Positions 1 to 64,000 of a stretch of 64,000 nt of DNA are shown here, in pieces (position 1 is the first letter of the stretch; every line of letters begins with the position of its first letter). The translations under genes and the position numbers were made by a program. The stretch covers positions 14,133 through 78,132 of the forward strand of contig PEWV01000075.1 in assembly GCA_002780005.1 (NCBI GenBank). The letters are read 5' to 3'. Origin of the DNA: Candidatus Aquitaenariimonas noxiae. GTDB taxonomy: Bacteria > Omnitrophota > Gorgyraeia > Aquitaenariimonadales > Aquitaenariimonadaceae. Under the pieces are notes generated by a model, which did no database searches, had not been told where the DNA came from, and worked only from the letters and a program-made list of their open reading frames with translations.

Positions 1-448
1 CTTCTTTAGCGAGCGCTATATTTAAAAATTCTGCGTGCTCGCGCCAGAAATCACGGAGGCGCGTAGCGCTGGGAAGCTTGAAATCCATGGCTATTATATC
101 TACATAATCTATAATCTCTCTAAGCGCACCCGGCATGGTCCCATTGGTTTCTAAGTAAACTTTTTTGCCGATAACCTTCAGCGCCAGCAAAAATTCTTTT
201 AAGAATTTTTTTTGAACCAAGGGCTCTCCGCCTGTAATTGAAATCGAATGATAATCGTCATTAAAGTGCACTATTTCATCCAGCAGATCTTTTGCGTAAT
301 ACTCTTTGTATGACGATATCCTGGTATCGCAGAAACGGCATGATCCTAAATTGCATCCGTAGAATCTCACAAAAACTTGTTTGATCCCTGCGTACACACC
401 TTCGCCCTGAATCGAATAAAAAACTTCAGATATTTTTGCTTTTTCCAT
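1..448 (-). CDS. queE: 7-carboxy-7-deazaguanine synthase QueE (radical SAM), C-terminal end beyond window edge
   Basis: Own translation from ATG at 448: MEKAKISEVFYSIQGEGVYAGIKQVFVRFYGCNLGSCRFCDT, with CxxxCxxC radical-SAM motif. Not in ORF track because it runs off the window. Adjacent to queC and queD. Confidence 0.8.
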   Translation of the reverse strand, partial: MEKAKISEVFYSIQGEGVYAGIKQVFVRFYGCNLGSCRFCDTRISSYKEYYAKDLLDEIVHFNDDYHSISITGGEPLVQKKFLKEFLLALKVIGKKVYLETNGTMPGALREIIDYVDIIAMDFKLPSATRLRDFWREHAEFLNIALAKE

Positions 449-1106
449 ATATTATGGGATCCTCAATGCCTGCCTTTTTAAAACCATTTATCCTAAAAAG
501 GCAGCTATCACATTTTCCGCAAGGTCTACTGCCGCCCTTGTAGCAAGACCACGTTAGATCATAAGGAACCTTGAGCGCTAATCCTATTTTTATAATATCG
601 GTTTTATCCTTTTGTAAAAGAGGCGTGAATATTTTTATTGAATTACCTTTTATTCCGGCCTTTGTTCCGCTATCGGCCACCTTCTTAAAGGCCTTGAAAT
701 AAACCGGCCTGCAGTCCGGATATCCCGAATAATCCTGGGTATGCGCCCCTATAAAAATCGCTTCCGCCCTACTTGCTTCAGCGAATGAAAGGGCAAAGCT
801 TAAGAAGATCGTGTTCCTGGCAGGAACGTAAGTCGAGGGTATCTCTTTTATGATTGGTTTTTTATGCTGCGGGATATCTATATTCCTATCCAACAAAGAA
901 CTGCCACCCCATGGAAGCTTAAAACTTAAGACCTGAAAATCGCATCCGGCTCTTTTTGCGACTTTCCGAGCCGAAACTATCTCTCTTTTATTCCTCTGCC
1001 CATAATCAAAAATAAGGCAACTACACTTATAACCAAAACTTTTGGCAATATACAAAGTGGTGGATGAATCTATCCCGCCAGAAAGAAGCACTATCGCGTT
1101 TTTCAT
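426..1106 (-). CDS. queC: 7-cyano-7-deazaguanine synthase QueC
   Basis: LLSGGIDSS PP-loop motif; C-terminal Cys cluster (CGKCDSC) for Zn. Confidence 0.9.
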   Translation of the reverse strand: MKNAIVLLSGGIDSSTTLYIAKSFGYKCSCLIFDYGQRNKREIVSARKVAKRAGCDFQVLSFKLPWGGSSLLDRNIDIPQHKKPIIKEIPSTYVPARNTIFLSFALSFAEASRAEAIFIGAHTQDYSGYPDCRPVYFKAFKKVADSGTKAGIKGNSIKIFTPLLQKDKTDIIKIGLALKVPYDLTWSCYKGGSRPCGKCDSCLFRINGFKKAGIEDPIIYGKSKNI

Positions 1107-1136
1107 CTCTCACGATCTCGGTTAAGCTATTATTCC

Positions 1137-1505
1137 TTATAAATAAGAAGCGGCGGACGTATCTGTTTCCCAAACAGTAACCTTAGCTACCTTTAAACTT
1201 TCAGCCTTTTTAAGCTTCAAGCTCAAATTATAGTGAATGAATTTGGCAATATTCTCTGAGGTAGGATTTACTTTTTTGAAATACGGCACGTTATTTAAAT
1301 ATTTATGGTCCAGGACCGTCAATATTTTTTTTAAGCAGTGTTTCAGTTCTTTAAAATCCATGACCATGCCAAGGTCATCTAAACCATCCGAGCGCACAAT
1401 AGCTTTCACTTTCCAGTTGTGGCCGTGAAGCGCTTCGCATTTACCTTTGTAATGACGCAGGCGATGGGCGCTGTTAAATTCTGAAATTATTTCTACCTCA
1501 TACAT
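1137..1505 (-). CDS. queD: 6-carboxy-5,6,7,8-tetrahydropterin synthase QueD
   Basis: CEALHGHNW motif typical of QueD/PTPS; 122 aa. Confidence 0.88.
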   Translation of the reverse strand: MYEVEIISEFNSAHRLRHYKGKCEALHGHNWKVKAIVRSDGLDDLGMVMDFKELKHCLKKILTVLDHKYLNNVPYFKKVNPTSENIAKFIHYNLSLKLKKAESLKVAKVTVWETDTSAASYL

Positions 1506-1510
1506 ATATA

Positions 1511-1693
1511 TTATTTAACCGATATAGCCTCGACCGGACAGCTTTCAGCTGCATCTTTTAGATCGCAACTCGTGGATTTAAAATCTTTCACGCGAGCTAC
1601 GCTATCGTCGCCCATTTCGAAAACATCCGGGCACGTATCCACGCACAAGCCACAACCCGTACATAAGCTTTTGTCTACTGTAACCTTTGCCAT
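1511..1693 (-). CDS. small 4Fe-4S ferredoxin
   Basis: 60 aa with CTGCGLCVDTCP and a distal CP cysteine. Confidence 0.75.
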   Translation of the reverse strand: MAKVTVDKSLCTGCGLCVDTCPDVFEMGDDSVARVKDFKSTSCDLKDAAESCPVEAISVK

Positions 1694-1738
1694 ATTAATA
1701 CCTCCTGTTTTAAAAATCGCATTAACTCTTTATTCTGA

Positions 1739-2242
1739 CTATTCGTTTATCAATGTCTTAAGCAAAGACTCATCCGGAATATTAGAACCCTTTTCTCTTA
1801 CATTACCTTTTTTATCTATGGCGAAGAGCGAAGGGACCCCAAAGACGCCGTATTTCTGGGATACCGCGCCGTCCGTATCCATCAATATGGGATATGGCAT
1901 GCTATTTTTGCCTATAAAACTCGCTATCTTGTCTTTTCCTTCTTGTATATAAACAGCCAACACCTGCAAACCTTTTCCGTTATACTCGCTGTATAGTTTT
2001 TTCAAACCCGGAATTTTCTCTTTGCAATAAGGGCACCACGTAGTACTAAAAACCAATAGCACCGCATCCTTGCCTATAAAATCATTTAAACTAATATTCT
2101 TGCCGTTTATATCCGCAAGCGTGAAATCTGGAGCTGGACCAGACGACGCATTTCCGCCTTTACCATCCGCGCAGCCTGTTTGATATAGAAACGCGAAAGC
2201 TATAAAAGTAGCCAGAATATAGGAAATGATTTTCTTTTTCAT
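1739..2242 (-). CDS. TlpA/ResA-like thiol:disulfide oxidoreductase lipoprotein
   Basis: Lipoprotein-type signal peptide (LYQTGC); thioredoxin-fold WCPYC active site. Confidence 0.8.
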   Translation of the reverse strand: MKKKIISYILATFIAFAFLYQTGCADGKGGNASSGPAPDFTLADINGKNISLNDFIGKDAVLLVFSTTWCPYCKEKIPGLKKLYSEYNGKGLQVLAVYIQEGKDKIASFIGKNSMPYPILMDTDGAVSQKYGVFGVPSLFAIDKKGNVREKGSNIPDESLLKTLINE

Positions 2243-2255
2243 TTTACCTTCTCGT

Positions 2256-2966
2256 TCAAACCATTAATTTTCCCGTTGCAATTAAAAAATATTCGCCTAT
2301 AAGTATAAGGATCCAGCCAAATACCTTCTTTATCCGTTCAAGCCATAAGCCGGCCTTTGGCATCGACGCTATTAAACCCGTAAATGTGCCTAGAACTACT
2401 AGAAGAAAGCCCATGCCAAGAGCAAATACGAACATAAGCGTCATGCCGAATAGAACATTCTGTTTCGTAGCCACATACCCTAATATAACAGCTAAAGGCG
2501 GAGCCGTGCATGGCCCGACTACGAGACCTGAGGCCGCGCCGACAAGAAAGCTCGGCACAATACCTTTGCCTTTTGAAAGGAATTTGCCTTGGGTCAAAAA
2601 TTTTGGTATTGGTATCTCAAATACGCCAAGCATGGATAACCCCAGCAAAGCGCAAAGGTTCCCTACAAAAAAATTGGTCAAAGGGTTAGTCGCTATTCGG
2701 CCGAACAGGCTCCCCGTCAATGCGGCAATGCCGCCTAATACGGAATAAGCGAAAGCCATTCCAAAAACATAGAATAGGGATAATAAAAAAGCTTTGCCTT
2801 TTGATTTTACTCCGGAGGCGCCTATGTAGGAAATAGTTATGGGAATAATAGGATAAACGCAAGGGGTAAAACTTACTGCTACTCCTCCCGCAAAAGCTGC
2901 CAAATAGGCTAAAAGCGGAGCTCCTTCTATATACACTTCAAAGTTAGACAAGAGACCTTGTATCAC
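2256..2966 (-). CDS. ccdA: cytochrome c-type biogenesis/thiol-disulfide transporter CcdA (DsbD transmembrane domain)
   Basis: Polytopic membrane protein with conserved Cys in TM1 (FTPCVYP) and later TM (GPCTAPPL). Confidence 0.85.
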   Translation of the reverse strand: MIQGLLSNFEVYIEGAPLLAYLAAFAGGVAVSFTPCVYPIIPITISYIGASGVKSKGKAFLLSLFYVFGMAFAYSVLGGIAALTGSLFGRIATNPLTNFFVGNLCALLGLSMLGVFEIPIPKFLTQGKFLSKGKGIVPSFLVGAASGLVVGPCTAPPLAVILGYVATKQNVLFGMTLMFVFALGMGFLLVVLGTFTGLIASMPKAGLWLERIKKVFGWILILIGEYFLIATGKLMV

Positions 2967-3286
2967 AAAACACTCTCTATCTCAGATCTGAACTTTTCCT
3001 TTTGCGTAATGCCCATTATTCTTTTTACCTCTTCCTTGCCCTTGAATATTATAAAGGTAGGTATGGACATTACCCCGTAATTTGACGGCACTTGAGTATT
3101 GGCGCTTATATCGATCTTGCCAAAATCAGCCTTTCCGTTCAAATCTTCCGCTATATCTTTCAGAACAGGTTCCATCCTTTTGCACGGTTGGCACCAATCC
3201 GAGAAAAAATCAAGCACAAAAACTTTACCTGACCCTAAAACTAAATTTTCAAAATTTTCATCTGTAATGTTTTTTATATTTTCCAT
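2963..3286 (-). CDS. trx: thioredoxin
   Basis: 107 aa with WCQPC active-site motif; overlaps ccdA by 4 nt, suggesting translational coupling. Confidence 0.85.
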   Translation of the reverse strand: MENIKNITDENFENLVLGSGKVFVLDFFSDWCQPCKRMEPVLKDIAEDLNGKADFGKIDISANTQVPSNYGVMSIPTFIIFKGKEEVKRIMGITQKEKFRSEIESVL

Positions 3287-3305
3287 GCTTAGCCTATGGT
3301 TAAAG

Positions 3306-3360
3306 AAAAAGGGTGAGAATGTTTTTTCTCATATCTTTCGCATATCTCACCCTTTTTTAT
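3306..3360 (-). terminator. Rho-independent terminator-like hairpin downstream of the glycine-zipper gene
   Basis: Stem AAGGGTGAGA (3309-3318) pairs with TCTCACCCTT (3345-3354). T/A runs on both sides, so it could terminate in either direction. Confidence 0.5.
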
Positions 3361-3381
3361 TTTTATATCCCTACGGGATTA

Positions 3382-3762
3382 TTACCTCGGGGTTCCTGAT
3401 TTCAAACCTTCTTGATAACCATCTTTAAAACCTGATGCGTAGCCTTCTTGATATGCCTCTTGATACAAGTCGACCGTCTGTGATGTTCTTTGCACCTGTC
3501 GCGGGGTCGGTTCAACCGGAGGATTGTTTCCTTCCGTCATCACATCCAGAAGAACGTTACCGAGAATACCCGTTCCTGCCCCTATCAAAGCGCCCTTACC
3601 TGCTTTTCCGCCGCTAGCCCCAGCTGCTATCGCGCCTGTGCCGGCGCCGAGAAGCCCCTCTCTTAGAATCTTTGACGAATTCTGATCTGCGGCGAGTGCT
3701 TGCACGGTAAAATAGACAAGGCCGAAAGCTAGGACAAATACGACTACTATAAACCTCTTCAT
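3382..3762 (-). CDS. secreted glycine-zipper (Gly-rich) membrane-associated protein, hypothetical
   Basis: N-terminal signal/TM; GAGTGAIAAGASGGKAGKGALIGAGTGILG glycine-zipper stretch. Extended -10 (TGTGTTATAAT) and GGAGG SD upstream. Confidence 0.5.
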   Translation of the reverse strand: MKRFIVVVFVLAFGLVYFTVQALAADQNSSKILREGLLGAGTGAIAAGASGGKAGKGALIGAGTGILGNVLLDVMTEGNNPPVEPTPRQVQRTSQTVDLYQEAYQEGYASGFKDGYQEGLKSGTPR

Positions 3763-3822
3763 TTTAACACCTCCTTAATTTTCAGTTGTATATTATAACA
3801 CAAAAAGGGACAAAAAACTATC

Positions 3823-4971
3823 TTATTTATGCACCACTTTATTGTGTTTTTTGGTTTGACTGATTTTTGATTCTACGGAGCTAATAAGCTTATCAAATGA
3901 AACCTGAAATGCCTTAACGCCTTCGTCCTGGATCTCCTGGCAGGTCTTTTCTACGTTTATCCCAAAAGACGCCAAATCTTCTAAAACGTTTCTCGACCCT
4001 TCTAGATCATTTTCAATCCTAACACCCGGTTTACCATGATCCCTGAACGCTGCCAAGGTCGAATCCGGAATAGTGTTTATGCTCTGGGGCGCCACTAGTT
4101 CTTCAACGTACTTGACATCGCTGTATGATGGATTTTTCGTGCTCGTACTGGCCCATAAAACTTTCTGTATGCGCGCGTCGTTTTCCTGCAATTCGCCGAA
4201 ATTCTCATCAGAGAACAAGTCTTTAAAACGCTGATATATCATTTTAGTATGCGCAACGGCTGAGCGGCCTATCAAGGACTTGATTTTTAGGGATCTTGCT
4301 TTATCTTTTTCGATAACCAGTATTTTCTCCAGCATATTATCTATTTTTGTATCGAGGCGGCTTATAAATACGCTTGCCACGGAATTAACTCTGTCCAGGT
4401 CCTCGTCCCTCTTTAACCTATCTTTAAGGCCGTCAATATAAGCGTTAACGATAGCCTCATAATGCTGCATTGAAAAAAGCAGCGTCACATTCACGTTTAT
4501 GCCTTCGCTTATCAAAGTCTTGATAGCTTCCGGTGATTCTTTTGTGCCCGGGACTTTTATCATTATATTTTCTTTTCCTATGCGCTTAAATATCCTTTTA
4601 GCATCATTTATAGTCTTAGATACATCGTGCGCGTATTCCGGAAGCACCTCGATACTGACATAGCCGTCTTCACCTTTTGACCTCCTGAAAACGTCGTCCA
4701 AAATATCTGCAGCCATAGAAACATCACGAATGGTCAGTTCATCATAAATTTCTCTGGCACTTTTGCCGGATTTGATCAGTTCATAAATCTCTTCGTCGTA
4801 TTCCGTAGAGGAATTGATGGCGTTCTCGAATATAGACGGATTTGAGGTAACGCCGCGTATGCCGTCATCGCGTATCAATTTTTTAAGCCCGTCTCCGATC
4901 AAGAGAGACCTTTTGATATTGTCGTACCATGGGCTCTGTCCGAACTCTAACAATTTCTTTACAGGATTCAT
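3823..4971 (-). CDS. tal: transaldolase (long family-3 type)
   Basis: GVTSNPSIF motif and Schiff-base Lys context (IMIKVPGT); 382 aa. Confidence 0.85.
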   Translation of the reverse strand: MNPVKKLLEFGQSPWYDNIKRSLLIGDGLKKLIRDDGIRGVTSNPSIFENAINSSTEYDEEIYELIKSGKSAREIYDELTIRDVSMAADILDDVFRRSKGEDGYVSIEVLPEYAHDVSKTINDAKRIFKRIGKENIMIKVPGTKESPEAIKTLISEGINVNVTLLFSMQHYEAIVNAYIDGLKDRLKRDEDLDRVNSVASVFISRLDTKIDNMLEKILVIEKDKARSLKIKSLIGRSAVAHTKMIYQRFKDLFSDENFGELQENDARIQKVLWASTSTKNPSYSDVKYVEELVAPQSINTIPDSTLAAFRDHGKPGVRIENDLEGSRNVLEDLASFGINVEKTCQEIQDEGVKAFQVSFDKLISSVESKISQTKKHNKVVHK

Positions 4972-4989
4972 ACGCTTCCCTTCCCCTGC

Positions 4990-5700
4990 TTAACCCTTTA
5001 GTCTTTTTAAGCTCTTTATGGTTTCTTTAGGGTCTTTTGATTTGAAGAAAAAACTTGCGGTCGCTAAAATATTGGCGCCTGCCTGCACGGCTTTCTTGGC
5101 GGTCTCGTTATTTATGCCGCCGTCTACCGCTATATCACCTTTATAGATTTTTCGTAAAGCTTCTATCTTGGGTAGAACAGAGTCCATGAAAGCCTGGCCT
5201 GCAAATCCGGGATTTACAGACATGATTAAAACCATATCCACGTCATTCAAAACGTCTTGAATGCATAAAGGCGTACCGGGATTCAAAGCAATGGCCGCTT
5301 TTGCGCCTGATTTCTTTATTTTATTTAGATCTTTTCTTACCTTTTCCGGATTGATCTTTTCTATTTCTTTCGGGAACTTATTTCTGCCTTTCGAAAACGG
5401 TTTTAACTCGCCATAGCATTCGGCATGCACGGTAATTATATCAGCCCCTGACTTGGTAAAGGTTTCTATATACATATCCGGATTTTCTATCATGAGGTGG
5501 GCGTCCAGCGGAATTTTTGTATACGGTTTTACCGATTCTATAATTACGGGCCCTATGGTTATGTTGGGAACAAAATGGCCGTCCATAACGTCTATGTGAA
5601 TAATGTCAACTCCCGCATCTTCGCATTTTTTGATTTCATCCCCTAACCGAGCAAAATCTGCGGATAATATACTTACTGAAACTTTTATATCTTTATTCAA
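4990..5700 (-). CDS. rpe: ribulose-phosphate 3-epimerase
   Basis: SILSADFARLGDE...HIDVMDGHFVPN motifs; 236 aa. Confidence 0.9.
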   Translation of the reverse strand: MNKDIKVSVSILSADFARLGDEIKKCEDAGVDIIHIDVMDGHFVPNITIGPVIIESVKPYTKIPLDAHLMIENPDMYIETFTKSGADIITVHAECYGELKPFSKGRNKFPKEIEKINPEKVRKDLNKIKKSGAKAAIALNPGTPLCIQDVLNDVDMVLIMSVNPGFAGQAFMDSVLPKIEALRKIYKGDIAVDGGINNETAKKAVQAGANILATASFFFKSKDPKETIKSLKRLKG

Positions 5701-5754
5701 CCTTATCTCCTTTTTCCAGGTGTTATTTTACATTAATCACTCATTCTTATCAAG

Positions 5755-5815
5755 AAAAAAACAAAACCCGCCAGAATATCGAGCAATGCTTATTATCCCG
5801 GTGGGAATCTCTACA
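5755..5815 (-). terminator. possible Rho-independent terminator after the PilP-like gene
   Basis: On the minus strand, CCCACCGG...CTGGCGGG stem (one mismatch) followed by UUUUGUUUUUUU. Confidence 0.35.
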
Positions 5816-5824
5816 AAACGAAAT

Positions 5825-6259
5825 CTATATTTTCAGCTCTATTTCCTTTATGCCGTCTGAAAGAATTACGCTGTCGGGTGTTATATCTACAATCGTATAC
5901 TCCCCGACCTTTTCGCCTACACCTACTATCATTCCGCTTACAATAGCCTTTGGGCTTTGCTTATCCCACACGACACCATCCAGTTTAAAATCTCCTACCG
6001 CGTCGATAGGATGTAACGGCCTATACGTAAATGGATCAGCACCCCAAGCCAATGCTTTTGAGCACGCTTCCAAATCTTTAAAATCGGGAGTTGCCGGGGC
6101 GATGTTCGCTTTTTGGTCGTTCTGCTTTGAAATGTTGGGTTTAGTAATTTTTGTTTTATCTACAGCTTTCTTTTGTCTTTCAAAAAGACTTGCAACGGCA
6201 AGCAGTAATATCATGACTAAAGCTATAGTTACAACTGTCTCAACCGTATTTTTCTTCAT
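5825..6259 (-). CDS. PilP-like type IV pilus assembly lipoprotein/periplasmic protein
   Basis: N-terminal TM; C-terminal beta-rich segment (LKLDGVVW...IVDITPDSVIL...KEIELKI) resembling the PilP/GspC HR domain. Position directly after the PilO-like gene. Confidence 0.5.
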   Translation of the reverse strand: MKKNTVETVVTIALVMILLLAVASLFERQKKAVDKTKITKPNISKQNDQKANIAPATPDFKDLEACSKALAWGADPFTYRPLHPIDAVGDFKLDGVVWDKQSPKAIVSGMIVGVGEKVGEYTIVDITPDSVILSDGIKEIELKI

Positions 6260-6265
6260 AGAATT

Positions 6266-6841
6266 TTATTTTTCTTCTGTTAAAAGATACATCGTCATAT
6301 TTATATCTGCCCTGAGTTCCTTTTTTCCTGATTCTTTAAGCATTTTTAGATATTCAACCGTTATAAGCTGCGGCAGATTTTCTTTCAAGGCCAAAAAAAA
6401 CTTACCCAATCCTTTATAGCTGCTGTAGGCGGTTACAAAAACTTGGCTCTTTTGGCAGTATTTTCCTTCTATCATTATTGGTTTCCCGTTTTTACTCAAA
6501 AACGGAATTTTAACTTCGGGCTTCATCGATACAACATTCAATCCGTATTTATGCGCTATATCCGAAATGGAACGAAGCGCGCCTTTTTCATCCGAAGGAA
6601 ATTTGGCATCCAGTTCATCGAGTTTAGTTTTCAGAATAGAAAATCCTTCGTCTATGCTTCTCCCTTTCCCTGTCATGGATTCAACTGCATTAATCTCACC
6701 TTCTGTTTCTTTAAATTCAGTCATAAGTACCTCAACCGAATTTTTTGCCGGCAGATATACAAAAACCAGAAATACTATAAACAAGGTCGCGCTTATTGAA
6801 ATGACAATTAATATTTTTTTCTGTCCTAAGGTGATATACAT
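6266..6841 (-). CDS. PilO-like type IV pilus inner-membrane assembly protein
   Basis: Single N-terminal TM, coiled-coil, then periplasmic domain; located between the pilMN fusion and PilP-like genes. Confidence 0.55.
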   Translation of the reverse strand: MYITLGQKKILIVISISATLFIVFLVFVYLPAKNSVEVLMTEFKETEGEINAVESMTGKGRSIDEGFSILKTKLDELDAKFPSDEKGALRSISDIAHKYGLNVVSMKPEVKIPFLSKNGKPIMIEGKYCQKSQVFVTAYSSYKGLGKFFLALKENLPQLITVEYLKMLKESGKKELRADINMTMYLLTEEK

Positions 6842-6843
6842 TT

Positions 6844-8598
6844 TTACCTCGCCAAAACTGAGCGTATTTCAAATTTCAGAACATCTTTTCCATCGTAACT
6901 TGCCTTACTCGATGAAGAGAGGCTCGTTGCATTAAAAAACGGGGATGCTTCTAATTTTTCCATAAATCCCATCAGATCGCCTTCCAAGTTTTGCGGCGCC
7001 GTAACAACATATCCGTTTAAAATCAATAAATTCTTTTCCTGATTGATCTCTAATGATTCCAATAAGCAGCTCGGAGGCGTAATATTGCTGAGCTCCTTCA
7101 ACACCCAGTCGGGCGGCATCTTATCGCGTTCTATTTGTTCAACAAGAGTTAGTTTTGAAGCAACTTTATTATTTAAATCGCTTATCGCGCCTATAGCTTC
7201 TAAATGAAGTCTCGCATTTTTAAGCCTATTTTTATAGTCATTCACTTCCGACCTAACTACTACTAGGGAGAACAGAAATACAACACCGAGCACCACGCCT
7301 ATGACCCTTAGGGACATTTTTTGCAGGGCTTCCGCTTTCTCGGTCTTGTATTCTTTAGGCAAGAAGCTCGGGCTTTTGCCAGCGCCTATCGCTGCGCCTG
7401 TGAGGTTGTTCAGTTGCGCCATACCTTTATTTCGCGCATCTTTATCTATATTTTGTTTCGTGGCAATAATATTCGTCAAGGATAGTTTTCTCACATTGCA
7501 TTTTAATTCGTTTTGCAAATATACATCCAGGCCTTTTAAATTTGAGCCTCCGCCTGTAAGAAATAAATTTTGCGGAAATTCGTCTTCGAATTTTGAAACA
7601 TAGTAATTTATGGATCTATTTATTTCCGATATTAGCCTCTCAAGGGCGGGCCTCATCAAAGATATGATCTGGCTTCCTTTAATACCGTCTTTCAGTACCT
7701 CTTCCGGGTCTCGGGGGATGCCGAACTCTATTTTCATTTCTTCGGCCTTCTGGGTTGTTAATTCTATTTTGCCGGCGTCCGATACTAGCGTCCCGCTCAT
7801 ACCCATAGTAAGCTGATCTGAACTGAAAGGCAGGTTTCGCAGGAAACTCAATTTGCACTCTTTGTAAATCAAAAATGTAGAGAATGTTGCTCCTATATCA
7901 AGGACCGAGGCTGTACCGCTTTTCGGAATTTCGAGCTTCTCTAAAACATACGAGAAGATATACGAGAAATTAAAAGGCATTAACTTTATGTCTACCACGT
8001 TTAGGCCTGCTTCTTTTATAGGCTTGGCGTACTTGTCTATAAAATCATTTTTTACGCACCCCACCATTATATCTTTTCTTTTCGCTCCGTCTTTATCGGT
8101 GTATTCACCTATGATTTGCCAATCGATTTGAGCCTGCTCTAAATCAAACGGCGCATCACCCTTAATTTCCCATTTGATGGCCTCTTCCATCTCTCTCTGG
8201 GGCATATTCGGCAAAGATATCCTCTTCATTATCACCGAATCTAAATCCTGTGCGTTGATTATAATATCTTTATCTAATATGGAATTAACAGTTATAAAAT
8301 TATTTATAAAATCGAGAATGGCTTTATTATTATCCTCTGAATCGGATGAGCCCAACTCTTTTATATCATACTGCAGAAGTTCAGGCATGTCTTTTGACAG
8401 GCAAAAGAGAGCGATTTTAAGGGTGCGACTTCCTATGTCTAAGGATAAAATTTTACCTTTTTCTTTAGAAAAGATGCCTGTCAGCTCAGGGTTTTTACGT
8501 TTACACAAATTACCGTAGCTTTTAATAAACTGGTCATACAACTTAGTGATTATCTGCACAGGATCATTTGGCAATTGGAATCTTTTACTTGAGATCAT
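6844..8598 (-). CDS. pilMN: PilM-PilN fusion protein (actin-like ATPase domain plus bitopic PilN domain)
   Basis: LSLDIGSRTLKIALF sugar-kinase/actin-like N-terminal domain. Internal TM (LRVIGVVLGVVFLFSLVVV) followed by a PilN-like region. Confidence 0.8.
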   Translation of the reverse strand: MISSKRFQLPNDPVQIITKLYDQFIKSYGNLCKRKNPELTGIFSKEKGKILSLDIGSRTLKIALFCLSKDMPELLQYDIKELGSSDSEDNNKAILDFINNFITVNSILDKDIIINAQDLDSVIMKRISLPNMPQREMEEAIKWEIKGDAPFDLEQAQIDWQIIGEYTDKDGAKRKDIMVGCVKNDFIDKYAKPIKEAGLNVVDIKLMPFNFSYIFSYVLEKLEIPKSGTASVLDIGATFSTFLIYKECKLSFLRNLPFSSDQLTMGMSGTLVSDAGKIELTTQKAEEMKIEFGIPRDPEEVLKDGIKGSQIISLMRPALERLISEINRSINYYVSKFEDEFPQNLFLTGGGSNLKGLDVYLQNELKCNVRKLSLTNIIATKQNIDKDARNKGMAQLNNLTGAAIGAGKSPSFLPKEYKTEKAEALQKMSLRVIGVVLGVVFLFSLVVVRSEVNDYKNRLKNARLHLEAIGAISDLNNKVASKLTLVEQIERDKMPPDWVLKELSNITPPSCLLESLEINQEKNLLILNGYVVTAPQNLEGDLMGFMEKLEASPFFNATSLSSSSKASYDGKDVLKFEIRSVLAR

Positions 8599-8698
8599 TT
8601 TTATATTTTAATATTTTTAGCCTTTCTCACATTATAAAACTTTTCCCCGATATTAACAACGACTTTATTATATTTTCCGTTTAAGACCCGGACCGTTT

Positions 8699-10390
8699 TT
8701 AATTATCGTTCCAGGAATTCTCTTCTACAGAAACACCGTTTAAACCCTGTGGTATGGAAGAATCCACTGCTGAAGCATCATAAGTTATTGTCGCAGGGCC
8801 TAGTGAATCGGAGAAGAATTGGCGTACCAAAAGAGAGCCGGTAACGCTCGAGTTTCCGTTAACTTGGGCCAGCCCCTCGGTTGAGTTTCCATATTGATAA
8901 ACTATGCCTGAAACAGACGCGCCGGAATTTATCTGCAGAGATTGGTTATTTCTGCCCCTGCTTATGACAGCCCCGCTTACCGTTGTGCCGGAATCTTTTA
9001 TCTGCAGCAGATTATTAGAAGCCGAACTTGCATAGTCTACATATAAGGTGCTACTTGTTACATAAGCCCCATCTTGAACGATAAGGCACCGCTGCGCGAT
9101 GATCACGGCACCGTTAATATTGGTAGTTGAATTTCTTATCGTTAACGCATCGCCTGTCCCGCTAGGGCTCCTGGAATATAAATAGCAGTTTCGATTTAAA
9201 GTTACGGATGTGTCAGCTTGACTTGAGTTTAAATTCATATCGCCACCCGACAGGAAATAAATATTCCCTCCGGACGGCGCAGCCGTAAAGGTCCCGGCAT
9301 CGGCGTTCGCATTGTGAATCAATATCTTTCCTTTGACAGAAGTAACTATATAGCCGTAACCGCCCACGTTAACCGTCCCATTTGTGTCAAAATCAGTATG
9401 TATATAGATCTCAAAATTATTTGAATTAATAGCTGCTGTTCCTTCCAGATTAAATGTGCGGGAGCAATTTATTCGATAATCGCGCGCGGTTATCTGGGCA
9501 TTCCCAGTCATATTGAAATCAGTGCTGGTGTTAATAGTGAAATTTGAGGCGTTCGAATCTATGCTCGAGCCGTTTTGAAGGTTAAAAGCCCTGCAGTTTA
9601 CAGTAAAATTGGTACCGGTGATGGAAAACCCATTGGTGTTTATATCTCTTCGGCTTATATTCTGGTTTGTCCAGTTTACGTTGCCGGTCAAGGTAAGATC
9701 GCCTGCGCCGGGGCTGGTATTAATATTTGCATCGTTAATGCGGGTGTTCCAACCCGACATCAAATTATCATAGTAAGCCGTATCCAGAGAGGGCATATCC
9801 GGGAATGACGGCTGAATTGCTTCGGTTGAATATGTACCTGTGCCGTCTATTGTCTCGCCTGAGCCATAATACACTTTACCTCCCGTTACAGAACACGGGG
9901 TATTTATACGCGAGCTGCCCACAGACCAATAGTCGCCTACTATTTGTGTCCCGCTGCCTGTTGTCGAAAAATCGAGTCTCGCGCTCGGACCGTCAAGCTG
10001 CCAAAACACGGCAAACAGGCATGCCTTCGGAGTCTTTTTGGCTGTCGAGCTTATCTGTCTTTGGATGATCTGGCCTGAATAACCCGATACTTTTCCGGTC
10101 ACAGTAAACGAAACATTGTTTGCGCTGGCGCTATTAATTGTTATGTCAAAAGTTCCTGAGCCAAGCTCTATCCCGGTTTGATCGGTTTCATCGGTCCAAT
10201 CGCTGTCGCTGGCTAATTTCTCCAAATACCAATCCCTTCCGCCTTCTACTGCAGCAAATGCCTCGACTCCTCCTGAAAAACCCAGACTGCTTTCCGTGCC
10301 TTGAGTCAAAAGGGAAAAGGCAACTAACGCCACGAGTGAACACGCCAATACCAAAAAAATCATCAGAATTAACGCTACACCTTTTTCCAT
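8699..10390 (-). CDS. PilX-like / pilus tip-associated large secreted protein (Asn/Thr/Ser/Gly-rich, beta-helix-like repeats)
   Basis: N-terminus MEKGVALILMIFLVLACSLVALVAF matches the PilX_N-type hydrophobic segment. 563 aa rich in N/T/S/G. Translationally coupled to the upstream minor pilin (1-nt gap). Confidence 0.5.
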   Translation of the reverse strand: MEKGVALILMIFLVLACSLVALVAFSLLTQGTESSLGFSGGVEAFAAVEGGRDWYLEKLASDSDWTDETDQTGIELGSGTFDITINSASANNVSFTVTGKVSGYSGQIIQRQISSTAKKTPKACLFAVFWQLDGPSARLDFSTTGSGTQIVGDYWSVGSSRINTPCSVTGGKVYYGSGETIDGTGTYSTEAIQPSFPDMPSLDTAYYDNLMSGWNTRINDANINTSPGAGDLTLTGNVNWTNQNISRRDINTNGFSITGTNFTVNCRAFNLQNGSSIDSNASNFTINTSTDFNMTGNAQITARDYRINCSRTFNLEGTAAINSNNFEIYIHTDFDTNGTVNVGGYGYIVTSVKGKILIHNANADAGTFTAAPSGGNIYFLSGGDMNLNSSQADTSVTLNRNCYLYSRSPSGTGDALTIRNSTTNINGAVIIAQRCLIVQDGAYVTSSTLYVDYASSASNNLLQIKDSGTTVSGAVISRGRNNQSLQINSGASVSGIVYQYGNSTEGLAQVNGNSSVTGSLLVRQFFSDSLGPATITYDASAVDSSIPQGLNGVSVEENSWNDN

Positions 10391-10391
10391 A

Positions 10392-10991
10392 TTAAGAAAA
10401 TAGGTCCGAGACCTGTAGAATATTACGAAGCCTTATTTTTGTCCTGAAATAAACGGTATTGTTATTGGATGAGAGCGACATGTCAATTTGCACAAATCTT
10501 ATGTCAGTCGCCTGCGGGCTTACTAAAGGAGCTGGGATAACGTCTCCGTTCCCATCCAGGTATGAGAAGGTAAACGAGGAAACGTTTGAAACAAGCGTGT
10601 CGGCTGTGCCGTTATAGCTTCTTTCCAGATTTGATCCGTTAAGCTGGAATTGCATAGTATTATTATCTATGTCGACGAAACTATAGGAGGTAGCATTAGC
10701 TGTGATTACGCTTGTATTGTTTTTCAGACGACGTATCTCACGGCTCATTCTTCTAAAAGCTGTCTCGGCGCTTTGTGATAAATCTTTCCTATGTATGCTG
10801 TACTTATATGAGTCAACCAATTTAATAGCAACAGGGCCGCCGATACCTACTAATAGGCCTATGATAACTATGACCATTATTAGCTCGATCAGAGTAAACC
10901 CCGTTAGAGATGGGTTGTGTTCACCCATCGGACCTTTAATAGTGCTACGTTTAATGAAAAATTTACTTTTATCAATAATTATCTTGACCAT
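10392..10991 (-). CDS. minor (pseudo)pilin with prepilin-type N-terminal cleavage/methylation domain; 30-aa leader
   Basis: Leader ...EHNPSLTG then FTLIELIMVIVIIGLLVG (G-1, F+1, E+5). Confidence 0.8.
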   Translation of the reverse strand: MVKIIIDKSKFFIKRSTIKGPMGEHNPSLTGFTLIELIMVIVIIGLLVGIGGPVAIKLVDSYKYSIHRKDLSQSAETAFRRMSREIRRLKNNTSVITANATSYSFVDIDNNTMQFQLNGSNLERSYNGTADTLVSNVSSFTFSYLDGNGDVIPAPLVSPQATDIRFVQIDMSLSSNNNTVYFRTKIRLRNILQVSDLFS

Positions 10992-11091
10992 TTTTAGTAA
11001 GATATATTTTTATCTCTAACGGGGTAAACCCGTGCTTAGGTTTTAGGTGATAGGTTATAGGTGATAGGTGTTTTAACATTTTTAAATAGAA

Positions 11092-11568
11092 TCAGTTATT
11101 GGTTGCCAGCGTTACTGCCTCAACACTGGGAAATCCCGGGCGCGAAACTGTTATTTGGATTCTTTTATAGTTTGTAGAAGGGCTAGCGCTCAGCGTATTT
11201 AAATTTCCGCTGTCTACATAATAATAACTCACTTGATGTGAATAATCGCTGAAATTACCCGTGTACTCGGTCGGGCCCTCATTAACAACGTTAGAAAATC
11301 TCAAGTTCGTCACGCGTTCCAATTCGCTTTCTAATAGCGAAGACACTGCTATAAAATGTTCCGGTAAAAATGCGTTTTGCACTGATTCTATAATTACAAC
11401 CGAGACGGGAATTAATATAACAGAAGCAATAACGATCGTCATTATTAATTCTATAAGAGTAAGCCCTTTATCGGAGTTTCGATATTTCCCGCTTTTGCGG
11501 GATCCCGCACATGTATGTCCAAGGCTTGGTATAGGCGGGACGTATTTCGAATTTCGTATTTTTCTCAC
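11092..11568 (-). CDS. minor (pseudo)pilin; 34-aa leader
   Basis: ...NSDKG then LTLIELIMTIVIASVILIP. ATG overlaps the stop of the upstream pilin (ATGA), supporting this start. Confidence 0.75.
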   Translation of the reverse strand: MRKIRNSKYVPPIPSLGHTCAGSRKSGKYRNSDKGLTLIELIMTIVIASVILIPVSVVIIESVQNAFLPEHFIAVSSLLESELERVTNLRFSNVVNEGPTEYTGNFSDYSHQVSYYYVDSGNLNTLSASPSTNYKRIQITVSRPGFPSVEAVTLATNN

Positions 11569-12119
11569 TGTATATACACCCTGCCTGTTCCTCTCTCAAC
11601 CATTATATTTTTAGGACCTGTGATCGTTACGTTAGCCGGATTATTAAGCGCGGTACCACTGCCAGAACCGGCATCATAGCTATAGGGGTCCCCCCATTTG
11701 TCAAATGCCAGATCCTTATTGTTGTCATTAAAATAGACCTCTGTTATGTCAATGCCTTGGAATTCGCTCTCGTTAAACTGAACGGTGTAGTTATTTTTCG
11801 TTAATGGGTTGATCACTAAACTCCAATTTCCCGGGGTATCTTCTATGTAGACTGAGTAGCGATGTTGTGACGTGCTAAATGAGATCCGAGTCCTTTTTTG
11901 AATACTTACGGCTAGCGATTGCGCGTATCTTATGTCCGATTGAATTTTTTGCGCTGCCATATCCGAGCGCATAGCCGGCATATCGACCATCCTTGCGCTT
12001 GCCAGAACAGCCAAAATGCCGATAATGGCCATTACCATTATAAGCTCGAGAAGGGTAAACCCCGTTAGAAAGGCCCTACCCTTTTCATCAGGAATTGAAA
12101 TTCTGTTTGTTTCATCCAT
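11565..12119 (-). CDS. minor (pseudo)pilin (GspH/FimT-like); 19-aa leader
   Basis: ...GRAFLTG then FTLLELIMVMAIIGILA. Confidence 0.8.
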   Translation of the reverse strand: MDETNRISIPDEKGRAFLTGFTLLELIMVMAIIGILAVLASARMVDMPAMRSDMAAQKIQSDIRYAQSLAVSIQKRTRISFSTSQHRYSVYIEDTPGNWSLVINPLTKNNYTVQFNESEFQGIDITEVYFNDNNKDLAFDKWGDPYSYDAGSGSGTALNNPANVTITGPKNIMVERGTGRVYIQ

Positions 12120-12234
12120 ACTATCTATAAATCGCGCACCCCATTAAAAAGCATCTTTGTAATGAGATAAAGCTTTCTAACGGGGTAAACCCTCGTTTCA
12201 TATATAACATTTTCGGATGCTTCCCAATTACAGA

Positions 12235-12608
12235 TTACTGCTCGACAAATGAACCGTCGACATTGGAGTACGCATAAATGCCTCCGGCCGGACCAACGTA
12301 TTGGCTTGAGGCGTTTTTGGTCCACTCGCTTGTTATGCCGCCCTGGGAAAGAACCACAGTGAAAAACGCATTCGCCTTTGAGGCTGTCGAACTAGCAGCG
12401 GCAGCATCTAAATTGGCCGGCCATGCCTTATTTTGAGCGTAATAGGTATGGATACCTGCCCTGACGCCTCCTACCACACCCTTCTCGGCGGCTGATTTGG
12501 CATCGTTTTGCAGATCATAATATTTTGGGATCGCAACTGCTGCCAAAATACCCAATATAACAATAACCATGACTAATTCTATGAGCGTAAAACCCTTTTT
12601 CCGAACAT
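12235..12608 (-). CDS. pilA: major type IVa pilin (PilA-like), apparent +1 frameshift between SD-led ATG and the pilin frame
   Basis: GGAGGTAAAAATG at 12608 is 1 nt out of frame with the pilin body (KKGFTLIELVMVIVILGILAAVAIP...). One extra A in the A5 run (T5 at 12596-12600 on the plus strand) would give the classic leader MFGKKG/FTLIEL. ORF-track ORF 12235..12570 starts only at the internal Met. Confidence 0.6.
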
Positions 12609-12734
12609 TTTTACCTCCGTCAGGATTAATTTCAGCTCTTCATATTCTCTTTTTCTTTAACCGATCACCCCCCTAGCAAACCGTAATAAAAGTTATTTTC
12701 GGATCCAAAAATCGTTAAACCGCGTTTCGCCCTC

Positions 12735-12760
12735 ATATATTATCACTATATATTATCACT
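12735..12760. repeat. perfect tandem 13-mer ATATATTATCACT x2 spanning the pilC stop codon, about 125 nt upstream of the pilA ATG
   Basis: 12735-12747 and 12748-12760 are identical. Confidence 0.8.
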
Positions 12761-13967
12761 TAAACAATGACATCATATTCCACATCGGCAAAAATATGCC
12801 CAATGCCATGAATAGCACGCCGCAACCTAAGGCAAGTATGAGCACGGGTTCGATCAATGTCGTAAGATTTTTTACGGTATGGTCCGTTTGTGAGTCATAG
12901 TAATCAGATACGTATAAAAGCAACTCATCTACTTTACCCGTCGCCTCTCCGGAAGCGACCATTTGCACTACGATCGGAGGGAACATGCCGCACATTTTCA
13001 TGGGCTCAGACATACCCTTACCTTCATTCACGCTTACTTTTATAATATTAATGGCGCGGGCGATAACAACATTCCCTATGCTTCTTGAGACGAGATCCAA
13101 GATCTGCAATATGGGCACGCCGCTTTTTGTGAGGGTCCCTGTGATACGCGCAAACCTGGACATCGTGATCTTTGTAAAAAGCGGCCCGAAAACCGGAATT
13201 TTTAATTTCAGGCCGTCCCACCAGAACCTGCCGATCTCGGTTTTTACAAACCTGCTGAAACCGAATACAAAAGCTCCTATAACAGTAAGAATAAGCCACC
13301 AAAAATTGATAATAGCATAATGTATGCCTATAAGAACGCGCGTCGGCAAAGGCAGCTCTACATTAAACTGGCTGAATAAGCTCGCAAACCTGGGTATTAT
13401 AAACGTGGTCAAGATCATGAACGCTACTAAGAGCGCCGTTACTACCATAAGAGGATAGCGCGTAGCGGTCATTATCTTTGCCCTTGTCTCTTCTTCGTGC
13501 TCGCCAAGTATAGCGAGCCTGCTCAAGATCTCATCAAGCGTCCCGCTGACCTCTCCGGCCTTCACCATGCTGACATACAGACCATTAAAAACTCTCGGGT
13601 GCTTAGCCAAGGCATCCGAGAAATGCGAACCGGCTTCGATATCTTTTATTATACTCTCGATGGTTGCCTTTAAGATATCGCTACTACTCTGATCCCTGAT
13701 GGCGCTAAGGCTTGTCAAGAGCGGAAGGCCTGATTTCTGCAAAGTCACCAACTGCATCGTGAACATATTCAAGTCAGAAAATCTGACCCTTTTAAATCTC
13801 ATAATAAATTTATCTAAGCCGATCTCTCTTATTTTTTCTTTGATCGAAATAGGCACATAATTCATTTGCTTCAATTTGGAGCCGGCTAATTCTGCGTTAT
13901 CGGCTTCTATAATACCGATCGCCTGTTTTCCGAATTTGTCCCTGGCCTTATACTCAAAAATAGCCAT
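12756..13967 (-). CDS. pilC: type IV pilus platform protein PilC (GspF family)
   Basis: 403 aa; duplicated GspF domains; three TM segments. Confidence 0.9.
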   Translation of the reverse strand: MAIFEYKARDKFGKQAIGIIEADNAELAGSKLKQMNYVPISIKEKIREIGLDKFIMRFKRVRFSDLNMFTMQLVTLQKSGLPLLTSLSAIRDQSSSDILKATIESIIKDIEAGSHFSDALAKHPRVFNGLYVSMVKAGEVSGTLDEILSRLAILGEHEEETRAKIMTATRYPLMVVTALLVAFMILTTFIIPRFASLFSQFNVELPLPTRVLIGIHYAIINFWWLILTVIGAFVFGFSRFVKTEIGRFWWDGLKLKIPVFGPLFTKITMSRFARITGTLTKSGVPILQILDLVSRSIGNVVIARAINIIKVSVNEGKGMSEPMKMCGMFPPIVVQMVASGEATGKVDELLLYVSDYYDSQTDHTVKNLTTLIEPVLILALGCGVLFMALGIFLPMWNMMSLFK

Positions 13968-13968
13968 C

Positions 13969-15654
13969 TTATTCCTCTTCTGTCTTAGTTACCCTTAAAA
14001 CCTCTTCTACGGTCGTAATCCCTTCTTTTGCCTTTGATATGCCGTCGGAAAATAATGTGCCCATGCCTTTAGAGATCGCTATTTTTCTTATTTCGTCAGC
14101 CGAGGCCTTGGCGACTATAAGCTTTCTTATATCTTCGTCCATGATCAATAATTCAAATATGCCTATCCTGCCTGCAAAGCCTGTCCCCCTGCAAGACGCG
14201 CAGCCCTTTCCTCTATAAAATATCATTTTACCTTTAAGGCCCAGGTCTTTCAGCACTTCATCTGAAGGCGTGTGGTTTTCTTTGCATTTGGGACAAACGG
14301 CTCTTACAAGCCTTTGGCCCAGGATCCCCATAACAGAACTTGAAATCAAGAACGGTTCCACGCCCATATCTAAGAGCCTGGCAAGTGCGCTTGGGGCGTC
14401 GTTTGTATGTAGGGTAGAAAACACGAGATGCCCCGTAAGCGCCGCCTGGATCGAGATATCCGCAGTCTCCTTATCCCTTATTTCGCCGACCATAACAACA
14501 TCCGGGTCCTGCCTCAATATACTTCTAAGCCCTGCGGCGAACGTTAATCCGGCCTTTGGATTAACCTGCGTTTGCCTTATAAGAGGCAGCTCGTATTCTA
14601 CCGGGTCCTCAATAGTAATTATATTTTTTTCCATCGAATTGATCGTTGATAACGCGCCGTATAGAGTTGTCGTCTTGCCGCTGCCGGTAGGGCCTGTAAC
14701 CAATATTATCCCGTTTGGTTGATGAATAAGCTTCTCGAACTTTTTTAGGTCGCCTTTTGAGAGGCCAAGTTCGGGCAATCCCAATAGCGCCGTTGATTTA
14801 TCCAACAATCTCATAACGACATTTTCGCCGTGTATCGTCGGAAAACTTGAAACTCTTATATCGATATCGCGGTCTTCTTTCTTTAATTTGATCCGCCCGT
14901 CCTGCGGTTTTCTCTGTTCCGCTATATCCATCTTGGCTAAAATTTTTATCCTGGAAATAACCGCGCTCTGCAGGTGTTTCGGTATAACGTTTATCTCGTG
15001 CAAAATGCCGTCTATGCGATACCGTATCCTCACAGCCGTATCATCCGGTTCAATATGTATATCGCTAGCCCTATCCTTTACTGCCTGGGTGATCATCAAA
15101 TTAACCAATTTTATTATAGGCGGCTCGCCGGCCACCTCGCTTATATCTTTCAAGCCGCCCTTTGCCTTCGTTTCAAATTTCGCCTTATCGATATCTTTTA
15201 TTAATTCATCCACAGTTCCTATTACCCCGTAGTATGAATCCAAAACTTTCTGGATCCCCCGCTCACTCACCAATACGGTATCTACGGAATCTATTTTCGC
15301 CTTTAATCGTATTTCGTCAATCGCGATAATATCCTGAGGGTCAACCATTGCTAATGTAAGAGCATTGCCGATCTTAAATAACGGGACGGCCTTATGTTTT
15401 TTTGCCAGGGTTTCCGGAACAAGCTTTATCACCTCTTGATCTATTATGTAATCGGTCAGATCTATATAAGGAATGTCTAAGGTATCGGCAATGGTGCTCG
15501 CTATCTCTTCCTCGGTAATATAGCCTAATTTCTCGAGCGCCTTTTCCAGGGGAAGGCCCGTCTTTTTCACTTCCTCTCTGGCGCGTTCGATCTGGTCCCT
15601 AGTAATCAGGCCTTTTTTTATAAGTAATTCCATAGCTTCTTGGGTTTTTGCCAT
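13969..15654 (-). CDS. pilB: type IV pilus assembly ATPase PilB (GspE family) with GSPII_E_N/MshEN-like N-terminal domain
   Basis: Walker A GPTGSGKTTT; Asp/His boxes; C-terminal tetracysteine (CPKCK...CASCRGTG). N-terminus LLIKKGLITRDQIERAREE / LEKLGYITEEEIASTIADTL resembles MshEN repeats. Confidence 0.9.
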   Translation of the reverse strand: MAKTQEAMELLIKKGLITRDQIERAREEVKKTGLPLEKALEKLGYITEEEIASTIADTLDIPYIDLTDYIIDQEVIKLVPETLAKKHKAVPLFKIGNALTLAMVDPQDIIAIDEIRLKAKIDSVDTVLVSERGIQKVLDSYYGVIGTVDELIKDIDKAKFETKAKGGLKDISEVAGEPPIIKLVNLMITQAVKDRASDIHIEPDDTAVRIRYRIDGILHEINVIPKHLQSAVISRIKILAKMDIAEQRKPQDGRIKLKKEDRDIDIRVSSFPTIHGENVVMRLLDKSTALLGLPELGLSKGDLKKFEKLIHQPNGIILVTGPTGSGKTTTLYGALSTINSMEKNIITIEDPVEYELPLIRQTQVNPKAGLTFAAGLRSILRQDPDVVMVGEIRDKETADISIQAALTGHLVFSTLHTNDAPSALARLLDMGVEPFLISSSVMGILGQRLVRAVCPKCKENHTPSDEVLKDLGLKGKMIFYRGKGCASCRGTGFAGRIGIFELLIMDEDIRKLIVAKASADEIRKIAISKGMGTLFSDGISKAKEGITTVEEVLRVTKTEEE

Positions 15655-15696
15655 TTTGGTCTCCCAATAACATTTGATGCTTCGATGTTTCCCGGA

Positions 15697-16623
15697 TCAC
15701 ATGTTTTTCGGAAGCGTGAAAATAAAATTCGAGAATTTTCCTTTTTCCGATAAAACCCAGATTTTCCCCTTGTGGGCGTCAATAATGTTTTTCGCGATAG
15801 CCAGACCAAGCCCTATACCTGAAGATTTGAACTCTATATTGCCCGATGAATGTTTATCTATGTCGCCGATACCGTAGAAACTCTCAAATATGCTCCCCAA
15901 TTCATCTTTTGGTATACCTATACCGTTATCCTCTACCTCAACGCGTATATTATCTTCCTCATCTTTCGCCCGTATGGTTATTCTGCCCTTGTCCGGAGTA
16001 AATCTTATCGCATTAAGCAGAAGGTTTACCAACACTTGCCGCATACTGTTCCTGTCCATCATAACATGCGGTATGTCCCTTTCAATATCGACAATTATTT
16101 CCTGATTTCTTTTCTTAATAAAAGACATGATATCGCCGGCTGTCGATCTGATAATCACTTCTATAGATGAGGGCTGCAATCTTTTATCAAATCCGCTTGG
16201 AATGTCCAGATATATTTTCGAGAGATCGCTTTTTATTTCTTCCAATCTATTGCAATACTTAACCATTACATCCAGAGCGGTTTTCTGTTCTTCTGTCAGA
16301 GGCCCCAGCGATTTATCCGTGATTAAATTAACATAACCTTTTATAATAGTAATCGGTGTAGCGAGTTCATTTGAAATTGTAAAAGCTGCTTTGGACTTTA
16401 TTTCATGCAGCTTTTCTTTCTCGCCGTAAAGCCGCAGAATATTATATTTTTCTTCCATACTATCAAGCCAAAACAAAAAGAGTAACACGATCGCAAGCGC
16501 GACAAATAAATCCGCAGGCATGATTTGTACCTTTTGATAAACGAATATACTCGTAAGCCGAACCGTTAAAAGCAGGACGCCAACGGCAACTAACGCTACC
16601 TTACGTCTGGATTTTATATGCAT
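15697..16623 (-). CDS. membrane histidine kinase without extracytoplasmic sensor domain (2 TM, HisKA, HATPase_c)
   Basis: H-box ELATPITIIKGY; G-boxes DNGIGIP and GIGLGLAIAK. Confidence 0.8.
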   Translation of the reverse strand: MHIKSRRKVALVAVGVLLLTVRLTSIFVYQKVQIMPADLFVALAIVLLFLFWLDSMEEKYNILRLYGEKEKLHEIKSKAAFTISNELATPITIIKGYVNLITDKSLGPLTEEQKTALDVMVKYCNRLEEIKSDLSKIYLDIPSGFDKRLQPSSIEVIIRSTAGDIMSFIKKRNQEIIVDIERDIPHVMMDRNSMRQVLVNLLLNAIRFTPDKGRITIRAKDEEDNIRVEVEDNGIGIPKDELGSIFESFYGIGDIDKHSSGNIEFKSSGIGLGLAIAKNIIDAHKGKIWVLSEKGKFSNFIFTLPKNM

Positions 16624-16637
16624 TTTATCATCTCTGG

Positions 16638-17006
16638 CTATTTTCCTATTAATTCATGTATCTTAGAGATCAATACCGAAGGCTCAAAGGGCTTCGTTAT
16701 ATACCCATCGGCCCCGACCTCTTCACCAAGTTTCTTATCCGATTCCTGCGCCCTGGCCGTAAACATAAGTATGGGTATTTTCTTATATTTTTCATCAAAT
16801 TTAAGCATGCGGCAAACCTTGTATCCGTCAATTTTAGGTAACATCAAATCCAGTATAATCAGATCGGGCTTCTCTTTACGCGCCTTTTCAAGTGCCTCTT
16901 GGCCGTCGCCGGCTGTCAGCACAATATAGCCATTAGCCTGGAGCCTTAACTTAACCATTTCAACTAATTGAATTTCATCGTCCACTACCAAGATTTTTTT
17001 ACCCAT
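16638..17006 (-). CDS. stand-alone CheY-like response regulator receiver
   Basis: 122 aa; ILVVDDE ... LDLMLPKIDG ... T/K motifs; no output domain. Confidence 0.85.
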   Translation of the reverse strand: MGKKILVVDDEIQLVEMVKLRLQANGYIVLTAGDGQEALEKARKEKPDLIILDLMLPKIDGYKVCRMLKFDEKYKKIPILMFTARAQESDKKLGEEVGADGYITKPFEPSVLISKIHELIGK

Positions 17007-17410
17007 TATTTGTCTCGTTTTTTGGCCCCTTTATACTTATCGGCCATCCTTGAAGCACTAAATATATTAGCAAGTTCTTCTTTCAGGTCATTTGTCTTAA
17101 CAATGAAACCTGAGGCATCCAGCTTTTCGGCCAGATTAAATCTTTCCTCGTTGGAAAATGCCGTTACTATAAACACCGGCAAATTTTTGTCGCGCTTTCT
17201 TATCTTTTTTAACACCTGCAACCCGTTAAGGCCCGGCATCATTATATCAAGCAGCACGGCATCCGGTTTTTCATCTTTGATCTTTTCCAAAGCGCCTTTC
17301 CCGTCGCTAGCCGTAATCACATCATACCCGCTAGATTCTAATCTTAACTTTATCATTTCTACAAAATCAGGCTCGTCATCCACTACTAATATTTTTTTTC
17401 CCATGTTCAC
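17006..17410 (-). CDS. stand-alone CheY-like response regulator receiver
   Basis: 134 aa receiver only; start overlaps the upstream kinase stop. Confidence 0.85.
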   Translation of the reverse strand: MNMGKKILVVDDEPDFVEMIKLRLESSGYDVITASDGKGALEKIKDEKPDAVLLDIMMPGLNGLQVLKKIRKRDKNLPVFIVTAFSNEERFNLAEKLDASGFIVKTNDLKEELANIFSASRMADKYKGAKKRDK

Positions 17411-19161
17411 CTGCTTTTTTTATTTTTTAATTCCCGTTTACCTTTTCCCGGAATTCCCGTTCTGGCCTTATGCAATAACGCCTCATCCGTTATGGCGTCA
17501 TCCGGATAAGTGGCATTACCGAGCAGGACACGAATTTTCCCAAACCATTCTTTTTTGTTCTCCGATAAATAAGCATTGATCGCTTTTTCGATCCTATCCC
17601 TCACGACTTTAACGTTCTCTTTTGAGGTATCAACTAAAAAAACCATCAACTCGCCCGTATCTCTTAAGACGGTATCCGCCTGCCGCCTAAGCGAGCCGGC
17701 AACAACCTTTTCTATGCCCTTAAGTAAACTATGAAACTTATCGCAACCTAATCCTTTTTGCAACTTATCAAAATCTTTTATTCTAATAATTACTACCGAC
17801 AGAGGAATGTTCTTTTCGGATGTTTCCTTTATTTTATTATTAAGATACTCCCTGAACACGGACTCTACTTCCATTTTTGGAAGGTTAAAAGTAAATTCAG
17901 AGCCTTTATTAACTTCGCTCTCAACCATCACTGTTCCTTTATGCAGCTCGACGAGCTGTTTGACAATGCTAAGGCCGAGGCCCGTTCCTTTGGCCCCGGC
18001 GCCGGCAGCTCTATTAAACTGCTGAAACTTATTAAACACCCTCGGCAGGTCTTCTTTGGCAATACCTACGCCCGTGTCCGAAACCGAGATCTCCACTTCA
18101 TCCTTCTTGTCTTTCAGCTCGATTATAATCTTGCCTTTTTCAGGGGTGTATTTTATGGCATTCGAGATCAAATTATTCATAACCTGCGCTATTTTATCAG
18201 CGTCAATATACATGTTCACCTGTTCGTCGGGCACTAAAACTTTGAGCTCTTGGCCTTTCTTGTCAAACTCGGATTTCCATCTAATACACATATCCCTCAT
18301 CATAGCTGCAAAATCCACAAGGGCCCTTTTCAACTCGATCTTACCAGTCTCTATTTTTGATATGTCCAATAAATCATTTATAATACGCGCCAGTCTGTCA
18401 ACATTCTCTTTACTCATTGAAAGGACGTTTTTTTGTTTTTCGTTTATTTTTCCCAGCACCTCATCAAGGGTAAGCGCTAGGCCTTCTTTTATAATAGACA
18501 AGGGTGTACGCAACTCGTGAGAAACCGTAGAAACAAAATCGGACTTCAATTTATCTATTTTTTGGAGCTCTTTATTCTTTTGTTCCAGTTCTTTATAGAG
18601 AAGCTTTATGCCTTCGTTTGCCTTTTTAAGGCCCCATGCCTGCACTTCTAATTCATCCTTAGCGTCTTTAAGCGCCGTCATAGCATTTTTTCGTTCGGTT
18701 ATATCTTCGGCAACTTCAACGAAATGGGTAATTTCTCCTTTTGAATTTGTAATAGGCGAAATTGAGGCCATTTCCCAATATAATCCGCCGTTCTTCATCT
18801 TATTATGAAATTCTCCGCGCCATTCTTTACCCGAGATAATAACTTCCCATAATTCTTTATATACTTCGGGAGGCTGGTCGCCTGCTTTTAGAACACGCAG
18901 GTTTTTCCCCTTAACCTCCTTAAGCGCATAACCTGTCAGTTCGGTAAATTTAGGGTTCACGTATTCAAGATTGCCGTTTTTGTCTGTAATAACAACGGTG
19001 CTCGGGCTGTGCTGAACGGCGCGGGAGAGGATATAAACCTCTTCATTGAACTTATTCTTTTTAGAAAGGGCTGCTTCGAGCTTCCTTACCAGTTTTTGAA
19101 GAGTTTCTATTCTTTTGATAGGTTTTTTGTCTGGCTCTTTTTTATTTTTACTTTTTACCAT
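17407..19161 (-). CDS. PAS-sensor histidine kinase with C-terminal degenerate GGDEF-like domain
   Basis: Coiled-coil, PAS, HisKA (H-box SHELRTPLS), HATPase_c. C-terminal roughly 150 aa follow the GGDEF fold pattern, with RQAD (I-site-like RxxD) then DTGEL in place of GGDEF. Confidence 0.7.
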   Translation of the reverse strand: MVKSKNKKEPDKKPIKRIETLQKLVRKLEAALSKKNKFNEEVYILSRAVQHSPSTVVITDKNGNLEYVNPKFTELTGYALKEVKGKNLRVLKAGDQPPEVYKELWEVIISGKEWRGEFHNKMKNGGLYWEMASISPITNSKGEITHFVEVAEDITERKNAMTALKDAKDELEVQAWGLKKANEGIKLLYKELEQKNKELQKIDKLKSDFVSTVSHELRTPLSIIKEGLALTLDEVLGKINEKQKNVLSMSKENVDRLARIINDLLDISKIETGKIELKRALVDFAAMMRDMCIRWKSEFDKKGQELKVLVPDEQVNMYIDADKIAQVMNNLISNAIKYTPEKGKIIIELKDKKDEVEISVSDTGVGIAKEDLPRVFNKFQQFNRAAGAGAKGTGLGLSIVKQLVELHKGTVMVESEVNKGSEFTFNLPKMEVESVFREYLNNKIKETSEKNIPLSVVIIRIKDFDKLQKGLGCDKFHSLLKGIEKVVAGSLRRQADTVLRDTGELMVFLVDTSKENVKVVRDRIEKAINAYLSENKKEWFGKIRVLLGNATYPDDAITDEALLHKARTGIPGKGKRELKNKKSR

Positions 19162-19164
19162 TTT

Positions 19165-19530
19165 TTAAATAAATTTCTTGGCCGCCTTAAGCAGGCACGA
19201 ACAATCGCTTGTTTTGACGCAATAATCGTCTGCGCCTGCCTTCCGGGCTTTTACAGCATCTATAGCGTCTATAGAACCGGTCGTCACTATGATCTTGGGC
19301 TTAGCGCTGCCGTATTTTTCCCTGATCTTGCGGCAGACATCAAAACCTTCTCCGTCGGGAAGCATCGTGTCTATTATTACCAAATCCGGATTTACCGATT
19401 CCGCTCTCTCGATACCCTCTTTACAGCTCTCTGCTGTAAAAATCTCTCCGTAATTGGCTTTGGTGAAAAATCTTGTTATAATTTTCCTATCCTGCTCATT
19501 ATCGTCTATAACCAAAATCTTAACTTTCAT
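19165..19530 (-). CDS. stand-alone CheY-like response regulator receiver
   Basis: 121 aa receiver only. Confidence 0.85.
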   Translation of the reverse strand: MKVKILVIDDNEQDRKIITRFFTKANYGEIFTAESCKEGIERAESVNPDLVIIDTMLPDGEGFDVCRKIREKYGSAKPKIIVTTGSIDAIDAVKARKAGADDYCVKTSDCSCLLKAAKKFI

Positions 19531-19533
19531 ATA

Positions 19534-20004
19534 TTACGCTCCGCTTGGCAATCTATTTATATGGCACCAGTAGAAACTAAAACCGTCGACAATTTTGGCG
19601 AATTCTTTATAGTCCAGCGGCTTTTGGATAAAACTATTAGCGCCGCTTTTGTAGCTTCTCAATACGTCATTTTCATCCTTGGACGAGGTTAGCATGATTA
19701 TAGGTATAAAATTATACTTAGGGTCTTTTTTAAGCTTTTCTAAAACTCCGAAACCGTCCACCCCAGGCATATTAATATCTAAAATCACAAGGTGCGGCGC
19801 GGGAAACCTATATCTGTCCTGATACTTTCCGCAATTATAAATAAAATCCAGGACTTCCTGGCCGTTTTTAACCACATAAATATTATTTTTAAACTTCGAT
19901 CCGCTAAATGCCCTTAGGGTTATTTTAACATCGGCCTCATTGTCTTCGGCCAGAAGAATATTCATAGGTTTGCTCGTTACTTTTATATCTGAGTTTTTGT
20001 CCAT
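19534..20004 (-). CDS. stand-alone response regulator receiver (Rcp-like)
   Basis: 156 aa; ILLAEDNEAD ... ILDINMPGVDG. Confidence 0.85.
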   Translation of the reverse strand: MDKNSDIKVTSKPMNILLAEDNEADVKITLRAFSGSKFKNNIYVVKNGQEVLDFIYNCGKYQDRYRFPAPHLVILDINMPGVDGFGVLEKLKKDPKYNFIPIIMLTSSKDENDVLRSYKSGANSFIQKPLDYKEFAKIVDGFSFYWCHINRLPSGA

Positions 20005-20018
20005 GATTATTATCTGCT

Positions 20019-22070
20019 CTAAACTTCTATCTTATCTGGCGGAGTGCCTGTTTCTTTTGCCTTTTGTTTTTTAAGCTTCTCCTCGAGCTCCGCTTCGGTG
20101 ATAAGGCCGTCTTCGACAAGTATTTCTCCGATCTTTTTCTTTTCGACCAGGTCTTTCGGTATCGTAAAGTAAAAAGCGGCACCCTTGCCGACTTCCGAGT
20201 CGATCCAAATATTGCCACCATGATCGTCAATTACCTTTTTCACAATGCTCAAACCCGCACCTGTTCCCTCGTACTCATCCGAGGAATGCAGGCGTTTAAA
20301 AAGGCCAAATATCTGCGAGTGGTACTTGGGGTCAATACCTATACCGTTATCTTTGACGTAAAACTTGTGGAATTCGCCGCCATCCAAATACCCGACTTCA
20401 ACTTTAGGATTTTCTTTGTTATTTTTAGATGAAAATTTTATCGCGTTATTTATCAGATTCAAAAATACCTCGCCAAGTTTAATACGGTCGCAATGCACTA
20501 TCGGTATATTTTCATGAATTTTTAAATCTACCTTATTATGGGTGATGTCAAATTTGATGCGCTCCGTAATGGAGCTTATCAGTTCATTTATATCAACATC
20601 TTCGTAAGGGTTTTTAATTCTTGAAACGCGTGAAAGTTTAAGCAAATCTTCGATAAGTCTGTTCATCCTGTCGGCGCCTTTGCGTATCTCATTCAAATAA
20701 TCCTTGCCTTGCTCGTCCAGTTTGCTCTTATAATCCTCCTCCAGAAAACTAGCGAAAGATGAAATACCCCTTAAAGGAGCGCGGAGGTCATGGCTAGCTG
20801 TATACACGAAGGCGTCGAGTTCTTTATTTACCTTTTCTAAAAGTACTTTTTGCTCCTCCACCTTTTCCTTCTCTAATTCGACATTGGCCTTTGCTTGAAC
20901 AAGGGCATCTGTCATCTTATTGAAAGAATTAGCTAATTCTCCGATCTCATCTTTTGTATTTGATTTCACGCGAGCAGAAAAATCGCCTCCGCTTATTACG
21001 CCGGCAACCGCCGTCAAGTCTTTGATCGGTCTTGATACCGAATTTGCTATAATTGCGGCAAGCAACGTAATAAGCGCTAAAAGCGCAAGCCCTATTTTTA
21101 ATAAGGTATTTCTTAGCTCTCTTGCCGAAGTAATGACTTCTTCTGTGTCCATTTTAACAACCATGCCGAGGCGAAAAGAAGGTATATTACGCCATACGCC
21201 CAGGGTTTCTTTACCCATGCAATCAATAGTGGTACCAGAGCCTTCTTCTCCCTGGACGGCTTTTTGTATGCCTAAACCCTCTTTAGATCCAATAGTAATT
21301 TTTCTTGTGAAAGCGGCATTAGGATCGAACCGTGTAGGCGCGATGAATACAGCATCATTGCCGATCTTTGAAGCGATTATCGTTTCCCCTGTTTTACCCA
21401 AACCCGCATAGTCCTTTACAAGCTCGCAAATGCCATCGTTATTCATCTGCAATATAACAACTCCGACAAGGTCTGCGCCCCTAAAGACAGGGGCAGCAAT
21501 AAAAGCCGACGCCTTTTGCGTTTGGGGGTTATATTCAAAATCGGATATTTCCGTCTTTGAGCTCTCTTTGGCCCTCATGAATACTTTTGCCAGTTCAGAA
21601 TTTTTATTAAACAATACTATCTCATAAAGCGATTTCTGTTCTTCTTTTTTCTTTACGGAGAAAATAGCTTCGCCGTTAGGACGGATAAGAACGAGGTCTT
21701 CATAGCCATATGCCTTTTGATAGTACGCCAGAAACGGCCTGAATTCCTGGTCAACGGCTGTATATTCCGGGGAATTCATTCCTCCGGCGTAAAATGCTTT
21801 ATCAAATTTCTCTATAGCTATCACTATATCCGACATATAAGATAGCGTGGTTACATTTTTCTCTTTTTCATGCAGGTATGATTCAACCCGATTGGCCTTA
21901 TCGTCGGCAACAGCCAGAAGGCTATTAGCCACTTCTTTTTCAAGTACCTTTTTAGAAGTGCTATAGCTTATATAAGTAGCTATAATTAATGGTACTAATG
22001 CGATAAATAAAAACCACAGGATGAACTTGGCGGTTATCCTAAGATTATTAAAATATGCTAATTGGCGCAT
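20019..22070 (-). CDS. sensor histidine kinase (dCache-like periplasmic domain, HAMP, HisKA, HATPase_c) with C-terminal 24-aa MshEN-type motif
   Basis: Two TMs flank a roughly 280-aa extracytoplasmic domain; H-box SHDLRAPL. Tail KIGEILVEDGLITEAELEEKLKKQ matches RLGxxLLxxGLIxxxxLxxxLxxQ at all conserved positions. Confidence 0.8.
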   Translation of the reverse strand: MRQLAYFNNLRITAKFILWFLFIALVPLIIATYISYSTSKKVLEKEVANSLLAVADDKANRVESYLHEKEKNVTTLSYMSDIVIAIEKFDKAFYAGGMNSPEYTAVDQEFRPFLAYYQKAYGYEDLVLIRPNGEAIFSVKKKEEQKSLYEIVLFNKNSELAKVFMRAKESSKTEISDFEYNPQTQKASAFIAAPVFRGADLVGVVILQMNNDGICELVKDYAGLGKTGETIIASKIGNDAVFIAPTRFDPNAAFTRKITIGSKEGLGIQKAVQGEEGSGTTIDCMGKETLGVWRNIPSFRLGMVVKMDTEEVITSARELRNTLLKIGLALLALITLLAAIIANSVSRPIKDLTAVAGVISGGDFSARVKSNTKDEIGELANSFNKMTDALVQAKANVELEKEKVEEQKVLLEKVNKELDAFVYTASHDLRAPLRGISSFASFLEEDYKSKLDEQGKDYLNEIRKGADRMNRLIEDLLKLSRVSRIKNPYEDVDINELISSITERIKFDITHNKVDLKIHENIPIVHCDRIKLGEVFLNLINNAIKFSSKNNKENPKVEVGYLDGGEFHKFYVKDNGIGIDPKYHSQIFGLFKRLHSSDEYEGTGAGLSIVKKVIDDHGGNIWIDSEVGKGAAFYFTIPKDLVEKKKIGEILVEDGLITEAELEEKLKKQKAKETGTPPDKIEV

Positions 22071-22120
22071 GTCGTACCCTTTAAATTAAATAAAAAACCC
22101 AGGTGCCTATGTCCCGGGTG

Positions 22121-22312
22121 TTAATTATTTTGTGTATTACCGTTCACATGGCTGCTTCTAAACCATTCGTCAATTTCAGTCTTTTTAAATCTCCATAAAT
22201 GCCCAACCTTCGAAGCTGGGATCTTTCTGTTTTTGGCAAGACGATACACCGTCATTATGTCGACCTTTAGGTAGCTTGCCAACTCTTCTGCGGTAAGAAA
22301 ATCTGAAACCAA
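22121..22312 (-). CDS. small helix-turn-helix (excisionase/MerR-type) DNA-binding protein
   Basis: 63 aa; LTAEELASYLKVDIMTVYRLAKNRKIPASKVGHLWRFKKTEIDEW; TTG start with AGGAG SD. Confidence 0.6.
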   Translation of the reverse strand: MVSDFLTAEELASYLKVDIMTVYRLAKNRKIPASKVGHLWRFKKTEIDEWFRSSHVNGNTQNN

Positions 22313-22475
22313 CCTGCAACTCCTTTATATGCGGTATTATACGCTAATAATATGCAACTTACTTTATTTAACAGAAGTTTACATTAGTTTCTGCTATTTG
22401 TCAAGTTAGGAGTTTAAAAAAGTTAACCTTTTCTAAGCGGATTTTCTATTGGTCAAAAAATCTTGTAATGGCGCG

Positions 22476-23522
22476 TTATACTTTATTAATTATATGGATC
22501 ATGTCGCAAAGTCGGCCAAATTTGGATTTATTGAATTTCATGATAAGCCTGGGAAGGTAGGGGTATTCGTTTCTTTTAAGCTCTTCTTCCAGAGGGCCGG
22601 AATTCTTTATATAGCCGCGTATCAGAATATCGCTAAAGTCTTTTTTTATTTTCCGCAGCAGCCATTTGGGTAACGGGTGCTTTAATCTCATCACTGTAAG
22701 ACCTCTTACATAACGGATCGAATGATAGACCCTATAAAAATTTTCTACGTAGTCTGCCGCCTCTTTAACATCATTAATGTAAGTAAAAAGCTTCAGATCA
22801 TCCTCGGATATGTAGCCTCTCTTTAATAACTGCCCTTTAATAAAGCTCATCCAGCTCTTCCAGTAAATTCCGCCCTTTGGTTCCATAAGCACAATAGGCC
22901 TGGGGCGGCATTTGCCTGTCTGGATAAGCGTTAGATTTTCAAAACCTTCGTCATGCGTTCCGAATCCGCCAGGAAAAAGGACGGTTGCGTCAGATTCTTT
23001 TATAAAAATGAGTTTTCGCGTAAAGAAATGTTTAAAGCCAATAAGATAAGGACTATTTTTTATGAACTTATTTTCTCTCTGCTCGAACGGAAGCCGGATA
23101 TTTACCCCAAAACTTTTTCCTGGCCCTGCACCTTTGTTTGCCGCCTCCATTATCCCTGGGCCCGCTCCGGTGATAACCATGAACTTGCGTTTAACGATCT
23201 CTCTGGAAAAATTTTCGGCAAGCTTATAGTCCGGGCTCTCTTTTTTAGTCTTTGCCGAACCAAAGACTATTACTTTTCTAACATCGCGAAAAGGGGAAAA
23301 TACCCTGAAGGCGTATCTTAATTCTTTCAAGGATAAATTTATTAGCTTCAGATCACCGTTATCCCCGCCCTCCCTGCCGAGCTTGATAGCGGTTGTTATG
23401 ATTTCCCTCAACAGTTGGGCAGCTTCTCCGGACCCGTAGCCATTTGCAAGTTGAGTTATAATTCTGTCGATCTTTTCATCGCCGACTATATACGGTCTTC
23501 TCGTTTTAGTTTTTGACTTCAT
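22476..23522 (-). CDS. LOG-family (TIGR00730) protein, long PpnN-like form (putative nucleotide 5'-monophosphate nucleosidase)
   Basis: Core KVIVFGSA...ITGAGPGIMEAANKGA...PGGFGTHDE with N- and C-terminal extensions. Confidence 0.65.
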   Translation of the reverse strand: MKSKTKTRRPYIVGDEKIDRIITQLANGYGSGEAAQLLREIITTAIKLGREGGDNGDLKLINLSLKELRYAFRVFSPFRDVRKVIVFGSAKTKKESPDYKLAENFSREIVKRKFMVITGAGPGIMEAANKGAGPGKSFGVNIRLPFEQRENKFIKNSPYLIGFKHFFTRKLIFIKESDATVLFPGGFGTHDEGFENLTLIQTGKCRPRPIVLMEPKGGIYWKSWMSFIKGQLLKRGYISEDDLKLFTYINDVKEAADYVENFYRVYHSIRYVRGLTVMRLKHPLPKWLLRKIKKDFSDILIRGYIKNSGPLEEELKRNEYPYLPRLIMKFNKSKFGRLCDMIHIINKV

Positions 23523-23817
23523 TTTTTAACCACTCAAAAAAAATTTTATTCGGCTCTGTGTAAAACTTTAAAATACACGGAACCTTGTAAGGATGGACAC
23601 GTTCTACTTCTTTTTTCACCTTTTTAAAATTAGTTAAAGTCGTTTTCGCGATCAGAACGAATTCGTCTTCATCCGCTATTTTCCCTTCCCACCAGTATAC
23701 ACTATTTATCGGAAAAATGTTGGCGCACGCTATTAATTTTCGTTTGAGCAAGCGCCGCGCTATTTCCTTTGCGACCTTTTTCGTAGGATTTGTTATGTAG
23801 ATAAACTCAATTTTCAT
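23506..23817 (-). CDS. cutA: divalent-cation tolerance protein CutA
   Basis: 103 aa; ferredoxin-like CutA1 pattern (IACANIFP...SVYWWEGKI). Confidence 0.8.
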   Translation of the reverse strand: MKIEFIYITNPTKKVAKEIARRLLKRKLIACANIFPINSVYWWEGKIADEDEFVLIAKTTLTNFKKVKKEVERVHPYKVPCILKFYTEPNKIFFEWLKNEVKN

Positions 23818-23819
23818 CC

Positions 23820-24035
23820 TTATTTTTCAAATACCTCAACTGTCTTGTTCGGGCGCTTCCCGCCTGATACGATAATGACCCTAGATGAAAAATATTTCGA
23901 AACGAGTTTTATGCATGCCTTATTTGCCAATCCCCTGGAGGCGGGTTCCTTTACTTTTACTATCAAGGGCCTACCCTGAACGATCTCTTCTTTTTTTGAA
24001 TCCGGTACAACCCTTATTTTTAAAAGCCTGCCCAT
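23820..24035 (-). CDS. DUF167/YggU family protein
   Basis: 71 aa; LKIRVVP...EPASRGLANKA...VSG pattern. Confidence 0.55.
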   Translation of the reverse strand: MGRLLKIRVVPDSKKEEIVQGRPLIVKVKEPASRGLANKACIKLVSKYFSSRVIIVSGGKRPNKTVEVFEK

Positions 24036-24038
24036 TTT

Positions 24039-25439
24039 TTAGCTCTTAAGAAAAACTATATCGTTCTTAGCCGGAACCTGTACTTTTATATCCAGCTTCT
24101 TGATGTTCTTCCTTAAAATATTCGATTGCTCTTCCTCGCCGTGCACTATAAAAACCTGCTTTAATCTGTCGCCGCAACTTTTAACGTAATCTACCAATCC
24201 GTTCGCATCGGCATGCGAGCTAAAAGAATTTATAGCGACTACATTTGCCTGCACTTCATGCTGCTGCCCGAATATTTTTATCTTTTTCACTTTTTCAACC
24301 AGACGCCTCCCCAGCGTGTCTTTCGCCATGAACCCGACTATGAGGATAGTATTATTCGGGTTTTCGATATTATTCCTAAGATGGTGCAGAATGCGGCCGT
24401 TTTCACACATCCCTGACGCAGATATGATTATCATCGGCTTTGTTTCAGTATTCAACTTTTTTGAATCTTCCACATCTGTTATATAAGTGATATTATCGCA
24501 CCCGAACGGGTCTTCGCCGGTTAAAAAAATCTTTCTTGTCACATCGTCAAAGTATTCCCAATTTTCCCTGAACACCTTTGTAATATTAACGGCTAGAGGG
24601 CTGTCAACGAATATCGGGATTTTTTTGATCTTTTTCTTTCTCATCAGCTCGCTTATGCAAAATATGACCAGCTGAGTTCTTTCAAGGGCAAATGAGGGAA
24701 TAATTATTTTCCCTCTGCGCTTTATTGTCTCGTTTATAACGGTAGCTAATTCTTTTTCTGCTTTTTCCATGCTTCCATGCGTTCTGCCGCCATAAGTGCT
24801 CTCAATGATCAGATAATCTATATCTTTAGGCACTTCGGGGTCCCTTAAGAGCGGTATGTCATACCTGCCGAGATCTACAGCGTAGGCTATCCTCATACTG
24901 CCCTTCGATGTTTTTAAGTCAAGGATCGGTATTGCGGAACCAAGAATATGCCCCGGGTCAAAAAAGGTCAAATCGACGTCATCGCTAAGAGAAAATCTTT
25001 TATGGTACTCAACGGTCCTAAAATATTTGAGGCATACCTCAGCTTCGTCTTTGGTGTAAAGAGGAAAACGGGGCGGTAATCCTTTACGTTTGTTTATCTT
25101 ATTTACATACTTTATATCTTCCTCTTGAATGTGCCCGCTATCAGGCAGCATATACCGGCATAGGTCCCGCGTAACGGATGTAGAATATATCTTTGCCCTA
25201 TACCCTTTTTTTATCAGGGTGGGGAGGTTTCCGCAATGGTCTATGTGGGCGTGGGAAAGAACGCAGGCGTCCAGATTTTGCGGGTCAAACGAGAAATTTG
25301 AATTGACAGCATAAAATTCGTCCCTGTGGCCTTGAAAAAGCCCGCAGTCCAGCAGTATATTAGCTTTGTTGGTAGATACTAGGTGCATCGAACCCGTAAC
25401 GGTTCTGGCCCCTCCGCAAAATTTGATTGTTACTGTCAA
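24039..25439 (-). CDS. MBL-fold beta-CASP ribonuclease (RNA-metabolising metallo-beta-lactamase)
   Basis: HAHIDHCG motif and beta-CASP region; 466 aa. Confidence 0.75.
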   Translation of the reverse strand: MTVTIKFCGGARTVTGSMHLVSTNKANILLDCGLFQGHRDEFYAVNSNFSFDPQNLDACVLSHAHIDHCGNLPTLIKKGYRAKIYSTSVTRDLCRYMLPDSGHIQEEDIKYVNKINKRKGLPPRFPLYTKDEAEVCLKYFRTVEYHKRFSLSDDVDLTFFDPGHILGSAIPILDLKTSKGSMRIAYAVDLGRYDIPLLRDPEVPKDIDYLIIESTYGGRTHGSMEKAEKELATVINETIKRRGKIIIPSFALERTQLVIFCISELMRKKKIKKIPIFVDSPLAVNITKVFRENWEYFDDVTRKIFLTGEDPFGCDNITYITDVEDSKKLNTETKPMIIISASGMCENGRILHHLRNNIENPNNTILIVGFMAKDTLGRRLVEKVKKIKIFGQQHEVQANVVAINSFSSHADANGLVDYVKSCGDRLKQVFIVHGEEEQSNILRKNIKKLDIKVQVPAKNDIVFLKS

Positions 25440-25532
25440 AACTTTCCTCCTGTCTAAAAATATATTGTTCTAGATTATACTACTAGAAGAAGAAAAATAA
25501 AATAAATTTCACCTGCTATATAAATTCGATAC

Positions 25533-26216
25533 TTACTTAAAAATAAAGCCTGTCTGGTTAGACCAGAATAAAAGATCGAGTTCTTCGACCGGAATATTTA
25601 AAGAATCGGAGAATTTTCGCATTTTGCTTTCGATTTCGAGATAGGTTTTTTTCGTTATGGCGCGCGGTATTTCTTTTATAACTTTATATCGCTTTAAATT
25701 CTTCAATATATGTACGTCCAGTATGGACATATTTCTGCCAAGGCCTATATTCCTCAAAAAATGGCTCGCTTCTTTATATCCGAGGCCCTTTACGTTCTTA
25801 ACAAGCCATTCCCTAACTCTAAAAGTATCATTTATATCTAATATTTTCTTTATCTCTATCCTTTTCCCGTGTTTGAAAATATTACGCGCGCCTATCAGGT
25901 AACCTGTCTTATTATTAGGGAACCTGACTTTTTGCAGCTTAGACCTCACGGCGCGCTTGCCGCCATTAAAAAGCAGTCTTGATCTTTTCAGTTCTTTAAT
26001 AGCCTGGCCGCAATAAACTGCTTTTGATTGAGGGGTCAATAAACAAAAACATAGTTCTGAAAAAACATTTTCATCGTCGGATTTGTGAATATTTTCAAAC
26101 TCTTTTAGCCTTTGTTTTATGTGATGCTTTTTATCCTTGTAAACCTTGATCAGGTCTTTCGCCCCGTTAGAAATACAAATTTCTTTACAATTATTATAAT
26201 TATAGCGTTCTGCCAT
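25533..26216 (-). CDS. N-glycosylase/DNA lyase (Ogg2-type 8-oxoguanine DNA glycosylase, HhH-GPD)
   Basis: 227 aa; GYKEASHFLRNIGLG...ILDVHIL HhH region. Start overlaps trxB stop (TAATG). Confidence 0.5.
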   Translation of the reverse strand: MAERYNYNNCKEICISNGAKDLIKVYKDKKHHIKQRLKEFENIHKSDDENVFSELCFCLLTPQSKAVYCGQAIKELKRSRLLFNGGKRAVRSKLQKVRFPNNKTGYLIGARNIFKHGKRIEIKKILDINDTFRVREWLVKNVKGLGYKEASHFLRNIGLGRNMSILDVHILKNLKRYKVIKEIPRAITKKTYLEIESKMRKFSDSLNIPVEELDLLFWSNQTGFIFK

Positions 26217-27145
26217 TATCTACTCTGATTTAAGTATCTAAATGCCGAAAGAGCGGCCTTCGACCCTTCTCCGGCTGCTATTACAATTTGTTTTTCGGGC
26301 ACGTTTGTGACGTCGCCTGCGGCGAATATACCAGGCACATTAGTGCTGTTATGGCAATCTACTTTAATTTCACCCAACTCGTTCCTATCCACTTCCTTTG
26401 CAAATCCTGAATTTGGTATAAGGCCGATTTCCACAAAAATACCCTGGACAGGCAGGGTTTCTTCTTTCCCTTCTCTTTTTACCCTTATGCTCCTAACCGC
26501 CTTATCGCCGGTTATGGCCGTAACCTCGGCGCTGTTCAAAATAGTTACCTTATCGCTTTCTCTTATCTTTTCCTGCATTATCGGATCACCTGTGATGTTG
26601 GGCGTGATATTAATAAGGTATAAGCGCTTGGCTATTTTGATCAATTGAAGGGCGGCATCTAGGGCAGAATTCCCGCCGCCTATGATCGCCACATCCTTAC
26701 CTGAAAATAACGGACCGTCGCATGTAGCGCAGTAGGTAACGCCTCTATTTTTAAATTCTTTCTCTCCCGGAACGCCCAATTCTTTTGATTTTTTGCCTGA
26801 TGCTATAACTAAAGTCTTTGCCTCGTAGAGGCCCCTATTGGTTTTAACCGAAATAATATTATCTTTCCTTTTAACTTCTATAGCTTCTTCGCCTTCCCTT
26901 ACATTGTTTCCATATTTTTTCATATGCTCTTCAAATTTACTAGCCAGTTCCGGGCCTGTTATAAACTGATACCCTGTATAATTTTCTATATCCCCGCTCC
27001 ATGCCGCCTGGCCGCCTATATCCTTCGTGACAACTAAAAAAATTATTCTTTTACGGGCCGCGTATACGCTGGCAGTTATGCCGGCAGGGCCGGCGCCTAT
27101 TATTATAAGATCGTATATGTTTGACATGTTATGATAAAATTCCAA
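26216..27145 (-). CDS. trxB: thioredoxin-disulfide reductase
   Basis: IIGAGPAGITASVYAARK FAD motif; CATCDG redox centre; second GGGNSALD NADPH motif. Confidence 0.9.
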   Translation of the reverse strand: MEFYHNMSNIYDLIIIGAGPAGITASVYAARKRIIFLVVTKDIGGQAAWSGDIENYTGYQFITGPELASKFEEHMKKYGNNVREGEEAIEVKRKDNIISVKTNRGLYEAKTLVIASGKKSKELGVPGEKEFKNRGVTYCATCDGPLFSGKDVAIIGGGNSALDAALQLIKIAKRLYLINITPNITGDPIMQEKIRESDKVTILNSAEVTAITGDKAVRSIRVKREGKEETLPVQGIFVEIGLIPNSGFAKEVDRNELGEIKVDCHNSTNVPGIFAAGDVTNVPEKQIVIAAGEGSKAALSAFRYLNQSR

Positions 27146-27149
27146 AACA

Positions 27150-27330
27150 CAAATTCCAAATTACAATCTGAATTCGAAATCCGAATATCGAATATCGAAA
27201 CAATATCAAATGACAAAAATTCAAATGATCAAAACTATTGTTTTGGTAATTTGAACATTCTAGTTTCGAATTTGTTTCGGATTTCGTGCTTCGAATTTCG
27301 TATTTTATAACTTTGGTCATTGTTTATTGT
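27150..27330. promoter_or_regulatory. long AT-rich imperfect palindrome with TTCGAA-containing 10-bp-phased repeats, centred on CAAAAC-TATT-GTTTTG (27230-27245)
   Basis: Arms GAATTCGAAATCCGAATATCGAATATCGAAACAA and TTTCGAATTTGTTTCGGATTTCGTGCTTCGAATT are near reverse complements. Lies between the grx stop and trxB start. Confidence 0.5.
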
Positions 27331-27347
27331 ATATTGTAATTTTTTCA

Positions 27348-27587
27348 CTATATTCCCAACGCTTTCCTTATACTTTCTTTATCAAAGCCTACTATGATTT
27401 TACCGTCTATAATCAAAACAGGGACACCCATCTGGCCCGAAACATCTATCATCTCTTGGCCCTTTTCCGGGTTCAGGGATACGTCTATATCCTCAAATTC
27501 TACATTGTTGTCCTTTAAAAACTGTTTTGCTCTGATGCAGTAGGGACAGCTTGGAGTGCTATAAACTCTAACTTTTCTATCCATCAA
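27348..27587 (-). CDS. glutaredoxin-like protein
   Basis: 79 aa with CPYC active site. Confidence 0.8.
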   Translation of the reverse strand: MMDRKVRVYSTPSCPYCIRAKQFLKDNNVEFEDIDVSLNPEKGQEMIDVSGQMGVPVLIIDGKIIVGFDKESIRKALGI

Positions 27588-27603
27588 AACCTCCGTCAGT
27601 AAA

Positions 27604-28086
27604 CTAAAAATCCTTTTTTAAATCCAGCAATTGGCGCAAGTGGCATTGTTCCTGTATAATTAAAGCTTCTAGCACTTTGTGCTCATCCTCCGGCACGGAC
27701 CTCTTTATGCCTTCATAAAAAATAATGGAATCTTTTTCAAATCCTACGCCGGCTTCAATAGCCTCTTTATCGCTTTCCATCTTTTTTGCCATTTCGGCAC
27801 CTTTATTTTTCTTAGTAAAAACATAATCTCCGGCCAATGTATTCATATATGCAGCATATTCGCCGGGATACGATTCGGAAGGTTCATATTTTTCGAGCGA
27901 TTCCAATATTTTCTTAAATACGGCTATATGCTTTTCCTCCTCGCCTGCCAGATACCTAAACACATCGCGAGCCTTTTCGTTTTTCGATCGCTTGGCCAGC
28001 GCATTATAGAAGTCTCCTCCGTTTTTCTCTATCTGGATACCTATTTTGACAACCTCGCTACCGGAAAATAAATTTCCCATACCCAT
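27604..28086 (-). CDS. rubrerythrin-family ferritin-like diiron protein (no rubredoxin domain)
   Basis: Two ExxH motifs (EEEKH, QEQCH) in a four-helix-bundle-like sequence. Confidence 0.55.
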   Translation of the reverse strand: MGMGNLFSGSEVVKIGIQIEKNGGDFYNALAKRSKNEKARDVFRYLAGEEEKHIAVFKKILESLEKYEPSESYPGEYAAYMNTLAGDYVFTKKNKGAEMAKKMESDKEAIEAGVGFEKDSIIFYEGIKRSVPEDEHKVLEALIIQEQCHLRQLLDLKKDF

Positions 28087-28128
28087 AACCCCTCTTTTTC
28101 TCTATAAATCCCGGATGATATTTTAACC

Positions 28129-28248
28129 TTATAACTTTTCCATGGGCTCGCCGCAACAAACAAGCTCGCCGCCGCCTACCTTTGTTACCGTAACCTCGTT
28201 ACCGCAAATATTGCATTTATATTTTTCTCCCACTCTTTCTACTGCCAT
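28129..28248 (-). CDS. dsr: desulforedoxin (39 aa), not in ORF track
   Basis: Own translation [39 protein letters not shown]; GGAGG SD 7 nt upstream. Matches the Desulfovibrio gigas desulforedoxin pattern YKCxxCGxxVxV...GGGxLVCCGExM. Confidence 0.75.
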
Positions 28249-28267
28249 TTTACGCCTCCTTTCAAAA

Positions 28268-29005
28268 TCATTCCATTATAAATTTTGTCAATGCCATAAA
28301 AACAAGGCCCAGAACAAAAGCTACAAAGGCTGCGCCTGATCTCTTAATATTTTTTTGTTTGTGAAGCTCGGGTATTAAATCGGACGCGGCGATATATATA
28401 AAACCCCCTGCTGTGAAAGAAATAAGAAATAGAGAGGTATCTTTCATCAAGCTCGAGACGATGTAGCCTATTATGGCTCCCAATATCGCTGTCAATGAGC
28501 ATATGAAGTTGCATAAAAGCGCTTTGCGCTTACTGAAACCGCCATATACTAAAATTCCAAAATCCCCCATTTCCTGGGGAATTTCATGAAAAATAACCGC
28601 AAGCGTCGTTACTACGCCCAATCTCAAATCTGTTACAAAACTGGCCGCTATAACCAGGCCATCGACAAAATTATGCATGCCATCACCGATTAAACTAAGA
28701 TAGGTAAAGGTGTGTATTTCACATTTGCCTTCGTGACAGTGCCGCCAATGAAGATATTTTTCCATCAAGAAAAATATGCTAAAACCTACTATAACATAAC
28801 AGAAGACATGGTTGCTTCCCCCTTCCGCTATAGCCTCAGGCAGAATATGCAGGAACGCGCCACCTATTAAAGCGCCTGCCGCAAATCCTATAAATGAAAA
28901 TACTACTTTATCAAAAATATTTGATTTAATTACAAGGGTAAGCGCCCCTACCAGCGAAATAAGGCTGACGATAAAAGTAGCCAGCAAAATCCATATAAAA
29001 ACCAT
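28268..29005 (-). CDS. ZIP-family zinc/iron transporter (ZupT-like)
   Basis: [13 protein letters not shown] and [13 protein letters not shown] signature motifs; 8 TM. Confidence 0.85.
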
Positions 29006-29019
29006 TTTAGCTCCTTAAA

Positions 29020-29205
29020 CTATTTATTTTTCTTTTTCATTTGGTCTTTGTAATACAAATAGCACTTTTTGCACACCCCATCCGATTCGGCCCATTCCGG
29101 ATGTTTCTTTTTAATAGCACCCACTACGTGCCCCTCCGTATGGGAGATCATCATGAGTAGATCTCTTGGCATCGCCTTACCGCATGTAGGACAGATATAG
29201 TCCAT
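29020..29205 (-). CDS. small zinc-ribbon protein, hypothetical
   Basis: CPTCG ... CKKC cysteine pairs; 61 aa. Confidence 0.4.
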   Translation of the reverse strand: MDYICPTCGKAMPRDLLMMISHTEGHVVGAIKKKHPEWAESDGVCKKCYLYYKDQMKKKNK

Positions 29206-29217
29206 AATGATTTCCTT

Positions 29218-30174
29218 TTATAATTTTATTTTTCTGATTATATCTTTTAAAGTCTCTACCGAATGCTTAAGCTGTTTTTGTTCTATATCGGAAAGTTCCA
29301 GGTTCAGGAACCTCTCAGCCCCGCGAGCGTTGACAACCGAAGGAATGCTGAGGCAAACATCGTTTATGCCGTAGTAACCGTTTATTAAAGTCGAAACAGG
29401 AAGGACGGAATTTTCGTCCCGTAATATGGATTCTACGATCTTTACAAGAGCTAAACCTACAGCGTAATAGGTAGAGCCTTTTGCTTCTATGATTTTATAT
29501 GCCGCATTCTTGACTTCCTTAAAAATTTTATCAAACTCCATTTTGTAATCGCAATGTTTGCCGCAGGCCAGGCAATACTTATCTAAAGCGATCCCGCCTA
29601 TATTTGCGCGGCTCCAGACCGGAAGTTCGGTATCACCGTGCTCCCCTAAGATGTAGGCGTGGACATTTCTCGGGTCCACGCGGCAGTGCTCGCTTATTAA
29701 ATATCTCAACCTTGAACTATCCAAAACTGTGCCTGAACCTATGACGCGGCTTACAGGAAAATCTGATATTTTCAATGTTGCATAGGTAAGGATATCTACC
29801 GGATTTGTAACAATTAAAAAGATGGCGTCTTTAGCGTACTTCGAGATCTTGGGTATTATACTTTTAAAAATTTCGGTATTTCTCTGGACCAGATCTATCC
29901 TTGTCTCGCCGGGAGCCTGCTTAGCGCCGGCCGTTATGACTACGATACTGGCACCCTCGCATTCCTCATATCCGCCTGAAGCCACTTTAACAGGTTGAAC
30001 AAAACTTGCGCCGTGGTTTAAGTCCATCGATTCGCCTTTAGCGCGTTTTGCATCCATATCTATCATGGATATTTCCCTGGCTGATCCGCTTATCATCAAA
30101 GCGTACGCGAAACTGCTGCCCACGCTTCCGGTGCCGATTATAGCGACTTTAGACCGTACATTTTGCATTTTCAC
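29218..30174 (-). CDS. ldh: L-lactate dehydrogenase
   Basis: KVAIIGTGSVGSS; VVITAGAKQ (Gln at the substrate-specificity position); GEHGDT. Confidence 0.85.
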   Translation of the reverse strand: MKMQNVRSKVAIIGTGSVGSSFAYALMISGSAREISMIDMDAKRAKGESMDLNHGASFVQPVKVASGGYEECEGASIVVITAGAKQAPGETRIDLVQRNTEIFKSIIPKISKYAKDAIFLIVTNPVDILTYATLKISDFPVSRVIGSGTVLDSSRLRYLISEHCRVDPRNVHAYILGEHGDTELPVWSRANIGGIALDKYCLACGKHCDYKMEFDKIFKEVKNAAYKIIEAKGSTYYAVGLALVKIVESILRDENSVLPVSTLINGYYGINDVCLSIPSVVNARGAERFLNLELSDIEQKQLKHSVETLKDIIRKIKL

Positions 30175-30179
30175 TGCTC

Positions 30180-30827
30180 CTATTTCACTATATTTTTTAA
30201 TTGCGCCAGATCATCGATAATATAATCCGGCTTGGCTTTGACTATGTCCTCTTTTTTGCCGATACCGTATGTAACGGCGCAGGTAAAAACGCCGGCGCCT
30301 TTTCCGGCAAGCACATCTATATCCATATCGCCTACCATTATAGTCTTTTTTCTGTCAGCTATCTTAAACAAATCTATGACCTTATCCAAAGGGCATGAAG
30401 AAGGCTTCTTGCACCATAGATCGTCCCCGCCAAAAACGCCTTCAAAATAATCATATATCCCTAATTCCTTCATAGTGATCGCCGCGAATTCGTAATTCCT
30501 GTTCGTAGCTACGGCCTTCCGTTTATTTTTGAAATACTCAAGCACCTCCTTGACGCTCGGATACAGGTAAGAAGCGTCTGCGGCGTGCTTTCTATAATAT
30601 TGTTCGAATATTAAAAGCGCCTTTTCTAAAAGATGGTTATTTTTCATCTCGAGGGATTTTTCTACCAGATCCTGGACCCCGTTCCCTATATACGAAGAGA
30701 TCTCGGATCCTTTTTTTTCTTTAAGACCCAGTTCTCTAAGCGTAAAATTGACAGCGTTCGATATGTCTTCCCGGGAATCTACAAGGGTGCCGTCAAGATC
30801 AAATATAATAAGCTCTGTGTCTATCAT
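30180..30827 (-). CDS. HAD-family hydrolase (phosphoglycolate phosphatase-like)
   Basis: IIFDLDGTLVDS motif I; later K and GDxxxD motifs. Confidence 0.8.
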   Translation of the reverse strand: MIDTELIIFDLDGTLVDSREDISNAVNFTLRELGLKEKKGSEISSYIGNGVQDLVEKSLEMKNNHLLEKALLIFEQYYRKHAADASYLYPSVKEVLEYFKNKRKAVATNRNYEFAAITMKELGIYDYFEGVFGGDDLWCKKPSSCPLDKVIDLFKIADRKKTIMVGDMDIDVLAGKGAGVFTCAVTYGIGKKEDIVKAKPDYIIDDLAQLKNIVK

Positions 30828-30831
30828 GGCT

Positions 30832-31545
30832 TCAATATCCTATAAAATTTTCTGTCTTTATCATATTTTTCTGAATGTTCAACTTATCTTTTAAGATCTG
30901 CGCTAAGCCCTCAACCATCTTTGTCGGGCCGCAAATATAAAATACCCTTTCGGAAAAGTCGGGAATCTCTTCTTTTATCATTTGATCGTTTATATAGCCT
31001 ACCCTCCCGCGGTATACTTTTTTATCTATACCCTGCGCGGTTAATGTATGGACCACTTTAATGTTCTTATGGGCAGCACACATCTCGTCTAAATCTTCCT
31101 TGAACACTATATCAGACTCGGTATTGTTGCCATAGAGCAATACTATATCCGTGGGCAATTTTGTATCTGCGACAAATTTACACATGCTCCTTATGGGGGT
31201 TATTCCTATTCCGCCGGAAAGAAACGCTATTTTTTTATATTCTCCTTCGAATGTCATGGAGCCGTAGGGCATTTTCATATGCGCCGGATATCCGATTTTC
31301 ACTTTATTCAAAGTCTGCGAAAACGGGCTTTGCGTTATTCTTTTGGTGAATTCCAAATATCCTTTTTCTGTGGGGGAGTTGGAAAAAGAAAAATACTTTG
31401 ATTCGTCTTTCCCTTCAACTTTTATTGTAAAAAGAAAGAACTGCCCGGCCTTAAAATTAACGTCTGATGTAACTTTAAGCCTGAAACTTTTCACGTTGAA
31501 GGTTCTTTGTATTATATCTATTATTTCGGTATCGAATTCGATCAT
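30832..31545 (-). CDS. FAD/NAD(P)-binding oxidoreductase (ferredoxin-NADP reductase-like)
   Basis: GGIGITPIRSM NAD-binding motif; C-terminal YICGPTKM. Confidence 0.7.
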   Translation of the reverse strand: MIEFDTEIIDIIQRTFNVKSFRLKVTSDVNFKAGQFFLFTIKVEGKDESKYFSFSNSPTEKGYLEFTKRITQSPFSQTLNKVKIGYPAHMKMPYGSMTFEGEYKKIAFLSGGIGITPIRSMCKFVADTKLPTDIVLLYGNNTESDIVFKEDLDEMCAAHKNIKVVHTLTAQGIDKKVYRGRVGYINDQMIKEEIPDFSERVFYICGPTKMVEGLAQILKDKLNIQKNMIKTENFIGY

Positions 31546-31546
31546 A

Positions 31547-32713
31547 TCAGAATATTTTGTTTGCCAATATACCCAAGGCGACTACTTGCGGTACGGTAAC
31601 TAAGGGAAGGAAGATTGCCACTCTTTTCCCGACATTGAACCACAAAAGCCCTATCTCCGTATAATCCGTTACCACACCTGCCATCAAGAATACAAATGCG
31701 TTTCCGAGCGCTAACGTTTGTCTATATATCTCAAAAGCAAGCGGGGCTGTACCCTCCGAGCAAACTTCAAGCACGGTAGCGAGCGCAAGCGTTACAAAAA
31801 GCCCCATTGCAGTAGGCCCCATATATTTGTGAAATATATCGTGCGGAATATACGCTCCGGCTAAGCTCGCCAACCCTATGCCTATCAGTATCCACCATAA
31901 TACCATATTGGCCAGTGAAATTGAACCAGAAAATACACCTTTTACATCTTTTTTTATTGTTTCCATATTAAATTTATATGCTGCGAAATTCTTTTTAATC
32001 TCTTCAAATATGAAAAAATCTTCTCTTGTTGTTTTGATATTTTTGTTGCGCTCGATAAGGTCTTTCGAATCCAGGAATTGATATATAAACCCTGTTGTAA
32101 GCGCGATAATTAATGCGGAGATCACGATATAAAGCCCTTTCCAACCAAAAAGACTTACAAGCATTATGGTAAGCGGAAGGTTTGCCCATGGGCTTGCTAA
32201 AAGAAAGGCTACCACGGCAGGATTCGAAGCCCCCTTTTTGTGTAACTCAATAGAAAGCGCCAGGATACCATGGCTGCACGCGCTCATAAAGAACCCCAAT
32301 ATTACGGAATAAAATATTGTTCTCTTCTTTGGCCTGGAAAGAACATGGGATACGTACTCTCTGGCTACAAAATGGTCTATAACACCTCCCAAAATTAAAC
32401 CTAATAGTACTGCGAACCATATTTTTTGAAAATACATTACAAGCGTTTGTCTAAACGGAGTCAAAATCGAAAATTGGTATGAAAAAATAACGAGCATCGC
32501 TAACGCCGACACTGTTATTAATAGCTTATTTTGATACCATTTGGTATTTGGCTTAACTAAACAGATGGACAGCTCTTTATTATCGATGTGAGCATCTTTT
32601 GCGAATTTAAGAAGGCAATGTTTGCTGCAAAAATAGTAAGTCTCACTACCTCTGGTAAGCCTCAAGGCCTTGGCCTCATCTACGTTCATCCCGCATACAG
32701 GATCTTTTGCCAT
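31547..32713 (-). CDS. predicted permease with N-terminal YHS/TRASH metal-binding domain
   Basis: MAKDPVCGMNVDEAKAL...YYFCSKHC YHS domain followed by roughly 9 TM. Confidence 0.6.
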   Translation of the reverse strand: MAKDPVCGMNVDEAKALRLTRGSETYYFCSKHCLLKFAKDAHIDNKELSICLVKPNTKWYQNKLLITVSALAMLVIFSYQFSILTPFRQTLVMYFQKIWFAVLLGLILGGVIDHFVAREYVSHVLSRPKKRTIFYSVILGFFMSACSHGILALSIELHKKGASNPAVVAFLLASPWANLPLTIMLVSLFGWKGLYIVISALIIALTTGFIYQFLDSKDLIERNKNIKTTREDFFIFEEIKKNFAAYKFNMETIKKDVKGVFSGSISLANMVLWWILIGIGLASLAGAYIPHDIFHKYMGPTAMGLFVTLALATVLEVCSEGTAPLAFEIYRQTLALGNAFVFLMAGVVTDYTEIGLLWFNVGKRVAIFLPLVTVPQVVALGILANKIF

Positions 32714-32728
32714 TTAAACCCCTACAAA

Positions 32729-32790
32729 CAAAACCCCCTTTTAGAATAATTACCGGGCAATTTTTTCATAAAGGGGGTTTTGTCTTTTTT
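32729..32790 (-). terminator. terminator-like hairpin downstream of rubrerythrin
   Basis: AAACCCCCTT (32731-32740) pairs with AAGGGGGTTT (32771-32780); 30-nt loop; U-rich tracts flank both sides. Confidence 0.45.
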
Positions 32791-33380
32791 TAATAATTTT
32801 CGCAAAGTAACTCGTAATAACTCTGAGGGTGCGCGCACGCCGGGCATTCGGCAGGAGCCTCTTTACCTTCATGCACATATCCGCAGTTACGGCATTTCCA
32901 CTTAACTACCGTATCTTTTTTGAATACCTTGCCGTCTTTTATATTCTTCGCTAACTTTCTATATCTTTTTTCATGCTGCTCTTCTACTTCTGCTATTTCT
33001 TTAAATTGCTTGGCTATTTCTTCAAAACCTTCCTTGCAGGCTGTTTCTTCGGCTTCTTTATATAGCTTTGTCCACTCAAGGTTTTCTCCTGACGCCGCGG
33101 CTCCGAGATTTGACATCGTATCCTTTATGATCCCGGCAGGATATGAAGCGATGATCTCTACTTCTCCGCCTTCTAAATACTTAAAAAATCTTTTCGCATG
33201 CTCCTTTTCGTTCTCGGCTGTCTCAAGAAATATCGCTGATATCTGTTCATAGCCCTCCTTCTTCGCGGCAGACGCGAAATAGGTATAACGATTCCTCGCT
33301 TGAGACTCCCCTGCAAACGAAGCCAGAAGGTTCTTTTCTGTCTTTGTCCCCTTCAATCCCTTTGTTTTTGTCAATGCCAT
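32790..33380 (-). CDS. rbr: rubrerythrin (N-terminal diiron ferritin-like domain, C-terminal rubredoxin-like CxxC...CxxC)
   Basis: ExxH pairs plus C-terminal CRNCGY...CPACAHP. Confidence 0.9.
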   Translation of the reverse strand: MALTKTKGLKGTKTEKNLLASFAGESQARNRYTYFASAAKKEGYEQISAIFLETAENEKEHAKRFFKYLEGGEVEIIASYPAGIIKDTMSNLGAAASGENLEWTKLYKEAEETACKEGFEEIAKQFKEIAEVEEQHEKRYRKLAKNIKDGKVFKKDTVVKWKCRNCGYVHEGKEAPAECPACAHPQSYYELLCENY

Positions 33381-33397
33381 TTTACCATCCTCCTTTT

Positions 33398-33556
33398 TTA
33401 GATTTTTTCAAACATATCTTTTGCAACATTGCAAATAGGGCAAACCCAGCCATCCGGCAGATCCGAAAATGCCGTGCCTGGCTTTATCCCATTATCCGGG
33501 TCACCTTTTTCCGGATCATACACATAATCGCACACTGTGCAGCGATATTTATCCAT
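33398..33556 (-). CDS. rd: rubredoxin (52 aa), not in ORF track
   Basis: Own translation [52 protein letters not shown]; classic CxxC...CPxC rubredoxin. Confidence 0.85.
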
Positions 33557-33560
33557 GATC

Positions 33561-34757
33561 TTACCCTTTCTTTTTTACAATATCCGCAAAACTTTTTCCG
33601 TATTCATAGCACTTTTTTAATTCATCCTTATCAGGCGCGAATCTGGCCACAATAGCCTGTTGCGCTATTTCTACACCTGCTTTCTTAAGATATCCCTCGA
33701 TAGACCCTGTAGCACCGCCTGCCCAGCCATAGGATCCGAAACTGCAGCCGATCCTGTTCTTAGGCCTTAAGCCTTTTAAGAACTCCAAAAAGCCAGCGAT
33801 ATTTATAAGAAGGTCATTGTCATGCGTTGACGAGCCTATGATATAACCTTTGGCATCGAGCATCTCTTTGATCACCGTTGTGCGGTCAGTTTGATTGACA
33901 TCAAAAAGTTTTACGCTCACGCCTGAATCCGCCACACCTTCCGCTATTTTCTTTGCCATCTTCTCCGTAGAGCCCCACATTGTCTCATAGACAATAACAA
34001 TCTTTGGCTTTACTTCATTCTTTGCCCAGGAAACGTATGCATTCACGATTTTCATCGGGTCCTTCCGCCATATTATGCCGTGACTGGGCGCTATTATTTT
34101 TATAGGAATACCCATCTTTTGAACTTCTTCTATTTTTCTCAGAACAAGAGCGCTTAAAGGCCATAAGATATTACCGTAATACTTCGCCGATTCCTCCATA
34201 AGTGAAGGCGCGTCAACCTCATCGTCAAACCTCTCGGATGACGCGTAATGTTGGCCAAAGGCATCATTAGGTAAAAGTAAGGCGTCTTCGGCGATATAAG
34301 TAAACATACTGTCAGGCCAATGAAGCATTGGCGCCTCCAAAAAAGTAAGCGTTCTCCTGCCCAATTTTAATTTGTCGCCCGTTTTAACAACCTGGAAATC
34401 CCAGTCACCGTAGTAATACCTATAAAGGCCTTCTTTACACTTAGATGTCCCTATAACCTTAGCCTTCGGGCAAAGTTTCATTATTTCAGGAAGCGCTCCG
34501 GAATGGTCCATTTCCACGTGATTGGCAACAATGTAGTCTATTTTTTCCGGAGGGACGATTTGCCTGATATTTTCTATCATCTCCTGAGCAAAGGGACCGT
34601 AAACGGTATCTATGAGGGTGATCTTCTCGTCTACAATAAGATAGGCATTATATGTAGTTCCTCTGCTGGTCGTATATGTGTGCCCGTGAAAATTCCTTAT
34701 GTTCCAATCGACTGCTCCAACCCAATAAATGCCTTCTAATATCTTTACGGCGGACAT
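33561..34757 (-). CDS. fprA: flavodiiron protein (FprA / rubredoxin:oxygen oxidoreductase type)
   Basis: N-terminal MBL-like diiron domain (HxExDH: HVEMDHSG) and C-terminal flavodoxin domain; 398 aa. Confidence 0.9.
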
Positions 34758-34785
34758 TGTAGCCTTCTTTTCAGTTAAACTATTA

Positions 34786-35172
34786 TTAGCCTTCCACTTC
34801 GATGTCTTTGGTGCCTTGCCACAAACCGTGCATATTGCACTTTGCTATTGCTTTTAAAGGACCGTGGGCATGGCTAAGCTTTACTTTAAACAAAGCAACG
34901 GGATAGCTTGTCCCACCGCTATATTGCGCCCTTCCCAAGAAGGTATTTCCGCAATATAGCTCGACCCATTCTATAGAATGAGCAGGCTCATTAGGATGCG
35001 CCAACAAAGTCCCAACTTCAACTTTAACGTCAAAAGGCTGGTCCTTATTAACAGCGCTCGGCGCGCTTATAGTGGGAATGTGCTTCTTTTCTAAATCCGA
35101 CAAATTATTTTTGTCCTTAGGCAACTTTACTCCGCAAAGTATATCGTCGTCACAAGTCCATTTATTTTCCAT
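34786..35172 (-). CDS. sor: superoxide reductase (desulfoferrodoxin/neelaredoxin family; N-terminal domain lacking full Cys4 centre I)
   Basis: Centre II ligands HxxxH...CNxHGLW present. N-terminal domain has only 2 Cys (class III-like). Confidence 0.8.
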   Translation of the reverse strand: MENKWTCDDDILCGVKLPKDKNNLSDLEKKHIPTISAPSAVNKDQPFDVKVEVGTLLAHPNEPAHSIEWVELYCGNTFLGRAQYSGGTSYPVALFKVKLSHAHGPLKAIAKCNMHGLWQGTKDIEVEG

Positions 35173-35214
35173 TTCATACCTCCTTTTCTAAATATTACAT
35201 TCTACTATATATAG

Positions 35215-35739
35215 TTAAATTCCAGTTTTTTGCTCGGTCAATATTATGTGGTCTGACTCTATTTCCGTAAGGGCCTTGAAAAACTCCTTAATTTCTTCCT
35301 CAGACACTTGCCGCATCGCCTCTGTGTAGAATTTAACCGCCCTTTTCTCTCTTTTGTTAGATTCTTCTATGTTCTCCTTATCCGAGTCAAGGGCTTTGTC
35401 GCTTCCGACATTAGAATCGGGTTTTTCTATTTTTAAGTGCTTACATATCGTCGAAGCATGCTCTCTCTCGATTTTTGAGAGGCCCTTAAACATGCTTGAC
35501 ACGTAAACATCTTTGCTTTTTTCCGATACAGCCTTATAAAAATTAGTATTATCTATTTCAAGCTCGAGGGCCTTTTGCAGATGCTCTTTCGATGCGCCTG
35601 ATAAGGTTTTGCTTTCTAAGAGCTTCCAATCTTTTGCCAGAACAAAATACTTTTCATGCGCCCCGCAAAAAGGGCATGTATTGGGTCTTTCTCGTCCTAT
35701 ATAAACCTCGCCGCATATTCTGCAACGATATACTTTCAT
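35215..35739 (-). CDS. reverse rubrerythrin (N-terminal rubredoxin-like domain, C-terminal diiron domain)
   Basis: N-terminal YRCRICGEVY...CPFCGA followed by ferritin-like ExxH motifs. Confidence 0.8.
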   Translation of the reverse strand: MKVYRCRICGEVYIGRERPNTCPFCGAHEKYFVLAKDWKLLESKTLSGASKEHLQKALELEIDNTNFYKAVSEKSKDVYVSSMFKGLSKIEREHASTICKHLKIEKPDSNVGSDKALDSDKENIEESNKREKRAVKFYTEAMRQVSEEEIKEFFKALTEIESDHIILTEQKTGI

Positions 35740-35749
35740 AAAATTCTCC

Positions 35750-36256
35750 TTATTTTTTCTTTAAAAAATTTATGATCTCTTTGCAGAATGCGGGTAAGTC
35801 ATATGGGTTACGTGAAGTAATGAGATTACCGTCTACGACAACCTCACTATCTACAAATTTCGTCCCTGCATTTATTAAATCGTCTTTTATGGCAAAAAAC
35901 GATGTCGCCTTTTTGCCTTTTAAAATTCCGGCAGAAGCAAGCACCCATCCCGCATGGCATATGGCGGCAACCAGCTTATCTTTTTGGTACATACTTTTTA
36001 CAAATTCATTAACTTCTTTATATCTTCGTAAAATGTCAGGCGCGTACCCGCCGGGGATAACCACGCCTTGGAAATCGTCTACTTTTATCTTCTGGATAGC
36101 TTGCTCCTCTTTGGCTGGATAACCTTCTTTACTTTTATACTCACCTTTTCCCGTCCCAACAAGAACTGTTTCCACGCCTTCTTCTCGTAAACGCAAATAA
36201 GGATACCAGACTTCCAATACCTGATAATTATCTTCCACCAAAATCGCTATTTTCAT
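35750..36256 (-). CDS. DJ-1/PfpI family protein
   Basis: AAICHAGWVL nucleophile-elbow Cys; 168 aa. Confidence 0.8.
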   Translation of the reverse strand: MKIAILVEDNYQVLEVWYPYLRLREEGVETVLVGTGKGEYKSKEGYPAKEEQAIQKIKVDDFQGVVIPGGYAPDILRRYKEVNEFVKSMYQKDKLVAAICHAGWVLASAGILKGKKATSFFAIKDDLINAGTKFVDSEVVVDGNLITSRNPYDLPAFCKEIINFLKKK

Positions 36257-36275
36257 AATAGCCTCTCTTTAATGT

Positions 36276-37019
36276 TTAGTGAAAATACTCTGCGGCCAAT
36301 CTGCCAAGGAAGAAACCCGCGCCGCATGAAATCGCCCCTGTAATTAAAGTTTCCAATCCGCTCATGAGCCAGTGCGCTTTTGTGATTTTGGTCTTTATTA
36401 TACCTAAAAAAAAGAGAAACGTCAAAACCGATATCACGGAAGCGCTTAAGGCCCTATTTGTATTATCGAAAATAAAAAATGGCAACAGGGCAGGAAGTGT
36501 CCCGACGAAAAACGAAACCGCTGATATAAAACCTATTTACAAGGGATTATCAATAGACCCCGGGGTTATTCCTATTTCCTCCTGTGCCATAAATTCAAGC
36601 CATCTTTCTTTATTTGCCGTAATACGTTTTACAGCTATTTCTTGTTCGTCTTTCGCGAAACCCATTTCGTTAAAAATATATCTTATTTCCTGCCTTTCTT
36701 TTTCCGGGTCTTCTTCTATTTCTTTTCTCTCGCGTTCGATTTGACTTTCAAAAAAATGCTTTTGCGCCCTGGTCGAAACATATGCCCCGAAGAATATGGC
36801 CAGGGTACCCGCCGTTACCTGGATCATACCTGCTAATATCACTTTATTTATCGCTATCAAAGAAACAGAAACGCCGGCAAGAAAGGAAACCGTGGTCACC
36901 AGGCCCGTATCAATCGAATAAACAACGTCTCTTATAAGCCTTCCTTTTTCGGTATGCCATTCCTCGCCGTGCCAGGCCTTAAGCCTTTTTTCTAGCGGGC
37001 TTTTTATCATTCGCCTCAT
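36276..37019 (-). pseudogene. VIT1/CCC1-family iron/manganese transporter interrupted by a single in-frame TAA
   Basis: ORFs 36537..37019 (N-terminal part with cytoplasmic loop RERKEIEEDPEKERQEIRYIF) and 36276..36485 (C-terminal TMs) are in the same frame, separated by one TAA after ...GSIDNPL. Confidence 0.55.
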
Positions 37020-37245
37020 CTTTCTTCATTTTTTTAGTCTTATAAAAATCTCCGCCTATGCATTGCGGCGCGTATTTACACCAGTCAATGCAGGAAGGCA
37101 TATTTTTTCTATAAACGTAATTCTTGCATTTGGGGCATTTGGTTTTAACTTCATCGGAAAAAATCTCTACCTTGTACCCGCAATTCCCGCATTTTACGAG
37201 GCTAACCTTGAGGTAACGAGAATCTGTGCCGGGGCATTTGATCAT
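36979..37245 (-). CDS. Cys-rich small protein (zinc-ribbon-like), hypothetical
   Basis: 88 aa with CxxC pairs (CGNCGY, CPKCK) and DWCKYAPQC. Confidence 0.4.
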   Translation of the reverse strand: MIKCPGTDSRYLKVSLVKCGNCGYKVEIFSDEVKTKCPKCKNYVYRKNMPSCIDWCKYAPQCIGGDFYKTKKMKKDEANDKKPARKKA

Positions 37246-38084
37246 AGCAATTCACCTCTTATGCTAACGGTTACTTCTTTAAACGGTATCTTTTTCCCCG
37301 ATCCTGAAATAGCTGTTTTGATAACACCTACTAAACCGAAACAGCAGGGAACTTCCATATGAGCGTAGGTTGCGGATCTTATATTATTACTTTTTAAGAT
37401 TTGTGTTATTTTTTCTTGGTAGGCTCCGGTATCGTCAAGCTTTGGACATCCTACCAAAAGAATCTTTCCTTTTAATAACTCATCATGAAAGTCCGGATAC
37501 GCAAAAGGAACGCAGTCTGCCGCGATTAATAAATCAGCTTCCTTAAAATAGGGCGCATTTACAGGAACTAAAGAGATCTGAACAGGCCATTGTCTTAGCC
37601 TGGATATTCCCTTATGGGAAGATTTTTCCTTTTTAAACGTGCCTTCTTTTTCTCCTAGATCCATGACCCTTGAATCAGGGCAGCCGGAAAAACCATGCGA
37701 ATGGCCCGGGGCTTCGGCGCTTTCTTCAAGAGACGGGACCTTTATGCCCTTATTCTTTAAAACATCAACAGCTTGCTTCAGATACGCCTCTTCATTATGA
37801 TCTTTCAGGTGCTTGAGATGGGCTTTTATAACGTTTTTGCCCTGTTTTATTATATTTTCCATAACTTTTCGCTCATCATACTTCTCCGCTTCTCTTTCTT
37901 CTATATTAATAGCGCCCTCGGGGCAATGCCCTATGCAGGCTCCTAACCCGTCGCAAAAAAGATCGCTGATAAGTCTGGCCTTATTATCTATTATTTGCAG
38001 AGCGCCCTCAGGGCAATTCGGTATGCATAATCCGCACCCCGTGCATTTTTCTTCATCTATTTTTATTATTTTTCTTTTCGCCAT
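37242..38084 (-). CDS. 4Fe-4S dicluster domain protein with Cys-containing C-terminal domain of unknown function
   Basis: CTGCGLCIPNCP and CDGLGACIGHCP ferredoxin motifs. Probably co-transcribed with rrf2 (13-nt gap). Confidence 0.6.
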   Translation of the reverse strand: MAKRKIIKIDEEKCTGCGLCIPNCPEGALQIIDNKARLISDLFCDGLGACIGHCPEGAINIEEREAEKYDERKVMENIIKQGKNVIKAHLKHLKDHNEEAYLKQAVDVLKNKGIKVPSLEESAEAPGHSHGFSGCPDSRVMDLGEKEGTFKKEKSSHKGISRLRQWPVQISLVPVNAPYFKEADLLIAADCVPFAYPDFHDELLKGKILLVGCPKLDDTGAYQEKITQILKSNNIRSATYAHMEVPCCFGLVGVIKTAISGSGKKIPFKEVTVSIRGELL

Positions 38085-38096
38085 ATTATTTACCCC

Positions 38097-38492
38097 TCAT
38101 AATAAACATTCAAGCGTAATATCGCTTAGTTGCGAGAGAAGACCTTTCTCTATGTTGTCCAATTTTTTCTTAAGTTTACATTTACCCGTATCAGGACATA
38201 GCCTAGATTTAAACAAATGATCGCTGACTTTAAGCGAACCCTGGCATGCCGTTATCAGGTCCACTAATAATATCTGAGCAGGCCTTTTACTTAATTTAAA
38301 ACCGCCGCCTTTACCCTTGTAAGATTTAAGCAGCCCCTTCTTGCTCAAGACCTGGAGTATCTTTCTTAAGAACGGTTTCGGGATCTTTAATTCTTTCACC
38401 AGCTCCGATACAGAGGTCAGCTCTTTATCATTTTTCGCTATAAAACGCAGGGCCCTCACCGCATAATCCGTATCCCTTGTGATCAATTTCAT
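38097..38492 (-). CDS. Rrf2-family transcriptional regulator (probable Fe-S cluster-binding)
   Basis: N-terminal wHTH (TDYAVRALRFIA); three Cys (CQGS...C...C) typical of IscR/NsrR-like members. Confidence 0.8.
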   Translation of the reverse strand: MKLITRDTDYAVRALRFIAKNDKELTSVSELVKELKIPKPFLRKILQVLSKKGLLKSYKGKGGGFKLSKRPAQILLVDLITACQGSLKVSDHLFKSRLCPDTGKCKLKKKLDNIEKGLLSQLSDITLECLL

Positions 38493-38510
38493 ACTGTCTC
38501 CGGTTAATAT

Positions 38511-38540
38511 AATGATACTGTATTAGTATCTTTTTGTCAA
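38511..38540 (-). promoter_or_regulatory. sigma70-like promoter (TTGACA-17-TATCAT) overlapped by palindrome AATGATACTGTATTAGTATC, upstream of rrf2
   Basis: On the gene strand: TTGACAAAAAGATACTAATACAGTATCATTATATT. Near-identical module upstream of the YHS lipoprotein gene at 42164-42194. Confidence 0.5.
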
Positions 38541-38567
38541 GGAAAAAATTTCCACAAAAATCAGTTT

Positions 38568-40304
38568 TTATCTGAAAAATATTCTGTCGACGTCCTCTTT
38601 ACTGACGGCCTTATGTAATCGTTTGGATATTGTCTTATCGGGCCTCTTGTGATTCAACAGTTCGCACTTTATACTTGATAATTTAGAGGCCGCTACGCTG
38701 AAACTGCGCAGCCCAACGCTCAGCAGTAAAGGATAAAATTCTTCGAAACTGGCAACTTCGCCGCACAGGCAAACCTCTTTCTTGTGGGTTTTTCCCGATT
38801 TAACGACAAGTTCTATAAGTTTCACTAGAGAAGAATGTAAGATGTGATATCTTTTTTCTATTAGCGGATTGCCGCGGGAAGCGGCAAGCGTGTATTGCAA
38901 AAGGTCATTTGAGCCTATATTGACAAAATCAACATTCTTTATAAGCGAATCCAATAAGAGGGCCGCTGACGGAGTTTCCACCATAATGCCTTCTTTAATA
39001 CTTTTCTTGAATTTTTTACCCTCTTTTTTAAGGCTGGTTTTCGCGGACACGATCAATTTCTTGAATAAGTCTATATCGCTCATATCCGATATCATAGGAT
39101 ACAGGACTCTTAGGTCTCCAAAAACAGCTGCCCTAAGGATCGCCTTGACTTGCACCAGATATATGTCATAAAAGAAATCCAGCGCCCTTACACCCCTTAT
39201 GCCCAGATCAGGATTTTCCTGCGGCGGAAGATTTAAGTAAGGCGGCAACTTGTCAGGACTAATGTCCAAAAGTCTTACAGTAACGGGGAGGCCTTTGGCT
39301 TCTTCCAATATATGTTTATACATATTAAATTGCTCTTCTTCTGACGGAGGTGTTTCTTTGTTTAAAAAAAGAAATTCTGTCCTAAGCAAGCCTACCCCAT
39401 CGTATTGAAGTCCTCTCAATAGCTCTATTTCACCCGGCGTGCTAATATTGGCTTTTAACTTAATTCTAAGGCCTTTTTGAGTCTTGGAAGGCGCGTCTTT
39501 TACTGAAACACACACGGCTTTCCTTTTTTGAATATCCGATATCTTATTCGAATAGCGATCAAGCGTGGCCTGATCCGGAGAAACAAATACTTTACCGTCA
39601 AATCCGTCAACTATAATCTTATCACCGCATTTAATATTGACCTCTACGCTAACGCCAAAAACTACAGGCACATTGTAACCTCTTGCCAGAATAGTCGCAT
39701 GAGTAGTGAAGCCGCCTTCTTCGGTTACAAATGATAAAACATGTTCCTTAGGGATATTCAGCACCATTGAAGTGGTTAATCTTTTAGACACCACGATAAC
39801 AGGCTGCCTCTCGCCCACCGGGCATTCGAAATGACCTGCGAGATTGCCAAAAGATACCAAAAGCCTATTTCTAACATCTCTTACATCATGGGATAACTCT
39901 GAAAAATGAAGCTCACTTTTTTCATATGTTTTTACATATTCTTCAAAGGCATCACTTACCGCGTGTTCGGCATTAACCAATTTGGTGTTTATTAGATCCT
40001 TCATTCTTTCAAGTAGTACAGGGTCATCTAATATTAAGACGTGAGCGCTAAAGATTTCGCTCGCGCGTTTATCGAATAATTTTTCCGCAGCACGAGCCAT
40101 GCTTCCCATTGTTTCTTTGGCCTTCTTAATAGCTTCTTCCAGGCGAAGGATCTCCCCCTTAGTCCTATCTTTTTCTATTACATAGTGGGGGATCTCTTCT
40201 TCGACCTTTTCGGCATACAAACAGGCCGTTCCTATCACTACGCCGGAAGATGCCACCACACCTTTTAATATCTTCATAAAAATACGCTCCTTAGATTCAA
40301 GCAA
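38568..40304 (-). CDS. ptsI: phosphoenolpyruvate-protein phosphotransferase (PTS enzyme I-like); no HPr or EII genes in window
   Basis: EIN region, phosphohistidine domain (GGFTTHATILARGYNVPVV), C-terminal PEP-binding barrel (GLLRTEFLF ... MVETPSAA ... NDLLQYTLA). Confidence 0.8.
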   Translation of the reverse strand: MLESKERIFMKILKGVVASSGVVIGTACLYAEKVEEEIPHYVIEKDRTKGEILRLEEAIKKAKETMGSMARAAEKLFDKRASEIFSAHVLILDDPVLLERMKDLINTKLVNAEHAVSDAFEEYVKTYEKSELHFSELSHDVRDVRNRLLVSFGNLAGHFECPVGERQPVIVVSKRLTTSMVLNIPKEHVLSFVTEEGGFTTHATILARGYNVPVVFGVSVEVNIKCGDKIIVDGFDGKVFVSPDQATLDRYSNKISDIQKRKAVCVSVKDAPSKTQKGLRIKLKANISTPGEIELLRGLQYDGVGLLRTEFLFLNKETPPSEEEQFNMYKHILEEAKGLPVTVRLLDISPDKLPPYLNLPPQENPDLGIRGVRALDFFYDIYLVQVKAILRAAVFGDLRVLYPMISDMSDIDLFKKLIVSAKTSLKKEGKKFKKSIKEGIMVETPSAALLLDSLIKNVDFVNIGSNDLLQYTLAASRGNPLIEKRYHILHSSLVKLIELVVKSGKTHKKEVCLCGEVASFEEFYPLLLSVGLRSFSVAASKLSSIKCELLNHKRPDKTISKRLHKAVSKEDVDRIFFR

Positions 40305-40812
40305 TGACTTTCTTTAAAGCCGAAAGTGCGGCCTCATAATTCGGATGGGAAGACAGCTCAGGCACATATTCGACATACCTGGCTATATTATTTTTATCTA
40401 ATATAAAAATTGCCCTTGCCAGGAGCCTTAATTCCTTTATTAAAACTCCGTATTTGGATCCGAAATCAGCGTCTCTATGGTCAGAAAATGTTTTCACCTT
40501 TTTGATATCATTATCATGGCAAAATCTTTTTTGCGCGAAAGGCAGATCCATAGAGATAAAAATAATGACCAGGTCTTTTGATAATTTGCTCGCTTCATCG
40601 TTGAAGCGTTTTATTTCCAGATCGCAGACAGGCGTATCCAGGGAAGGCGCCGATGCGATTAATTTTATCTTGCCGGCAAACTTATCCAGGGAGACTTCGG
40701 CCAGTTCATTGTCTAAAACGGTGAAGCCTGGCGCCTTTGTCCCAAGTTTTATTTCTTCCCCGATCAATGTCAACGGTTTCCCTTTCACGGTTACCGCGTT
40801 TTGTCTTTCCAT
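40297..40812 (-). CDS. tpx: thiol peroxidase (Tpx, atypical 2-Cys peroxiredoxin)
   Basis: SLDTPVCDLE peroxidatic Cys context; resolving Cys near FAQKRFC. Confidence 0.85.
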   Translation of the reverse strand: MERQNAVTVKGKPLTLIGEEIKLGTKAPGFTVLDNELAEVSLDKFAGKIKLIASAPSLDTPVCDLEIKRFNDEASKLSKDLVIIFISMDLPFAQKRFCHDNDIKKVKTFSDHRDADFGSKYGVLIKELRLLARAIFILDKNNIARYVEYVPELSSHPNYEAALSALKKVIA

Positions 40813-40823
40813 AAAACCCCCTT

Positions 40824-41375
40824 CTATACTACCCTGCTGATAATATCCGATAAAACCACTATATCCTCCGTGCAGAAGATTTCTTTTACGCTTTGATCAA
40901 AGAGTATGTTCGCTTCGGCTGAAAACTCGTCATCCTGGCCCCATACGGTAACAAGCACGGGCACGAAATCAAAAGCTTCCAATACTATTCCGCCGTCTCC
41001 GTATTGAATGGCTTTTCCCGGTAATCTTTCCAGGCAAGAAACAATACCTTGAGGCATTTTGCCGTATTTACGGCCGATCAACTCAAGGGATCTTTTTTTA
41101 AATGCATCATAATAACCCTGGCCGCCAGGCAACTCCTGGAAAGATATCCACTTTCCGGTAACTTCGGGTAAACCCTGTATTTTTTTAGCCAAATAATGCA
41201 GTATCAAAATAGAAACGTGTTCATGCGGAGGAATGTTGCAGGATAATGAAACAACCTGATGGGAGGATAAATCAATACTATAATTGTCAGCTAAAAATTT
41301 AATATCAGAAATATTATCTGCTTTAAATTCTTTAAGCTTGACCCACGCCTTTTCCAGCGCATCCTTGTAGCTCAT
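40824..41375 (-). CDS. hypothetical protein
   Basis: 183-aa ORF with no motif I can assign; well-formed ORF in operon context. Confidence 0.4.
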   Translation of the reverse strand: MSYKDALEKAWVKLKEFKADNISDIKFLADNYSIDLSSHQVVSLSCNIPPHEHVSILILHYLAKKIQGLPEVTGKWISFQELPGGQGYYDAFKKRSLELIGRKYGKMPQGIVSCLERLPGKAIQYGDGGIVLEAFDFVPVLVTVWGQDDEFSAEANILFDQSVKEIFCTEDIVVLSDIISRVV

Positions 41376-41615
41376 GTTAACTTCTTTTAGACCATCCCGG
41401 CTATTGCCTGTTCCAAGGAAATGGCCGGTATCGCATCTGGTTATTTAGGCTTTGGCTTCTTCTTATCCTGGCAACCGCAGGTTTTGCACATACTTTCCTC
41501 CTTTTTCATTTAATCGGGCTATCTTATTCTACCAATAATTCTTATATATATTTTAGCATACAGCAAGAAGCTTGGAAACTTATTTTTGAAACATAATTAA
41601 TAAAAATAGTGGGCA

Positions 41616-41677
41616 GTTTACCCCGTTAGAGATTTATTCTCCAACGGGATAAACCCCAATCTCTAACGGGGTTTAAC
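41616..41677. repeat. hairpin built from two inverted copies of the ATCTCTAACGGGGT motif (14-bp perfect stem, 25-nt loop containing a third degenerate copy)
   Basis: ACCCCGTTAGAGAT 41620-41633 and ATCTCTAACGGGGT 41659-41672. Confidence 0.8.
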
Positions 41678-41815
41678 GTCGTGCCCGGGACTTAATACCG
41701 CAGCCCTCTTTACAATGGGCGACTGGACGTAGCATGTATCTAACATTTACCCACATATATCCTCCTTATTTTCTTAATTTGTTTTATCTTCAAAAGTGGA
41801 AAACTCTACTTTTCC

Positions 41816-42135
41816 TTAATTGGATGCTGCCTTCAGTTTTGTCGAATATTTCTCAGGATCGGCTTTAAAAACATCTGCACATGACGGGCAACAGAAACCC
41901 ACTGTCTTACCTTTATACTCAGTCGTATAAGGAGTATCTCCCGAAACCTTTCCTCCCAAAACCGGGCATTCGGTATTATAAACCTTGCCTTTCTCTACCG
42001 TACTAGCCGCGCCTGCGGCGCAACTAACTCCGGTTGCTCCTTGGGGGCCGCTTGATCCGCATCCTGCGTAGGCCCCTGCGGCAAAAAATGTCAACGTTAT
42101 GATCGCTATCAGAGCTATTAGTATAGTCTTATTCA
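41816..42135 (-). CDS. YHS-domain lipoprotein (putative metal-binding)
   Basis: Start revised to MNKTILIALIAI... (GGAGG SD). The longer ORF-track start would overlap purF. Lipobox-like AGAYAGCG; C-terminal YHS/TRASH (GFCCPSCADVF). Confidence 0.6.
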
Positions 42136-42163
42136 TATTGTTCACCTCCTCTTTACTTACTAT

Positions 42164-42194
42164 GTAATGATACCATATTAGTATCATTATGTCA
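42164..42194 (-). promoter_or_regulatory. sigma70-like promoter (TTGACA-17-TATCAT) overlapped by perfect palindrome TAATGATAC-CATATTA-GTATCATTA, upstream of the YHS lipoprotein gene
   Basis: Same architecture and near-identical half-sites as the rrf2 upstream module at 38511-38540. Confidence 0.5.
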
Positions 42195-42203
42195 AGAAGA
42201 AAA

Positions 42204-43577
42204 TTATTTTTTTTCCAGGATGCATTTTGACATTCTACCGCAGGGTTTGGCCGGGTAATTCCCATCAAAACAGGCCGTGCAGAATTCCTCTTTCGGGATC
42301 GGCATGGATTTGAGCATACCTTCTTTGCTTAAATACTCAAGGCTATCCAGACCGATAAAATCTTTTATCCATTTTATGCTGTGATTCGACGCTATTAATT
42401 CCTTTTTAGTCGGGAAATCTATACCGTAAAAACACGGGAACCTAAGCGGCGGACAGCTTACCCGCATATGGACTTCTTTAGCTCCAGCTTCCCGCAGTGT
42501 CTTTACCCTGACCCTGCTCGTTGTCCCGCGGACTATAGAATCTTCTATAATAACTGTGCGCTTATTTCTTAGGACATCTTTTATCGGATTAAGTTTTACC
42601 CTGACTCTGAAATCCCTTATAAACTGTGACGGCTGAATAAATGTCCTCCCAACATAATGGTTCCTTATCAAGGCTGCTTCATATGGGATCCCGGATTCTT
42701 CTGAAAAACCTAAAGCGGCGTAATTCCCCGAATCGGGCACAGGCATCACGAAATCGCCTTTAGCGGGAAATTCTTTTGCCAGCTGCTTGCCCAAACGCTT
42801 CCGGGTTAAATAAACATTCTGGCCAAAAATATTGCTATCGGGCCTGGCAAAATATATATATTCAAATATGCAAAACGAATGTTTCTTTCCAGAAAAAGGT
42901 TTTTGAGACTCTATGCCTTTCTTGCTTATAAAAACTATCTCACCTGGCTCAACTTCCCTGATATATTCCGCATTTATCAAGTCTAGCGCGCAGGTTTCGC
43001 TCGCCAATACATAGGCATCGTCCAATTTACCGATACAAAGCGGCCTCCATCCGCCCGGATCCCTTGCTCCGGCCAAGTATCCGTTAAGCATGAGTACAAG
43101 CGAATACGCCCCTTCAAGCCCGGATAAGGCGTCAACAAGATTTTGCCTGTGGTCCGGGCTTTGTGATTTAGCTAAAAGATGAACTATTGTTTCGGAATCC
43201 ATTGTAGTCTGAAAGATAGAACCCCTACCTTCCATATCATGTCGCAGCTTGAAAGCATTTGTAAGGTTACCGTTATGAGCGATAGCTATATGCCCCTTAC
43301 TATGGTTTACAGAGAACGGCTGGATGTTTTTGGAAATGCTTGAACCTGTCGTTGAATAGCGAACATGTCCTATCGCTACGTCGCCGCGCAGCGACTTTAT
43401 GCTTTTTTCATCAAATACATCTCCGACCAGGCCCATACCCTTATGGGACATGATCTTTTTTTCGCTTGAGACAACTATGCCTGCGCTTTCTTCGCCGCGA
43501 TGCTGGAGCGCGTAAAGGCCCAGATAAGTAAGCCGCGCCGCGTCTTTATGCCCATATATACCGAATATCCCGCACAT
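42204..43577 (-). CDS. purF: amidophosphoribosyltransferase
   Basis: MCGIFGIYGH Ntn-Cys start; PRT domain; C-terminal Fe-S Cys. Confidence 0.9.
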   Translation of the reverse strand: MCGIFGIYGHKDAARLTYLGLYALQHRGEESAGIVVSSEKKIMSHKGMGLVGDVFDEKSIKSLRGDVAIGHVRYSTTGSSISKNIQPFSVNHSKGHIAIAHNGNLTNAFKLRHDMEGRGSIFQTTMDSETIVHLLAKSQSPDHRQNLVDALSGLEGAYSLVLMLNGYLAGARDPGGWRPLCIGKLDDAYVLASETCALDLINAEYIREVEPGEIVFISKKGIESQKPFSGKKHSFCIFEYIYFARPDSNIFGQNVYLTRKRLGKQLAKEFPAKGDFVMPVPDSGNYAALGFSEESGIPYEAALIRNHYVGRTFIQPSQFIRDFRVRVKLNPIKDVLRNKRTVIIEDSIVRGTTSRVRVKTLREAGAKEVHMRVSCPPLRFPCFYGIDFPTKKELIASNHSIKWIKDFIGLDSLEYLSKEGMLKSMPIPKEEFCTACFDGNYPAKPCGRMSKCILEKK

Positions 43578-43581
43578 ACAC

Positions 43582-44394
43582 TTATATCCTCACAGGAATG
43601 CCTCTATCCTTAAGGTATTCCTTTGCCTCTCTGATCGAATATTTCCCGTAATGAAAAATAGATGCCGCAAGAACGGCATCAGCCCTGCCTGTTGTTAGCG
43701 CCTCATAAAGATGTTCTAAATCCCCTGCGCCGCCCGATGCTATAACCGGGATATTTACGGTTTCTGATATAGCCTTTGTCAGCTTCAGGTCATAACCCGC
43801 TGTCGTTCCGTCCATATCCATGCTGGTAAGCAGGATCTCGCCGGCCCCTGATCGTTCTGCCTTTTTTGCCCATTCGACCGCGTCAAGGCCGACCGGTTTT
43901 CTACCGCCGTAGGCATATACTTCCCATTTCTTTTTTTTGCTATGGACTATGGACTGTGGGCTGTGGACTAACTTCGCGTCTATGGCAACCACTATGCACT
44001 GGCTGCCAAATTCCTCGGATGCTTCTTTAATCAATGTAGGGTTTTCTATTGCCGCTGTATTTATAGAAACCTTATCGGCCCCAGATTTCAAGAGCTGTCT
44101 TATATCGCTTATATTTCGAATGCCGCCTCCAACCGTCAAAGGTATAAAGACCTGCTCTGCTGTTTTTATGACCACATCTAAAAATGCCTGGCGTTTTTCA
44201 ACGCTTGCTGTTATGTCTAAGAATACTACTTCGTCCGCGCCTTCTTTGGAATAGAAGGCTGCTGTCTTGACAGGGTCTCCCGTGTCTTTAAGGTCCAGGA
44301 AATTAATACCCTTCACAACTCTTCCGTCTTTTACATCCAGGCATGGTATTATTCTTTTAGTCAGCCCCGTTAGAAACTTAGCTCTTTCTACCAT
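43582..44394 (-). CDS. hisF: imidazole glycerol phosphate synthase cyclase subunit HisF
   Basis: [16 protein letters not shown] ... full HisF barrel. Carries the N-terminal extension [13 protein letters not shown] and an internal [14 protein letters not shown] segment encoded by heptamer repeats. Confidence 0.9.
43941..43968. repeat. 4 x 7-nt tandem repeat T(A/G)TGG(A/G)C inside hisF, next to a T8 run (43931-43938)
   Basis: TATGGAC TATGGAC TGTGGGC TGTGGAC. Confidence 0.8.
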
Positions 44395-44466
44395 AATATT
44401 TATTCTCCATCCCCATTAAGAAAACATAAGCCATATTCAGCAAACCAAAACGTTTCTAACGGGGTT
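44365..44466. repeat. inverted pair of the CCCCGTTAGAAAC / GTTTCTAACGGGG motif bracketing the hisF start codon
   Basis: 13-bp perfect inverted repeat: 44366-44378 (inside hisF codons 6-10) and 44452-44464 (5' UTR). Confidence 0.8.
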
Positions 44467-45085
44467 AGCATAGTTTGCAAAAATTCTCCAAAAATTTAAG
44501 GCCCAATTCTGAGCTTTTTTCTGGGTGAAACTGTACGCCCCAAATATTATCCTTATTTACTGCAGAGGCGAAATCTTTCCCATACTTGGTCGTGCCGATT
44601 ATAATTCCTTTATCATCCGGATCAACATAATAGGTGTGAACGAAGTAGAAATATGAATTATCAGCTATGTCTTCAAACAGCTGTGGACTGTGGACTGTGG
44701 ACTGTGGACTTTTTATTTTAACCTCGTTCCATCCCATATGCGGCGTCTTCAATTGCAGATCAAATCTCTTAACTTTTCCTTTTAATATATCGAGGCCTCT
44801 ATGAGTGCCATGCTCCTCGCTTTCCGTAAATAATAATTGCAAACCAAGGCATATGCCTAAAAAAGGTTTGCCGTCTTTAATGATCCTGGTTATAGCAGGC
44901 AGGATATCTAATTCCGTAAGGTTAGCCATGGCCCTGGCAAAGGCGCCTACCCCGGGCAGAACAACGGCTTTAGCGTCGCTCAAATCATTAGGATTATCCG
45001 TAACCTTTGCCTGGGCGCCTACCATCTGGAAAGCTTTACTGACGCTTTTCAGGTTTCCCATGCCATAGTCGATTATCGCTATCAT
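44465..45085 (-). CDS. hisH: imidazole glycerol phosphate synthase glutaminase subunit HisH
   Basis: Class I GATase with GICLGLQLL catalytic Cys and HPEKS. Confidence 0.9.
   Translation of the reverse strand: MIAIIDYGMGNLKSVSKAFQMVGAQAKVTDNPNDLSDAKAVVLPGVGAFARAMANLTELDILPAITRIIKDGKPFLGICLGLQLLFTESEEHGTHRGLDILKGKVKRFDLQLKTPHMGWNEVKIKSPQSTVHSPQLFEDIADNSYFYFVHTYYVDPDDKGIIIGTTKYGKDFASAVNKDNIWGVQFHPEKSSELGLKFLENFCKLC
44682..44709. repeat. perfect 4 x 7-nt tandem repeat TGTGGAC inside hisH (encodes SPQSTVHSPQ)
   Basis: 44682-44709 is TGTGGAC x4 exactly. Confidence 0.9.
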
Positions 45086-45088
45086 ATA

Positions 45089-46629
45089 TTACTCCCACTC
45101 TATCGTAGAAGGCGGCTTGGATGAAATATCATAAACAACCCTGTTGATGCCTTTGACTTCATTTATAATACGGCTCGATATGGTTTCAAGCAACTCGTAG
45201 GGAAGCTTGGCCCAGTGAGCGGTCATTGCGTCTTCGCTCGTCACAGCCCTTACCGCAACCACATTCTCGTAAGTCCTCTCATCACCCATAACCCCTACTG
45301 TTTTTATAGGTAACAATACGCAGAATGACTGCCATAATTTTCTATAAAGGCCACTTCGTTTTATTTCATCTATCAATATCCAGTCGGCTTCCCGTAAAAG
45401 GTCAAGCCTATTCTTAGTGATCTTGTCTATTACGCGAACCGCAAGGCCCGGCCCCGGGAAAGGCTGTCTATAAATAGCTTCTTCCGGCATACCTAGTTCT
45501 TTTCCGAGTAGCCTTACCTCATCTTTAAATAAATCCTTAAGAGGCTCTATCAGTTCAAAATCCATGCGGGAAGGAAGTCCTCCTACATTGTGATGTGTCT
45601 TAATGGTCGCCGAAGGCCCGCCTATCGGGGATTTTGATTCTATTACATCAGGGTATAACGTGCCCTGGGCTAAAAATTTTATTTTCCCCATTTTTTTTGC
45701 TTCTTTCTCAAAAATTCTTATAAATAACTTGCCTATGATCTTGCGTTTTTTCTCAGGGTCCGTGACCCCTTTTAAACCGTTCAAAAAAACTTTACTCGCG
45801 TCGATTACTTTCAGGTTTATACGAAAGTTTTTTCTGAATCTTTTCTCGACAAGCTCGGACTCATGTTTGCGCAACAGCCCGTTATCGATAAAGATGGCGA
45901 CAAGATTTTTACCTATAGCCTTATGAAGAAGCACTGCCAACACCGAAGAATCCACGCCGCCGCTTAACCCGCATAGAACTTTTTCACCGTTTATCCGGTT
46001 TCTTAATTCTTTAATCGTGTTTTGCGCAAAAGAATACATATCCCACGATGGCTTGCATCCTGCTATATTAAATAGAAAATTTTTCAATATGATCTTCCCT
46101 TTTGGCGTGTGAACGACCTCGGGATGGAACTGAACCCCGAAAAAGTTTTTTTCAGGATGTTCCATAGCGGCGACCGGAGAATTTGAGGTGGAGCCTATTA
46201 CCCTAAAGCCCTTTGGCAATTTTGTTATCCTGTCTCCGTGGCTCATCCAGATCGTCTCTTTCGAAAGTAAATCTTTAAACAATGTCTTTTTTGATCTAAT
46301 GCTAAGGGTCGCCTTTCCATATTCCCGTGTCTTAGCCTTAGCAACATTCCCTTCCAATAATTTGGCCATAAGCTGCGCGCCGTAGCATATGCCGAGAACG
46401 GGTATGCCCATATTAAAAATATCCTTATCACATACGGGAGATTTTGCTGCGGTAACGCTGGCAGGGCCGCCTGACAAAATAACCGCTTTTGGTTTGCGAG
46501 CCGAAAGTTCATCCGCCCCTATATTGTAAGGCACTATTCCAGAGTAAACCTTATGCTCGCGTATCCTGCGGGTAATAAGATGGGTGTATTGAGAGCCAAA
46601 ATCTAAAATCGCTATCCAGTCTCTATCCA
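45089..46629 (-). CDS. guaA: GMP synthase (glutamine-hydrolysing)
   Basis: GATase domain (ILDFGSQYT, catalytic GICYG) plus ATP-PPase SGGVDSSV and C-terminal dimerisation domain. Start revised to GTG at 46629 (GGAGGA SD). The ORF-track N-terminal extension overlaps carB. Confidence 0.88.
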
Positions 46630-48287
46630 CGGGACTCGTCCTCCATTTCGTAAGTAGAGTAAAAATACGGCGTATAAGCTTCGAACTCGGCGCCGCAGGT
46701 ATCAACCAGCTTATATGTTGTTTTTATGCCAAATTTGTTGCGCAACTTTCGAATATTATCTTCTTTTGTGCTGACTAAATTTGCGATCTGCTTATCGCTA
46801 AAACCAAACTGTTTTGCTTCGAAAAGCAAGCTCTTAAACATATTGGTATTATATTTACTTTTTGCTTTTTTGATCTTCTTCTCAAGGTCCACTATCTCTT
46901 CAATGTTATGAAGGAACCATCTGTCTATTTTTGTATGCTCGTAGATTTCATCTATATTCATCTTATTTTTTATGGCATATTTTATATAAAAAATCCTCTC
47001 CGCATTCGGGGTTTTTAATCTATCTATAAGTTGTTCGCGTGATACATCAAATTTTAAATCTTCCAAACCGGACACGCCTATCTCAAGTGACCTTAACCCC
47101 TTTTGCAGCGACTCTTTAAAAGTCCTTCCGATAGACATAGCCTCGCCTACGGATTTCATAGATATCGTGAGCGTTGAATCCGCCTGGGAGAATTTTTCAA
47201 ACGTAAAACGAGGAATTTTAACGACACAATAATCGATAGTAGGCTCAAAACATGCCGGCGTTTCCTTCGTAATATCATTCGGGATCTCATCAAGCGTATA
47301 CCCCACGGCCAGTTTCGCTGCTATCTTTGCAATAGGAAACCCCGTTGCCTTGGAAGCCAGGGCCGAACTCCTAGAGACCCTGGGATTCATTTCTATGACT
47401 ACCATTCTACCACTATCGGGGTGAACGGCAAACTGAATATTTGAACCTCCGGTCTCTACGCCGATCTCTCTAATGCAGGCTATCGCGGCATCGCGCATCT
47501 TTTGATATTCCCTATCCGTGAGGGTCTGCACCGGGGCAACTGTAATTGAATCGCCGGTATGGACCCCCATTGGATCAAAGTTTTCTATTGAACATATGAT
47601 AACAACATTATCTCTTTTATCTCTCATCACTTCAAGCTCGAATTCTTTCCAGCCGATAACCGATTCCTCTATTAATATCTCGCTTATCATGCTCGACTCA
47701 AGGCCTCGTTGGGCAATTTTCTTAAACTCCTCTATATTATATGCCACGCCGCCGCCTGTACCGCCCAGTGTGAAGCTCGGACGCACAATTACGGGGAAAC
47801 TGATCCTGCTTATTATCTCGTATGCTTCTTTTAACGTATGGGCTTCTCCGCTTTGGGGCAGATCAAGTCCGATCTTCTGCATTGCTTCTTTAAAAAGCTG
47901 CCTATTTTCGGCCTTTTTAATAGCTTTAATGTTTGCGCCTATAACCTCTACGCCATATTTATCAAAAATTCCGTTTTCGGCCACTTTCACGGTGACATTC
48001 AAGGCCGTCTGGCCTCCGAGCGTAGGCAAAATAGCGTCCGGTTTTTCTTTTTCTATTATTCTTTCAACTATTTCCGGAGTAATAGGCTCAATATATGTTT
48101 TATCCGCCATAACCGGGTCCGTCATTATGGTAGCCGGGTTACTATTCAATAAAACCACTTCAAATCCTTCCGACCTTAATACCTTGCACGCCTGGGTGCC
48201 GGAATAGTCAAATTCGCACGCCTGGCCTATTATGATAGGACCGGAACCGATTATGAGAATCTTTTTTATGTCTGTACGTTTTGGCAT
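46623..48287 (-). CDS. carB: carbamoyl-phosphate synthase large subunit, N-terminal half only (split carB)
   Basis: 554 aa starting [24 protein letters not shown]. Ends ...[20 protein letters not shown], just before the second synthetase domain would begin. guaA follows immediately. Confidence 0.85.
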
Positions 48288-48289
48288 TT

Positions 48290-48366
48290 ATTTTAGCGTT
48301 TAGGGGTTAGCGTCTAGCGTTTAGTACTTTTACTAATCGCTAGCCGCTAATCGCTAGTCGCTGATC
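48290..48366. repeat. compound palindrome of TAGCG-containing repeats in the carA-carB intergenic region
   Basis: TTAGCGTTTAG / TTAGCGTCTAG direct repeats, a CTAGCGTTTAGTA-CTTT-TACTAATCGCTAG inverted core (48314-48343), then TAATCGCTAG(C/T)CGC x2. Confidence 0.7.
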
Positions 48367-48369
48367 CTT

Positions 48370-49458
48370 TCACTTACGCTTTCTTGTTTTCTCCATCAAT
48401 TTGACAAACTCATCAAACAAATACTCCGCGTCATGGGGGCCGGGCGAGGCCTCGGGGTGAAATTGCACGGAGAAAATCGGAAGCTTCTTATGCCTCATCC
48501 CTTCCGATGTTTTATCATTCAAATTTATATGCGTAGTTTCCATCTCTTTTTTATTTAAAGAATCTATATCAACACAAAAACCGTGGTTTTGTGCCGTAAT
48601 AGCTATTTTGCCTGTCTTTAGATCCTTTACCGGATGATTGGCGCCATGATGCCCGAATTTTAACTTGTATGTTTTTCCGCCAAAGGCCAATCCCAGTATC
48701 TGATGTCCGAGACAGATACCGAATATCGGACATTTCCCTACCAAGTTTTTCACGGTTTCAACTACGTAAGGAACTCCTTCCGGGTCCCCGGGGCCGTTTG
48801 AAAGCAGGATCCCGTCAGGCTTAAAAGCCATGATATCTCCTGCGCCTGTCTTTGCCGGGACAACTGTGACCCGGCAATTTCTTCCAGCCAGCTCCCTTAA
48901 TATATTAAATTTAACTCCACAATCTATTACCACAACTTTATATTTTCCTTTGTTGCTCCATTCCCTTACTTTATTAAGGCTGACTTCTTTAACCAGATCC
49001 CTGCCGATAAGACCTTTGGAGGATCTCGCCTTCTGTATCAAACTTTTATCATCCAAGTCTTCGGTGGATAAGACCGCTTTCATCGCACCTTTTAACCTTA
49101 TATGCCTTGTAAGCGCGCGGGTGTCTATGCCTTCAATGCCTATTATGTCGTTTTGTTGAAGGTATTCCTCCAGATCCAACTGGGAGCGCCAATTGCTTGA
49201 AATGCGGCTACGCTCTCTTACTACAAATCCTTCCACAAACGGTTTGCGCGATTCCATATCATCGCTGTTAATGCCGTAATTACCTATCAACGGATATGCC
49301 ATTGTAACAATCTGGCCCTTGTAGGAGGGGTCCGTCAGGATCTCCTGATAACCGGTCATTGAGGTATTAAAAACCACTTCTCCGTATGTGGTTCCTTCGG
49401 CCGCGAACGACTTGCCTTTGAATATCTTGCCATCTTCTAAAACCAATATAGCATTCAT
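48370..49458 (-). CDS. carA: carbamoyl-phosphate synthase small (glutaminase) subunit
   Basis: 362 aa; GICLGHQ catalytic Cys; class I GATase. Confidence 0.9.
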
Positions 49459-49459
49459 A

Positions 49460-53318
<3,859 letters not shown>

Positions 53319-53319
53319 A

Positions 53320-54015
53320 TTATTTACCTTTCAGCCATTTCAGTGTAGATTTAAAAATTAAGGAGCCGTGATCGGACCCAAGTAGTTTCTCAGCGCTTCT
53401 TTCCGGATGAGGCATCATCCCTAATACATTACCCTGTTTATTTATAATACCGGCAACATTGCCTATGGCTCCATTTGGGTTAAATCTATCGCCAACCTCT
53501 CCTTGTTCGCTGCAGTAACGAAAAACAATCTGCTTATTTTCTGTAAGGTTTTTAAGCCCTTTTGTATCGATATAGTAGTTACCCTCATTATGGGCTATTG
53601 GGATCTTTAAAATTTGATCCCTTTTGCCCAAATTTGTAAATGGCGTAGCATTGTTTTCTAACTTTATATGTACATGCTTACAAATAAAATGAAGGTTTTT
53701 GTTTCTTAGCATCGCGCCGGGTAGCAGGCCGGCTTCCAGTAATATTTGAAAACCGTTACAAATTCCAATAACCAACCCTCCTCTATGGGCAAATCTAGTC
53801 ACCGATTTCATCACAGGAGAAAATCGAGCCACCGCGCCAGTTCTCAGATAGTCGCCATAACTGAACCCCCCCGGTAATACCAAACAATCATATGCATCCA
53901 CTTTGGTATTTTTGTGCCAGATATATTCCGCAGGCTGCTTTAAAATATCTCTGATCGCATAGAAGCAATCTTGTTCGCAATTAGAACCTGGAAAAACTAT
54001 AACACCGAATTTCAT
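53320..54015 (-). CDS. purQ: phosphoribosylformylglycinamidine synthase glutaminase subunit PurQ
   Basis: GICNGFQ catalytic Cys; HPER. Confidence 0.9.
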
Positions 54016-54263
54016 TTATCACCTTTCATCTTAACGTTATAATCTTCTGTTATTGGATTAGCTAATAATTTCCTGCACATATTATCGATTTTCTTTTTAG
54101 CCTTCTCTTTATTTTGGCAATCTATTTTAATAGTAATAAATTTACCGATTCGGACTTCGTCTAAACCTTTATACCCCATTGACTCTAATGCGTGTTTAAT
54201 GGTTAAACCTTGCGGATCAACTATTTTTTTCTTCAAAGTAATGTAAATTTCTGACTTTAACAT
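54012..54263 (-). CDS. purS: phosphoribosylformylglycinamidine synthase subunit PurS
   Basis: 83 aa; overlaps the purQ start. Confidence 0.85.
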
Positions 54264-54356
54264 ATTCTACTCCTCCCTATGTGTACTAAAAGAACAACCC
54301 TTAAAAAATTTTTCTGTCTTCAAAGGCTGTTTTTGCCTTCATATGGATATTCTCTT

Positions 54357-55931
54357 CTAACCTGAAAAACATACAATTTTTTGCGATACTACATCCGATA
54401 CTATTTTTAAGTCCCTGCCTTCTGCATCGTAGACGCTGACAACGTCGTTATATGCGGCTGCCTTAGGCATTAGTTTCATAAATAAATTTTTAGACTTTGA
54501 GAACCATTTATTATTCAATGCGACTTTTTCTTTTTGAGGAAATAACGCAACATAGAATATGTTCGTCTCCACAAGGTCCTGGAAAAAATGCGTTCCGAAG
54601 GATAATTCAGGCATGAGATTTCCGCCGGAAAAAGCGACTTCCACAAGCACGGCTATATTGTTTATCTCGGCAAACTTGACCGGTACGCCCAGGGACGGGG
54701 TTGTCGTGCCCCATCTCCCCGGCCCCATAAGAAGTGTTGGTAATTTTTCTCTGTCTTCTATATTTTTATTCAGCGTTCCTACTATGCGCGCGACTTCATA
54801 CTGGTCGGACAATACAAGCTTACCGTACTTCTCCGGATCGACACATATAATTCTTTTGATTTCCTGAGATATATTGCCGCCTAAAAAATATCCGTGCGAT
54901 TCAAAAAGTATCTTTTCCCTGCTTATGCTGCCAGGTATATCAACCTTACAGCCGATCCTTCTTGTCTGCAGGGGGCGGCATTGCAGCAGGTTTATCTTGA
55001 AGGCGTTGTTCTTTGTAAAGTTTACGGTAAATTCTATTTCAATAGGATAGCGGTAATTCTTTTCGATCGTCACAAGTATTTTCCTGAAGGAATCTGCCAA
55101 CGTATTATAGTCGAATACCTTGTCGAGTGTCAATATCCAATATTCCTTATCTCCCGCGCCTCGATCGTTCATCATGCGCATGGATTCATAATCTTTTACC
55201 GCCACGCGGCTTGTATCTCTGTAAGTCTTCTCGCTTACAAGTCTTTCGAACGGAACAGTTTGGAAAACATTTTCTTTTGTATTTATGAGATCTACTTCGT
55301 GCTGTGAGAATTTCCTTAAATCATCCTTCTCCGCGTACGGCCTTCTTAAAGGATCGTCAAGCGCAACCATTCTCGGGTAATCACCCTCTACGCGATTGAC
55401 CGCCCTTGTGCCTAACCCGAACACCAGTCTAAGCATACCTGCCTTCGGGTCCATATTTTCATTCCAGACATATGTATTATGGGACACGCCGACGCCGGCA
55501 AGGTCCGGAAAAAAATAATTTTTATGATGGGCCCCGGAAACGCGCTGCACCAGGAGCGCCATCTGTTCATCTAATTTATCCAAACCCCTCTGTTTTCTGT
55601 ATACGAGGGCATCTTCGCTCATCGTGCTTGCATAAATTCTTTTTACGGCCTCTGCAAACTGTATATATCTCTGCTCCGGCGTGCCCTGATTTGCCAAAAA
55701 TATGCTTTCGTATTTACCGGCAAATGCGTTCCCGAAGCCATCCTCCAGAAGAGAGCTCGAGCGTATTATAATAGGAGATGAGCCGAAATACTCCACGATC
55801 TGCTGAAAGCTTTCCATTATATCATCGGAAAATACGCCGTAAAGCATCTTTTCTTTTAAGATCTTTGCGATATTAAAATATCCATCCTCGGTCTTCTGCT
55901 GCATACGCAGTTTCCACCATCGATTTTGCAC
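54357..55931 (-). CDS. PEP/pyruvate-binding (PPDK_N, ATP-grasp-like) domain protein, C-terminal portion; likely continuous with the upstream ORF via frameshift
   Basis: IIIRSSSLLEDGFGNAFAGKYES matches the VRSSATAED..SFAGQ signature of the PEP synthase/PPDK N-terminal domain. GTG start overlaps the upstream ORF by 59 nt in another frame. Confidence 0.6.
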   Translation of the reverse strand: MQNRWWKLRMQQKTEDGYFNIAKILKEKMLYGVFSDDIMESFQQIVEYFGSSPIIIRSSSLLEDGFGNAFAGKYESIFLANQGTPEQRYIQFAEAVKRIYASTMSEDALVYRKQRGLDKLDEQMALLVQRVSGAHHKNYFFPDLAGVGVSHNTYVWNENMDPKAGMLRLVFGLGTRAVNRVEGDYPRMVALDDPLRRPYAEKDDLRKFSQHEVDLINTKENVFQTVPFERLVSEKTYRDTSRVAVKDYESMRMMNDRGAGDKEYWILTLDKVFDYNTLADSFRKILVTIEKNYRYPIEIEFTVNFTKNNAFKINLLQCRPLQTRRIGCKVDIPGSISREKILFESHGYFLGGNISQEIKRIICVDPEKYGKLVLSDQYEVARIVGTLNKNIEDREKLPTLLMGPGRWGTTTPSLGVPVKFAEINNIAVLVEVAFSGGNLMPELSFGTHFFQDLVETNIFYVALFPQKEKVALNNKWFSKSKNLFMKLMPKAAAYNDVVSVYDAEGRDLKIVSDVVSQKIVCFSG

Positions 55932-56967
55932 TATATAAGAATAAAATATATCCGAACCTATCTATATAGAACGAGTCGTGCAGTTCCGAGAGTTTTTTCC
56001 AATCAAGAGATTTATCTTTCGATAGTATTTTTCTGGCCAAAAGCATGCCTACGCTTTTCCCTCCGATAAAACCCGTTCCTATCAGCCTGTATTTTATATC
56101 TACGAGCTCCTCAAGCGAAAAATTTTGTATCGCCAAGGATAAGATCTTCTTATTCTTGGTCACCATTATGCTCGATAGCTTCTTTATCATATCTTTTATC
56201 TTCTCTTTTTTCGCAGGACTTTTTACAAGCTCCTCCGCATCAATGAATAAGCGGTCCCAGTAATCGTGATTTCTCTTGGCGTTCTCCGCTCCTTTTTCGC
56301 GAATATAAGAGAGTATTTTTACGGCGTTAACGCTGTCGGTAATGGGTATAAACCTTTCGTTCTTCTTTTGGTGCGGAAGGAACATTGTCGGCGAATACCG
56401 GTTCCATACTTTAAGCGGGTGTATATACAAGCTACCCTCGCAATGGTACACATCCATCAAGAGCTGAGTAGTTTCGCGTATGCTGGCTATGGACTTGAAG
56501 GAATGGTTATTGCGCAATATAGAAAAATATGTAATAGTCTTAAGTTCGTAAAGGTACGGGCATGTAACCATAAAAAAGTTTCCTGTCATAAGATCGGTAG
56601 CCCACGCCGAAAGGAGTTCTGACAGGCAATCAAACACATAATACGCCCCTTCGCCTTCCTGGGTAATAATATTATTTACCCTTGTGGTAAAATATTCGAA
56701 TCCGGCATTGGCATTAAGTTCGTATCGTTTTATCTTTTTTGAGGGCTTAAGCAGTTCCTTGTGTGATGCAAACCGCATGTATATAACTTTCTTATTCTCG
56801 CCAAGCGCCTGACGCACAAACGGCGTTACAAGGTCAATATAATCTTTTATATCGTCTATCTGCCAGACTACATTGTCCCCGGTCCTCAAGCCCGTGATCA
56901 CGCTATCCAAACCTTTTATGCCTGTACTTATCATATCAATAACCCTTCGCCCTTCGATTCCGCACAA
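55873..56967 (-). CDS. N-terminal portion: degenerate RecA/KaiC-like domain followed by the start of the PPDK_N domain (GGKSVGMLLARKIL)
   Basis: TGIKGLDSVITGLRTGDNVVWQ resembles KaiC/RadA N-terminus but lacks Walker A. C-terminal FIGGKSVGMLLARKI matches the LVGGKNASLGEM start of PPDK_N, which continues in the downstream ORF. Confidence 0.5.
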   Translation of the reverse strand: MCGIEGRRVIDMISTGIKGLDSVITGLRTGDNVVWQIDDIKDYIDLVTPFVRQALGENKKVIYMRFASHKELLKPSKKIKRYELNANAGFEYFTTRVNNIITQEGEGAYYVFDCLSELLSAWATDLMTGNFFMVTCPYLYELKTITYFSILRNNHSFKSIASIRETTQLLMDVYHCEGSLYIHPLKVWNRYSPTMFLPHQKKNERFIPITDSVNAVKILSYIREKGAENAKRNHDYWDRLFIDAEELVKSPAKKEKIKDMIKKLSSIMVTKNKKILSLAIQNFSLEELVDIKYRLIGTGFIGGKSVGMLLARKILSKDKSLDWKKLSELHDSFYIDRFGYILFLYSAKSMVETAYAAEDRGWIF

Positions 56968-56972
56968 TAGTT

Positions 56973-58439
56973 TTACATAGACGGCAAATTGCTTTCGCCT
57001 ATCAGATATTTATCAATACAATAGGCCGAACGCCTGCCTTCGGATATGGCCCAAACTATTAGCGATTGTCCTCTTCTGGCGTCACCTGCCGAAAATATAT
57101 TCTTAATAGAAGTTATATATTTTTCATCTGTTTTGATGTTGCCGCGATTGTCTAATTCCAGACCCAGATCATTCAGAAGACCTCCGCGCTCGGGATGCAT
57201 GAATCCTATCGCGAGGATCACCAGATCAGCCTCTATTTCAAACTCTGTGCCCGGGATCTCTTTCATGACCTGACAGTTTTTCCCATTTTCTTTAGAAAAT
57301 TCAATTTTAACGCACGATACTTTTTTTACGCAGCCTTTTTCTCCGATAAATCGTTTTGTCAACACCGCCCAATGGCGCTCGCCGCCCTCTTCGTGGCTGG
57401 TGGAAGTTTTCAAAATAAAAGGATACCTTGGCCAGGGATCGCTAGCGGTCCTGCATTCGGAAGGCTTAGGAAGCACTTCTATCTGCACAACGCAGCTCGC
57501 CCCCTGCCTGTGCGCAGTCCCGACGCAATCCGCCCCGGTATCTCCGCCTCCTATCACAAGAACTTTCTTACCCTTGGCGTCTATGGGTTCGCCCCCAGAA
57601 CGCTTTTCACCAGACACTCTGCAATTGGACTGCATTAAATAATCCATGGCAAAATATATTCCCTTTAGTTCCCTGCCTTCAATAGTCAAATCCCTGGGAA
57701 TGCGTGAACCTATGGCGATACAAATAGCATCAAACTCCTCTTTTAATTTTGAAATCGGGTAATCAGGCCCCACATTAAGGCCTGTTTTAAATTTAATTCC
57801 TTCTTTTTCTAAAATCTTGACCCTTCTCTCGATTATCTTTTTTTCCAGTTTAAAATCAGGTATACCGTAACGTAAAATACCTCCGACCTTATCATCTTTT
57901 TCAAACACCGTTACCGAATGGCCTGCCTTATTAAGCTGGCCTGCGCACGATAATCCTGCAGGGCCGGAACCTATGACAGCTATTTTCTTTCCCGTGCGGA
58001 TTTTTGGAGCCTTTGGCTTGATAAGACTTTCCTTAAAGGCATATTCTATTATAGACAGCTCGTTTTCTCTTATAGTTACAGGATCATCTGTTAAGCCCAG
58101 CACGCAGGCGTATTCACAAAGCGCTGGGCATAATCTGCCAGTTATCTCAGGCAGGTTATTTGTAGCTTGAAGGAGGTCAAGCGCGGCTTCCCATTTACCT
58201 TTAAACATATAATCGTTCCATTCAGGAATGTAGTTCCCTACCGGGCAACCCCAATGGCAAAACGGCGTCGCGCAGTCCATGCAGCGCGAAGCTTGTTCCT
58301 GCGACTGCTTCTCAGGGCACATTTTTGAAACATCCTTAAAGTCTTTGACGCGCTCGCAGACTTCTCTGTAAAGAGTTTTTTCTCTTCCCAATTTTAAGAA
58401 TCCTCGCGGATCACCCATCTGATGCCTCCACCAAATCAA
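56973..58439 (-). CDS. gltD: glutamate synthase (NADPH) small subunit
   Basis: N-terminal Fe-S Cys cluster; FAD/NAD(P) Rossmann motifs (IAVIGSGPAGL, VLVIGGGDTG). Confidence 0.85.
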   Translation of the reverse strand: MIWWRHQMGDPRGFLKLGREKTLYREVCERVKDFKDVSKMCPEKQSQEQASRCMDCATPFCHWGCPVGNYIPEWNDYMFKGKWEAALDLLQATNNLPEITGRLCPALCEYACVLGLTDDPVTIRENELSIIEYAFKESLIKPKAPKIRTGKKIAVIGSGPAGLSCAGQLNKAGHSVTVFEKDDKVGGILRYGIPDFKLEKKIIERRVKILEKEGIKFKTGLNVGPDYPISKLKEEFDAICIAIGSRIPRDLTIEGRELKGIYFAMDYLMQSNCRVSGEKRSGGEPIDAKGKKVLVIGGGDTGADCVGTAHRQGASCVVQIEVLPKPSECRTASDPWPRYPFILKTSTSHEEGGERHWAVLTKRFIGEKGCVKKVSCVKIEFSKENGKNCQVMKEIPGTEFEIEADLVILAIGFMHPERGGLLNDLGLELDNRGNIKTDEKYITSIKNIFSAGDARRGQSLIVWAISEGRRSAYCIDKYLIGESNLPSM

Positions 58440-61400
58440 GCTTTTCCTCTACCTTTATACCTTCCAGGATGCGTTTATATTCTATCGGTATAACTTTGAC
58501 AAATTTTTTGAGTTCTTCCCGCATGTTGCCCGTAATTTTTTTTGCTTTCTCACTTTTTGTATATTTAAAGTGATTATGAAGCAAGTGATATATCACATCT
58601 TTATCTCCTTCCTTCATTCCTTCGAGCTTTATCATATCCATGTTGCACTTGTCTTTGAACGTTCCATCTTCATCGTATACATACGCTATTCCGCCTGACA
58701 TGCCTGCGGCAAAATTCCTGCCCGTCTTGCCAAGGATAATTATTCTTCCGCCTGTCATATATTCGCAACCATGGTCGCCGACACCTTCCACAACAGCATG
58801 GAGCCCTGAATTCCTCACGCAAAATCTTTCTCCGGCAACGCCGCATATATAAGCCTCTCCGGAAATGGCCCCATAGAAGGTCGTATTGCCTATAATAATA
58901 TTCTCGTCCGGTTTATATTGCGCCGTTCTATCCTGATAAATGATGATCTTTCCGCCCGATATCCCTTTTCCAACATAGTCATTGGCCATTCCTTCCAGTT
59001 CAAGCGTAATACCTTTTGCCAGAAACGCGCCGAAACTTTGCCCTGCAATACCCCTGAATTTGCACATTATGGTATCTTCTAAAAGGATACCGTCGCCGCA
59101 TTTTCTCGTAACTTCACCGCTCAGCATTGTGCCGGTAGCCCTGTTAGTATTGTTAATTTCGAGTGAAAGTTTGACCGGTTTATTTTTCTCAAATGCGTCT
59201 TTGCACAATTTAATCAGTTCTTTATCGAGAACTGTATCAAGCCCACTTTCTTGTTTGGACTTGCAATACCGTCCTACGCTTTCAGGCAGGTCCGGTTTAT
59301 AAAGGATCTTGGAGTAATCTATTTCCTTAACTTTTAAAGGAATAAGGTTTTTGTTCACATGAAGAAGGTCCGTTCTCCCTATCATCTCGTCGATGGTCCG
59401 CACCCCTAAGCTTGCCATTATCTCCCGAAGTTCCTGCGCTACAAATCTAAAATAATTCACTATATATTCCGGCCTTCCGCTGAAATGCTTCTGTAAAATA
59501 TCATCCTGCGTAGCCACGCCGACCGAACAGTTGTTTAAATGGCAGTGCCTCAGCATGACGCATCCCATCACAATAAGCACGGCCGTGCAAAAACCGTACT
59601 CTTCGGCCCCCAGCAAAGCCGCGATAGCGACATCACGACCCGTGCGCATCTGCCCATCAGTTTGTATCCTGGTCCTTGAACGCAGATTATTAAGGACAAG
59701 CGTCTGGTGCGTCTCGGAAAGGCCCAGTTCCCAAGGAAGTCCGGCATATCTTATAGAGCTCAAAGGAGATGCCCCGGTCCCTCCGTCTCCGCCTGAAATC
59801 AGGATCATATCTGCCCGGCCTTTTGCCACACCGGCCGCAACGGTCCCAACGCCTATTTCTGATACGAGCTTCACGCTTATCCGCGCCGTTGGGTTAACAT
59901 TTTTTAGATCAAAGATCAGCTGTGCGAGGTCTTCTATAGAATATATATCGTGATGGGGCGGAGGCGATATTAAAGTAACGCCCGGAGTCGTATATCTGGT
60001 TCGCGCAATTATTTCACTAACCTTGTGTCCGGGCAGCTGGCCACCCTCTCCGGGTTTTGCGCCTTGAGCAATCTTTATTTGTATCTCATCCGCATTAACA
60101 AGATAATTCGTCGTAACTCCGAACCTTCCCGAAGCGACCTGCTTTATGGCGCTCCGCCTGGAATCGCCGTTAGGCAGGGTTATAAATCTATTAGGGTCCT
60201 CACCGCCTTCTCCTGTATTAGACTTGCCGCCTATTCTGTTCATAGCGATAGCTATTGTTTCATGCGCCAATCTGCTTATCGAGCCGAAGCTCATAGCCCC
60301 TGTCGCGAATCTTCTCATAATATTCTCGATAGGCTCAACCTCATTGATAGGGATCGCTTTTGTTTTTTCGGAAGAAAATTTAAACAAGCTCCTTAATGTC
60401 GTGGGATTTGCCGACTGATCGTTTATGATATTGGCGAATTCTCTATATCGATCATAGCTATTCTCGAGTGTAGCGTCCTGCAAGGCATGGATCGTCTCCG
60501 GGTTCCAAAGGTGGGATTCGCCGTCCTTTTTCCATTGGTAGATCCCGCCGCTTGACAAATAAGGACTGTCTATGTCTCTTTCGTAATAAGCGCTCATGTG
60601 TCTCGATATGTACTCATCCGCAATACCGCTAAGGCCAACTCCTCCGATCCGCGACACAGTCCCCGTAAAATATTTATCTATAAATTCATTATCTAGGCCC
60701 AAAGCTTCAAATATTTGGGCGCCGCGATAACTTCTAAGAGTGGATATTCCCATCTTTGATAATATTTTTAATATACCGTCCGTTAAGGCTTTATTGTAAT
60801 TCTTAAGCGCGCTTTTAAGTTCTAGGCGGATCTCTTTTTGCGTTATAAGATATTCTATTCCTTCATACGCAAGATACGGATTAACGCAATCGGCTCCGTA
60901 ACCAAAAAGCAAGGCAAAATGATGCACCTCTCTTGGTTCGGCACTTTCAATTATTATCGCGACTTGTGAGCGTATTGTCTTCCTTACAAGATGCTGATGG
61001 ACAGCGCTTGTAGCCAAAAGTGAAGGCAGGGCAATATTATCTTTACCCGAACCCCGGTCGCTCAATATTATAAAAGAATATCCCTTTTCGATAGCATATT
61101 CGGCTTCAAACGAGATCCTCTCCAATGCCCGCACAAAGCCTTCCCTGCCGCTTGCCGCATCAAAAAAGGTGTATATTGTTTTTGTTTTAAAACCGTTTAT
61201 GCTTATATCGCGTATTCTTTCAAGCTCATCATCCGTTAATATAGGGTTTTTTACCATAAGTTTATGACTATGCTTCGGAGTCTCCTCTAATATATTCTTT
61301 TCAGGGCCTATGAAACTTTCAAGACTCATGACAAGCTTCTCCCTTATGGGATCTATGGGGGGATTGGTCACTTGCGCAAATAATTGTTTAAAATAATTAT

Positions 61401-62952
61401 ATAAAGCTTGAGGCTTCTTCGATAAGAAGGCATGAGGCGTGTCATTACCCATGGAGCCTACGGGTTCTTTTCCGTCTTCAGCCATAGGCTTTATGATCAC
61501 TTTGACATCTTCCCGGGAATAACCAAAGGCCTTGAGATAGGATACTATATCTTCGGATTTTTGACTTTTCACACTACTACTGGTAAGTTTTCCAAGATCA
61601 ACCATGTTCTCGGCATTCCATTCTTCATACGGACAACGGGCGGATACGCTCTTTTTTATCTCAGAATCATGCACAATAGAGCCCAATTCTGTATCTATAA
61701 AAAAGATCTTACCCGGCTCAAGTCTCCCGGAAACCTTAATGCTAGAGGGCTCTATGTCGAGAACGCCGACTTCGGACGCCATAACCACAAAATCGTTTTT
61801 GGTTACGATGTAACGGGCAGGGCGCAAACCATTCCTGTCAAGCACGGCCCCAATACATCTTCCGTCGGTAAAGGCTACTGCCGCCGGGCCGTCCCACGGT
61901 TCCATAAAACAGGCGTGATATTTGTAAAACTCTTTGAGTTCTTTGTTCATAAATTTATTGTGCTCCCAGGCCTCCGGGATCAGCATCATCATAGCGTGTT
62001 CAAGGGGCCTGCCGGATAACACTAAAAGTTCAAAGAAGTTATCGATCGTGGCCGAATCGCTTCCGCCTTCAACGATAACAGGCTTCGCCTTCTCTATATC
62101 CGTGCCGAATAATTCGCTTGCGATCAACCTCTCTCTCGCGCTCACCCAATTTATATTGCCGCGCAGGGTGTTTATTTCCCCGTTATGAGCTAAAAACCTA
62201 AAGGGCTGCGCCAGATCCCAGGTCGGAAACGTATTGGTGCTGTAACGGGAATGTACTAACGAAATAGCGCTTTCAATATTTTCATTTTTCAGATCAATGA
62301 AAAAATCTCCAAGCTGACTCGGCGTCAATAACCCTTTATAACTCAACGTCCTGGATGAAAGGTTGGTAATATAAAAAAATAATTTCTGCTTTAGCTCTGA
62401 TGCGCGGATAGTTTTTTCTATTTGCCTGCGAATAACATATAGCTTGCGCTCAAAGGAAAGCGCATCCTTGGCATTTTTACCCTGCGCTATAAAGATCTGG
62501 CGGATCACGGGTTTTGTCTCTTTTGCGGTTGTGCCTATTATAGAATCATTTACAGGCACATCCCTCCATCCGAGTATTTTTTGCCCTTCTTCCTCTACGA
62601 TTTTATCAAATATGCCTATGCAAAAATTCAGTTCCTGCTTATCCGTAGGCAGAAAGATGAGCCCCGTACCGTAAGTGCCGGGATCGGGCAGGGAAACCCC
62701 TGCCCGACGGCATTCTTCCGACAAAAACTTATGAGGGATCTGGATAAGGATACCAGCGCCGTCCCCTGTATTAGGATCGGCGCCAACGGCTCCGCGGTGG
62801 CTCAAACGGTTTAGGACCTTAAGCCCCTGCCTTATAATTTCGTGGGATCTCCTACCTTTAATATCACAGACAAATCCCACGCCGCAGCTGTCATGTTCGA
62901 ACTGCGGGTCATAAAGCCCCTGTTTATGAGGAAACCGGTTATGCATCGTCAT
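58411..62952 (-). CDS. gltB: glutamate synthase large subunit
   Basis: 1513 aa; Ntn Cys (HDSCGVGFV), central, FMN and C-terminal GXGXG domains. Confidence 0.9.
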   Translation of the reverse strand: MTMHNRFPHKQGLYDPQFEHDSCGVGFVCDIKGRRSHEIIRQGLKVLNRLSHRGAVGADPNTGDGAGILIQIPHKFLSEECRRAGVSLPDPGTYGTGLIFLPTDKQELNFCIGIFDKIVEEEGQKILGWRDVPVNDSIIGTTAKETKPVIRQIFIAQGKNAKDALSFERKLYVIRRQIEKTIRASELKQKLFFYITNLSSRTLSYKGLLTPSQLGDFFIDLKNENIESAISLVHSRYSTNTFPTWDLAQPFRFLAHNGEINTLRGNINWVSARERLIASELFGTDIEKAKPVIVEGGSDSATIDNFFELLVLSGRPLEHAMMMLIPEAWEHNKFMNKELKEFYKYHACFMEPWDGPAAVAFTDGRCIGAVLDRNGLRPARYIVTKNDFVVMASEVGVLDIEPSSIKVSGRLEPGKIFFIDTELGSIVHDSEIKKSVSARCPYEEWNAENMVDLGKLTSSSVKSQKSEDIVSYLKAFGYSREDVKVIIKPMAEDGKEPVGSMGNDTPHAFLSKKPQALYNYFKQLFAQVTNPPIDPIREKLVMSLESFIGPEKNILEETPKHSHKLMVKNPILTDDELERIRDISINGFKTKTIYTFFDAASGREGFVRALERISFEAEYAIEKGYSFIILSDRGSGKDNIALPSLLATSAVHQHLVRKTIRSQVAIIIESAEPREVHHFALLFGYGADCVNPYLAYEGIEYLITQKEIRLELKSALKNYNKALTDGILKILSKMGISTLRSYRGAQIFEALGLDNEFIDKYFTGTVSRIGGVGLSGIADEYISRHMSAYYERDIDSPYLSSGGIYQWKKDGESHLWNPETIHALQDATLENSYDRYREFANIINDQSANPTTLRSLFKFSSEKTKAIPINEVEPIENIMRRFATGAMSFGSISRLAHETIAIAMNRIGGKSNTGEGGEDPNRFITLPNGDSRRSAIKQVASGRFGVTTNYLVNADEIQIKIAQGAKPGEGGQLPGHKVSEIIARTRYTTPGVTLISPPPHHDIYSIEDLAQLIFDLKNVNPTARISVKLVSEIGVGTVAAGVAKGRADMILISGGDGGTGASPLSSIRYAGLPWELGLSETHQTLVLNNLRSRTRIQTDGQMRTGRDVAIAALLGAEEYGFCTAVLIVMGCVMLRHCHLNNCSVGVATQDDILQKHFSGRPEYIVNYFRFVAQELREIMASLGVRTIDEMIGRTDLLHVNKNLIPLKVKEIDYSKILYKPDLPESVGRYCKSKQESGLDTVLDKELIKLCKDAFEKNKPVKLSLEINNTNRATGTMLSGEVTRKCGDGILLEDTIMCKFRGIAGQSFGAFLAKGITLELEGMANDYVGKGISGGKIIIYQDRTAQYKPDENIIIGNTTFYGAISGEAYICGVAGERFCVRNSGLHAVVEGVGDHGCEYMTGGRIIILGKTGRNFAAGMSGGIAYVYDEDGTFKDKCNMDMIKLEGMKEGDKDVIYHLLHNHFKYTKSEKAKKITGNMREELKKFVKVIPIEYKRILEGIKVEEKLDLVEASDG

Positions 62953-62963
62953 TAAAACTCTCC

Positions 62964-64000
62964 CTACAGAATCGGTAGATACTTTTCAAGCTCATACTGT
63001 GAAACCTGGATCCTGTAATCATCCCATTCTTTCTTTTTTAACTCAACAAACCTTGGGAATATGTGGTCTCCCAATATTTTTTTAACAAGTTTACTTTCTT
63101 CGGTTATTGCTATTGCCGCGCCAAGACTGTCAGGCAATGTTTCTATGCCTTTTTCTTTTCTTTCGATATCTGTCAAATGGTACAGGTTCTTATCCATAGG
63201 GGCCGGCGCTTTATACCTTTTTTCTATACCCTCAAGGCCTGCGTGAAGCATTGCCGCAAAGGTAAGATATGGGTTGCAAGCCGGGTCGCAGGCCCTGAAC
63301 TCACATCTTGTTGCCTTTTCTTTTCCCGGATAGTAAAGCGGTACCCTTATAAGCGCGCTCCTGTTCCTCCTGCTCCAGGCTATATAGACTGGCGCTTCAT
63401 AACCAGGCACAAGCCTCTTGTAGGAGTTTACCGTCTGGGCAAATATTGAACATATCTCTTTTGAATGTTTCAGGAGGCCCGCTATATAGTAATGGGCTGT
63501 CTCGGAAAGGCCATCTTTTGCCTTAGGGTCAAAAAACGTATTCTTCTCGCCCTTAAACAGGGACTGGTGCGTATGCATACCGGAACCGTTCTGACCGAAG
63601 ATAGGCTTTGGCATAAAAGTAGCGTATACGCCGAATTTATTGGCTATTTCTTTAACGGCCACCCTGTATGATATAACATTATCGGCCATCTTTAGGGCAT
63701 CGTCATATCTCATGTCAACCTCATGCTGGGAAGGGGCAACTTCATGGTGCGAGTACTCTATACGCACGCCCATCTTCTCAAGAGCCAGTACCGTTTCTCT
63801 TCTGAGATCGCTTGCCACATCGAGAGTCGTCAGATCGAAATACCCGCCTTTATCCAAGATACCTGTCCCCTGATCGTTCTTGAAATAGAAGAACTCCAGT
63901 TCCGGCCCGACATAATAATGGTCATAACCCATTTTCTTTGCCCGCTCAATGGCTCTTTTCAAAACGTAACGCGGATCGCCTTCATAAGGCGTTTTGTCCG
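62964..64000 (-). CDS. glnA: glutamine synthetase type I (5' end beyond window)
   Basis: Frame stays open upstream of the ORF-track TTG to the window edge (..DKTPYEGDPRYV..). Catalytic-domain motifs follow: GPELEFFYF, NGSGMHTHQSLF, adenylylation-loop region. Confidence 0.85.
   Translation of the reverse strand, partial: DKTPYEGDPRYVLKRAIERAKKMGYDHYYVGPELEFFYFKNDQGTGILDKGGYFDLTTLDVASDLRRETVLALEKMGVRIEYSHHEVAPSQHEVDMRYDDALKMADNVISYRVAVKEIANKFGVYATFMPKPIFGQNGSGMHTHQSLFKGEKNTFFDPKAKDGLSETAHYYIAGLLKHSKEICSIFAQTVNSYKRLVPGYEAPVYIAWSRRNRSALIRVPLYYPGKEKATRCEFRACDPACNPYLTFAAMLHAGLEGIEKRYKAPAPMDKNLYHLTDIERKEKGIETLPDSLGAAIAITEESKLVKKILGDHIFPRFVELKKKEWDDYRIQVSQYELEKYLPIL

Follow-up and report, generated by a model that had tools for sequence, protein, structure and literature searches.

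Inverted motif pairs at pilin and hisF gene starts very probably mark the ends of minute insertion elements with GIY-YIG nuclease-encoding relatives

Why should one short sequence recur in inverted pairs around the translation starts of two minor pilin genes? In the 64-kb stretch of DNA analysed here (the window), which belongs to the Omnitrophota MAG 'Candidatus Aquitaenariimonas noxiae', the 10-mer TCTAACGGGG or its complement occurs nine times against 0.09 expected, and none of 100 shuffles of the window gave nine copies, which upholds the count of an earlier note made from the letters alone. The nine copies form four inverted pairs and one solo arm (Table 1); a degenerate scan of the window returned four pairs and no others, as against 0–1 in shuffled sequence. 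Polarity is identical in all four pairs, and three of them, at both pilins and hisF rather than at the two pilins only, as had been claimed, enclose a translation start. Gene 5′ ends host four of the five sites, either at or inside them. The exact 14-mer ATCTCTAACGGGGT occurs four times, at pilin 1 and in the intergenic pair; in pilin 2 a variant, CTTTCTAACGGGGT, takes its place and is matched by a complementary partner arm.

Table 1. Positions of the motif, the elements and the relics of original gene starts in the window (TIR, terminal inverted repeat).
Feature	Position	Strand	Details
10-mer TCTAACGGGG	10899, 11015, 12060, 12176, 26162, 41621, 41662, 44365, 44455		
Pair 1 (pilin 1)	10898-10911 / 11012-11025		14 nt, 100% complementary, 100 nt apart
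Element copy 1 (126 nt)	10899..11024	-	inside 5′ end of minor pilin gene 10392..10991
Copy 1 left TIR	11012-11024	-	CCCCGTTAGAGAT
Copy 1 right TIR	10899-10911	-	ATCTCTAACGGGG, translated S-L-T-G
Copy 1 direct repeats TTTA	left 11025-11028, right 10895-10898	-	
Relic of original pilin-1 start	11025..11079	-	ATG 11077-11079, leader MLKHLSPITYHLKPKH, Gly codon 11029-11031
Present candidate starts of pilin 1, inside element	10926..10991	-	ATG 10989-10991 (199-aa call); ATG 10926-10928 (178-aa call, leader MGEHNPSLTG)
Pair 2 (pilin 2)	12052-12072 / 12173-12193		21 nt, 90% complementary, 100 nt apart
Element copy 2 (126 nt)	12060..12185	-	inside 5′ end of minor pilin gene 11565..12119
Copy 2 left TIR	12173-12185	-	CCCCGTTAGAAAG
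Copy 2 right TIR	12060-12072	-	CTTTCTAACGGGG, F-L-T-G
Copy 2 degenerate inner right arm	12139-12151	-	
Copy 2 new start ATG	12117-12119	-	
Copy 2 direct repeats TTTA	left 12186-12189, right 12056-12059	-	
Relic of original pilin-2 start	12186..12201	-	ATG AAA CGA GGG (12190-12201) = M-K-R-G
hisF pair	44365-44377 / 44452-44464		13 nt, 100% complementary
Element copy 3 (100 nt)	44365..44464	-	5′ end of hisF (43582..44394)
Copy 3 TIRs	44452-44464 and 44365-44377	-	
Copy 3 internal GGAG and new ATG	ATG 44392-44394	-	adds 10 residues to HisF
hisF flanks	left 44465-44468, right 44361-44364		left CTAA, right CTGA
Relic hisF start	44465..44471	-	ATG 44469-44471, overlaps upstream gene's stop
Intergenic pair	41620-41634 / 41658-41672		15 nt, 100% complementary, 23 nt apart
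Intergenic copy 4	41617..41675	+	TTTA 41617-41620, 51-nt unit 41621-41671, TTTA 41672-41675
Copy 4 arms		+	perfect 13-nt TIRs; degenerate inner arm 41638-41650
Solo right arm	26162..26174	-	ATTTCTAACGGGG, ends N-terminal extension of N-glycosylase/DNA lyase gene 25533..26216

Very probably the motif is the 13-bp TIR (CCCCGTTAGAGAT on the left, ATCTCTAACGGGG on the right) of minute insertion elements that duplicate 4 nt of their target, in most cases TTTA. Four copies, of 51, 100, 126 and 126 nt, lie in the window; they are MITE-like and non-autonomous, and all four have perfect 13-nt TIRs. In addition, there is one solo arm, whose left partner is degenerate or lost. Flanking repeats are TTTA/TTTA at three copies and CTAA/CTGA, with a match at only three of the four positions, at hisF. 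No similarity was found between the interiors of different copies, or between these interiors and the remaining window sequence or other loci, although both pilin copies are exactly 126 nt long.

What the elements interrupt can still be read beside them. Both pilin copies lie directly 3′ of Gly-Phe-Thr codons (GGG TTT A/CCCC), and the original starts and leaders persist upstream, reading MKRG-FT for pilin 2 and MLKH...KHG-FT for pilin 1. As judged from the sequence, excision in silico is predicted to yield canonical N-termini for the pilins and hisF: with the element and one repeat removed, pilin 1 reads MLKHLSPITYHLKPKHGFTLIELIMV (MLKH..KHGFTLIEL) and pilin 2 MKRGFTLLELIMVM (MKRGFTLLEL), and hisF minus its element reads ATG CTA ACT AAA AGA ATA ATA CCA, i.e. 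MLTKRIIP, the canonical HisF N-terminus. Solved HisF structures align from residue 11 of the present protein, corresponding to residue 2 of HisF. At the solo arm, the match to the N-glycosylase/DNA lyase family profile begins at residue 20, directly past the arm. In this gene the motif is indeed read in another frame, as I-S-N-G, but the different frame also claimed for hisF was an error, since TTT CTA ACG GGG gives F-L-T-G in the frame used by pilin 2. Translational bypassing of the element between the repeated GGGTTTAC was considered but set aside, the gap being 130 nt and the take-off codon having no stop behind it.

Uninterrupted counterparts of the pilin sites exist. In a syntenic relative with the same gene order (L211), both pilin orthologues run through without an insertion (..CAA GGA TTT ACT ATT..), no arm core was found in 20.5 kb, and the leader of the pilin-1 orthologue, 16 aa long and His/Thr-rich, resembles the restored pilin-1 leader. 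Likewise, 22 of the 23 pilin-2 orthologues retrieved have short leaders without an LTG end, only P0003 ending in LTG. A gapped exact pattern recovered no empty pilin-2 allele of the same species from metagenome contigs. A 261-aa member of the hisF cluster, considered as an empty-site allele, proved to be a C-terminally truncated copy. An earlier suggestion, of a MITE-like element that had captured a pilin leader, can thus be kept as regards the MITE-like element; in place of capture, the element was inserted into the cleavage-site codons.

The element is not confined to the window. A 17-mer scan found at least 120 loci in Omnitrophota, CPR, Deltaproteobacteria, Nitrospirota and Planctomycetota, and about 90 among the 120 matches listed have exact 8-nt arm cores as inverted pairs within 400 nt. 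Prepilin G-F-T codons hold 14 units from other genomes among the matches listed, all 14 in frame (unit length plus 4 divisible by 3) and, where checked, with canonical leaders upstream. The shortest unit of the family measures 24 nt, and the shortest at a pilin site 29 nt (L106). Beyond 4 nt, the flanks of the copies are unrelated, the insertion sites being as different as pilin genes, hisF, intergenic DNA and start codons in many genes. The four flanking nucleotides themselves are identical on both sides in 109 of 204 units (permuted mean 32, maximum 48) and in 23 of 69 units of a set unbiased by the search pattern (null 5.6 ± 2.0, maximum 13), and they co-vary between copies, e.g. TGAA/TGAA, TGAG/TGAG and TAAG/TAAG. 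Because one flank was constrained to TWWAC in the genome scan, TTTA/TAAA is over-represented among the 120 loci. At one locus (L016), a presumed transposase between two units turned out to be a gene for a 686-aa secreted protein. Rfam, applied to the window and 12 family loci, has no family for the element, its sole match being an unrelated FMN riboswitch at L046. No description of the element turned up in the literature, whether the sequence string or the concept was searched for; one paper (PMC12455944) notes only that a GIY-YIG protein was transferred horizontally from Patescibacteria.

Longer members of the family carry a gene. Units of 272–293 nt (about 279) enclose a single 86-aa ORF, UPF0213-like, which matches Pfam PF01541 (E = 8e-16 and 5e-14) and has as its nearest solved chain the UPF0213 protein BH0048 (1ZG2, E = 1.4e-8); its product carries the GIY-YIG catalytic domain and is a predicted nuclease. 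Both arms, with at most one mismatch, surround the ORF in 65 of 80 metagenomic relatives, the left arm ending 0–7 nt ahead of the ATG and the right arm forming the last codons (...L-x-L-T-G). These ORF-anchored arms define the TIR length of 13 bp independently: complementarity is at least 94% at positions 1–13 and collapses at position 14. Covariation, raised in the earlier note as a check on the arm pairs, is present in these relatives as compensatory changes between the arms, such as C.G in 41 and T.A in 22 pairs at position 1. Perfect duplications were found in only about a third of ORF-bearing units, and more distant GIY-YIG ORFs have different inverted repeats. A 134-nt unit with a truncated ORF inside (L070), i.e. 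an internally deleted intermediate, points to the route by which miniature copies arise, and in L060 and L170 the whole nuclease lies in frame within a prepilin leader at the G/FT codons. An ORF-bearing copy is also present in the same aquifer community, in a Nomurabacteria genome (L135). Separately, an ORF-bearing contig (L171) shares sample and G+C content with the window. In the 64-kb window, neither a GIY-YIG nor any other ORF spans a unit and no GIY-YIG ORF occurs anywhere; when remnants were sought by tblastn and with an nhmmer profile built from 70 full-length elements, nothing beyond the 15–24-nt termini matched. IMG/VR viral contigs and PLSDB plasmids yielded no relatives of the ORF. 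We infer that the GIY-YIG protein mobilises the miniature elements in trans.

On this interpretation as insertion elements, two copies would have entered at TTTA within the codons for Gly-Phe-Thr (GGG TTT ACN) at the prepilin cleavage site, and one copy codon 3 of hisF. With 126 + 4 nt in the pilins and 100 + 4 nt in hisF, the insertions would be out of frame and would therefore strand the original start codon and leader upstream, so that translation would have to begin at an ATG inside the element; the internal ATGs are thus presumably the starts actually used. The new reading frame would exit through the right arm as (S/F)-L-T-G, which in the pilins would recreate the G/FT(L)(I/L)E cleavage site, and in HisF the element would contribute 10 extra residues. 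Because the element ends are inverted repeats, a helix of 13–21 bp would form around each new start and may lower translation.

More tentatively, the family could represent a new class of transposable elements in prokaryotes, with an 86-residue GIY-YIG nuclease as their one gene and, at ~279 bp, smaller than any autonomous bacterial mobile element known, a proposal that we consider possible rather than probable. GIY-YIG enzymes are hydrolytic nucleases, and we know of none that acts as a transposase. In such a scheme, the nuclease would cut the DNA with a 4-nt stagger, both where arm meets flank and at TTTA or TGAA target sites that match; the 'duplication' would be restored when the host ligated or repaired the ends, and the element would be adapted for landing in gene starts. 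In nuclease-leader fusions at prepilin G/FT, prepilin peptidase could free the nuclease, because the nuclease C-terminus ...LTG recreates the cleavage site.

Among other explanations, the one with most left in its favour, albeit unlikely, is a cis-regulatory mRNA helix of 13–21 bp around ribosome-binding site and start, selected at the pilin genes and hisF for control of translation or processing by, e.g., an RNA-binding protein or RNase III. For all three transcripts, the minimum-free-energy structure and the centroid structure do have the arms paired (z −4.5, −3.6 and −3.3), and each pair is perfectly complementary although the pairs differ among themselves. However, such a helix is missing in 22 of 23 orthologues and in the syntenic relative, its would-be arms flank a nuclease ORF at many unrelated loci or occur as bare 24–30-nt hairpins, the interiors are unrelated, no Rfam family matches, and the relic starts and 4-nt duplications mark insertions. 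Of the long-range mRNA helix proposed earlier, the predicted structure therefore stands and the conserved regulator does not.

Movement by a Y1 HUH transposase (RAYT/TnpA), which would make the units REP/REPIN or IS200/IS605-derived and the GIY-YIG ORF a frequent cargo, appears very unlikely. IS608 targets TTAC, and the present units, short, hairpin-forming and multi-copy, likewise insert beside a preferred tetranucleotide. Against this, their flanks are duplicated and co-varying, whereas no duplication arises with IS200/IS605 elements; the majority of the window copies lie within genes; ORF and arms are tightly linked, with an arm 0–7 nt from the ATG and the right arm as the last codons; and distant GIY-YIG ORFs have other inverted repeats. 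The REP tags GTAG or CGTC, as given in PMC3733652, are missing, the arms reading GTTAG.

Still less probable is an inverton, in which a recombinase would flip the start-codon segment to turn genes on and off. That the same inverted repeat occurs at several loci, as in invertase regulons, and that the segments hold translation starts would suit such a switch, but 10 of 10 independent assemblies of the locus show a single orientation, one pair only 23 nt apart and family units down to 24 nt are too short for inversion, flipping would not rejoin the relic leader, phase variation of hisF is implausible, and transposition is indicated by the 4-nt direct repeats at the flanks and by full-length units with an ORF. 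Neither the inversion switch nor the paired binding sites for a DNA-binding protein, both offered in the earlier note, found support, given units down to 24 nt, target-site duplications and the one orientation in those assemblies. Chance, or codon-level conservation of the prepilin leader motif, is refuted: one arm per pilin pair does lie in the conserved cleavage-site region, but the partner arms are in non-coding DNA, the same pair sits at hisF and at an intergenic site, the motif is absent from two further pilins of the operon, the major one and the third minor one, and nine copies face 0.09 expected.

To our knowledge, prokaryotic transposases belong to the DDE, DEDD, HUH, serine, tyrosine and Cas1 classes. 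If correct, an element with TIRs, target-site duplications and a GIY-YIG nuclease as its sole gene would add a new transposition chemistry in a unit below 300 bp, apparently present in several phyla of uncultivated bacteria from groundwater. In these lineages, an N-terminus that ends in '(S/F)LTG' would then be element-derived, and start codons would be mis-called, as with one pilin whose annotated length is either 199 or 178 aa. Replacement or lengthening of prepilin leaders may occur, and predictors based on inverted repeats could label such pairs invertons or riboregulators. A selfish insertion would be tolerable even inside hisF and type IV pilin or pseudopilin genes, because the element brings its own outward-reading translation start.

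Among known systems, free-standing GIY-YIG homing endonuclease genes (phage T4 seg, I-TevI family) are likewise selfish units made up almost wholly of a nuclease gene, and they too insert in a way that leaves the host gene expressed. In homing, however, homology-directed repair copies the gene into a cognate allele, and neither inverted repeats nor duplications are involved; here, 13-bp inverted repeats form the ends, the flanks of the copies are unrelated rather than a cognate, homologous empty allele, ORF-less miniatures exist, and the nuclease is nearest UPF0213/BH0048, not I-TevI. REP/REPIN-RAYT and IS200/IS605-derived palindromes are similar as small hairpin repeats, sometimes in inverted doublets, with a preferred short target. 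They differ in that REP sequences are 20–40-nt extragenic palindromes with a GTAG/CGTC tag, whereas the present arms read CCCCGTTAGAGAT, the units are intragenic with a 4-nt duplication, and the associated ORF is GIY-YIG, not Y1 HUH. IS200/IS605 elements, moreover, have no TIRs and no target duplication and insert 3′ of a fixed tetra- or pentanucleotide; the TIRs found here are perfect and the flank repeats co-vary. Rickettsia palindromic elements (RPEs), which Ogata and colleagues are said to have described in 2000, are reportedly palindromic insertions lying in frame in protein-coding genes and translated, much as all 14 pilin insertions in other genomes are in frame. Unlike the present family, RPEs are Rickettsia-specific, have no known coding partner and target no single codon motif; the two pilin copies of the window, in turn, are out of frame and replace the start.

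Bacterial MITEs such as Neisseria Correia/NEMIS share with these elements a size of 24–300 nt, the absence of coding capacity, TIRs, a short duplication, many copies, ends common to a larger coding element, and co-transcription with neighbouring genes to form hairpins. The five hallmarks of a MITE that were considered are all present in the family: TIRs, a target-site duplication, small multi-copy units without a transposase gene, ends shared with a coding element, and filled and empty sites, the latter in the syntenic relative and the 22 of 23 orthologues. Unlike MITEs, however, the coding partner is only ~279 nt long, with an 86-aa GIY-YIG nuclease in place of a DDE transposase, copies in the same genome have unrelated interiors, and insertion into the first codons of genes, where the copy is translated, is frequent.

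The four inverted pairs in the window are insertions with 13-bp terminal inverted repeats and 4-nt duplications, and three native translation starts have been displaced by them. As the earlier note had reported, the core motif TCTAACGGGG or its complement is greatly overrepresented (nine copies in 64 kb vs. 0.09 expected), and the nine copies group as four inverted pairs plus one single copy. A mismatch-tolerant scan of the window recovered the same four pairs and one overlapping pair, vs. 0–1 in shuffled sequence; the overlapping fifth pair is due to a degenerate inner arm within the pilin 2 copy. In gene direction, the gene-associated pairs are laid out as TTTA-CCCCGTTAGA...spacer...TCTAACGGGG-TTTA (in hisF, the flanks are CTAA and CTGA). 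The pilin 1 and pilin 2 units are both exactly 126 nt long, though their interiors are unrelated. The exact 14-mer that the note had assigned to both pilin genes occurs solely at pilin 1 and at the intergenic site; pilin 2 has a variant complementary to its own partner. Likewise, of the two genes in which the motif was said to be read in a different frame, the Ogg-like gene alone differs, and hisF shares the pilin 2 frame (F-L-T-G). Composites of left arm, inner right arm and right arm, seen in the pilin 2 and intergenic copies and likewise at loci L062 and L014 of other genomes, may show how new interior sequence gets acquired.

Arms and inverted pairs in the window, and inverted repeats around two GIY-YIG ORFs of locus L113 (another genome)
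Feature	Position	Arms	Spacer	Sequence
Pilin 1 pair	10898-10911 / 11012-11025	14 nt, perfect	100 nt	
Pilin 2 pair	12052-12072 / 12173-12193	21 nt, 90%	100 nt	
Intergenic pair	41620-41634 / 41658-41672	15 nt, perfect	23 nt	
hisF pair	44365-44377 / 44452-44464	13 nt, perfect	74 nt	
Solo arm, Ogg-like gene	26161-26174	no partner		
Degenerate extra right arm, pilin 2 copy	12139-12151			CTTTTTAATGGGG
Degenerate extra right arm, intergenic copy	41638-41650			TCTCCAACGGGAT
L113 GIY-YIG ORF with inverted repeats	4465-4768	19 nt		CCCCGCACCTATCAAGCAC
L113 GIY-YIG ORF with inverted repeats	4058-4355	12 nt		ACTCTTCACCCC

Both pilin genes lie in a type II secretion/type IV pilus-like operon (8.7–15.7 kb, minus strand) encoding GspE, GspF, one major and three minor pilins, and a 563-aa protein. 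Upstream of the left arm (arm boundary, ^), pilin 2 retains ATG AAA CGA GGG TTT A^CCCC, i.e. the textbook prepilin leader M-K-R-G-F-T, and at pilin 1 an in-frame ATG (11077-11079) begins MLKHLSPITYHLKPKH-G-F-T. At hisF, the corresponding sequence is ATG CTA A^CCCC, whose ATG shares bases with the stop codon of the preceding gene. In-silico removal of the unit and one flank repeat yields pilins starting MKRGFTLLELIMV and MLKH...KHGFTLIELIMV, and a 12-residue HisF N-terminus. As residue 2 of solved HisF structures aligns with residue 11 of the present window HisF, its first 10 residues are an added extension. The Ogg-like gene follows the same logic, with an arm-ended N-terminal extension: its family profile match begins at residue 20, directly past the solo arm.

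Since the insertions add 130 nt (pilins) or 104 nt (hisF), the original frames end at stop codons. The ORFs as they now stand open at ATGs within the units, from which the pilins and HisF are likely now translated. The new hisF ATG is preceded by GGAG ten bases upstream; no obvious Shine-Dalgarno sequence was seen at that of pilin 2, and gene callers disagree on the length of pilin 1 (199 vs. 178 aa). For each of the three transcripts, folding predicts an arm helix (z = −3.3 to −4.5), which might dampen translation.

The relic leader of pilin 1 (11030-11076, minus strand) consists of short tandem-like repeats (CACCTAT/AACCTAT...). In the relative L211, the uninterrupted pilin 1 orthologue has a leader made from ACACGAC repeats (MKKRMTHDTRHTTHDA; 10960-11010), and long leaders rich in His/Thr and encoded by repeats seem to characterise this minor pilin. 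Separately, the major pilin gene of the window carries a frameshift (12596-12600, minus strand, upstream of ORF 12235..12570): its start (12606-12608), preceded by a strong GGAGG, reads ATG TTC GG followed by five A. In at least six further same-species assemblies, the run is six A long and the 124-aa prepilin (MFGKKGFTLIEL...) is intact, a difference reflecting either assembly error or slipped-strand on/off variation.

Comparison with relatives identified the arms in the window as insertions rather than ancestral structure. In L211, where gene order is kept over 20 kb, neither orthologous pilin gene is interrupted, the TTTA target is preserved (CAA GGA TTT ACT ATT ATC GAG), the pilin 1 orthologue has a 16-aa His/Thr-rich leader like the relic one in the window, and the arm core was found nowhere on the syntenic contig. 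Among 23 retrieved pilin 2 orthologues (43–64% identity), 22 leaders lack an LTG end and most are short and canonical, e.g. MLKKG^FTLLEL and MCKG^FTLAEL (^, leader end). The sole exception (P0003, ...ESLTG^FT) has a separate 51-nt unit in its DNA. Within the species, both pilin units are present in one orientation in all of at least ten assemblies, and no empty pilin 2 allele was found among the metagenome contigs searched. In one same-species assembly (L003, 7431 region), the left arm of the pilin 2 copy has changed from CCCC to CCTC with the right arm unchanged; a G·U pair is still possible in RNA.

A scan of one genome per species for TYTCTAACGGGGTWWAC returned at least 120 loci. As chance would give ~550 matches in 596 Gb, this count by itself says nothing, and it is the structure of the matches that matters. 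About 90 of the 120 loci listed contain inverted pairs of exact 8-nt arm cores within 400 nt, and by a stricter test 111 units in these loci have 13-nt arms with at most one mismatch; unit length is 24–298 nt (median 80). Hosts among the matches listed include Omnitrophota, many CPR lineages, Deltaproteobacteria/Syntrophia, Nitrospirota and Planctomycetota. In 109 of 204 units, the 4-nt flank next to one arm is the same as that next to the other (permuted mean 32, maximum 48). Because the scan pattern imposed TWWAC on one flank, the test was rerun on an unbiased set, in which 23 of 69 units have identical flanks vs. 5.6 ± 2.0, representing TGAA, TAAA, TGAG, TTTA, TAAG, TGGA, TGAT and CTGG. These identical flanks are a 4-bp target duplication.

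Fourteen listed units from other genomes sit exactly at prepilin G-F-T codons, preceded, where checked, by canonical leaders (e.g. MKRQKGFT, MSRQRRGFT, MRNQQGFT, MDKRRGFT, MTQKGFT). In all 14, unit length plus four is divisible by three; 97 non-pilin units of other genomes split 44/21/32. In these in-frame genes, the arms are read as P-L-E (left) and (S/F)-L-T-G (right), so that the prepilin leader becomes longer instead of being exchanged. Among the pilin copies listed, the two in the window alone are out of frame.

The full-length form of the family carries a GIY-YIG gene only. A single ORF, encoding a GIY-YIG domain protein of ~86 aa (closest solved structure, UPF0213 protein BH0048), fills some long units, namely L060 (two copies, Yanofskybacteria), L057 (Omnitrophota) and L062 (Saccharibacteria). 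An alignment-based metagenome scan found at least 568 relatives; of the best 80 examined, both arms are present in 65, each with no more than one mismatch. The left arm ends 0–7 nt before the ATG, and the last four codons (...L-T-G) form the right arm. When the right arm was fixed by the ORF end rather than its own sequence and its complement sought upstream, 69 of 78 gave at least 12/16 matches (control windows, mostly 7–9). Complementarity is at least 94% at positions 1–13, 49% at position 14 and then gone, with compensatory pairs at several positions, e.g. C·G 41/T·A 22 at position 1 and T·A 41/C·G 16/A·T 8 at position 13.

Full-length units measure 272–293 nt (mode 279). A stop codon directly follows the right arm in 52 of 70, and in 21 of 70 the final base of the arm and the TG after it make up the start codon of a host ORF of 40 codons or more (ATGA overlap), most exceeding 100 codons and reaching 500; a relic ATGA(A/G) is frequent on the opposite side. 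A subfamily with an outermost T·A pair (TCCC...GGGA) is located precisely at host start codons (L146, L152, L176, L179, L181, L196, L204, L206, L208, L210): at its right end, GGGA^TGA(A/G), the nuclease stop TGA overlaps the regenerated ATG of a ~190–500-codon host ORF, and a relic ATGA(A/G) lies at its left flank. Within a prepilin gene, one full-length L060 unit forms a continuous reading frame (leader-GFT-PLE..-nuclease-..LTG^FTLIE), and in L170 reading likewise continues past LTG into FTLIE; the prepilin peptidase could, speculatively, free the nuclease from such fusions. Another ORF-bearing unit (L138) adjoins TTTACC and runs off the contig end, and a 134-nt unit (L070) has lost all of the ORF beyond codon 23. 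In L113, two small GIY-YIG ORFs that are more distant (42–47% identity) are each enclosed by distinct inverted repeats, as would be the case if nuclease and ends co-evolved, and the ORF-plus-inverted-repeat design may be general for this protein family. Viral contigs and plasmids searched contained no relatives of the ORF. In L046, an Omnitrophota contig, positions 3645-3800 hold an FMN riboswitch (Rfam RF00050, 82.5 bits) unrelated to the element.

A profile of 70 full-length elements matched the window at the terminal 15–24 nt only, and no GIY-YIG ORF exists in the 64 kb; the window copies are therefore ORF-less derivatives sharing only the ends. Their interiors resembled nothing else compared. 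The aquifer that is home to the window's organism also yielded a Nomurabacteria genome with an ORF-bearing copy (L135). The GIY-YIG protein probably acts on the arms in trans, mobilising full-length and ORF-less forms alike, and one might speculate that it cuts and ligates via matching 4-nt overhangs.

Full-text searches of the freely readable literature turned up no account of GIY-YIG genes enclosed by inverted repeats and flanked by duplications. Taken as a whole, the family has a substantial chance of being a new class of mobile element. The window features differ from REP/RAYT, IS200/IS605 and homing-endonuclease systems in the defining characters of each; they agree with MITEs in all structural criteria tested and are therefore a MITE variant. 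For the start-replacing copies, we know of no close precedent; the in-frame pilin copies are functionally akin to Rickettsia palindromic elements.

Follow-up and report, generated by a model that had tools for sequence, protein, structure and literature searches.

The window, by which we mean the whole 64,000-nucleotide stretch of DNA analysed, carries a type IV pilus operon on its minus strand. The genes follow one another in the order pilB, pilC, pilin, three minor pilins, a 563-aa protein (family unassigned), a PilM-PilN fusion and a PilO-like protein. The PilB/GspE-type ATPase (13969..15654) has an N-terminal MshEN (c-di-GMP-binding) domain and matched PF00437 with E = 1e-139, together with PF05157, NF053729 and TIGR02538 (639 bits). 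The PilC/GspF platform protein (12756..13967; PF00482 T2SSF, E = 2e-56; TIGR02120, 354 bits) lies directly upstream of the pilin. The GspH/ComGD-like minor pilin (11565-12119) is accompanied by two further minor pilins (11092-11568 and 10392-10991), with N_methyl, GspH and TIGR02532 matches found across the three. The 584-aa PilM-PilN fusion (6844-8598; PF11104 and PF05137) and the PilO-like protein (6266-6841; weak PF04350 match) represent the alignment subcomplex. The pilin is encoded with type IV filament assembly machinery; neither a prepilin peptidase (PilD) nor a secretin family match was found in a scan of ten operon proteins. All Omnitrophota classes are reported to have type IVa pilus clusters commonly (PMC10066038).

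At the pilin start site, all features were located on the minus strand. A Shine-Dalgarno sequence, GGAGG (12614..12618), was read directly 5 nt before the pilin ATG (12606..12608), a start codon that is in frame with a 124-aa prepilin in 16/16 independent contigs. Translation of the deposited sequence from this ATG gave only MFGKRVLRS followed by the stop TAG (12581-12579), a nine-codon ORF spanning 12579..12608. The frameshifting lesion is an A5 run (12596..12600), located by regular expression and found by BLAST comparison to be one A short of the A6 present elsewhere. The remaining prepilin coding sequence (12235..12594) lies in the -1 frame, one base behind the frame of the ATG, where it reads ...KKG|FTLIELVMVIVILGILAAVAIPKYY... 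and ends at TAA 12237-12235. It comprises the Gly-1 codon (12594-12592), the Phe+1 codon (12591-12589), Glu+5, a hydrophobic alpha-1 helix and a small C-terminal domain. When one A was added, the reading became MFGKKG|FTLIEL..., an exact match to a 124-aa database protein (P0001). A preliminary description of this DNA had reported the Shine-Dalgarno sequence and ATG with a stop after nine codons, and had proposed that one A inserted into the A5 run restores the prepilin MFGKKG|FTLIELVMVIV; both observations were confirmed, the first as GGAGG-N5-ATG and the second through its identity to P0001.

The deposited record annotates only an ORF that begins at an internal Met (12235-12570; 111 aa, PIU40868.1), because the missing A sets the start codon out of frame. 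PIU40868.1 is identical to the 111-aa ORF and is entitled [quoted passage not shown] (P0121); its NCBI contig measures 99.6 kb. Between the upstream TGA (12642-12640) and Gly-1, the pilin frame contains no ATG, GTG or TTG, and its sole near-cognate start is ATT 12630-12628. The GGAGG is conserved in two relatives (L040 and L041), and the relatives begin at the equivalent ATG. The base just 5' of GGAGG (12619, minus strand) is C in the window and A in 11/23 loci; the A allele extends the Shine-Dalgarno sequence to AAGGAGG, and the two haplotypes coexist across samples.

The repaired pilin, read with the additional A, scored 31.4 bits against PF07963 (cut-off 21.2) and 35.1 bits against TIGR02532 (cut-off 16.3), and no equivalog model reached its cut-off. 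The GspG equivalog TIGR01710 gave 45.1 bits, below its cut-off of 88.85, and aligned over positions 1-70 of 134 only. In a search of the family profile against solved structures, MshA was the best match (E = 1e-14), followed by PilE, geopilin and PilA, and a solved GspG chain was matched with E = 7e-5 only. The pilin has more than 7,000 homologues, of which the closest named ones come from Candidatus Omnitrophota/Omnitrophica and are mostly 119-124 aa long. The family alignment (A1) revealed a conserved N-terminus, M-x(0-4)-[KR][KR]-G|FTLIEL. The features of a prepilin, namely a basic leader, Gly-1, Phe+1, Glu+5, a hydrophobic helix and a contiguous start, are all found in the repaired protein and the A6 population; the window itself contains the prepilin motif, but a 1-nt deletion parts it from the ATG.

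The features used to recognize a type IVa major pilin were also found, since the leader has 6 aa (fewer than 10), the alpha-1 region is similar, the protein is small and its gene is the first pilin gene after pilC. Like the type IVa major pilins MshA, PilE, PilA and geopilin, the protein has a short basic leader ending in Gly, Phe+1, Glu+5 and a hydrophobic alpha-1 helix, and it is encoded beside PilB (with its MshEN domain), PilC, minor pilins and PilM/N/O. Unlike them, the Crystal Geyser pilin is small, with 118 aa in its mature form, and has no cysteines, and its gene is frameshifted in the deposited record. Because the mature pilin contains no cysteine, it has no C-terminal disulfide-bonded D-region. 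The preliminary label of a type IVa-class prepilin and probable major pilin is reasonable in view of the PF07963 and TIGR02532 matches, the MshA/PilE profile matches and the operon context, the major role being suggested by gene position and family.

Several minor features of the protein were recorded. Many relatives have a conserved Cys pair, ACS..N.CF, and the pilin of this population has Ala/Ser...Ala-Phe in its place (A1). Aromatic residues (F/Y/W) make up 11% of the mature pilin, at positions 1, 24, 25, 50, 51 and 57. The protein partly resembles the published 'e-pilin' criteria, although its largest aromatic gap, of 25 residues, exceeds their 22-aa limit. An AlphaFold2 model of the repaired pilin was of low confidence (mean pLDDT 62, pTM 0.31) and showed nothing beyond a long helix at the N-terminus and a small domain at the C-terminus; the globular domain of the pilin had no confident match.

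For comparison, we used 36 loci from JGI, ENA and Logan assemblies, which correspond to 26 distinct contigs and 360 kb of non-redundant sequence. These contigs belong to the same population, cover every base of the window and share 99.9-100% identity with it. Identical proteins flank the pilin in numerous metagenome assemblies from groundwater, among them SRR1534154 of PRJNA229517 (Crystal Geyser, Utah). The run is A6 in 16/16 distinct contigs (23/23 loci), none having A5 or A7, and A5 in the window. All 16 of these contigs carry a called 124-aa gene, MFGKKG|FTLIEL..., and several show 0 mismatches to the window over 4-12.5 kb, differing from it by this one base only. The protein clusters gave the same picture, with the 124-aa form on 15 contigs and the 111-aa form on only one, the NCBI MAG. 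DNA-pattern scans, first gapped and then exact, gave no match in two collections (genome_contigs and metagenome_contigs) that do not contain this population. An exact look-up of the 111-aa product also returned no match in a gene-position index from which the window's own record is absent, and is weaker evidence than the clusters. Relatives with an MF[GR]KKG leader have an A7 run at the same site, which is read in frame. The check suggested in the preliminary description, of the A5/A6 length in independent assemblies, was thus carried out on consensus sequences and returned A6 throughout. Because 16/16 contigs have A6, the natural population has an intact, in-frame pilin, and the A5 run is private to the record.

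The 64 kb of the window contain 0 private SNPs, as at no variable site (of 24) do all the other contigs disagree with it, and 2 private indels, both frameshifting. The A5 lesion is the sole indel within about 43 kb either side. The second private frameshift is a 4-bp tandem duplication, ATAG to ATAGATAG (55958..55961, minus strand), which is absent from 5/5 independent contigs. It splits an 857-aa PPDK_N-domain gene (PEP-utilising enzyme family) into ORFs 55873-56967 and 54357-55931, and the 5/5 independent contigs call a single 857-aa gene at this site. The duplication is relevant to record quality and has no bearing on the pilus. The other contigs combined have 15 private SNPs and 1 private indel, against 0 and 2 in the window (Fisher p = 0.02). 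With no private SNP and two private frameshifting indels, the window's private differences are unlike natural divergence.

One comparison contig (L023; ERZ27293391 k141_891906) carries a private 7-bp deletion of its own, equivalent to window positions 44681-44687, as a result of which a 206-aa glutamine amidotransferase (PF00117; ORF 44465-45085) is shortened to 137 aa. The window's record is therefore not alone in having frameshifting indels of its own.

We consider that the record-specific deletion at the A5 run, in an otherwise intact pilin gene, probably stems from an error of consensus or local assembly, or from a minority allele that the assembly captured. The population gene encodes a 124-aa prepilin, MFGKKG|FTLIELVMVIV..., started by GGAGG-N5-ATG, in which the A6 run arises from the Lys-Lys pair of the leader (GGA AAA AAG GGT = Gly-Lys-Lys-Gly). 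The MAG record lacks one A of this A6, which puts the start codon out of frame and led to the calling of the 111-aa fragment. The base may have been lost by assembler error, or by the assembler following a minority allele, in an unpolished, low-coverage IDBA_UD assembly of Illumina reads. The Crystal Geyser MAGs were assembled with IDBA_UD from 150-bp Illumina reads and curated by scaffold GC, coverage and taxonomy; no read-level error correction was found described for them. Omnitrophica bins of ~41-42% GC have 8-12x coverage according to their bin names, and the coverage of the window itself is estimated from these names.

Chen et al. (bioRxiv 10.1101/808410) report that IDBA_UD assemblies are prominently affected by local assembly errors, of which they counted 13 in a single 1.13-Mb genome; the defining mark of such an error is a site that lacks perfect read support. 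The present case resembles those errors in two respects. The assembly is likewise an IDBA_UD assembly of Illumina reads with no read-level polishing described, and the window has small, private, gene-breaking indels absent from assemblies of the same population, known here from consensus only. Against an artefact, Illumina reads rarely miscall an A6 run. The preliminary description had listed a homopolymer sequencing error among its readings, and this is the branch now favoured, in so far as A5 is private and 16/16 contigs have A6; the technical cause itself is what we infer, and we regard it as likely, by a fair margin short of certainty, instead of a real allele.

The alternative that survives best is that A5 is a real allele, dominant or abundant in the source sample, which would represent a spontaneous loss of pilin function, possibly favoured by selection against piliation, and at the extreme the OFF state of a slipped-strand switch. 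We regard this as rather unlikely. A one-unit homopolymer contraction at the 5' end of a surface-filament gene has the geometry of translational phase variation, and in the relatives an A7 run is retained here. The second private indel of the record, a tandem duplication, is of the replication-slippage type and not a typical sequencing error. De Bruijn-graph assembly and base calling do not typically produce 4-bp tandem duplications, so that both private indels could be alleles truly present in the reads of the sample. The 7-bp deletion of L023 indicates that frameshift alleles, or errors, circulate in these data. However, the 16/16 consensus sequences come from many samples and dates and all have A6, and two private indels without any private SNP in 64 kb would be odd for a diverged sub-lineage.

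Were A5 a true allele, the major pilin subunit would simply carry a null mutation of an ordinary kind. The leader, Gly-1, Phe+1 and Glu+5 are needed for processing by prepilin peptidase and for pilin assembly. The product from the internal Met has none of them, so that the allele, if present in cells, would be expected from general pilin biology to be null.

The length and setting of the A run argue against both a real allele and a designed switch. The coding strand of the window has 135 runs of A6 or longer (97 A6, 30 A7 and 8 A8), and all the other runs agree with the independent contigs. Lys is preferentially encoded by AAA, and 97/147 Lys-Lys pairs in the window are encoded as AAAAAA or AAAAAG, so that the tract follows from Lys-Lys coding. 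Phase variation by simple sequence repeats is known from the poly-G tracts of Neisseria pilC and the poly-G genes of Campylobacter. The pilin is like such pilus and surface genes in having a mononucleotide tract in its 5' coding region where one unit toggles the frame, A6 giving the full prepilin and A5 the nine-codon ORF. It is unlike them in having a tract of no more than A6, which Lys-Lys codon usage explains and which is invariant in length in the 16 population consensus sequences, A5 being found in this record alone. The wild-type A6 and the A7 of relatives also fall short of hypermutable length, as the cut-offs derived from experimentally phase-variable loci are 7 or more for poly-G/C and 10 or more for poly-A/T (PhasomeIt; PMC6321876). 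A designed phase-variation switch at the A-tract is therefore a reading that the sequences leave unsupported, and the slipped-strand ON/OFF switch raised in the preliminary description was not upheld.

A related pilin (P0075), 69% identical and present on 7 contigs, is also called from an internal Met. Three of its loci (L037-L039) were fetched, from JGI samples 3300009311, 3300009314 and 3300009431. In all three, (CGCAATA)x3, a heptamer repeat, separates the ATG from the G|FTLIEL codons (1443-1475 in L037). One or four copies would be in frame and give MRRNTHDG|FTLIEL..., and the three copies observed are out of frame; the repeat number is below the usual cut-offs. An ON form of P0075 was not found in the cluster listing or in a check of P0015 (127 aa), which was considered as the one-copy form and rejected as a different protein. 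Because the P0075 frameshift is common to multiple contigs, it is real, and because it occurs at the level of a population, leader-region inactivation of this pilin family does occur naturally. The repeat may represent either a repeat-driven OFF state or a pseudogene.

The out-of-frame leader of this related lineage lends something to the idea of a real A5 allele, and it is the sole support for a switching reading of the window's pilin. According to that reading, A5 would be the OFF state of low-rate slipped-strand switching, and, taken together with the P0075 repeat, ultra-small and possibly host-attached Omnitrophota would switch their major pilin through leader-region repeats. We consider this very improbable.

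Recoding was evaluated as a further alternative, in which the A5 run is functional and the full prepilin is produced by programmed -1 frameshifting (a P-site tRNA-Lys slip on A-AAA-A) or by transcriptional slippage. A slip of tRNA-Lys from AAA (12599-12597) to AAA (12600-12598) would re-pair perfectly and give MFGKKG|FTLIEL, and a real Shine-Dalgarno sequence sits 13 nt upstream of the A run. This distance is close to the spacing at which a Shine-Dalgarno-like element stimulates -1 shifting in E. coli dnaX. The known A-rich -1 sites are A AAA AAG in dnaX and A AAA AAC in IS1. The pilin site is like these in having an A run decoded by tRNA-Lys and an upstream Shine-Dalgarno sequence at a comparable distance; unlike them, it has no canonical heptamer and no downstream structure, and its orthologues are in frame. 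The sequence A AAA AGG does not fit the X XXY YYZ pattern of a tandem-slip heptamer, which leaves a P-site slip only. The out-of-frame layout is not conserved, as the same population (16/16 contigs) and the relatives are in frame. The A5 run is also much shorter than the A runs on which RNA polymerase slips efficiently.

Two possible stimulators of frameshifting were rejected. A hungry-codon pause is not expected at AGG because this is a common codon (265/851 Arg codons in the window), and shuffled sequence folds just as well as the 97 nt downstream (z = -0.41). At best, trace leakiness from a mutant allele would result. Programmed recoding at the A5 run is, on these sequence comparisons, effectively excluded, and we give the functional reading hardly any credence. 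The preliminary description had also allowed for a requirement for +1 frameshifting; the direction is wrong, as the equivalent of a base insertion is a ribosomal -1 shift, in which one base is re-read, and with an unconserved layout and no stimulatory structure the requirement itself was rejected.

The last alternative, translation of the A5 record from ATT 12630-12628 to give the leader INPDGGKNVRKKG|F, has a negligible probability: ATT is the only near-cognate codon in the interval and has a weak AAGAG 5 nt upstream, but no ATG, GTG or TTG is available in the pilin frame, relatives conserve the strong GGAGG-N5-ATG as their start, and ATT cannot be the normal start of the gene because it is out of frame with the pilin in the A6 population.

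Returning to the record-specific deletion, the A5 feature is most likely not biological and serves mainly as a data-quality flag. In the deposited MAG, and through it in NCBI and UniRef, the normal major prepilin of the organism is represented by the truncated PIU40868.1; some 43 kb from it, the same record also splits the 857-aa gene. Arguments for attachment and host-dependent lifestyles in Omnitrophota have drawn on inventories of their pili (PMC10066038); an inventory of this kind based on the deposited record would overlook this pilin or score it wrongly. The A5 run would be of biological interest only if reads showed A5/A6/A7 mixtures.

The regulatory surroundings of the pilus genes were also inspected. 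Upstream of the pilin, no sigma-54-type GG-N10-GC promoter was found, and there were only weak sigma-70-like matches. The pilC-pilin intergenic region contains a perfect tandem 13-mer, AGTGATAATATAT x2 (12735-12760, minus strand), which begins at the pilC stop and overlaps a sigma-70-like match, ATGTCA-17-TATAGT; this repeat may bind a regulator or serve as a promoter element. Ahead of the operon lie genes for a histidine kinase, two response regulators and a PAS-HisKA-GGDEF protein (window 13969-19161, the ATPase gene included). The MshEN domain of the ATPase and these upstream signalling genes suggest c-di-GMP control of piliation, as in MSHA-type pili. Across the 64 kb, nearly all genes lie on the minus strand, and the GC skew is uniformly negative.

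Follow-up and report, generated by a model that had tools for sequence, protein, structure and literature searches.

Two histidine kinases encoded upstream of pilB-pilC in the 64-kb stretch of DNA analysed here (the window), which comes from an uncultivated Omnitrophota bacterium, carry domains that are probable c-di-GMP receptors. Judged by its sequence, the C-terminus of the first kinase, HK1, carries one genuine 24-residue MshEN unit, situated seven residues past the ATPase domain. The second, HK2, ends in a true GGDEF fold in which the active site is destroyed and the I-site (RxxD and a downstream Arg) is kept family-wide. The best explanation, put forward tentatively, is that two HK1 tails pair into an MshEN_N-like c-di-GMP site, that the I-site of HK2 is a second input, and that both feed the kinase and receiver network upstream of pilB-pilC. 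The first-pass annotation had proposed that the phosphorelay and pilus extension are both gated by c-di-GMP through non-canonical receptor modules. For the two kinases such modules are a well-founded hypothesis, because the profile matches are significant and both modules are conserved in orthologues.

The signalling and pilus gene cluster

The cluster, like every feature described below, lies on the minus strand. Its order, HTH, HK1, RR, RR, HK2, RR, RR, HK3, pilB, pilC, pilin genes and pilMNO, is conserved in Omnitrophota. The first gene encodes a small DNA-binding protein of the HTH_17 (excisionase/MerR-like) type (22121..22312; Pfam PF12728, E 6.5e-16) and has the same position in locus L002. 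HK1 (683 residues, 20019..22070) is a membrane sensor kinase with the Pfam architecture dCache_1-HAMP-HisKA-HATPase_c followed by the C-terminal tail, and Candidatus Omnitrophica bacterium CG07_land has a protein 100% identical to it. Two single-domain response regulators, both syntenic in orthologous loci, come next: RRa (156 residues, 19534..20004; Pfam Response_reg, E 9.7e-19) and RRb (121 residues, 19165..19530; Pfam, E 1.3e-23), the latter being fused to HK1 in orthologue P0059. HK2 (584 residues, 17407..19161) is a cytoplasmic kinase with the Pfam architecture PAS-HisKA-HATPase_c-degenerate GGDEF. It is followed by the single-domain response regulators RRc (134 residues, 17006..17410; Pfam, E 3e-29) and RRd (122 residues, 16638..17006; Pfam, E 2.3e-29) and by HK3 (308 residues, 15697..16623), a short membrane histidine kinase with Pfam HisKA and HATPase_c domains that is also found in L002. 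These three kinases and four receivers form a conserved network.

Directly downstream of the kinase genes are those of the PilB-type assembly ATPase (561 residues, 13969..15654; T2SSE, E 1e-139; TIGR02538, 638.6 bits) and the PilC platform protein (12756..13967; T2SSF, E 2.2e-56). The same stretch encodes three pseudopilins (N_methyl), a 563-residue protein of no known type, a PilM-PilN fusion and PilO (6266..12119; Pfam). Besides the I-site of HK2, the context offers several links to c-di-GMP: L002 has a stand-alone PilZ protein within its copy of the cluster, locus L001 has a PilB-PilZ fusion close by, and one Omnitrophota locus encodes a GGDEF cyclase of canonical type. No diguanylate cyclase was found in the window itself.

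The C-terminal tail of HK1

The MshEN unit of HK1, KIGEILVEDGLITEAELEEKLKKQ (residues 646-669; 20064..20135), is predicted to form half of an MshEN_N c-di-GMP site. The first-pass annotation had placed this tail exactly and had noted its single copy correctly, but slightly overstated the agreement in finding every conserved position of RLGxxLLxxGLIxxxxLxxxLxxQ matched, as there are conservative changes at positions 1 (K for R), 2 (I for L) and 7 (V). A Lys-rich seven-residue linker, KDLVEKK (residues 639-645; 20136..20156), recognised by its offset and conservation, connects the last strand of the ATPase domain to the motif. The variable extreme C-terminus, KAKETGTPPDKIEV (20022..20063; tail listing), has an AF2 pLDDT below 50, and in many orthologues this region holds a P-P-E-Y-K-G-like peptide.

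The strict motif occurs once in the six frames of the window and, in 1.36 Mb of further DNA, was found only in the tails of orthologous kinases. All 14 PDB matches of the tail are MshEN-type proteins (MshE, 5HTL, E 9.6e-5), and a profile of 44 orthologue tails matches V. cholerae MshE (E 4e-8), Geobacter PilB (3.8e-11) and PilF (1.2e-19). The NCBIfam model of the MshE-related c-di-GMP domain, NF053729.1 (53 positions, cut-off 38 bits), matches the tail with E 8.5e-8 and 31.9 bits over model positions 1-27 only; further single tails score 27-35 bits over positions 1-24 or 1-26. This match and that of PF00990 to HK2 are both significant and bear out the first-pass assignment of the two kinase modules. 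By these comparisons the likeness of the tail to the MshEN motif is not due to chance. AF2 predicts a helix-turn-helix hairpin for the unit (pLDDT about 62-78).

In a sample of 39 tails, residues G3, L6, L21 and Q24 are 100% conserved, as is K/R at position 1, followed by G10 (97%) and L17 (92%); the regular expression that collected the tails permitted eight residue types at positions 24, 21 and 6. In 95% of tails Lys takes the place of the guanine-stacking Arg at position 1. The end of the CA domain is separated from the motif by 7-8 residues in 36 of the 39, and linker residues K6 and K7 (alignment A3) are at least 90% conserved, while the residues beyond the motif vary freely. Read from the alignments, the tail, where present, is under purifying selection.

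In the structure of MshE (PDB 5HTL; Wang et al. 2016, PMC5013675) each MshEN unit binds half of c-di-GMP, with Leu clusters formed across units and a positive patch at the N-terminus. The HK1 tail is the same unit, sharing K/R1, a hydrophobic residue 2, G3, L6, G10, L17, L21 and Q24, and its basic linker parallels the patch K5/R7/K8/R9; the hairpin fold of MshE also agrees with the predicted one. However, MshE has Arg at position 1 and two tandem units joined by a five-residue spacer, whereas HK1 has one unit and its full site would need two polypeptides. MshEN_N is also a stand-alone module on unrelated domains, including C-termini (NfrB, a TrxB fusion) and CheA (PMC5013675). Its occurrence on the C-terminus of a HisKA-type sensor kinase is absent from the published MshEN architecture table, and the single-half form is undescribed.

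Pairing of two tails is postulated because a lone 24-residue unit cannot make a site, as in MshE both units contribute contacts to each guanine (PMC5013675). One unit, a helix-turn-helix hairpin, would give half a c-di-GMP site, and two tails would pack as a symmetric four-helix bundle clamping one c-di-GMP molecule. Either the subunits of one obligate kinase dimer or neighbouring membrane dimers could supply the paired tails; with a tether of seven residues, those of one dimer may be unable to meet. As the tether is short, formation of the bundle should restrain or reposition the ATPase domain, shifting the balance of kinase and phosphatase, or should cluster the kinases. In the histidine kinases CckA, ShkA and RavS c-di-GMP changes this balance directly, but binds on the ATPase domain or on a pseudo-receiver; they use neither an attached MshEN unit nor the I-site of a GGDEF domain.

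It is unlikely, though a reading of some weight, that the tail is a nucleotide-independent hairpin for protein-protein interaction. It would then be an extra dimerisation element, or a helix pair docking onto another MshEN/GSPII-type pilus module such as the degenerate PilB N-terminus, the motif likeness reflecting the shared helical-hairpin fold only. Many MshEN domains (XpsE, PilF GSPII-A) do not bind c-di-GMP, and the N-terminus of orthologue P0049 holds an entire MshEN domain with degenerate motifs (18.2 bits on NF053729.1), a hint that such modules may have a docking role on this kinase. The Lys at position 1 also favours this reading; Ser there abolishes binding in a PilF construct (PMC12002112), and Lys is permitted only in the relaxed search motif (PMC5013675). 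Nor does a perfect consensus guarantee binding, since restoring the consensus of PilF GSPII-A did not bring about binding in the full domain (PMC12002112). Nevertheless, the positions that serve the ligand only are invariant in the tails, namely G3 (backbone amide to the guanine Hoogsteen edge) and Q24 (ribose and phosphate), and the non-consensus PilB domains encoded in these loci are free to differ there. Moreover, there is no second unpaired MshEN unit in the window that could be the partner.

The GGDEF domain of HK2 and the N-terminus of PilB

The C-terminal domain of HK2 (residues 435-568; 17458..17859) scores 37.6 bits on PF00990, against a cut-off of 23.8. Its AF2 model has a pLDDT of 88.5, and the top 50 Foldseek matches are all GGDEF domains (TM 0.6-0.7). 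The profile alignment shows that neither the DxD metal site nor the N/D guanine contacts nor the GG has survived, and HMM alignments to 6D9M, 5EUH, 4URG and 4ZVE place a degenerate A-site hairpin, DTGEL (residues 501-505; 17647..17661), with a one-residue deletion, where (Y)GGDEF would be. The domain is catalytically dead. The I-site R493-Q-A-D496 (17674..17685; family alignment) lies five residues ahead of the beta-hairpin, like that of active cyclases. Among 34 diverse members of the family its Asp is invariant and its Arg at least 90% conserved, and the site is conserved across 94 sequences. R523 (17593..17595), in the helix following strand beta-3, is an invariant column (R100 of A2) and aligns with the first R of the cyclase 'AERIR' helix (alignment to 6D9M); we take its counterpart to be R390 of PleD. 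The degenerate GGDEF-like domain and the I-site-like RQAD of the first-pass annotation were thus recovered.

The HK2 domain is a probable c-di-GMP-sensing add-on of the familiar dead-enzyme receptor type. Direct experimental precedent for this reading comes, by analogy, from SgmT of Myxococcus xanthus (PMC3509222), likened to HK2 by architecture and I-site, not as a proven orthologue. Both belong to a type IV pili-linked pathway. SgmT has a GAF sensor and a receiver between kinase and GGDEF, whereas HK2 has a PAS sensor and no receiver; the A-site hairpin is GGGVF in SgmT and T-GEL, with the one-residue deletion, in HK2. In SgmT c-di-GMP changed localisation and not kinase activity in vitro (PMC3509222). 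PopA of Caulobacter is grouped with SgmT as a proven I-site receptor resembling the HK2 domain.

It is improbable that the domain is no c-di-GMP receptor and serves instead as an output domain with a structural or dimerising role, or senses a different nucleotide, for example GTP. Its PF00990 score is modest, and degenerate GGDEF domains with other roles, for instance protein docking (PMC9061725), are known. Yet the most conserved residues of the family are the I-site triad (D496, R523 and R493), all GTP and metal contacts are replaced, and the same retention of the I-site with loss of the catalytic residues marks the experimentally proven receptors SgmT and PopA.

PilB has an MshEN-like N-terminus, as had been noticed at first pass: Pfam MshEN covers residues 59-143, the homology to 5HTL has E 1e-15, and the four-helix region of residues 6-58 (15481..15639) exceeds the curated cut-off of NF053729.1, at 42.1 versus 38 bits. 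In this architecture it resembles MshE and GSPII-B/C of T. thermophilus PilF (PMC11731258). Gating of pilus extension by direct c-di-GMP sensing in PilB, the remaining part of the earlier proposal, is nevertheless quite doubtful, because positions 1, 3 and 24, needed for binding in PilF and MshE, are missing in both motifs. The model match begins at position 4 and stops at 51 of 53, leaving R-L-G and the last Q outside, and when the sequence is aligned with PilF and with the PilB proteins of Geobacter and Myxococcus, these positions read E/M/V in unit 1 and P/E/T in unit 2. Comparable replacements impair known domains: in PilF, binding is lost when R gives way to S, or Q to H or R, and is weaker when G becomes A (PMC12002112), and in XpsE the loss of binding has been ascribed to a set of changes that includes G11V, R38G, G40L and Q61V (PMC5013675). 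The window PilB resembles the non-binding PilF GSPII-A and XpsE in this respect. Syntenic PilB proteins retain the structural positions while positions 1, 3 and 24 drift, and the strict motif was not found in any of those examined. Ligand binding by this N-terminus has probably been lost.

Distribution of the tail and the proposed output

The tail is present in 44 of the 120 closest HK1 orthologues (about a third of those in Omnitrophota), and the HisKA-HATPase_c-GGDEF architecture is common to about 90 Omnitrophota relatives of HK2, among which the I-site is kept, so that the first-pass modules recur in orthologues of both kinases. Roughly 60-70% of HK1 orthologues lack the tail, though their clusters are otherwise alike. 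There are at least 21 gains or losses on the orthologue tree, and decayed or truncated tails occur (P0025, P0026, P0027, P0044, P0096, L106, L113, L129). In orthologue P0021 two units begin at residues 641 and 670, spaced by the canonical period of 29 residues, and this protein passes NF053729.1 with 50.3 bits over positions 1-53, which suggests a natural 'covalent dimer'. That the tail is what is left of a once complete MshEN_N domain, in decay and functionless now in this organism, is very unlikely: the patchy distribution, the decayed copies and the complete form in P0021 would suit it, but intact tails are as conserved as the kinase core (mean identity 65% versus 63%), with invariant columns, a fixed linker length and free variation past the motif, a pattern that points to a maintained module lost whole in some lineages and not to neutral decay here.

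Owing to its absence from so many orthologues, its repeated gain or loss and its decayed copies, the tail is to be regarded as a dispensable accessory, not essential to the pathway. If paired tails and the HK2 I-site do bind c-di-GMP, both inputs would tune the phosphorylation of the four single-domain CheY-like receivers, which lack a DNA-binding output and would most plausibly act through protein contact on the adjoining pilus machine.

The C-terminal tail of HK1

The histidine kinase HK1 (dCache_1-HAMP-HisKA-HATPase_c, 683 aa; 20019-22070, minus strand) ends in a tail, KIGEILVEDGLITEAELEEKLKKQ, that spans residues 646-669 (nt 20064-20135), at the coordinates given in the first-pass annotation. 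The tail holds all the consensus residues of the 24-residue MshEN unit, namely R(K)1, L/I2, G3, L6, h7, G10, h12, L17, L21 and Q24, with Lys substituted for Arg at position 1, Ile for Leu at position 2, and Val at position 7. It is present as a single copy, as that annotation had recognized, and there is no second unit either in the protein or in the window. The strict MshEN pattern occurs once in the six frames of the 64-kb window and, in 1.36 Mb of other fetched DNA, only in the tails of orthologous kinases. A motif scan of the family of HK2, the neighboring PAS kinase, and of all fetched loci found matches in HK1 orthologue tails only. The relaxed published motif also matches transmembrane segments and was not used for these counts.

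A search of the PDB with the tail returned 14 matches, all of them MshEN-type proteins, the best being motif 1 of Vibrio cholerae MshE (5HTL residues 7-33, E 9.6e-5). A profile built from 44 orthologous tails matched PilF (1.2e-19), Geobacter PilB (3.8e-11) and MshE (4e-8). The profile search proposed as a check on the tail gave a significant match (E 8.5e-8) to NF053729.1, the 53-position NCBIfam model of a "cyclic di-GMP-binding domain, MshE-related". The alignment covers positions 1-27 of the 53 and scores 31.9 bits, under the cut-off of 38 bits because only half of the model is present. A full MshEN_N domain has two tandem 24-residue motifs with a spacer of ~5 residues, forming a 53-residue four-helix bundle; HK1 has a single unit. 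The Pfam MshEN model (PF05157) had no match on HK1 at E up to 1. This result is uninformative, because the model covers PilB residues 59-143, the C-terminal subdomain, which lies outside the motif region. PF05157 was therefore set aside as a test of the tail, NF053729.1 being the fitting model.

The AF2 model of the tail consists of a helix (residues 647-653), a turn (654-658) and a second helix (659-673) with pLDDT values of about 62-78. The tail is predicted, with moderate confidence, to be a helix-turn-helix hairpin that has the conserved Gly at the turn.

The published table of MshEN architectures includes CheA-MshEN_N, and lists no HisKA kinase and no single unit (PMC5013675). A single MshEN unit on a HisKA kinase is thus outside the published architectures. 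Searching 1.84 billion representatives with the tail profile found 10,370 proteins at E up to 1e-3. The search was rejected as a census of single C-terminal kinase units, as the best 150 of these matches all carry 3-12 units. Odd numbers of units are common among the same best 150 (68 of 150), so units do not invariably come in pairs. Six long proteins of ~900-1180 aa (P0241, P0242, P0245, P0247, P0252 and P0254) have their units in arrays of three at a spacing of ~31 residues, and the arrays are repeated two or three times.

Conservation and loss of the tail

The tail is conserved in orthologous kinases, the second check that had been proposed for it. Among the 120 closest HK1 orthologues (56-69% identity), one intact unit is present in 43, two units in 1 and obvious remnants in 3. 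The tail is found in about 21 of the 65 genomic or metagenomic loci that have a complete HK1 C-terminus. Across 39 tails that a permissive pattern gathered, no variation is seen at G3, L6, L21 and Q24, G10 is 97% and L17 92% conserved, and position 1 is invariant as a K/R class, with Lys in 95%. The consensus positions are conserved across 39-44 orthologous tails. Counted from the final ATPase-domain strand, the unit always starts 7-8 residues (occasionally 9-11) further on, preceded by a Lys-rich linker; the residues past Q24 vary freely. The mean identity is 65% in the tail alignment versus 63% in the whole protein. [quoted passage not shown] The conservation within tails, together with their patchy and decayed occurrence, shows that the tail is a maintained yet dispensable accessory.

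Five loci (L129, L106, L113, L097 and L099) have independently decayed tails, which are snapshots of module loss. The tail in L129 is interrupted by a stop just past the start of helix 2, after KKKLGQILLEEGLITEQKRS; in L113, G10 is changed to Arg, and in L106 the hydrophobic positions are scrambled.

In P0021, the orthologue with two units, these start at residues 641 and 670 and so keep the canonical period of 29 residues. With 50.3 bits over positions 1-53 the protein exceeds the NF053729.1 cut-off, and a complete MshEN_N domain is therefore found in this kinase family.

Other variants were seen at both ends of the kinase. The orthologue P0049 (809 aa) has no C-terminal tail and has a complete PilB-like MshEN domain at its N-terminus (residues 1-150), preceding the first transmembrane helix; its motifs are degenerate (18.2 bits on NF053729.1). 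In P0059 (807 aa) the C-terminus of the kinase continues into a receiver domain similar to RRb, the single-domain receiver at 19165-19530 of the window. This fusion supports RRb as a likely direct partner of HK1. Many orthologues (P0002, P0003, P0010, P0018, P0022, P0053, P0056 and P0062) have a short conserved C-terminal peptide, P-[PE]-[EK]-Y-[KEH]-G, for example GPPEYKGEI; two of these, P0056 and P0062, have no MshEN unit. In the HK1 of the window this peptide is degenerate (GTPPDKIEV, 20022-20048). It may serve for docking, in analogy to the C-terminal pentapeptide of chemoreceptors.

The pilus locus and its other candidate receptors

The cluster is encoded on the minus strand. In order of transcription, an HTH_17 protein (22121-22312) comes first and is followed by HK1, the single-domain receivers RRa (19534-20004) and RRb, the PAS-HisKA-HATPase_c-GGDEF kinase HK2 (584 aa, 17407-19161), two further single-domain receivers, RRc (17006-17410) and RRd (16638-17006), the short membrane kinase HK3 (15697-16623), PilB (13969-15654) and PilC (12756-13967). 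Three pseudopilins, an unknown 563-aa protein, a PilM-PilN fusion and PilO come after PilC on the same strand. A protein of Candidatus Omnitrophica bacterium CG07_land is identical to HK1 (100%), and other Omnitrophota genomes and metagenome contigs show the same arrangement of genes from HK1 to pilB-pilC, with or without the HK1 tail. The remainder of the window holds housekeeping metabolism genes. An Rfam scan of the window matched no family, including no c-di-GMP riboswitch.

The 563-aa ORF (8699-10390, minus strand), flanked by the pseudopilin genes and pilMN, matches no Pfam family at E up to 0.01. In the orthologous cluster L002 the pilins are followed by an ORF of about the same length that likewise lacks a Pfam match. 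The 563-aa protein may be an uncharacterized pilus component. All identified genes of the window (1-64000) are on the minus strand and each 2-kb bin has a negative GC skew (-0.03 to -0.23), as would fit a long run of co-directional genes within one replichore. At 46623-48287 the large chain of carbamoyl-phosphate synthase is a 554-aa ORF limited to the first preATP-grasp, ATP-grasp and oligomerisation domains. Its syntenic counterpart in L002 codes for 1076 aa, and the enzyme of the window may be a split or half-size CPSase.

The C-terminal domain of HK2, previously described as GGDEF-like, proved to have a true GGDEF fold. It scores 37.6 bits on PF00990 versus a cut-off of 23.8, its AF2 model has a pLDDT of 88.5, the top 50 Foldseek matches are all GGDEF domains, and the family profile matches PDB cyclases down to 4e-16. 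In profile alignments to cyclases the hairpin reads T-GEL, a one-residue deletion relative to GGDEF. The metal-binding Asp residues (DxD) and the Asn/Asp guanine contacts are replaced, and this is the same across the family. With the hairpin, metal and guanine contacts lost, the domain, judged from these residues, is not an active diguanylate cyclase and cannot make c-di-GMP.

The I-site-like RQAD is also genuine: R493-Q-A-D496 is situated at the canonical five-residue spacing ahead of the hairpin. D496 and R523 do not vary in the family and the conservation of R493 is at least 90%; among about 90 Omnitrophota kinase-GGDEF relatives no feature is better conserved than these three residues. R523 corresponds to PleD R390. 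In having the RxxD five residues before the hairpin, the downstream Arg and a degenerate A-site, HK2 carries the sequence features of an I-site receptor and is like SgmT and PopA. The combination of an I-site with a degenerate A-site defines these proven receptors (PMC3509222). SgmT is a histidine kinase of a pathway connected with type IV pili; when it bound c-di-GMP its localization changed, and its in vitro activity did not (PMC3509222). HK2 is best filed as a putative c-di-GMP receptor of the SgmT/PopA kind, which is a known module type.

The N-terminus of PilB is an MshEN domain (1e-15 against 5HTL), scoring 42.1 bits on NF053729.1, above the cut-off of 38, over positions 4-51 of 53. However, R1, G3 and Q24 are replaced by E6, M8 and V29 in unit 1 and by P35, E37 and T58 in unit 2. 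Binding by PilF is abolished or weakened when comparable positions are replaced (PMC12002112), and the loss of binding in XpsE is put down to such changes (PMC5013675). Since the motif residues are replaced as in PilF and XpsE, direct c-di-GMP sensing by the PilB of the window appears doubtful. The first-pass annotation was right about the MshEN-like N-terminus of PilB, but the case for gating of PilB by c-di-GMP is weak; of the three receptor modules that had been proposed, those of HK1 and HK2 are reasonable as putative receptors.

A search of the 64-kb window for an active cyclase found none; another Omnitrophota locus encodes a canonical GGDEF cyclase. L002, whose HK1 has no tail, encodes a stand-alone PilZ protein (14933-15301) between the receivers and HK3, and L001 encodes, 8 kb upstream, a second PilB with a fused C-terminal PilZ domain (1-1475). 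The idea that a stand-alone PilZ protein replaces the tail in tail-less clusters was dropped, as the 65 loci gave one clear case (L002) and one weak regex match (L119), too few for a usable statistical link between tail loss and PilZ gain.

A possible split c-di-GMP site

In the structure of MshE with c-di-GMP each unit "binds half" of the ligand and the two halves are interlocked (PMC5013675). Gua1 is sandwiched by R9 and L25/L29 from unit 1 together with L39 from unit 2, and Gua2 rests on L10 of unit 1 and L54/L58 of unit 2 (PMC5013675). The amides of G3 and of the following residue read the Hoogsteen edge, Q24 binds the ribose and phosphate, and an N-terminal basic patch contributes to binding (PMC5013675).

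A lone hairpin would be unable to form such a pocket, but two identical hairpins could, and would have an exact two-fold symmetry matching that of the ligand. Because histidine kinases are obligate dimers, pairing of two tails is the simplest reading. The site would be complete only once two kinase subunits, or neighboring dimers, bring their tails together, in which case c-di-GMP would work as a molecular staple, driving or locking a contact between proteins on a histidine kinase. The function of the HK1 tail rests on this pairing hypothesis. That the hairpin is a split site completed in this manner is, in our estimate, rather unlikely; the likelihood of c-di-GMP binding by paired tails is put between that level and somewhat short of even odds.

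G3 and Q24, two positions of importance for the ligand alone, are invariant in the tails and have drifted in the PilB proteins of the same loci, in which the structural positions are kept. This pattern favors ligand binding by the tail rather than a purely structural role. Caution is needed because position 1 of the unit is Lys, not Arg. Furthermore, the GSPII-A domain of PilF shows that even a perfect consensus may fail to bind in an unfavorable context (PMC12002112). The seven-residue tether may also be too short for both tails of one dimer to meet. Alternatively, the pairing could occur between neighboring dimers and lead to clustering, as seen for SgmT.

If binding fails, perfect conservation of the MshEN consensus would be an unreliable predictor of ligand binding. 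If the split site is true, it would be a new mode of second-messenger control of two-component signaling, and the MshEN unit, not the 53-residue pair, would be the evolutionary and functional building block. To our knowledge, few histidine kinases sense c-di-GMP directly, and every MshEN receptor known to us has both its half-sites on a single chain. A half-site conserved on an obligate dimer would exemplify, in nature, an assembly that is completed by its ligand, and would give a simple and testable rule for finding further receptors of this type, namely unpaired 24-residue units on oligomeric proteins. Omnitrophota are a phylum of uncultivated, often host-attached nanobacteria, whose surface behavior has so far been beyond genetic study. 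In these bacteria a multi-kinase, multi-CheY network is hard-wired to the type IV pilus genes, and the HK1 half-site, together with the neighboring I-site kinase, would put c-di-GMP upstream of that network.

Follow-up and report, generated by a model that had tools for sequence, protein, structure and literature searches.

Among described regulators, the closest to the system analysed here are the NsrR repressors. Streptomyces coelicolor NsrR (ScNsrR) controls its own gene from a 23-bp site whose AA/TT ends are conserved and whose central 7 bp tolerate change (PMC4432287, PMC9338935), and comparative analysis of the E. coli and Bacillus regulons places hcp-hcr, di-iron proteins of the ytfE/dnrN type and NO-detoxifying enzymes under NsrR repression, with gATGyAT-N5-ATrCATc as the published proteobacterial and Bacillus motif (Rodionov et al. 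2005, PMC1274295). Literature searches that paired Rrf2 with Omnitrophota, or with rubrerythrin and desulfoferrodoxin, and searches on the motif itself returned no description of the operator or the regulator clade reported below. The Omnitrophota, mostly ultra-small anaerobes, have not been cultured, and next to nothing is known of how they regulate their genes. In strict anaerobes such as Clostridium acetobutylicum, PerR reportedly (the work is that of Hillmann et al., 2008-2009) holds rubredoxin, reverse rubrerythrin, desulfoferrodoxin, flavodiiron proteins and NADH:rubredoxin oxidoreductase off until O2 or reactive oxygen species (ROS) appear.

Here we analyse a 64,000-nucleotide stretch of DNA (the window) from Candidatus Aquitaenariimonas noxiae, a groundwater bacterium that has not been cultured. 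We propose, with a probability of roughly 0.8, that an NsrR-like Fe-S repressor of the Rrf2 family acts at both promoters of an oxygen, NO and iron defence array encoded there.

A palindrome overlaps two near-consensus promoters

The exact string TTGACA-N17-TATCAT occurs only twice in the window, both times on the minus strand (42195..42167 and 38540..38512), ahead of a YHS-domain protein gene and of rrf2, just as the earlier note had described; an independent promoter scan of the region placed the same two promoters first, each agreeing with the consensus at 11 of 12 positions. The YHS operon promoter (42167..42195) consists of a -35 TTGACA at 42195-42190 and a -10 TATCAT at 42172-42167, and its 17-nt spacer ends in TGG, giving an extended -10 (the TG is present in the promoter scan). 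Its spacer and -10 are occupied by operator O1 (42166..42188), a perfect 8-7-8 palindrome, AATGATAC-CATATTA-GTATCATT. The rrf2 promoter (38512..38540; -35 TTGACA at 38540-38535, 17-nt spacer, -10 TATCAT at 38517-38512) carries operator O2 (38511..38533), which on the minus strand reads AAAGATAC-TAATACA-GTATCATT and has a single mismatch, in the half adjoining the -35 (plus-strand reading AATGATAC..GTATCtTT). The variant half AAAGATAC is also found at three related loci (L022, L029 and L045). Both sites claimed by the earlier note in the spacer and -10 are real, and the second is perfect as it stated, but their ends needed correction: the first reaches 38533 rather than 38530, and the second starts at 42166 rather than 42164. 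The TGTCAAG that it recorded after each palindrome is present, and is merely the -35 hexamer in plus-strand reading.

When up to three mismatches were allowed, AATGATAC-N7-GTATCATT was found in the 64 kb at O1 and O2 and nowhere else; by our estimate, a perfect palindrome is expected by chance about 4e-5 times per 64 kb at 42% G+C. A weight matrix built from related sites gave 36.0 bits for O1, 26.3 bits for O2 and 3.0 bits for the next best position in the window, while 100 shuffled windows scored with the same matrix reached a maximum of 20.5 bits (95th percentile, 12). A reading of the palindrome as a bidirectional promoter was rejected because no conserved bases lie downstream of the site at the position of the would-be second -35.

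As in autoregulated repressor systems, the near-consensus promoter of the regulator gene shares its spacer and -10 with the palindrome, an arrangement conserved across orthologues. An Rrf2 dimer bound to the 23-bp palindrome would cover the promoter from just past the -35 through the -10; since spacer and -10 would both be covered, RNA polymerase would be blocked at both near-consensus sigma-70-type promoters, which suggests repression rather than activation. We consider it very probable that the palindrome is the operator of the adjacent Rrf2 protein, acting as a repressor.

Two probable operators precede genes for defence against oxygen, NO and iron stress

Both operators stand ahead of closely spaced minus-strand genes that all run in one direction, an array extending from 42195 to about 30832. 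The first gene after O1 (41816..42136) encodes a 106-residue YHS-domain protein (Pfam YHS, E = 3e-11) bearing a signal peptide and a lipobox-like cysteine (..AGC); it starts at the ATG at 42136, which is preceded by AGGAGG, rather than at the TTG that the longest ORF would use. YHS homologues immediately follow the operator at three other loci (L052, L082 and L173). Behind the YHS gene lie a short gene termed sORF27 (41673..41756), the genes for a DUF3786 protein (40824..41375) and a thiol peroxidase of the Redoxin/AhpC-TSA type (40297..40812), both of which recur in related operons, and that for a 569-residue PTS enzyme I-like PEP-utilising protein (38568..40277), which ends 28 nt ahead of the rrf2 -35 and comes after rrf2 in a few related loci.

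sORF27 (MWVNVRYMLRPVAHCKEGCGIKSRARR) is predicted to encode a conserved 27-residue Cys/His peptide with an HCxxxC motif, and it is the first gene after the operator at 13 sites. We regard it as coding because the variation over MLRPVAHCKEGC falls at third codon positions. An invariant non-coding 3' box, GTCCYGGGYAnGACrnTAAACyrCC, accompanies it. A simple hairpin in this box is unsupported by RNAalifold, which returned no consensus structure for 27 sORF27 regions (-1.7 kcal/mol); inspected by eye, it was rejected as a sigma-54 promoter, since the GG-to-GC spacing is 4 nt too long and the GGCAC is unconserved; and if the peptide were to run on into the box in a different frame, it would meet stops ahead of the box in two loci (L008 and L019), with a clean synonymous pattern in no frame. 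A pseudoknot of three plus three pairs was considered by eye, and its paired bases are invariant. An Rfam scan of 35000-44000 at E <= 1 gave one spurious lncRNA match only, so that neither the promoters nor the surroundings of sORF27 contain a known RNA element. A further short ORF, sORF22 (41441-41509), was excluded from the gene count because it has relatives in no locus.

Behind O2, rrf2 (38097..38492) is followed by genes for a 280-residue ferredoxin-like protein that carries two [4Fe-4S] motifs and, at its C terminus, an AF_0155 domain (PF27217; 37242..38084) and for an 88-residue Cys-rich zinc-ribbon protein with weak Zn-ribbon matches only (36979..37245). Next come a VIT1-family iron/manganese transporter gene (36276..37019), broken by an in-frame TAA at 36537-36539 where relatives have GAA, and genes for a DJ-1/PfpI protein (35750..36256), a rubrerythrin with a rubredoxin-like N-terminal domain (35215..35739), a desulfoferrodoxin-type superoxide reductase (34786..35172), a flavodiiron protein of the O2/NO reductase type (33561..34757), a rubredoxin (33398..33556), a further rubrerythrin (32790..33380), a permease that combines an N-terminal YHS domain with an ArsP_1 domain (31547..32713), and an FNR-like FAD/NAD(P) oxidoreductase of the same family as cluster c4 of related operons (30832..31545). 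This last, co-directional with the genes ahead of it at gaps of at most 76 nt, is the final gene assigned to the array; beyond it on that strand lie HAD, MDH and ZIP genes. No promoter-like site with at least 10 of 12 matches was found on the array strand from 36300 to 30800, and one 11/12 match lies further upstream, inside the VIT1 gene (36425..36397). The spacing and the absence of strong consensus signals suggest that the operons are continuous, in which case the O1 promoter would serve the genes from the YHS lipoprotein to the PtsI-like protein, and the O2 promoter those from rrf2 to the YHS permease. Autoregulation and control of the YHS lipoprotein, the two consequences drawn in the earlier note, are both supported by the comparative evidence, but the unit under control is probably far larger, comprising the whole defence gene array.

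Similar genes occur behind the operator elsewhere. They include rubredoxin, rubrerythrin, superoxide reductase, flavodiiron protein (FDP), NROR, Hcp, FNR-like reductase, hemerythrin, NifU, ferritin, thiol peroxidase (Tpx), VIT1, PfpI and YHS genes. In 147 operator-headed gene strings, assembled crudely by joining as many as eight ORFs behind each site so that not every gene counted need be co-transcribed, rrf2 is accompanied most constantly by the ferredoxin-like gene (66 strings) and next by the zinc-ribbon gene (54); FNR-like reductase is present in 32, Hcp in 30, FDP in 23 and hemerythrin-domain genes in 15. No hmp gene was seen among the 147 strings, and many of the members are O2/ROS enzymes. 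Iron-uptake genes were absent behind the operators, where iron export and storage genes are present. Isc and suf operons were absent as well, and only a small NifU-domain gene recurs.

The Rrf2 protein resembles NsrR in fold and candidate cluster ligands

The 131-residue regulator (Pfam Rrf2, E = 9.5e-29) is clearly a member of the Rrf2 family, scoring 100.6 bits against PF02082 (cut-off 30) and 102.4 bits against TIGR00738 (cut-off 73.3). Its AF2 model (pLDDT 87) adopts a winged helix-turn-helix fold with a dimerisation helix; all 38 matches in the PDB at E <= 0.001 are Rrf2 proteins, and the best superposition is on 7B0C, [4Fe-4S]-NsrR bound to its 23-bp operator (TM 0.86, rmsd 2.2 A). The recognition helix and wing (P38-Q47 and G60-F65) are invariant across the family, and the pairing of an invariant reading surface with a near-invariant half-site supports Rrf2 as the protein that binds the palindrome.

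The earlier note had labelled the protein "Cys3", a description that does not survive comparison: C83 is found in only 3 of 216 relatives, in which Phe is usual, and C99 and C105 are the only invariant cysteines (216/216). Position 92 is occupied by Cys in 181 members and by His in 35 and by nothing else, so that the His of the window protein represents 16% of the clade, and D9 is retained in 212 of 216. In an alignment to 5N07, H92, C99, C105 and D9 fall on C93, C99, C105 and D8 of ScNsrR, matching the pattern of NsrR-type Fe-S Rrf2 proteins, namely three loop ligands after helix 5 and an Asp from the partner subunit. The most likely cluster ligands are thus predicted to be H92, C99 and C105, with D9 from the partner subunit. 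An iron-sulfur cluster held in this way, like that of [4Fe-4S] NsrR, would allow the holo protein to bind DNA and would cause its release once O2, NO or ROS damaged the cluster, with derepression of the oxygen/NO detoxification and iron-sequestration genes of this anaerobe. That the protein is an Fe-S sensor of O2, NO or ROS seems to us somewhat better than an even bet.

An extended version of this scheme, in which rrf2, the AF_0155-domain di-cluster ferredoxin and the zinc-ribbon protein form a distinct three-gene sensory module, is speculative and on present evidence doubtful. The ferredoxin-like partner would reduce or rebuild the cluster of the Rrf2 sensor, toggling of the first ligand between Cys and His would tune its sensitivity, and sORF27, often first behind the operator, would be a new regulatory or metal-handling element. 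The model of the ferredoxin-like protein has a mean pLDDT of 61 and is confident in the C-terminal domain only, and Foldseek found no PDB match for it better than E = 0.04.

Since the NCBIfam subfamily models for NsrR, RirA, IscR and SUF regulators all scored far below their cut-offs, our subfamily assignment is based on ligand positions and fold. The NsrR equivalog NF008240, a model built on enterobacterial NsrR, gave 59.3 bits (cut-off 182) and IscR 50 bits (cut-off 207). RirA was the best-scoring subfamily model, and this, together with VIT1, ferritin, two YHS proteins and NifU in the regulon and a ZIP transporter farther downstream, would fit a repressor that acts at the same operator as a RirA-like iron sensor for iron and metal homeostasis. 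However, the RirA score of 75.9 bits is far under the cut-off of 193, the operator differs from the TGA-N9-TCA of the IRO box to which RirA binds, D9 aligns with the Asp ligand of NsrR, and the majority of the regulated genes encode O2, ROS or NO detoxification enzymes. Moreover, a holo-repressor lost at low iron would turn on the export and storage of iron, a response without physiological sense, and we consider an iron sensor improbable.

Marginally less probable still is a thiol switch without a metal cluster, in which the repressor would respond through a C99-C105 disulfide or S-modification, as in HypR or oxidised CymR. Such a switch is conceivable because only two cysteines are invariant, and the regulon is oriented to oxidative stress. 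Against it, the restriction of position 92 to Cys or His and the retention of D9 form a typical metal-ligand pattern that fits the four ScNsrR cluster ligands position by position, and the HypR and CymR models scored lowest among the Rrf2 subfamilies.

The palindrome is conserved ahead of one clade of rrf2 genes

The palindrome recurs in related genomes and metagenomes, and precedes the repressor gene of the same Rrf2 clade in well over a hundred related genomes, many of the loci deriving from MAGs and short contigs. Among 80 loci chosen by their Rrf2 protein alone (1.12 Mb), 66 have rrf2 preceded by a site no more than 300 bp away, and in about 9 others a site lies farther upstream and is oriented towards rrf2, in most cases at the head of a co-directional gene string containing it. 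These loci hold 53 perfect and 21 one-mismatch sites, where about 8e-4 perfect sites would be expected by chance (our estimate). The converse search of metagenomes, with the motif alone, recovered 65 sites having a -35-like element, about 45 of which have this Rrf2 clade as the first or second downstream gene. Matches that lacked an adjoining TTGACA were counted as background, among them an unrelated palindrome that recurs, AATGATACGTAATACGTATCATT. No site adjoins the distant Rrf2 paralogues (27-32% identity) encoded at the same loci as the clade. Comparison thus argues strongly for the shared promoter-operator with repressor geometry that the earlier note had proposed, and for its nomination of the adjacent Rrf2 as the binding protein.

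When rrf2 promoters were located by their -35 and -10 only, the first 8 spacer bases were AATGATAC in 44 of 56; the remaining 12 differ at one base (9) or two (3). Conservation of this spacer half, which mirrors the -10 half, is not needed for promoter function, and because the distance from the -35 to the palindrome varies by one base among loci (16- or 17-nt spacers), the palindrome appears to be under constraint independent of the promoter. That Rrf2 leaves the palindrome unbound, which would instead be no more than a variant of a strong promoter, or would bind a different operon-encoded factor such as the zinc-ribbon protein, is very improbable: the right half includes a -10 that is conserved in any case, and the zinc-ribbon and ferredoxin-like genes co-occur with rrf2, but the left half lies in a spacer with no promoter sequence requirement, is as conserved as the right half and mirrors it exactly, the -35 shift separates the two constraints, Rrf2 is in 120 of the 147 strings against 54 for the zinc-ribbon gene, and 23-bp palindromes are known targets of Rrf2 dimers (PMC9338935).

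Discussion

An NsrR-like repressor acting at O1 and O2 would provide a concrete, testable Omnitrophota circuit, with one repressor, one 23-bp operator that is nearly constant throughout the group, and a defined complement of oxygen, nitric-oxide and iron defence genes. It could be reconstituted in E. coli or in vitro, with no need to culture the organism, and the operator could serve as a search key for mapping the regulon in any MAG. Because one predicted cluster ligand varies naturally between Cys and His, the clade also supplies a ready series for the study of sensor tuning in Rrf2 proteins. The understanding of how Rrf2 regulators function is unchanged; the clade joins a known regulator family, a solid but unsurprising addition.

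Of the known systems, the [4Fe-4S] NO-sensing repressor ScNsrR (5N07, 7B0C) is like the window protein in its winged-helix fold, in an operator of 23 bp that has AA...TT ends and tolerates change in its central 7 bp, and in the presence of such a site at the regulator's own promoter. The two proteins share only about 22-24% sequence identity, their half-sites differ in sequence, and the first ligand is C93 in ScNsrR and His in the window protein; the ScNsrR regulon comprises hmpA1, hmpA2 and nsrR only, whereas that of the window clade is a broad O2/ROS/NO/iron set. With NsrR of E. coli and Bacillus, the clade shares an N-terminal TDY motif (sequences read by eye) and the presence of Hcp, FNR-like reductase and hemerythrin-domain genes behind the operator. 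AATGATAC-N7-GTATCATT departs from the published NsrR motif in half-site sequence and spacing, its outer ATG..CAT triplets being 4 bp wider apart. IscR, RsrR and RirA, found by profile and fold searches, have the same fold and a C-terminal Cys-rich loop for a cluster, but the His107-type ligand of IscR and Glu8/His12 of RsrR are unmatched here, and their operators are unlike this one in sequence and in length (29 and 39 bp in solved complexes). PerR of strict anaerobes, which controls the same set of effector genes, is a functional analogue and no family relative of Rrf2: it is a Fur-family sensor of metal-catalysed oxidation, with another fold, another operator and another chemistry.

The palindrome spans two near-consensus promoters

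A palindrome linked to one Rrf2 clade, the close relatives of the 131-aa Rrf2 protein of the window, starts right behind the -35 and extends across the -10 in each of two near-consensus promoters. All genes of the region lie on the minus strand, on which the sequence upstream of the YHS lipoprotein gene reads CTTGACA-TAATGATACTAATATGG-TATCAT-TACATAGTAAGTAAAGAGGAGGTGAACAAT-ATG and that upstream of rrf2 reads CTTGACA-AAAAGATACTAATACAG-TATCAT-TATATTAACCGGAGACAGT-ATG, with a short rrf2 leader of ~19 nt from the -10 to the ATG. The earlier note placed both genes behind TTGACA-N17-TATCAT, and the 64-kb window indeed contains exactly two matches to this pattern (42195..42167 and 38540..38512). An independent consensus scan ranked the same two promoters at the top of the region, with 11/12 matches each, and the YHS promoter also has an extended -10 TG. 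Transcription is predicted to start ~7 nt past 42167 and 38512.

The palindrome, AATGATAC-N7-GTATCATT, occurs without mismatch at 42166-42188 and with a single one at 38511-38533. Its presence at both sites and its overlap with the promoter had been described correctly, with the exception of a start at 42164 and an end at 38530, and the TGTCAAG reported beside each copy is simply what the -35 hexamer looks like on the plus strand. No further copies with up to three mismatches were found in the 64-kb window. Using a weight matrix derived from related sites, we found that the two sites scored 36.0 and 26.3 bits, compared with 3.0 for the next best position in the window and a top score of 20.5 in 100 shuffled windows.

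The motif and the regulator are linked in both directions

Starting from an alignment of 27 relatives, we retrieved 80 genome loci, mostly from Omnitrophota MAGs, that encode Rrf2 proteins 52-65% identical to that of the window. When the 90 bases upstream of each rrf2 were compared, TTGACA(A)AATGATAC-N7-GTATCATT recurred in most loci. In the 1.12 Mb of fetched loci the palindrome (16 specified bases) occurred 53 times in perfect form and 21 times with one mismatch, where an estimated ~8e-4 perfect copies would be expected by chance at that base composition. The palindrome lay within 300 bp upstream of rrf2 in 66 of the 80 loci; in a further nine the site was farther upstream and rrf2-directed, most of these heading a co-directional string that contains rrf2. 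The site was interrupted by a contig end (L032) or masked bases (L051) in two loci and absent from three (L005, L028, L043), two of which had little upstream sequence. Distant Rrf2 paralogues in the same loci (27-32% identity) had no adjoining site.

An exact-pattern scan of metagenome contigs, made with the motif only, returned at least 120 loci. About half of the matches listed were missing the adjacent -35 and resembled background. At least 65 sites had a -35-like element beside the palindrome, and at ~45 or more of these a member of this Rrf2 clade was the first or second downstream gene. The remaining motif sites listed headed genes known from rrf2 operons: YHS (L082, L173), the ferredoxin-like gene (L116, L129), and strings with rubrerythrin/ferritin/SOR or sORF27, a conserved gene for a 27-aa Cys/His peptide (L086, L101, L151). 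As the protein-selected and motif-selected loci agree, the link between motif and regulator holds both ways. In one motif-selected locus, L103, the first gene encodes a cupredoxin-type lipoprotein and rrf2 diverges from the same palindrome (762-785), which has -35-like elements on either side and appears to serve divergent promoters of the two genes; a weaker additional site for the lipoprotein gene lies at 899. The scan also caught a 23-mer that recurs and is palindromic over its whole length, AATGATACGTAATACGTATCATT (or ..GTATTAC..), on unrelated contigs (L096, with two copies, L113, L118 and L126; variant in L168, L176, L188 and L198). These contigs had neither the -35 nor rrf2, and the 23-mer is probably a different repeat element.

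A probable operator rather than a plain promoter

We asked whether the palindrome might be merely a promoter, as its right half includes the -10 and would be conserved regardless. The left half, however, sits in the spacer. Among 56 promoters located before rrf2 by TTGA[CT]A-N16/17-TATCAT alone, 44 opened their spacer with exactly AATGATAC; the first eight spacer bases departed from it at one position in nine and at two in three. The spacer was 16 nt in about two thirds of loci and 17 nt, as at both window sites, in one third, and the register of the palindrome with the -10 was constant in all loci while the -35 shifted by one base. A mirror-symmetric 8-7-8 arrangement, with the spacer half as constrained as the -10 half, is needed by a dimeric DNA-binding protein and not by RNA polymerase. 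In several orthologues the rrf2 ATG lies 6-7 nt past the -10 (offsets -28 to -30; L003, L015, L026, L048, L073 (site offset -28), L066 and L040). This spacing implies that their rrf2 mRNAs are leaderless and is separate evidence that TATCAT is the true -10. The lack of any conservation downstream of the site rules out a divergent second promoter at the palindrome.

The probable operators head oxygen, ROS and NO defence genes

The YHS protein (41816-42136; Pfam YHS match; ATG at 42136 after AGGAGG) is followed by sORF27 (27 codons; 41673-41756) and by genes for a DUF3786 protein, a thiol peroxidase and a PtsI-like protein, the last ending 28 nt from the -35 of rrf2. The rrf2 gene (38097-38492; Pfam 100.6 bits, TIGR00738 102.4 bits) precedes genes for a di-cluster ferredoxin-like protein with an AF_0155 domain, a zinc-ribbon protein, VIT1, DJ-1/PfpI, rubrerythrin, desulfoferrodoxin, a flavodiiron protein, rubredoxin, a second rubrerythrin, a YHS-ArsP permease and an FNR-like oxidoreductase. 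Intergenic gaps downstream of rrf2 are at most 76 nt and no promoter-like site of at least 10/12 was found on the minus strand between 36300 and 30800, from which we infer one or two long transcription units behind the two operators; one 11/12 match lies inside the VIT1 gene (36425..36397), upstream of that stretch. Beyond the FNR-like gene, on the same strand and with gaps of 4-14 nt, are genes for a HAD hydrolase, a malate/lactate dehydrogenase and a ZIP metal transporter, together with a 61-codon ORF (28268-30827).

The ferredoxin-like protein (280 aa; 37242-38084) has two [4Fe-4S] motifs and the AF_0155/PF27217 domain, and the zinc-ribbon protein (36979-37245) is Cys-rich and 88 aa long. 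Both genes lie downstream of rrf2 in most loci and are more conserved than the regulator itself, the ferredoxin-like protein being ~72% identical across relatives. The structure model of the latter was poor in the N-terminal part, and a fold search with it gave no significant PDB match. The ferredoxin-like protein matches, at 100% identity, a database entry listed under Candidatus Omnitrophica bacterium CG07_land_8_20_14_0_80_42_15, and three independent groundwater assemblies contain the window locus. VIT1 has an in-frame TAA (36537-36539, minus strand) where four relatives have GAA (..NPL*IGF.. versus ..NPLEIGF..). Since the same truncated 157-aa gene call recurs in three independent assemblies of the organism, this is probably a real nonsense mutation and not an assembly error. 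VIT1 of L001, a related locus, also has an in-frame stop, at a different place.

Conserved sORF27 genes were also found in L004, L018, L023, L025, L055, L076 and other loci, often first behind the operator or beside YHS genes. They have 25-27 codons, the consensus MDITIKYMLRPVAHCKEGC... and a strong RBS, and they vary at third codon positions. On the 3' side of sORF27 lies a non-coding box that is almost invariant, GTCCYGGGYAnGACrnTAAACyrCC (41611-41691 in the window); the stop codon precedes it in L008 and L019, and neither an RNA family match nor an alifold structure was found for sORF27 and its box. In the window a small repeat, itself palindromic and bounded by the terminal inverted repeats CCCCGTTAGAGAT, is inserted into the box at 41621-41671, with TAAAC duplicated. 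Other copies lie at 10897-11026, ~26162 and ~44365, and since the first of these also has TAAAC on each flank, the repeat looks MITE-like. Related insertions occur at the same TAAAC in L139 and L196, and L075 and L078 have a different insertion, after GTCC. A 22-codon ORF between sORF27 and DUF3786 (MKKEESMCKTCGCQDKKKPKPK; 41441-41509, minus strand) has an RBS-like AAGGAGG within it, before an internal ATG. It is probably not a gene, as none of the fetched loci yielded a relative.

Up to eight co-directional ORFs were chained behind each of 147 sites and clustered, a crude chain rather than an operon prediction, and family identities were checked with Pfam. Rrf2 was present in 120 of the 147 strings, ferredoxin-like proteins (Fer4/AF_0155) in 66, zinc-ribbon proteins in 54 and the rubredoxin/rubrerythrin/SOR group in 47. 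These were followed by FNR-like reductase (32), Hcp (30), flavodiiron protein (23), NifU domain (19), sORF27 (16), hemerythrin domain (15), Tpx (10), NADH:rubredoxin-type oxidoreductase (9), ferritin (9), DUF3786 (8), PfpI (7) and VIT1 (5). These genes make up the standard kit with which strict anaerobes defend themselves against oxygen, ROS and NO, plus iron storage and export.

Putative cluster ligands and mode of action

Among 216 distinct family members C99 and C105 are the only invariant cysteines. The "Cys3" detail of the earlier note does not hold, as C83 occurs in three members (Phe in 207) and C129 in 14. Residue 92 is Cys in 181 members and His in 35, including the window protein (H92), with nothing else found, and D9 is kept in 212. 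The family profile aligns position 92, C99, C105 and D9 to C93, C99, C105 and D8 of Streptomyces coelicolor NsrR, the four [4Fe-4S] cluster ligands of that protein (PMC5411485). The operator is unchanged whether residue 92 is Cys or His, a natural swap at a probable Fe-S ligand.

From what is known of the family, an Rrf2 dimer on the palindrome would exclude RNA polymerase and so act as a repressor. Promoters so near consensus require no activator. The ligand pattern and gene content suggest that the holo Fe-S form would bind the operator and that damage to the cluster by O2, NO or ROS would release it. A cluster-free thiol switch is possible, but would leave the Cys/His-only residue 92 and the conserved Asp (D9) unexplained. 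An iron sensor fits poorly, since a holo-repressor lost at low iron would switch on iron export and storage.

Comparison with known Rrf2 regulators

The window Rrf2 fell below the cut-off of every curated subfamily model: RirA (75.9 versus 193), the SUF regulator (66.4 versus 110.65), NsrR (59.3 versus 182) and IscR (50 versus 207.55). Rrf2 structures were the sole matches to its AF2 model (pLDDT 87), the best superposition being with [4Fe-4S]-NsrR on its 23-bp operator (TM 0.86, rmsd 2.2 A). S. coelicolor NsrR represses its own gene and binds a site of 23 bp whose AA/TT ends are conserved and whose central 7 bp tolerate sequence change (PMC4432287, PMC9338935); the window operator is alike in size and layout, whereas the half-site differs. 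It is also unlike the gATGyAT-N5-ATrCATc motif of proteobacterial and Bacillus NsrR (PMC1274295). The window system presumably works like NsrR and has its ligand set, fold and operator architecture in common with it, but fails both the equivalog score and the published motif. We therefore place the regulator in an uncharacterised, NsrR-like clade of putative Fe-S Rrf2 proteins and do not call it NsrR. A literature search found no published description of this clade or its operator. The system will not surprise specialists, but it offers a way into the regulation of an uncultured phylum, in which it presumably holds the functional place that PerR has in clostridia.
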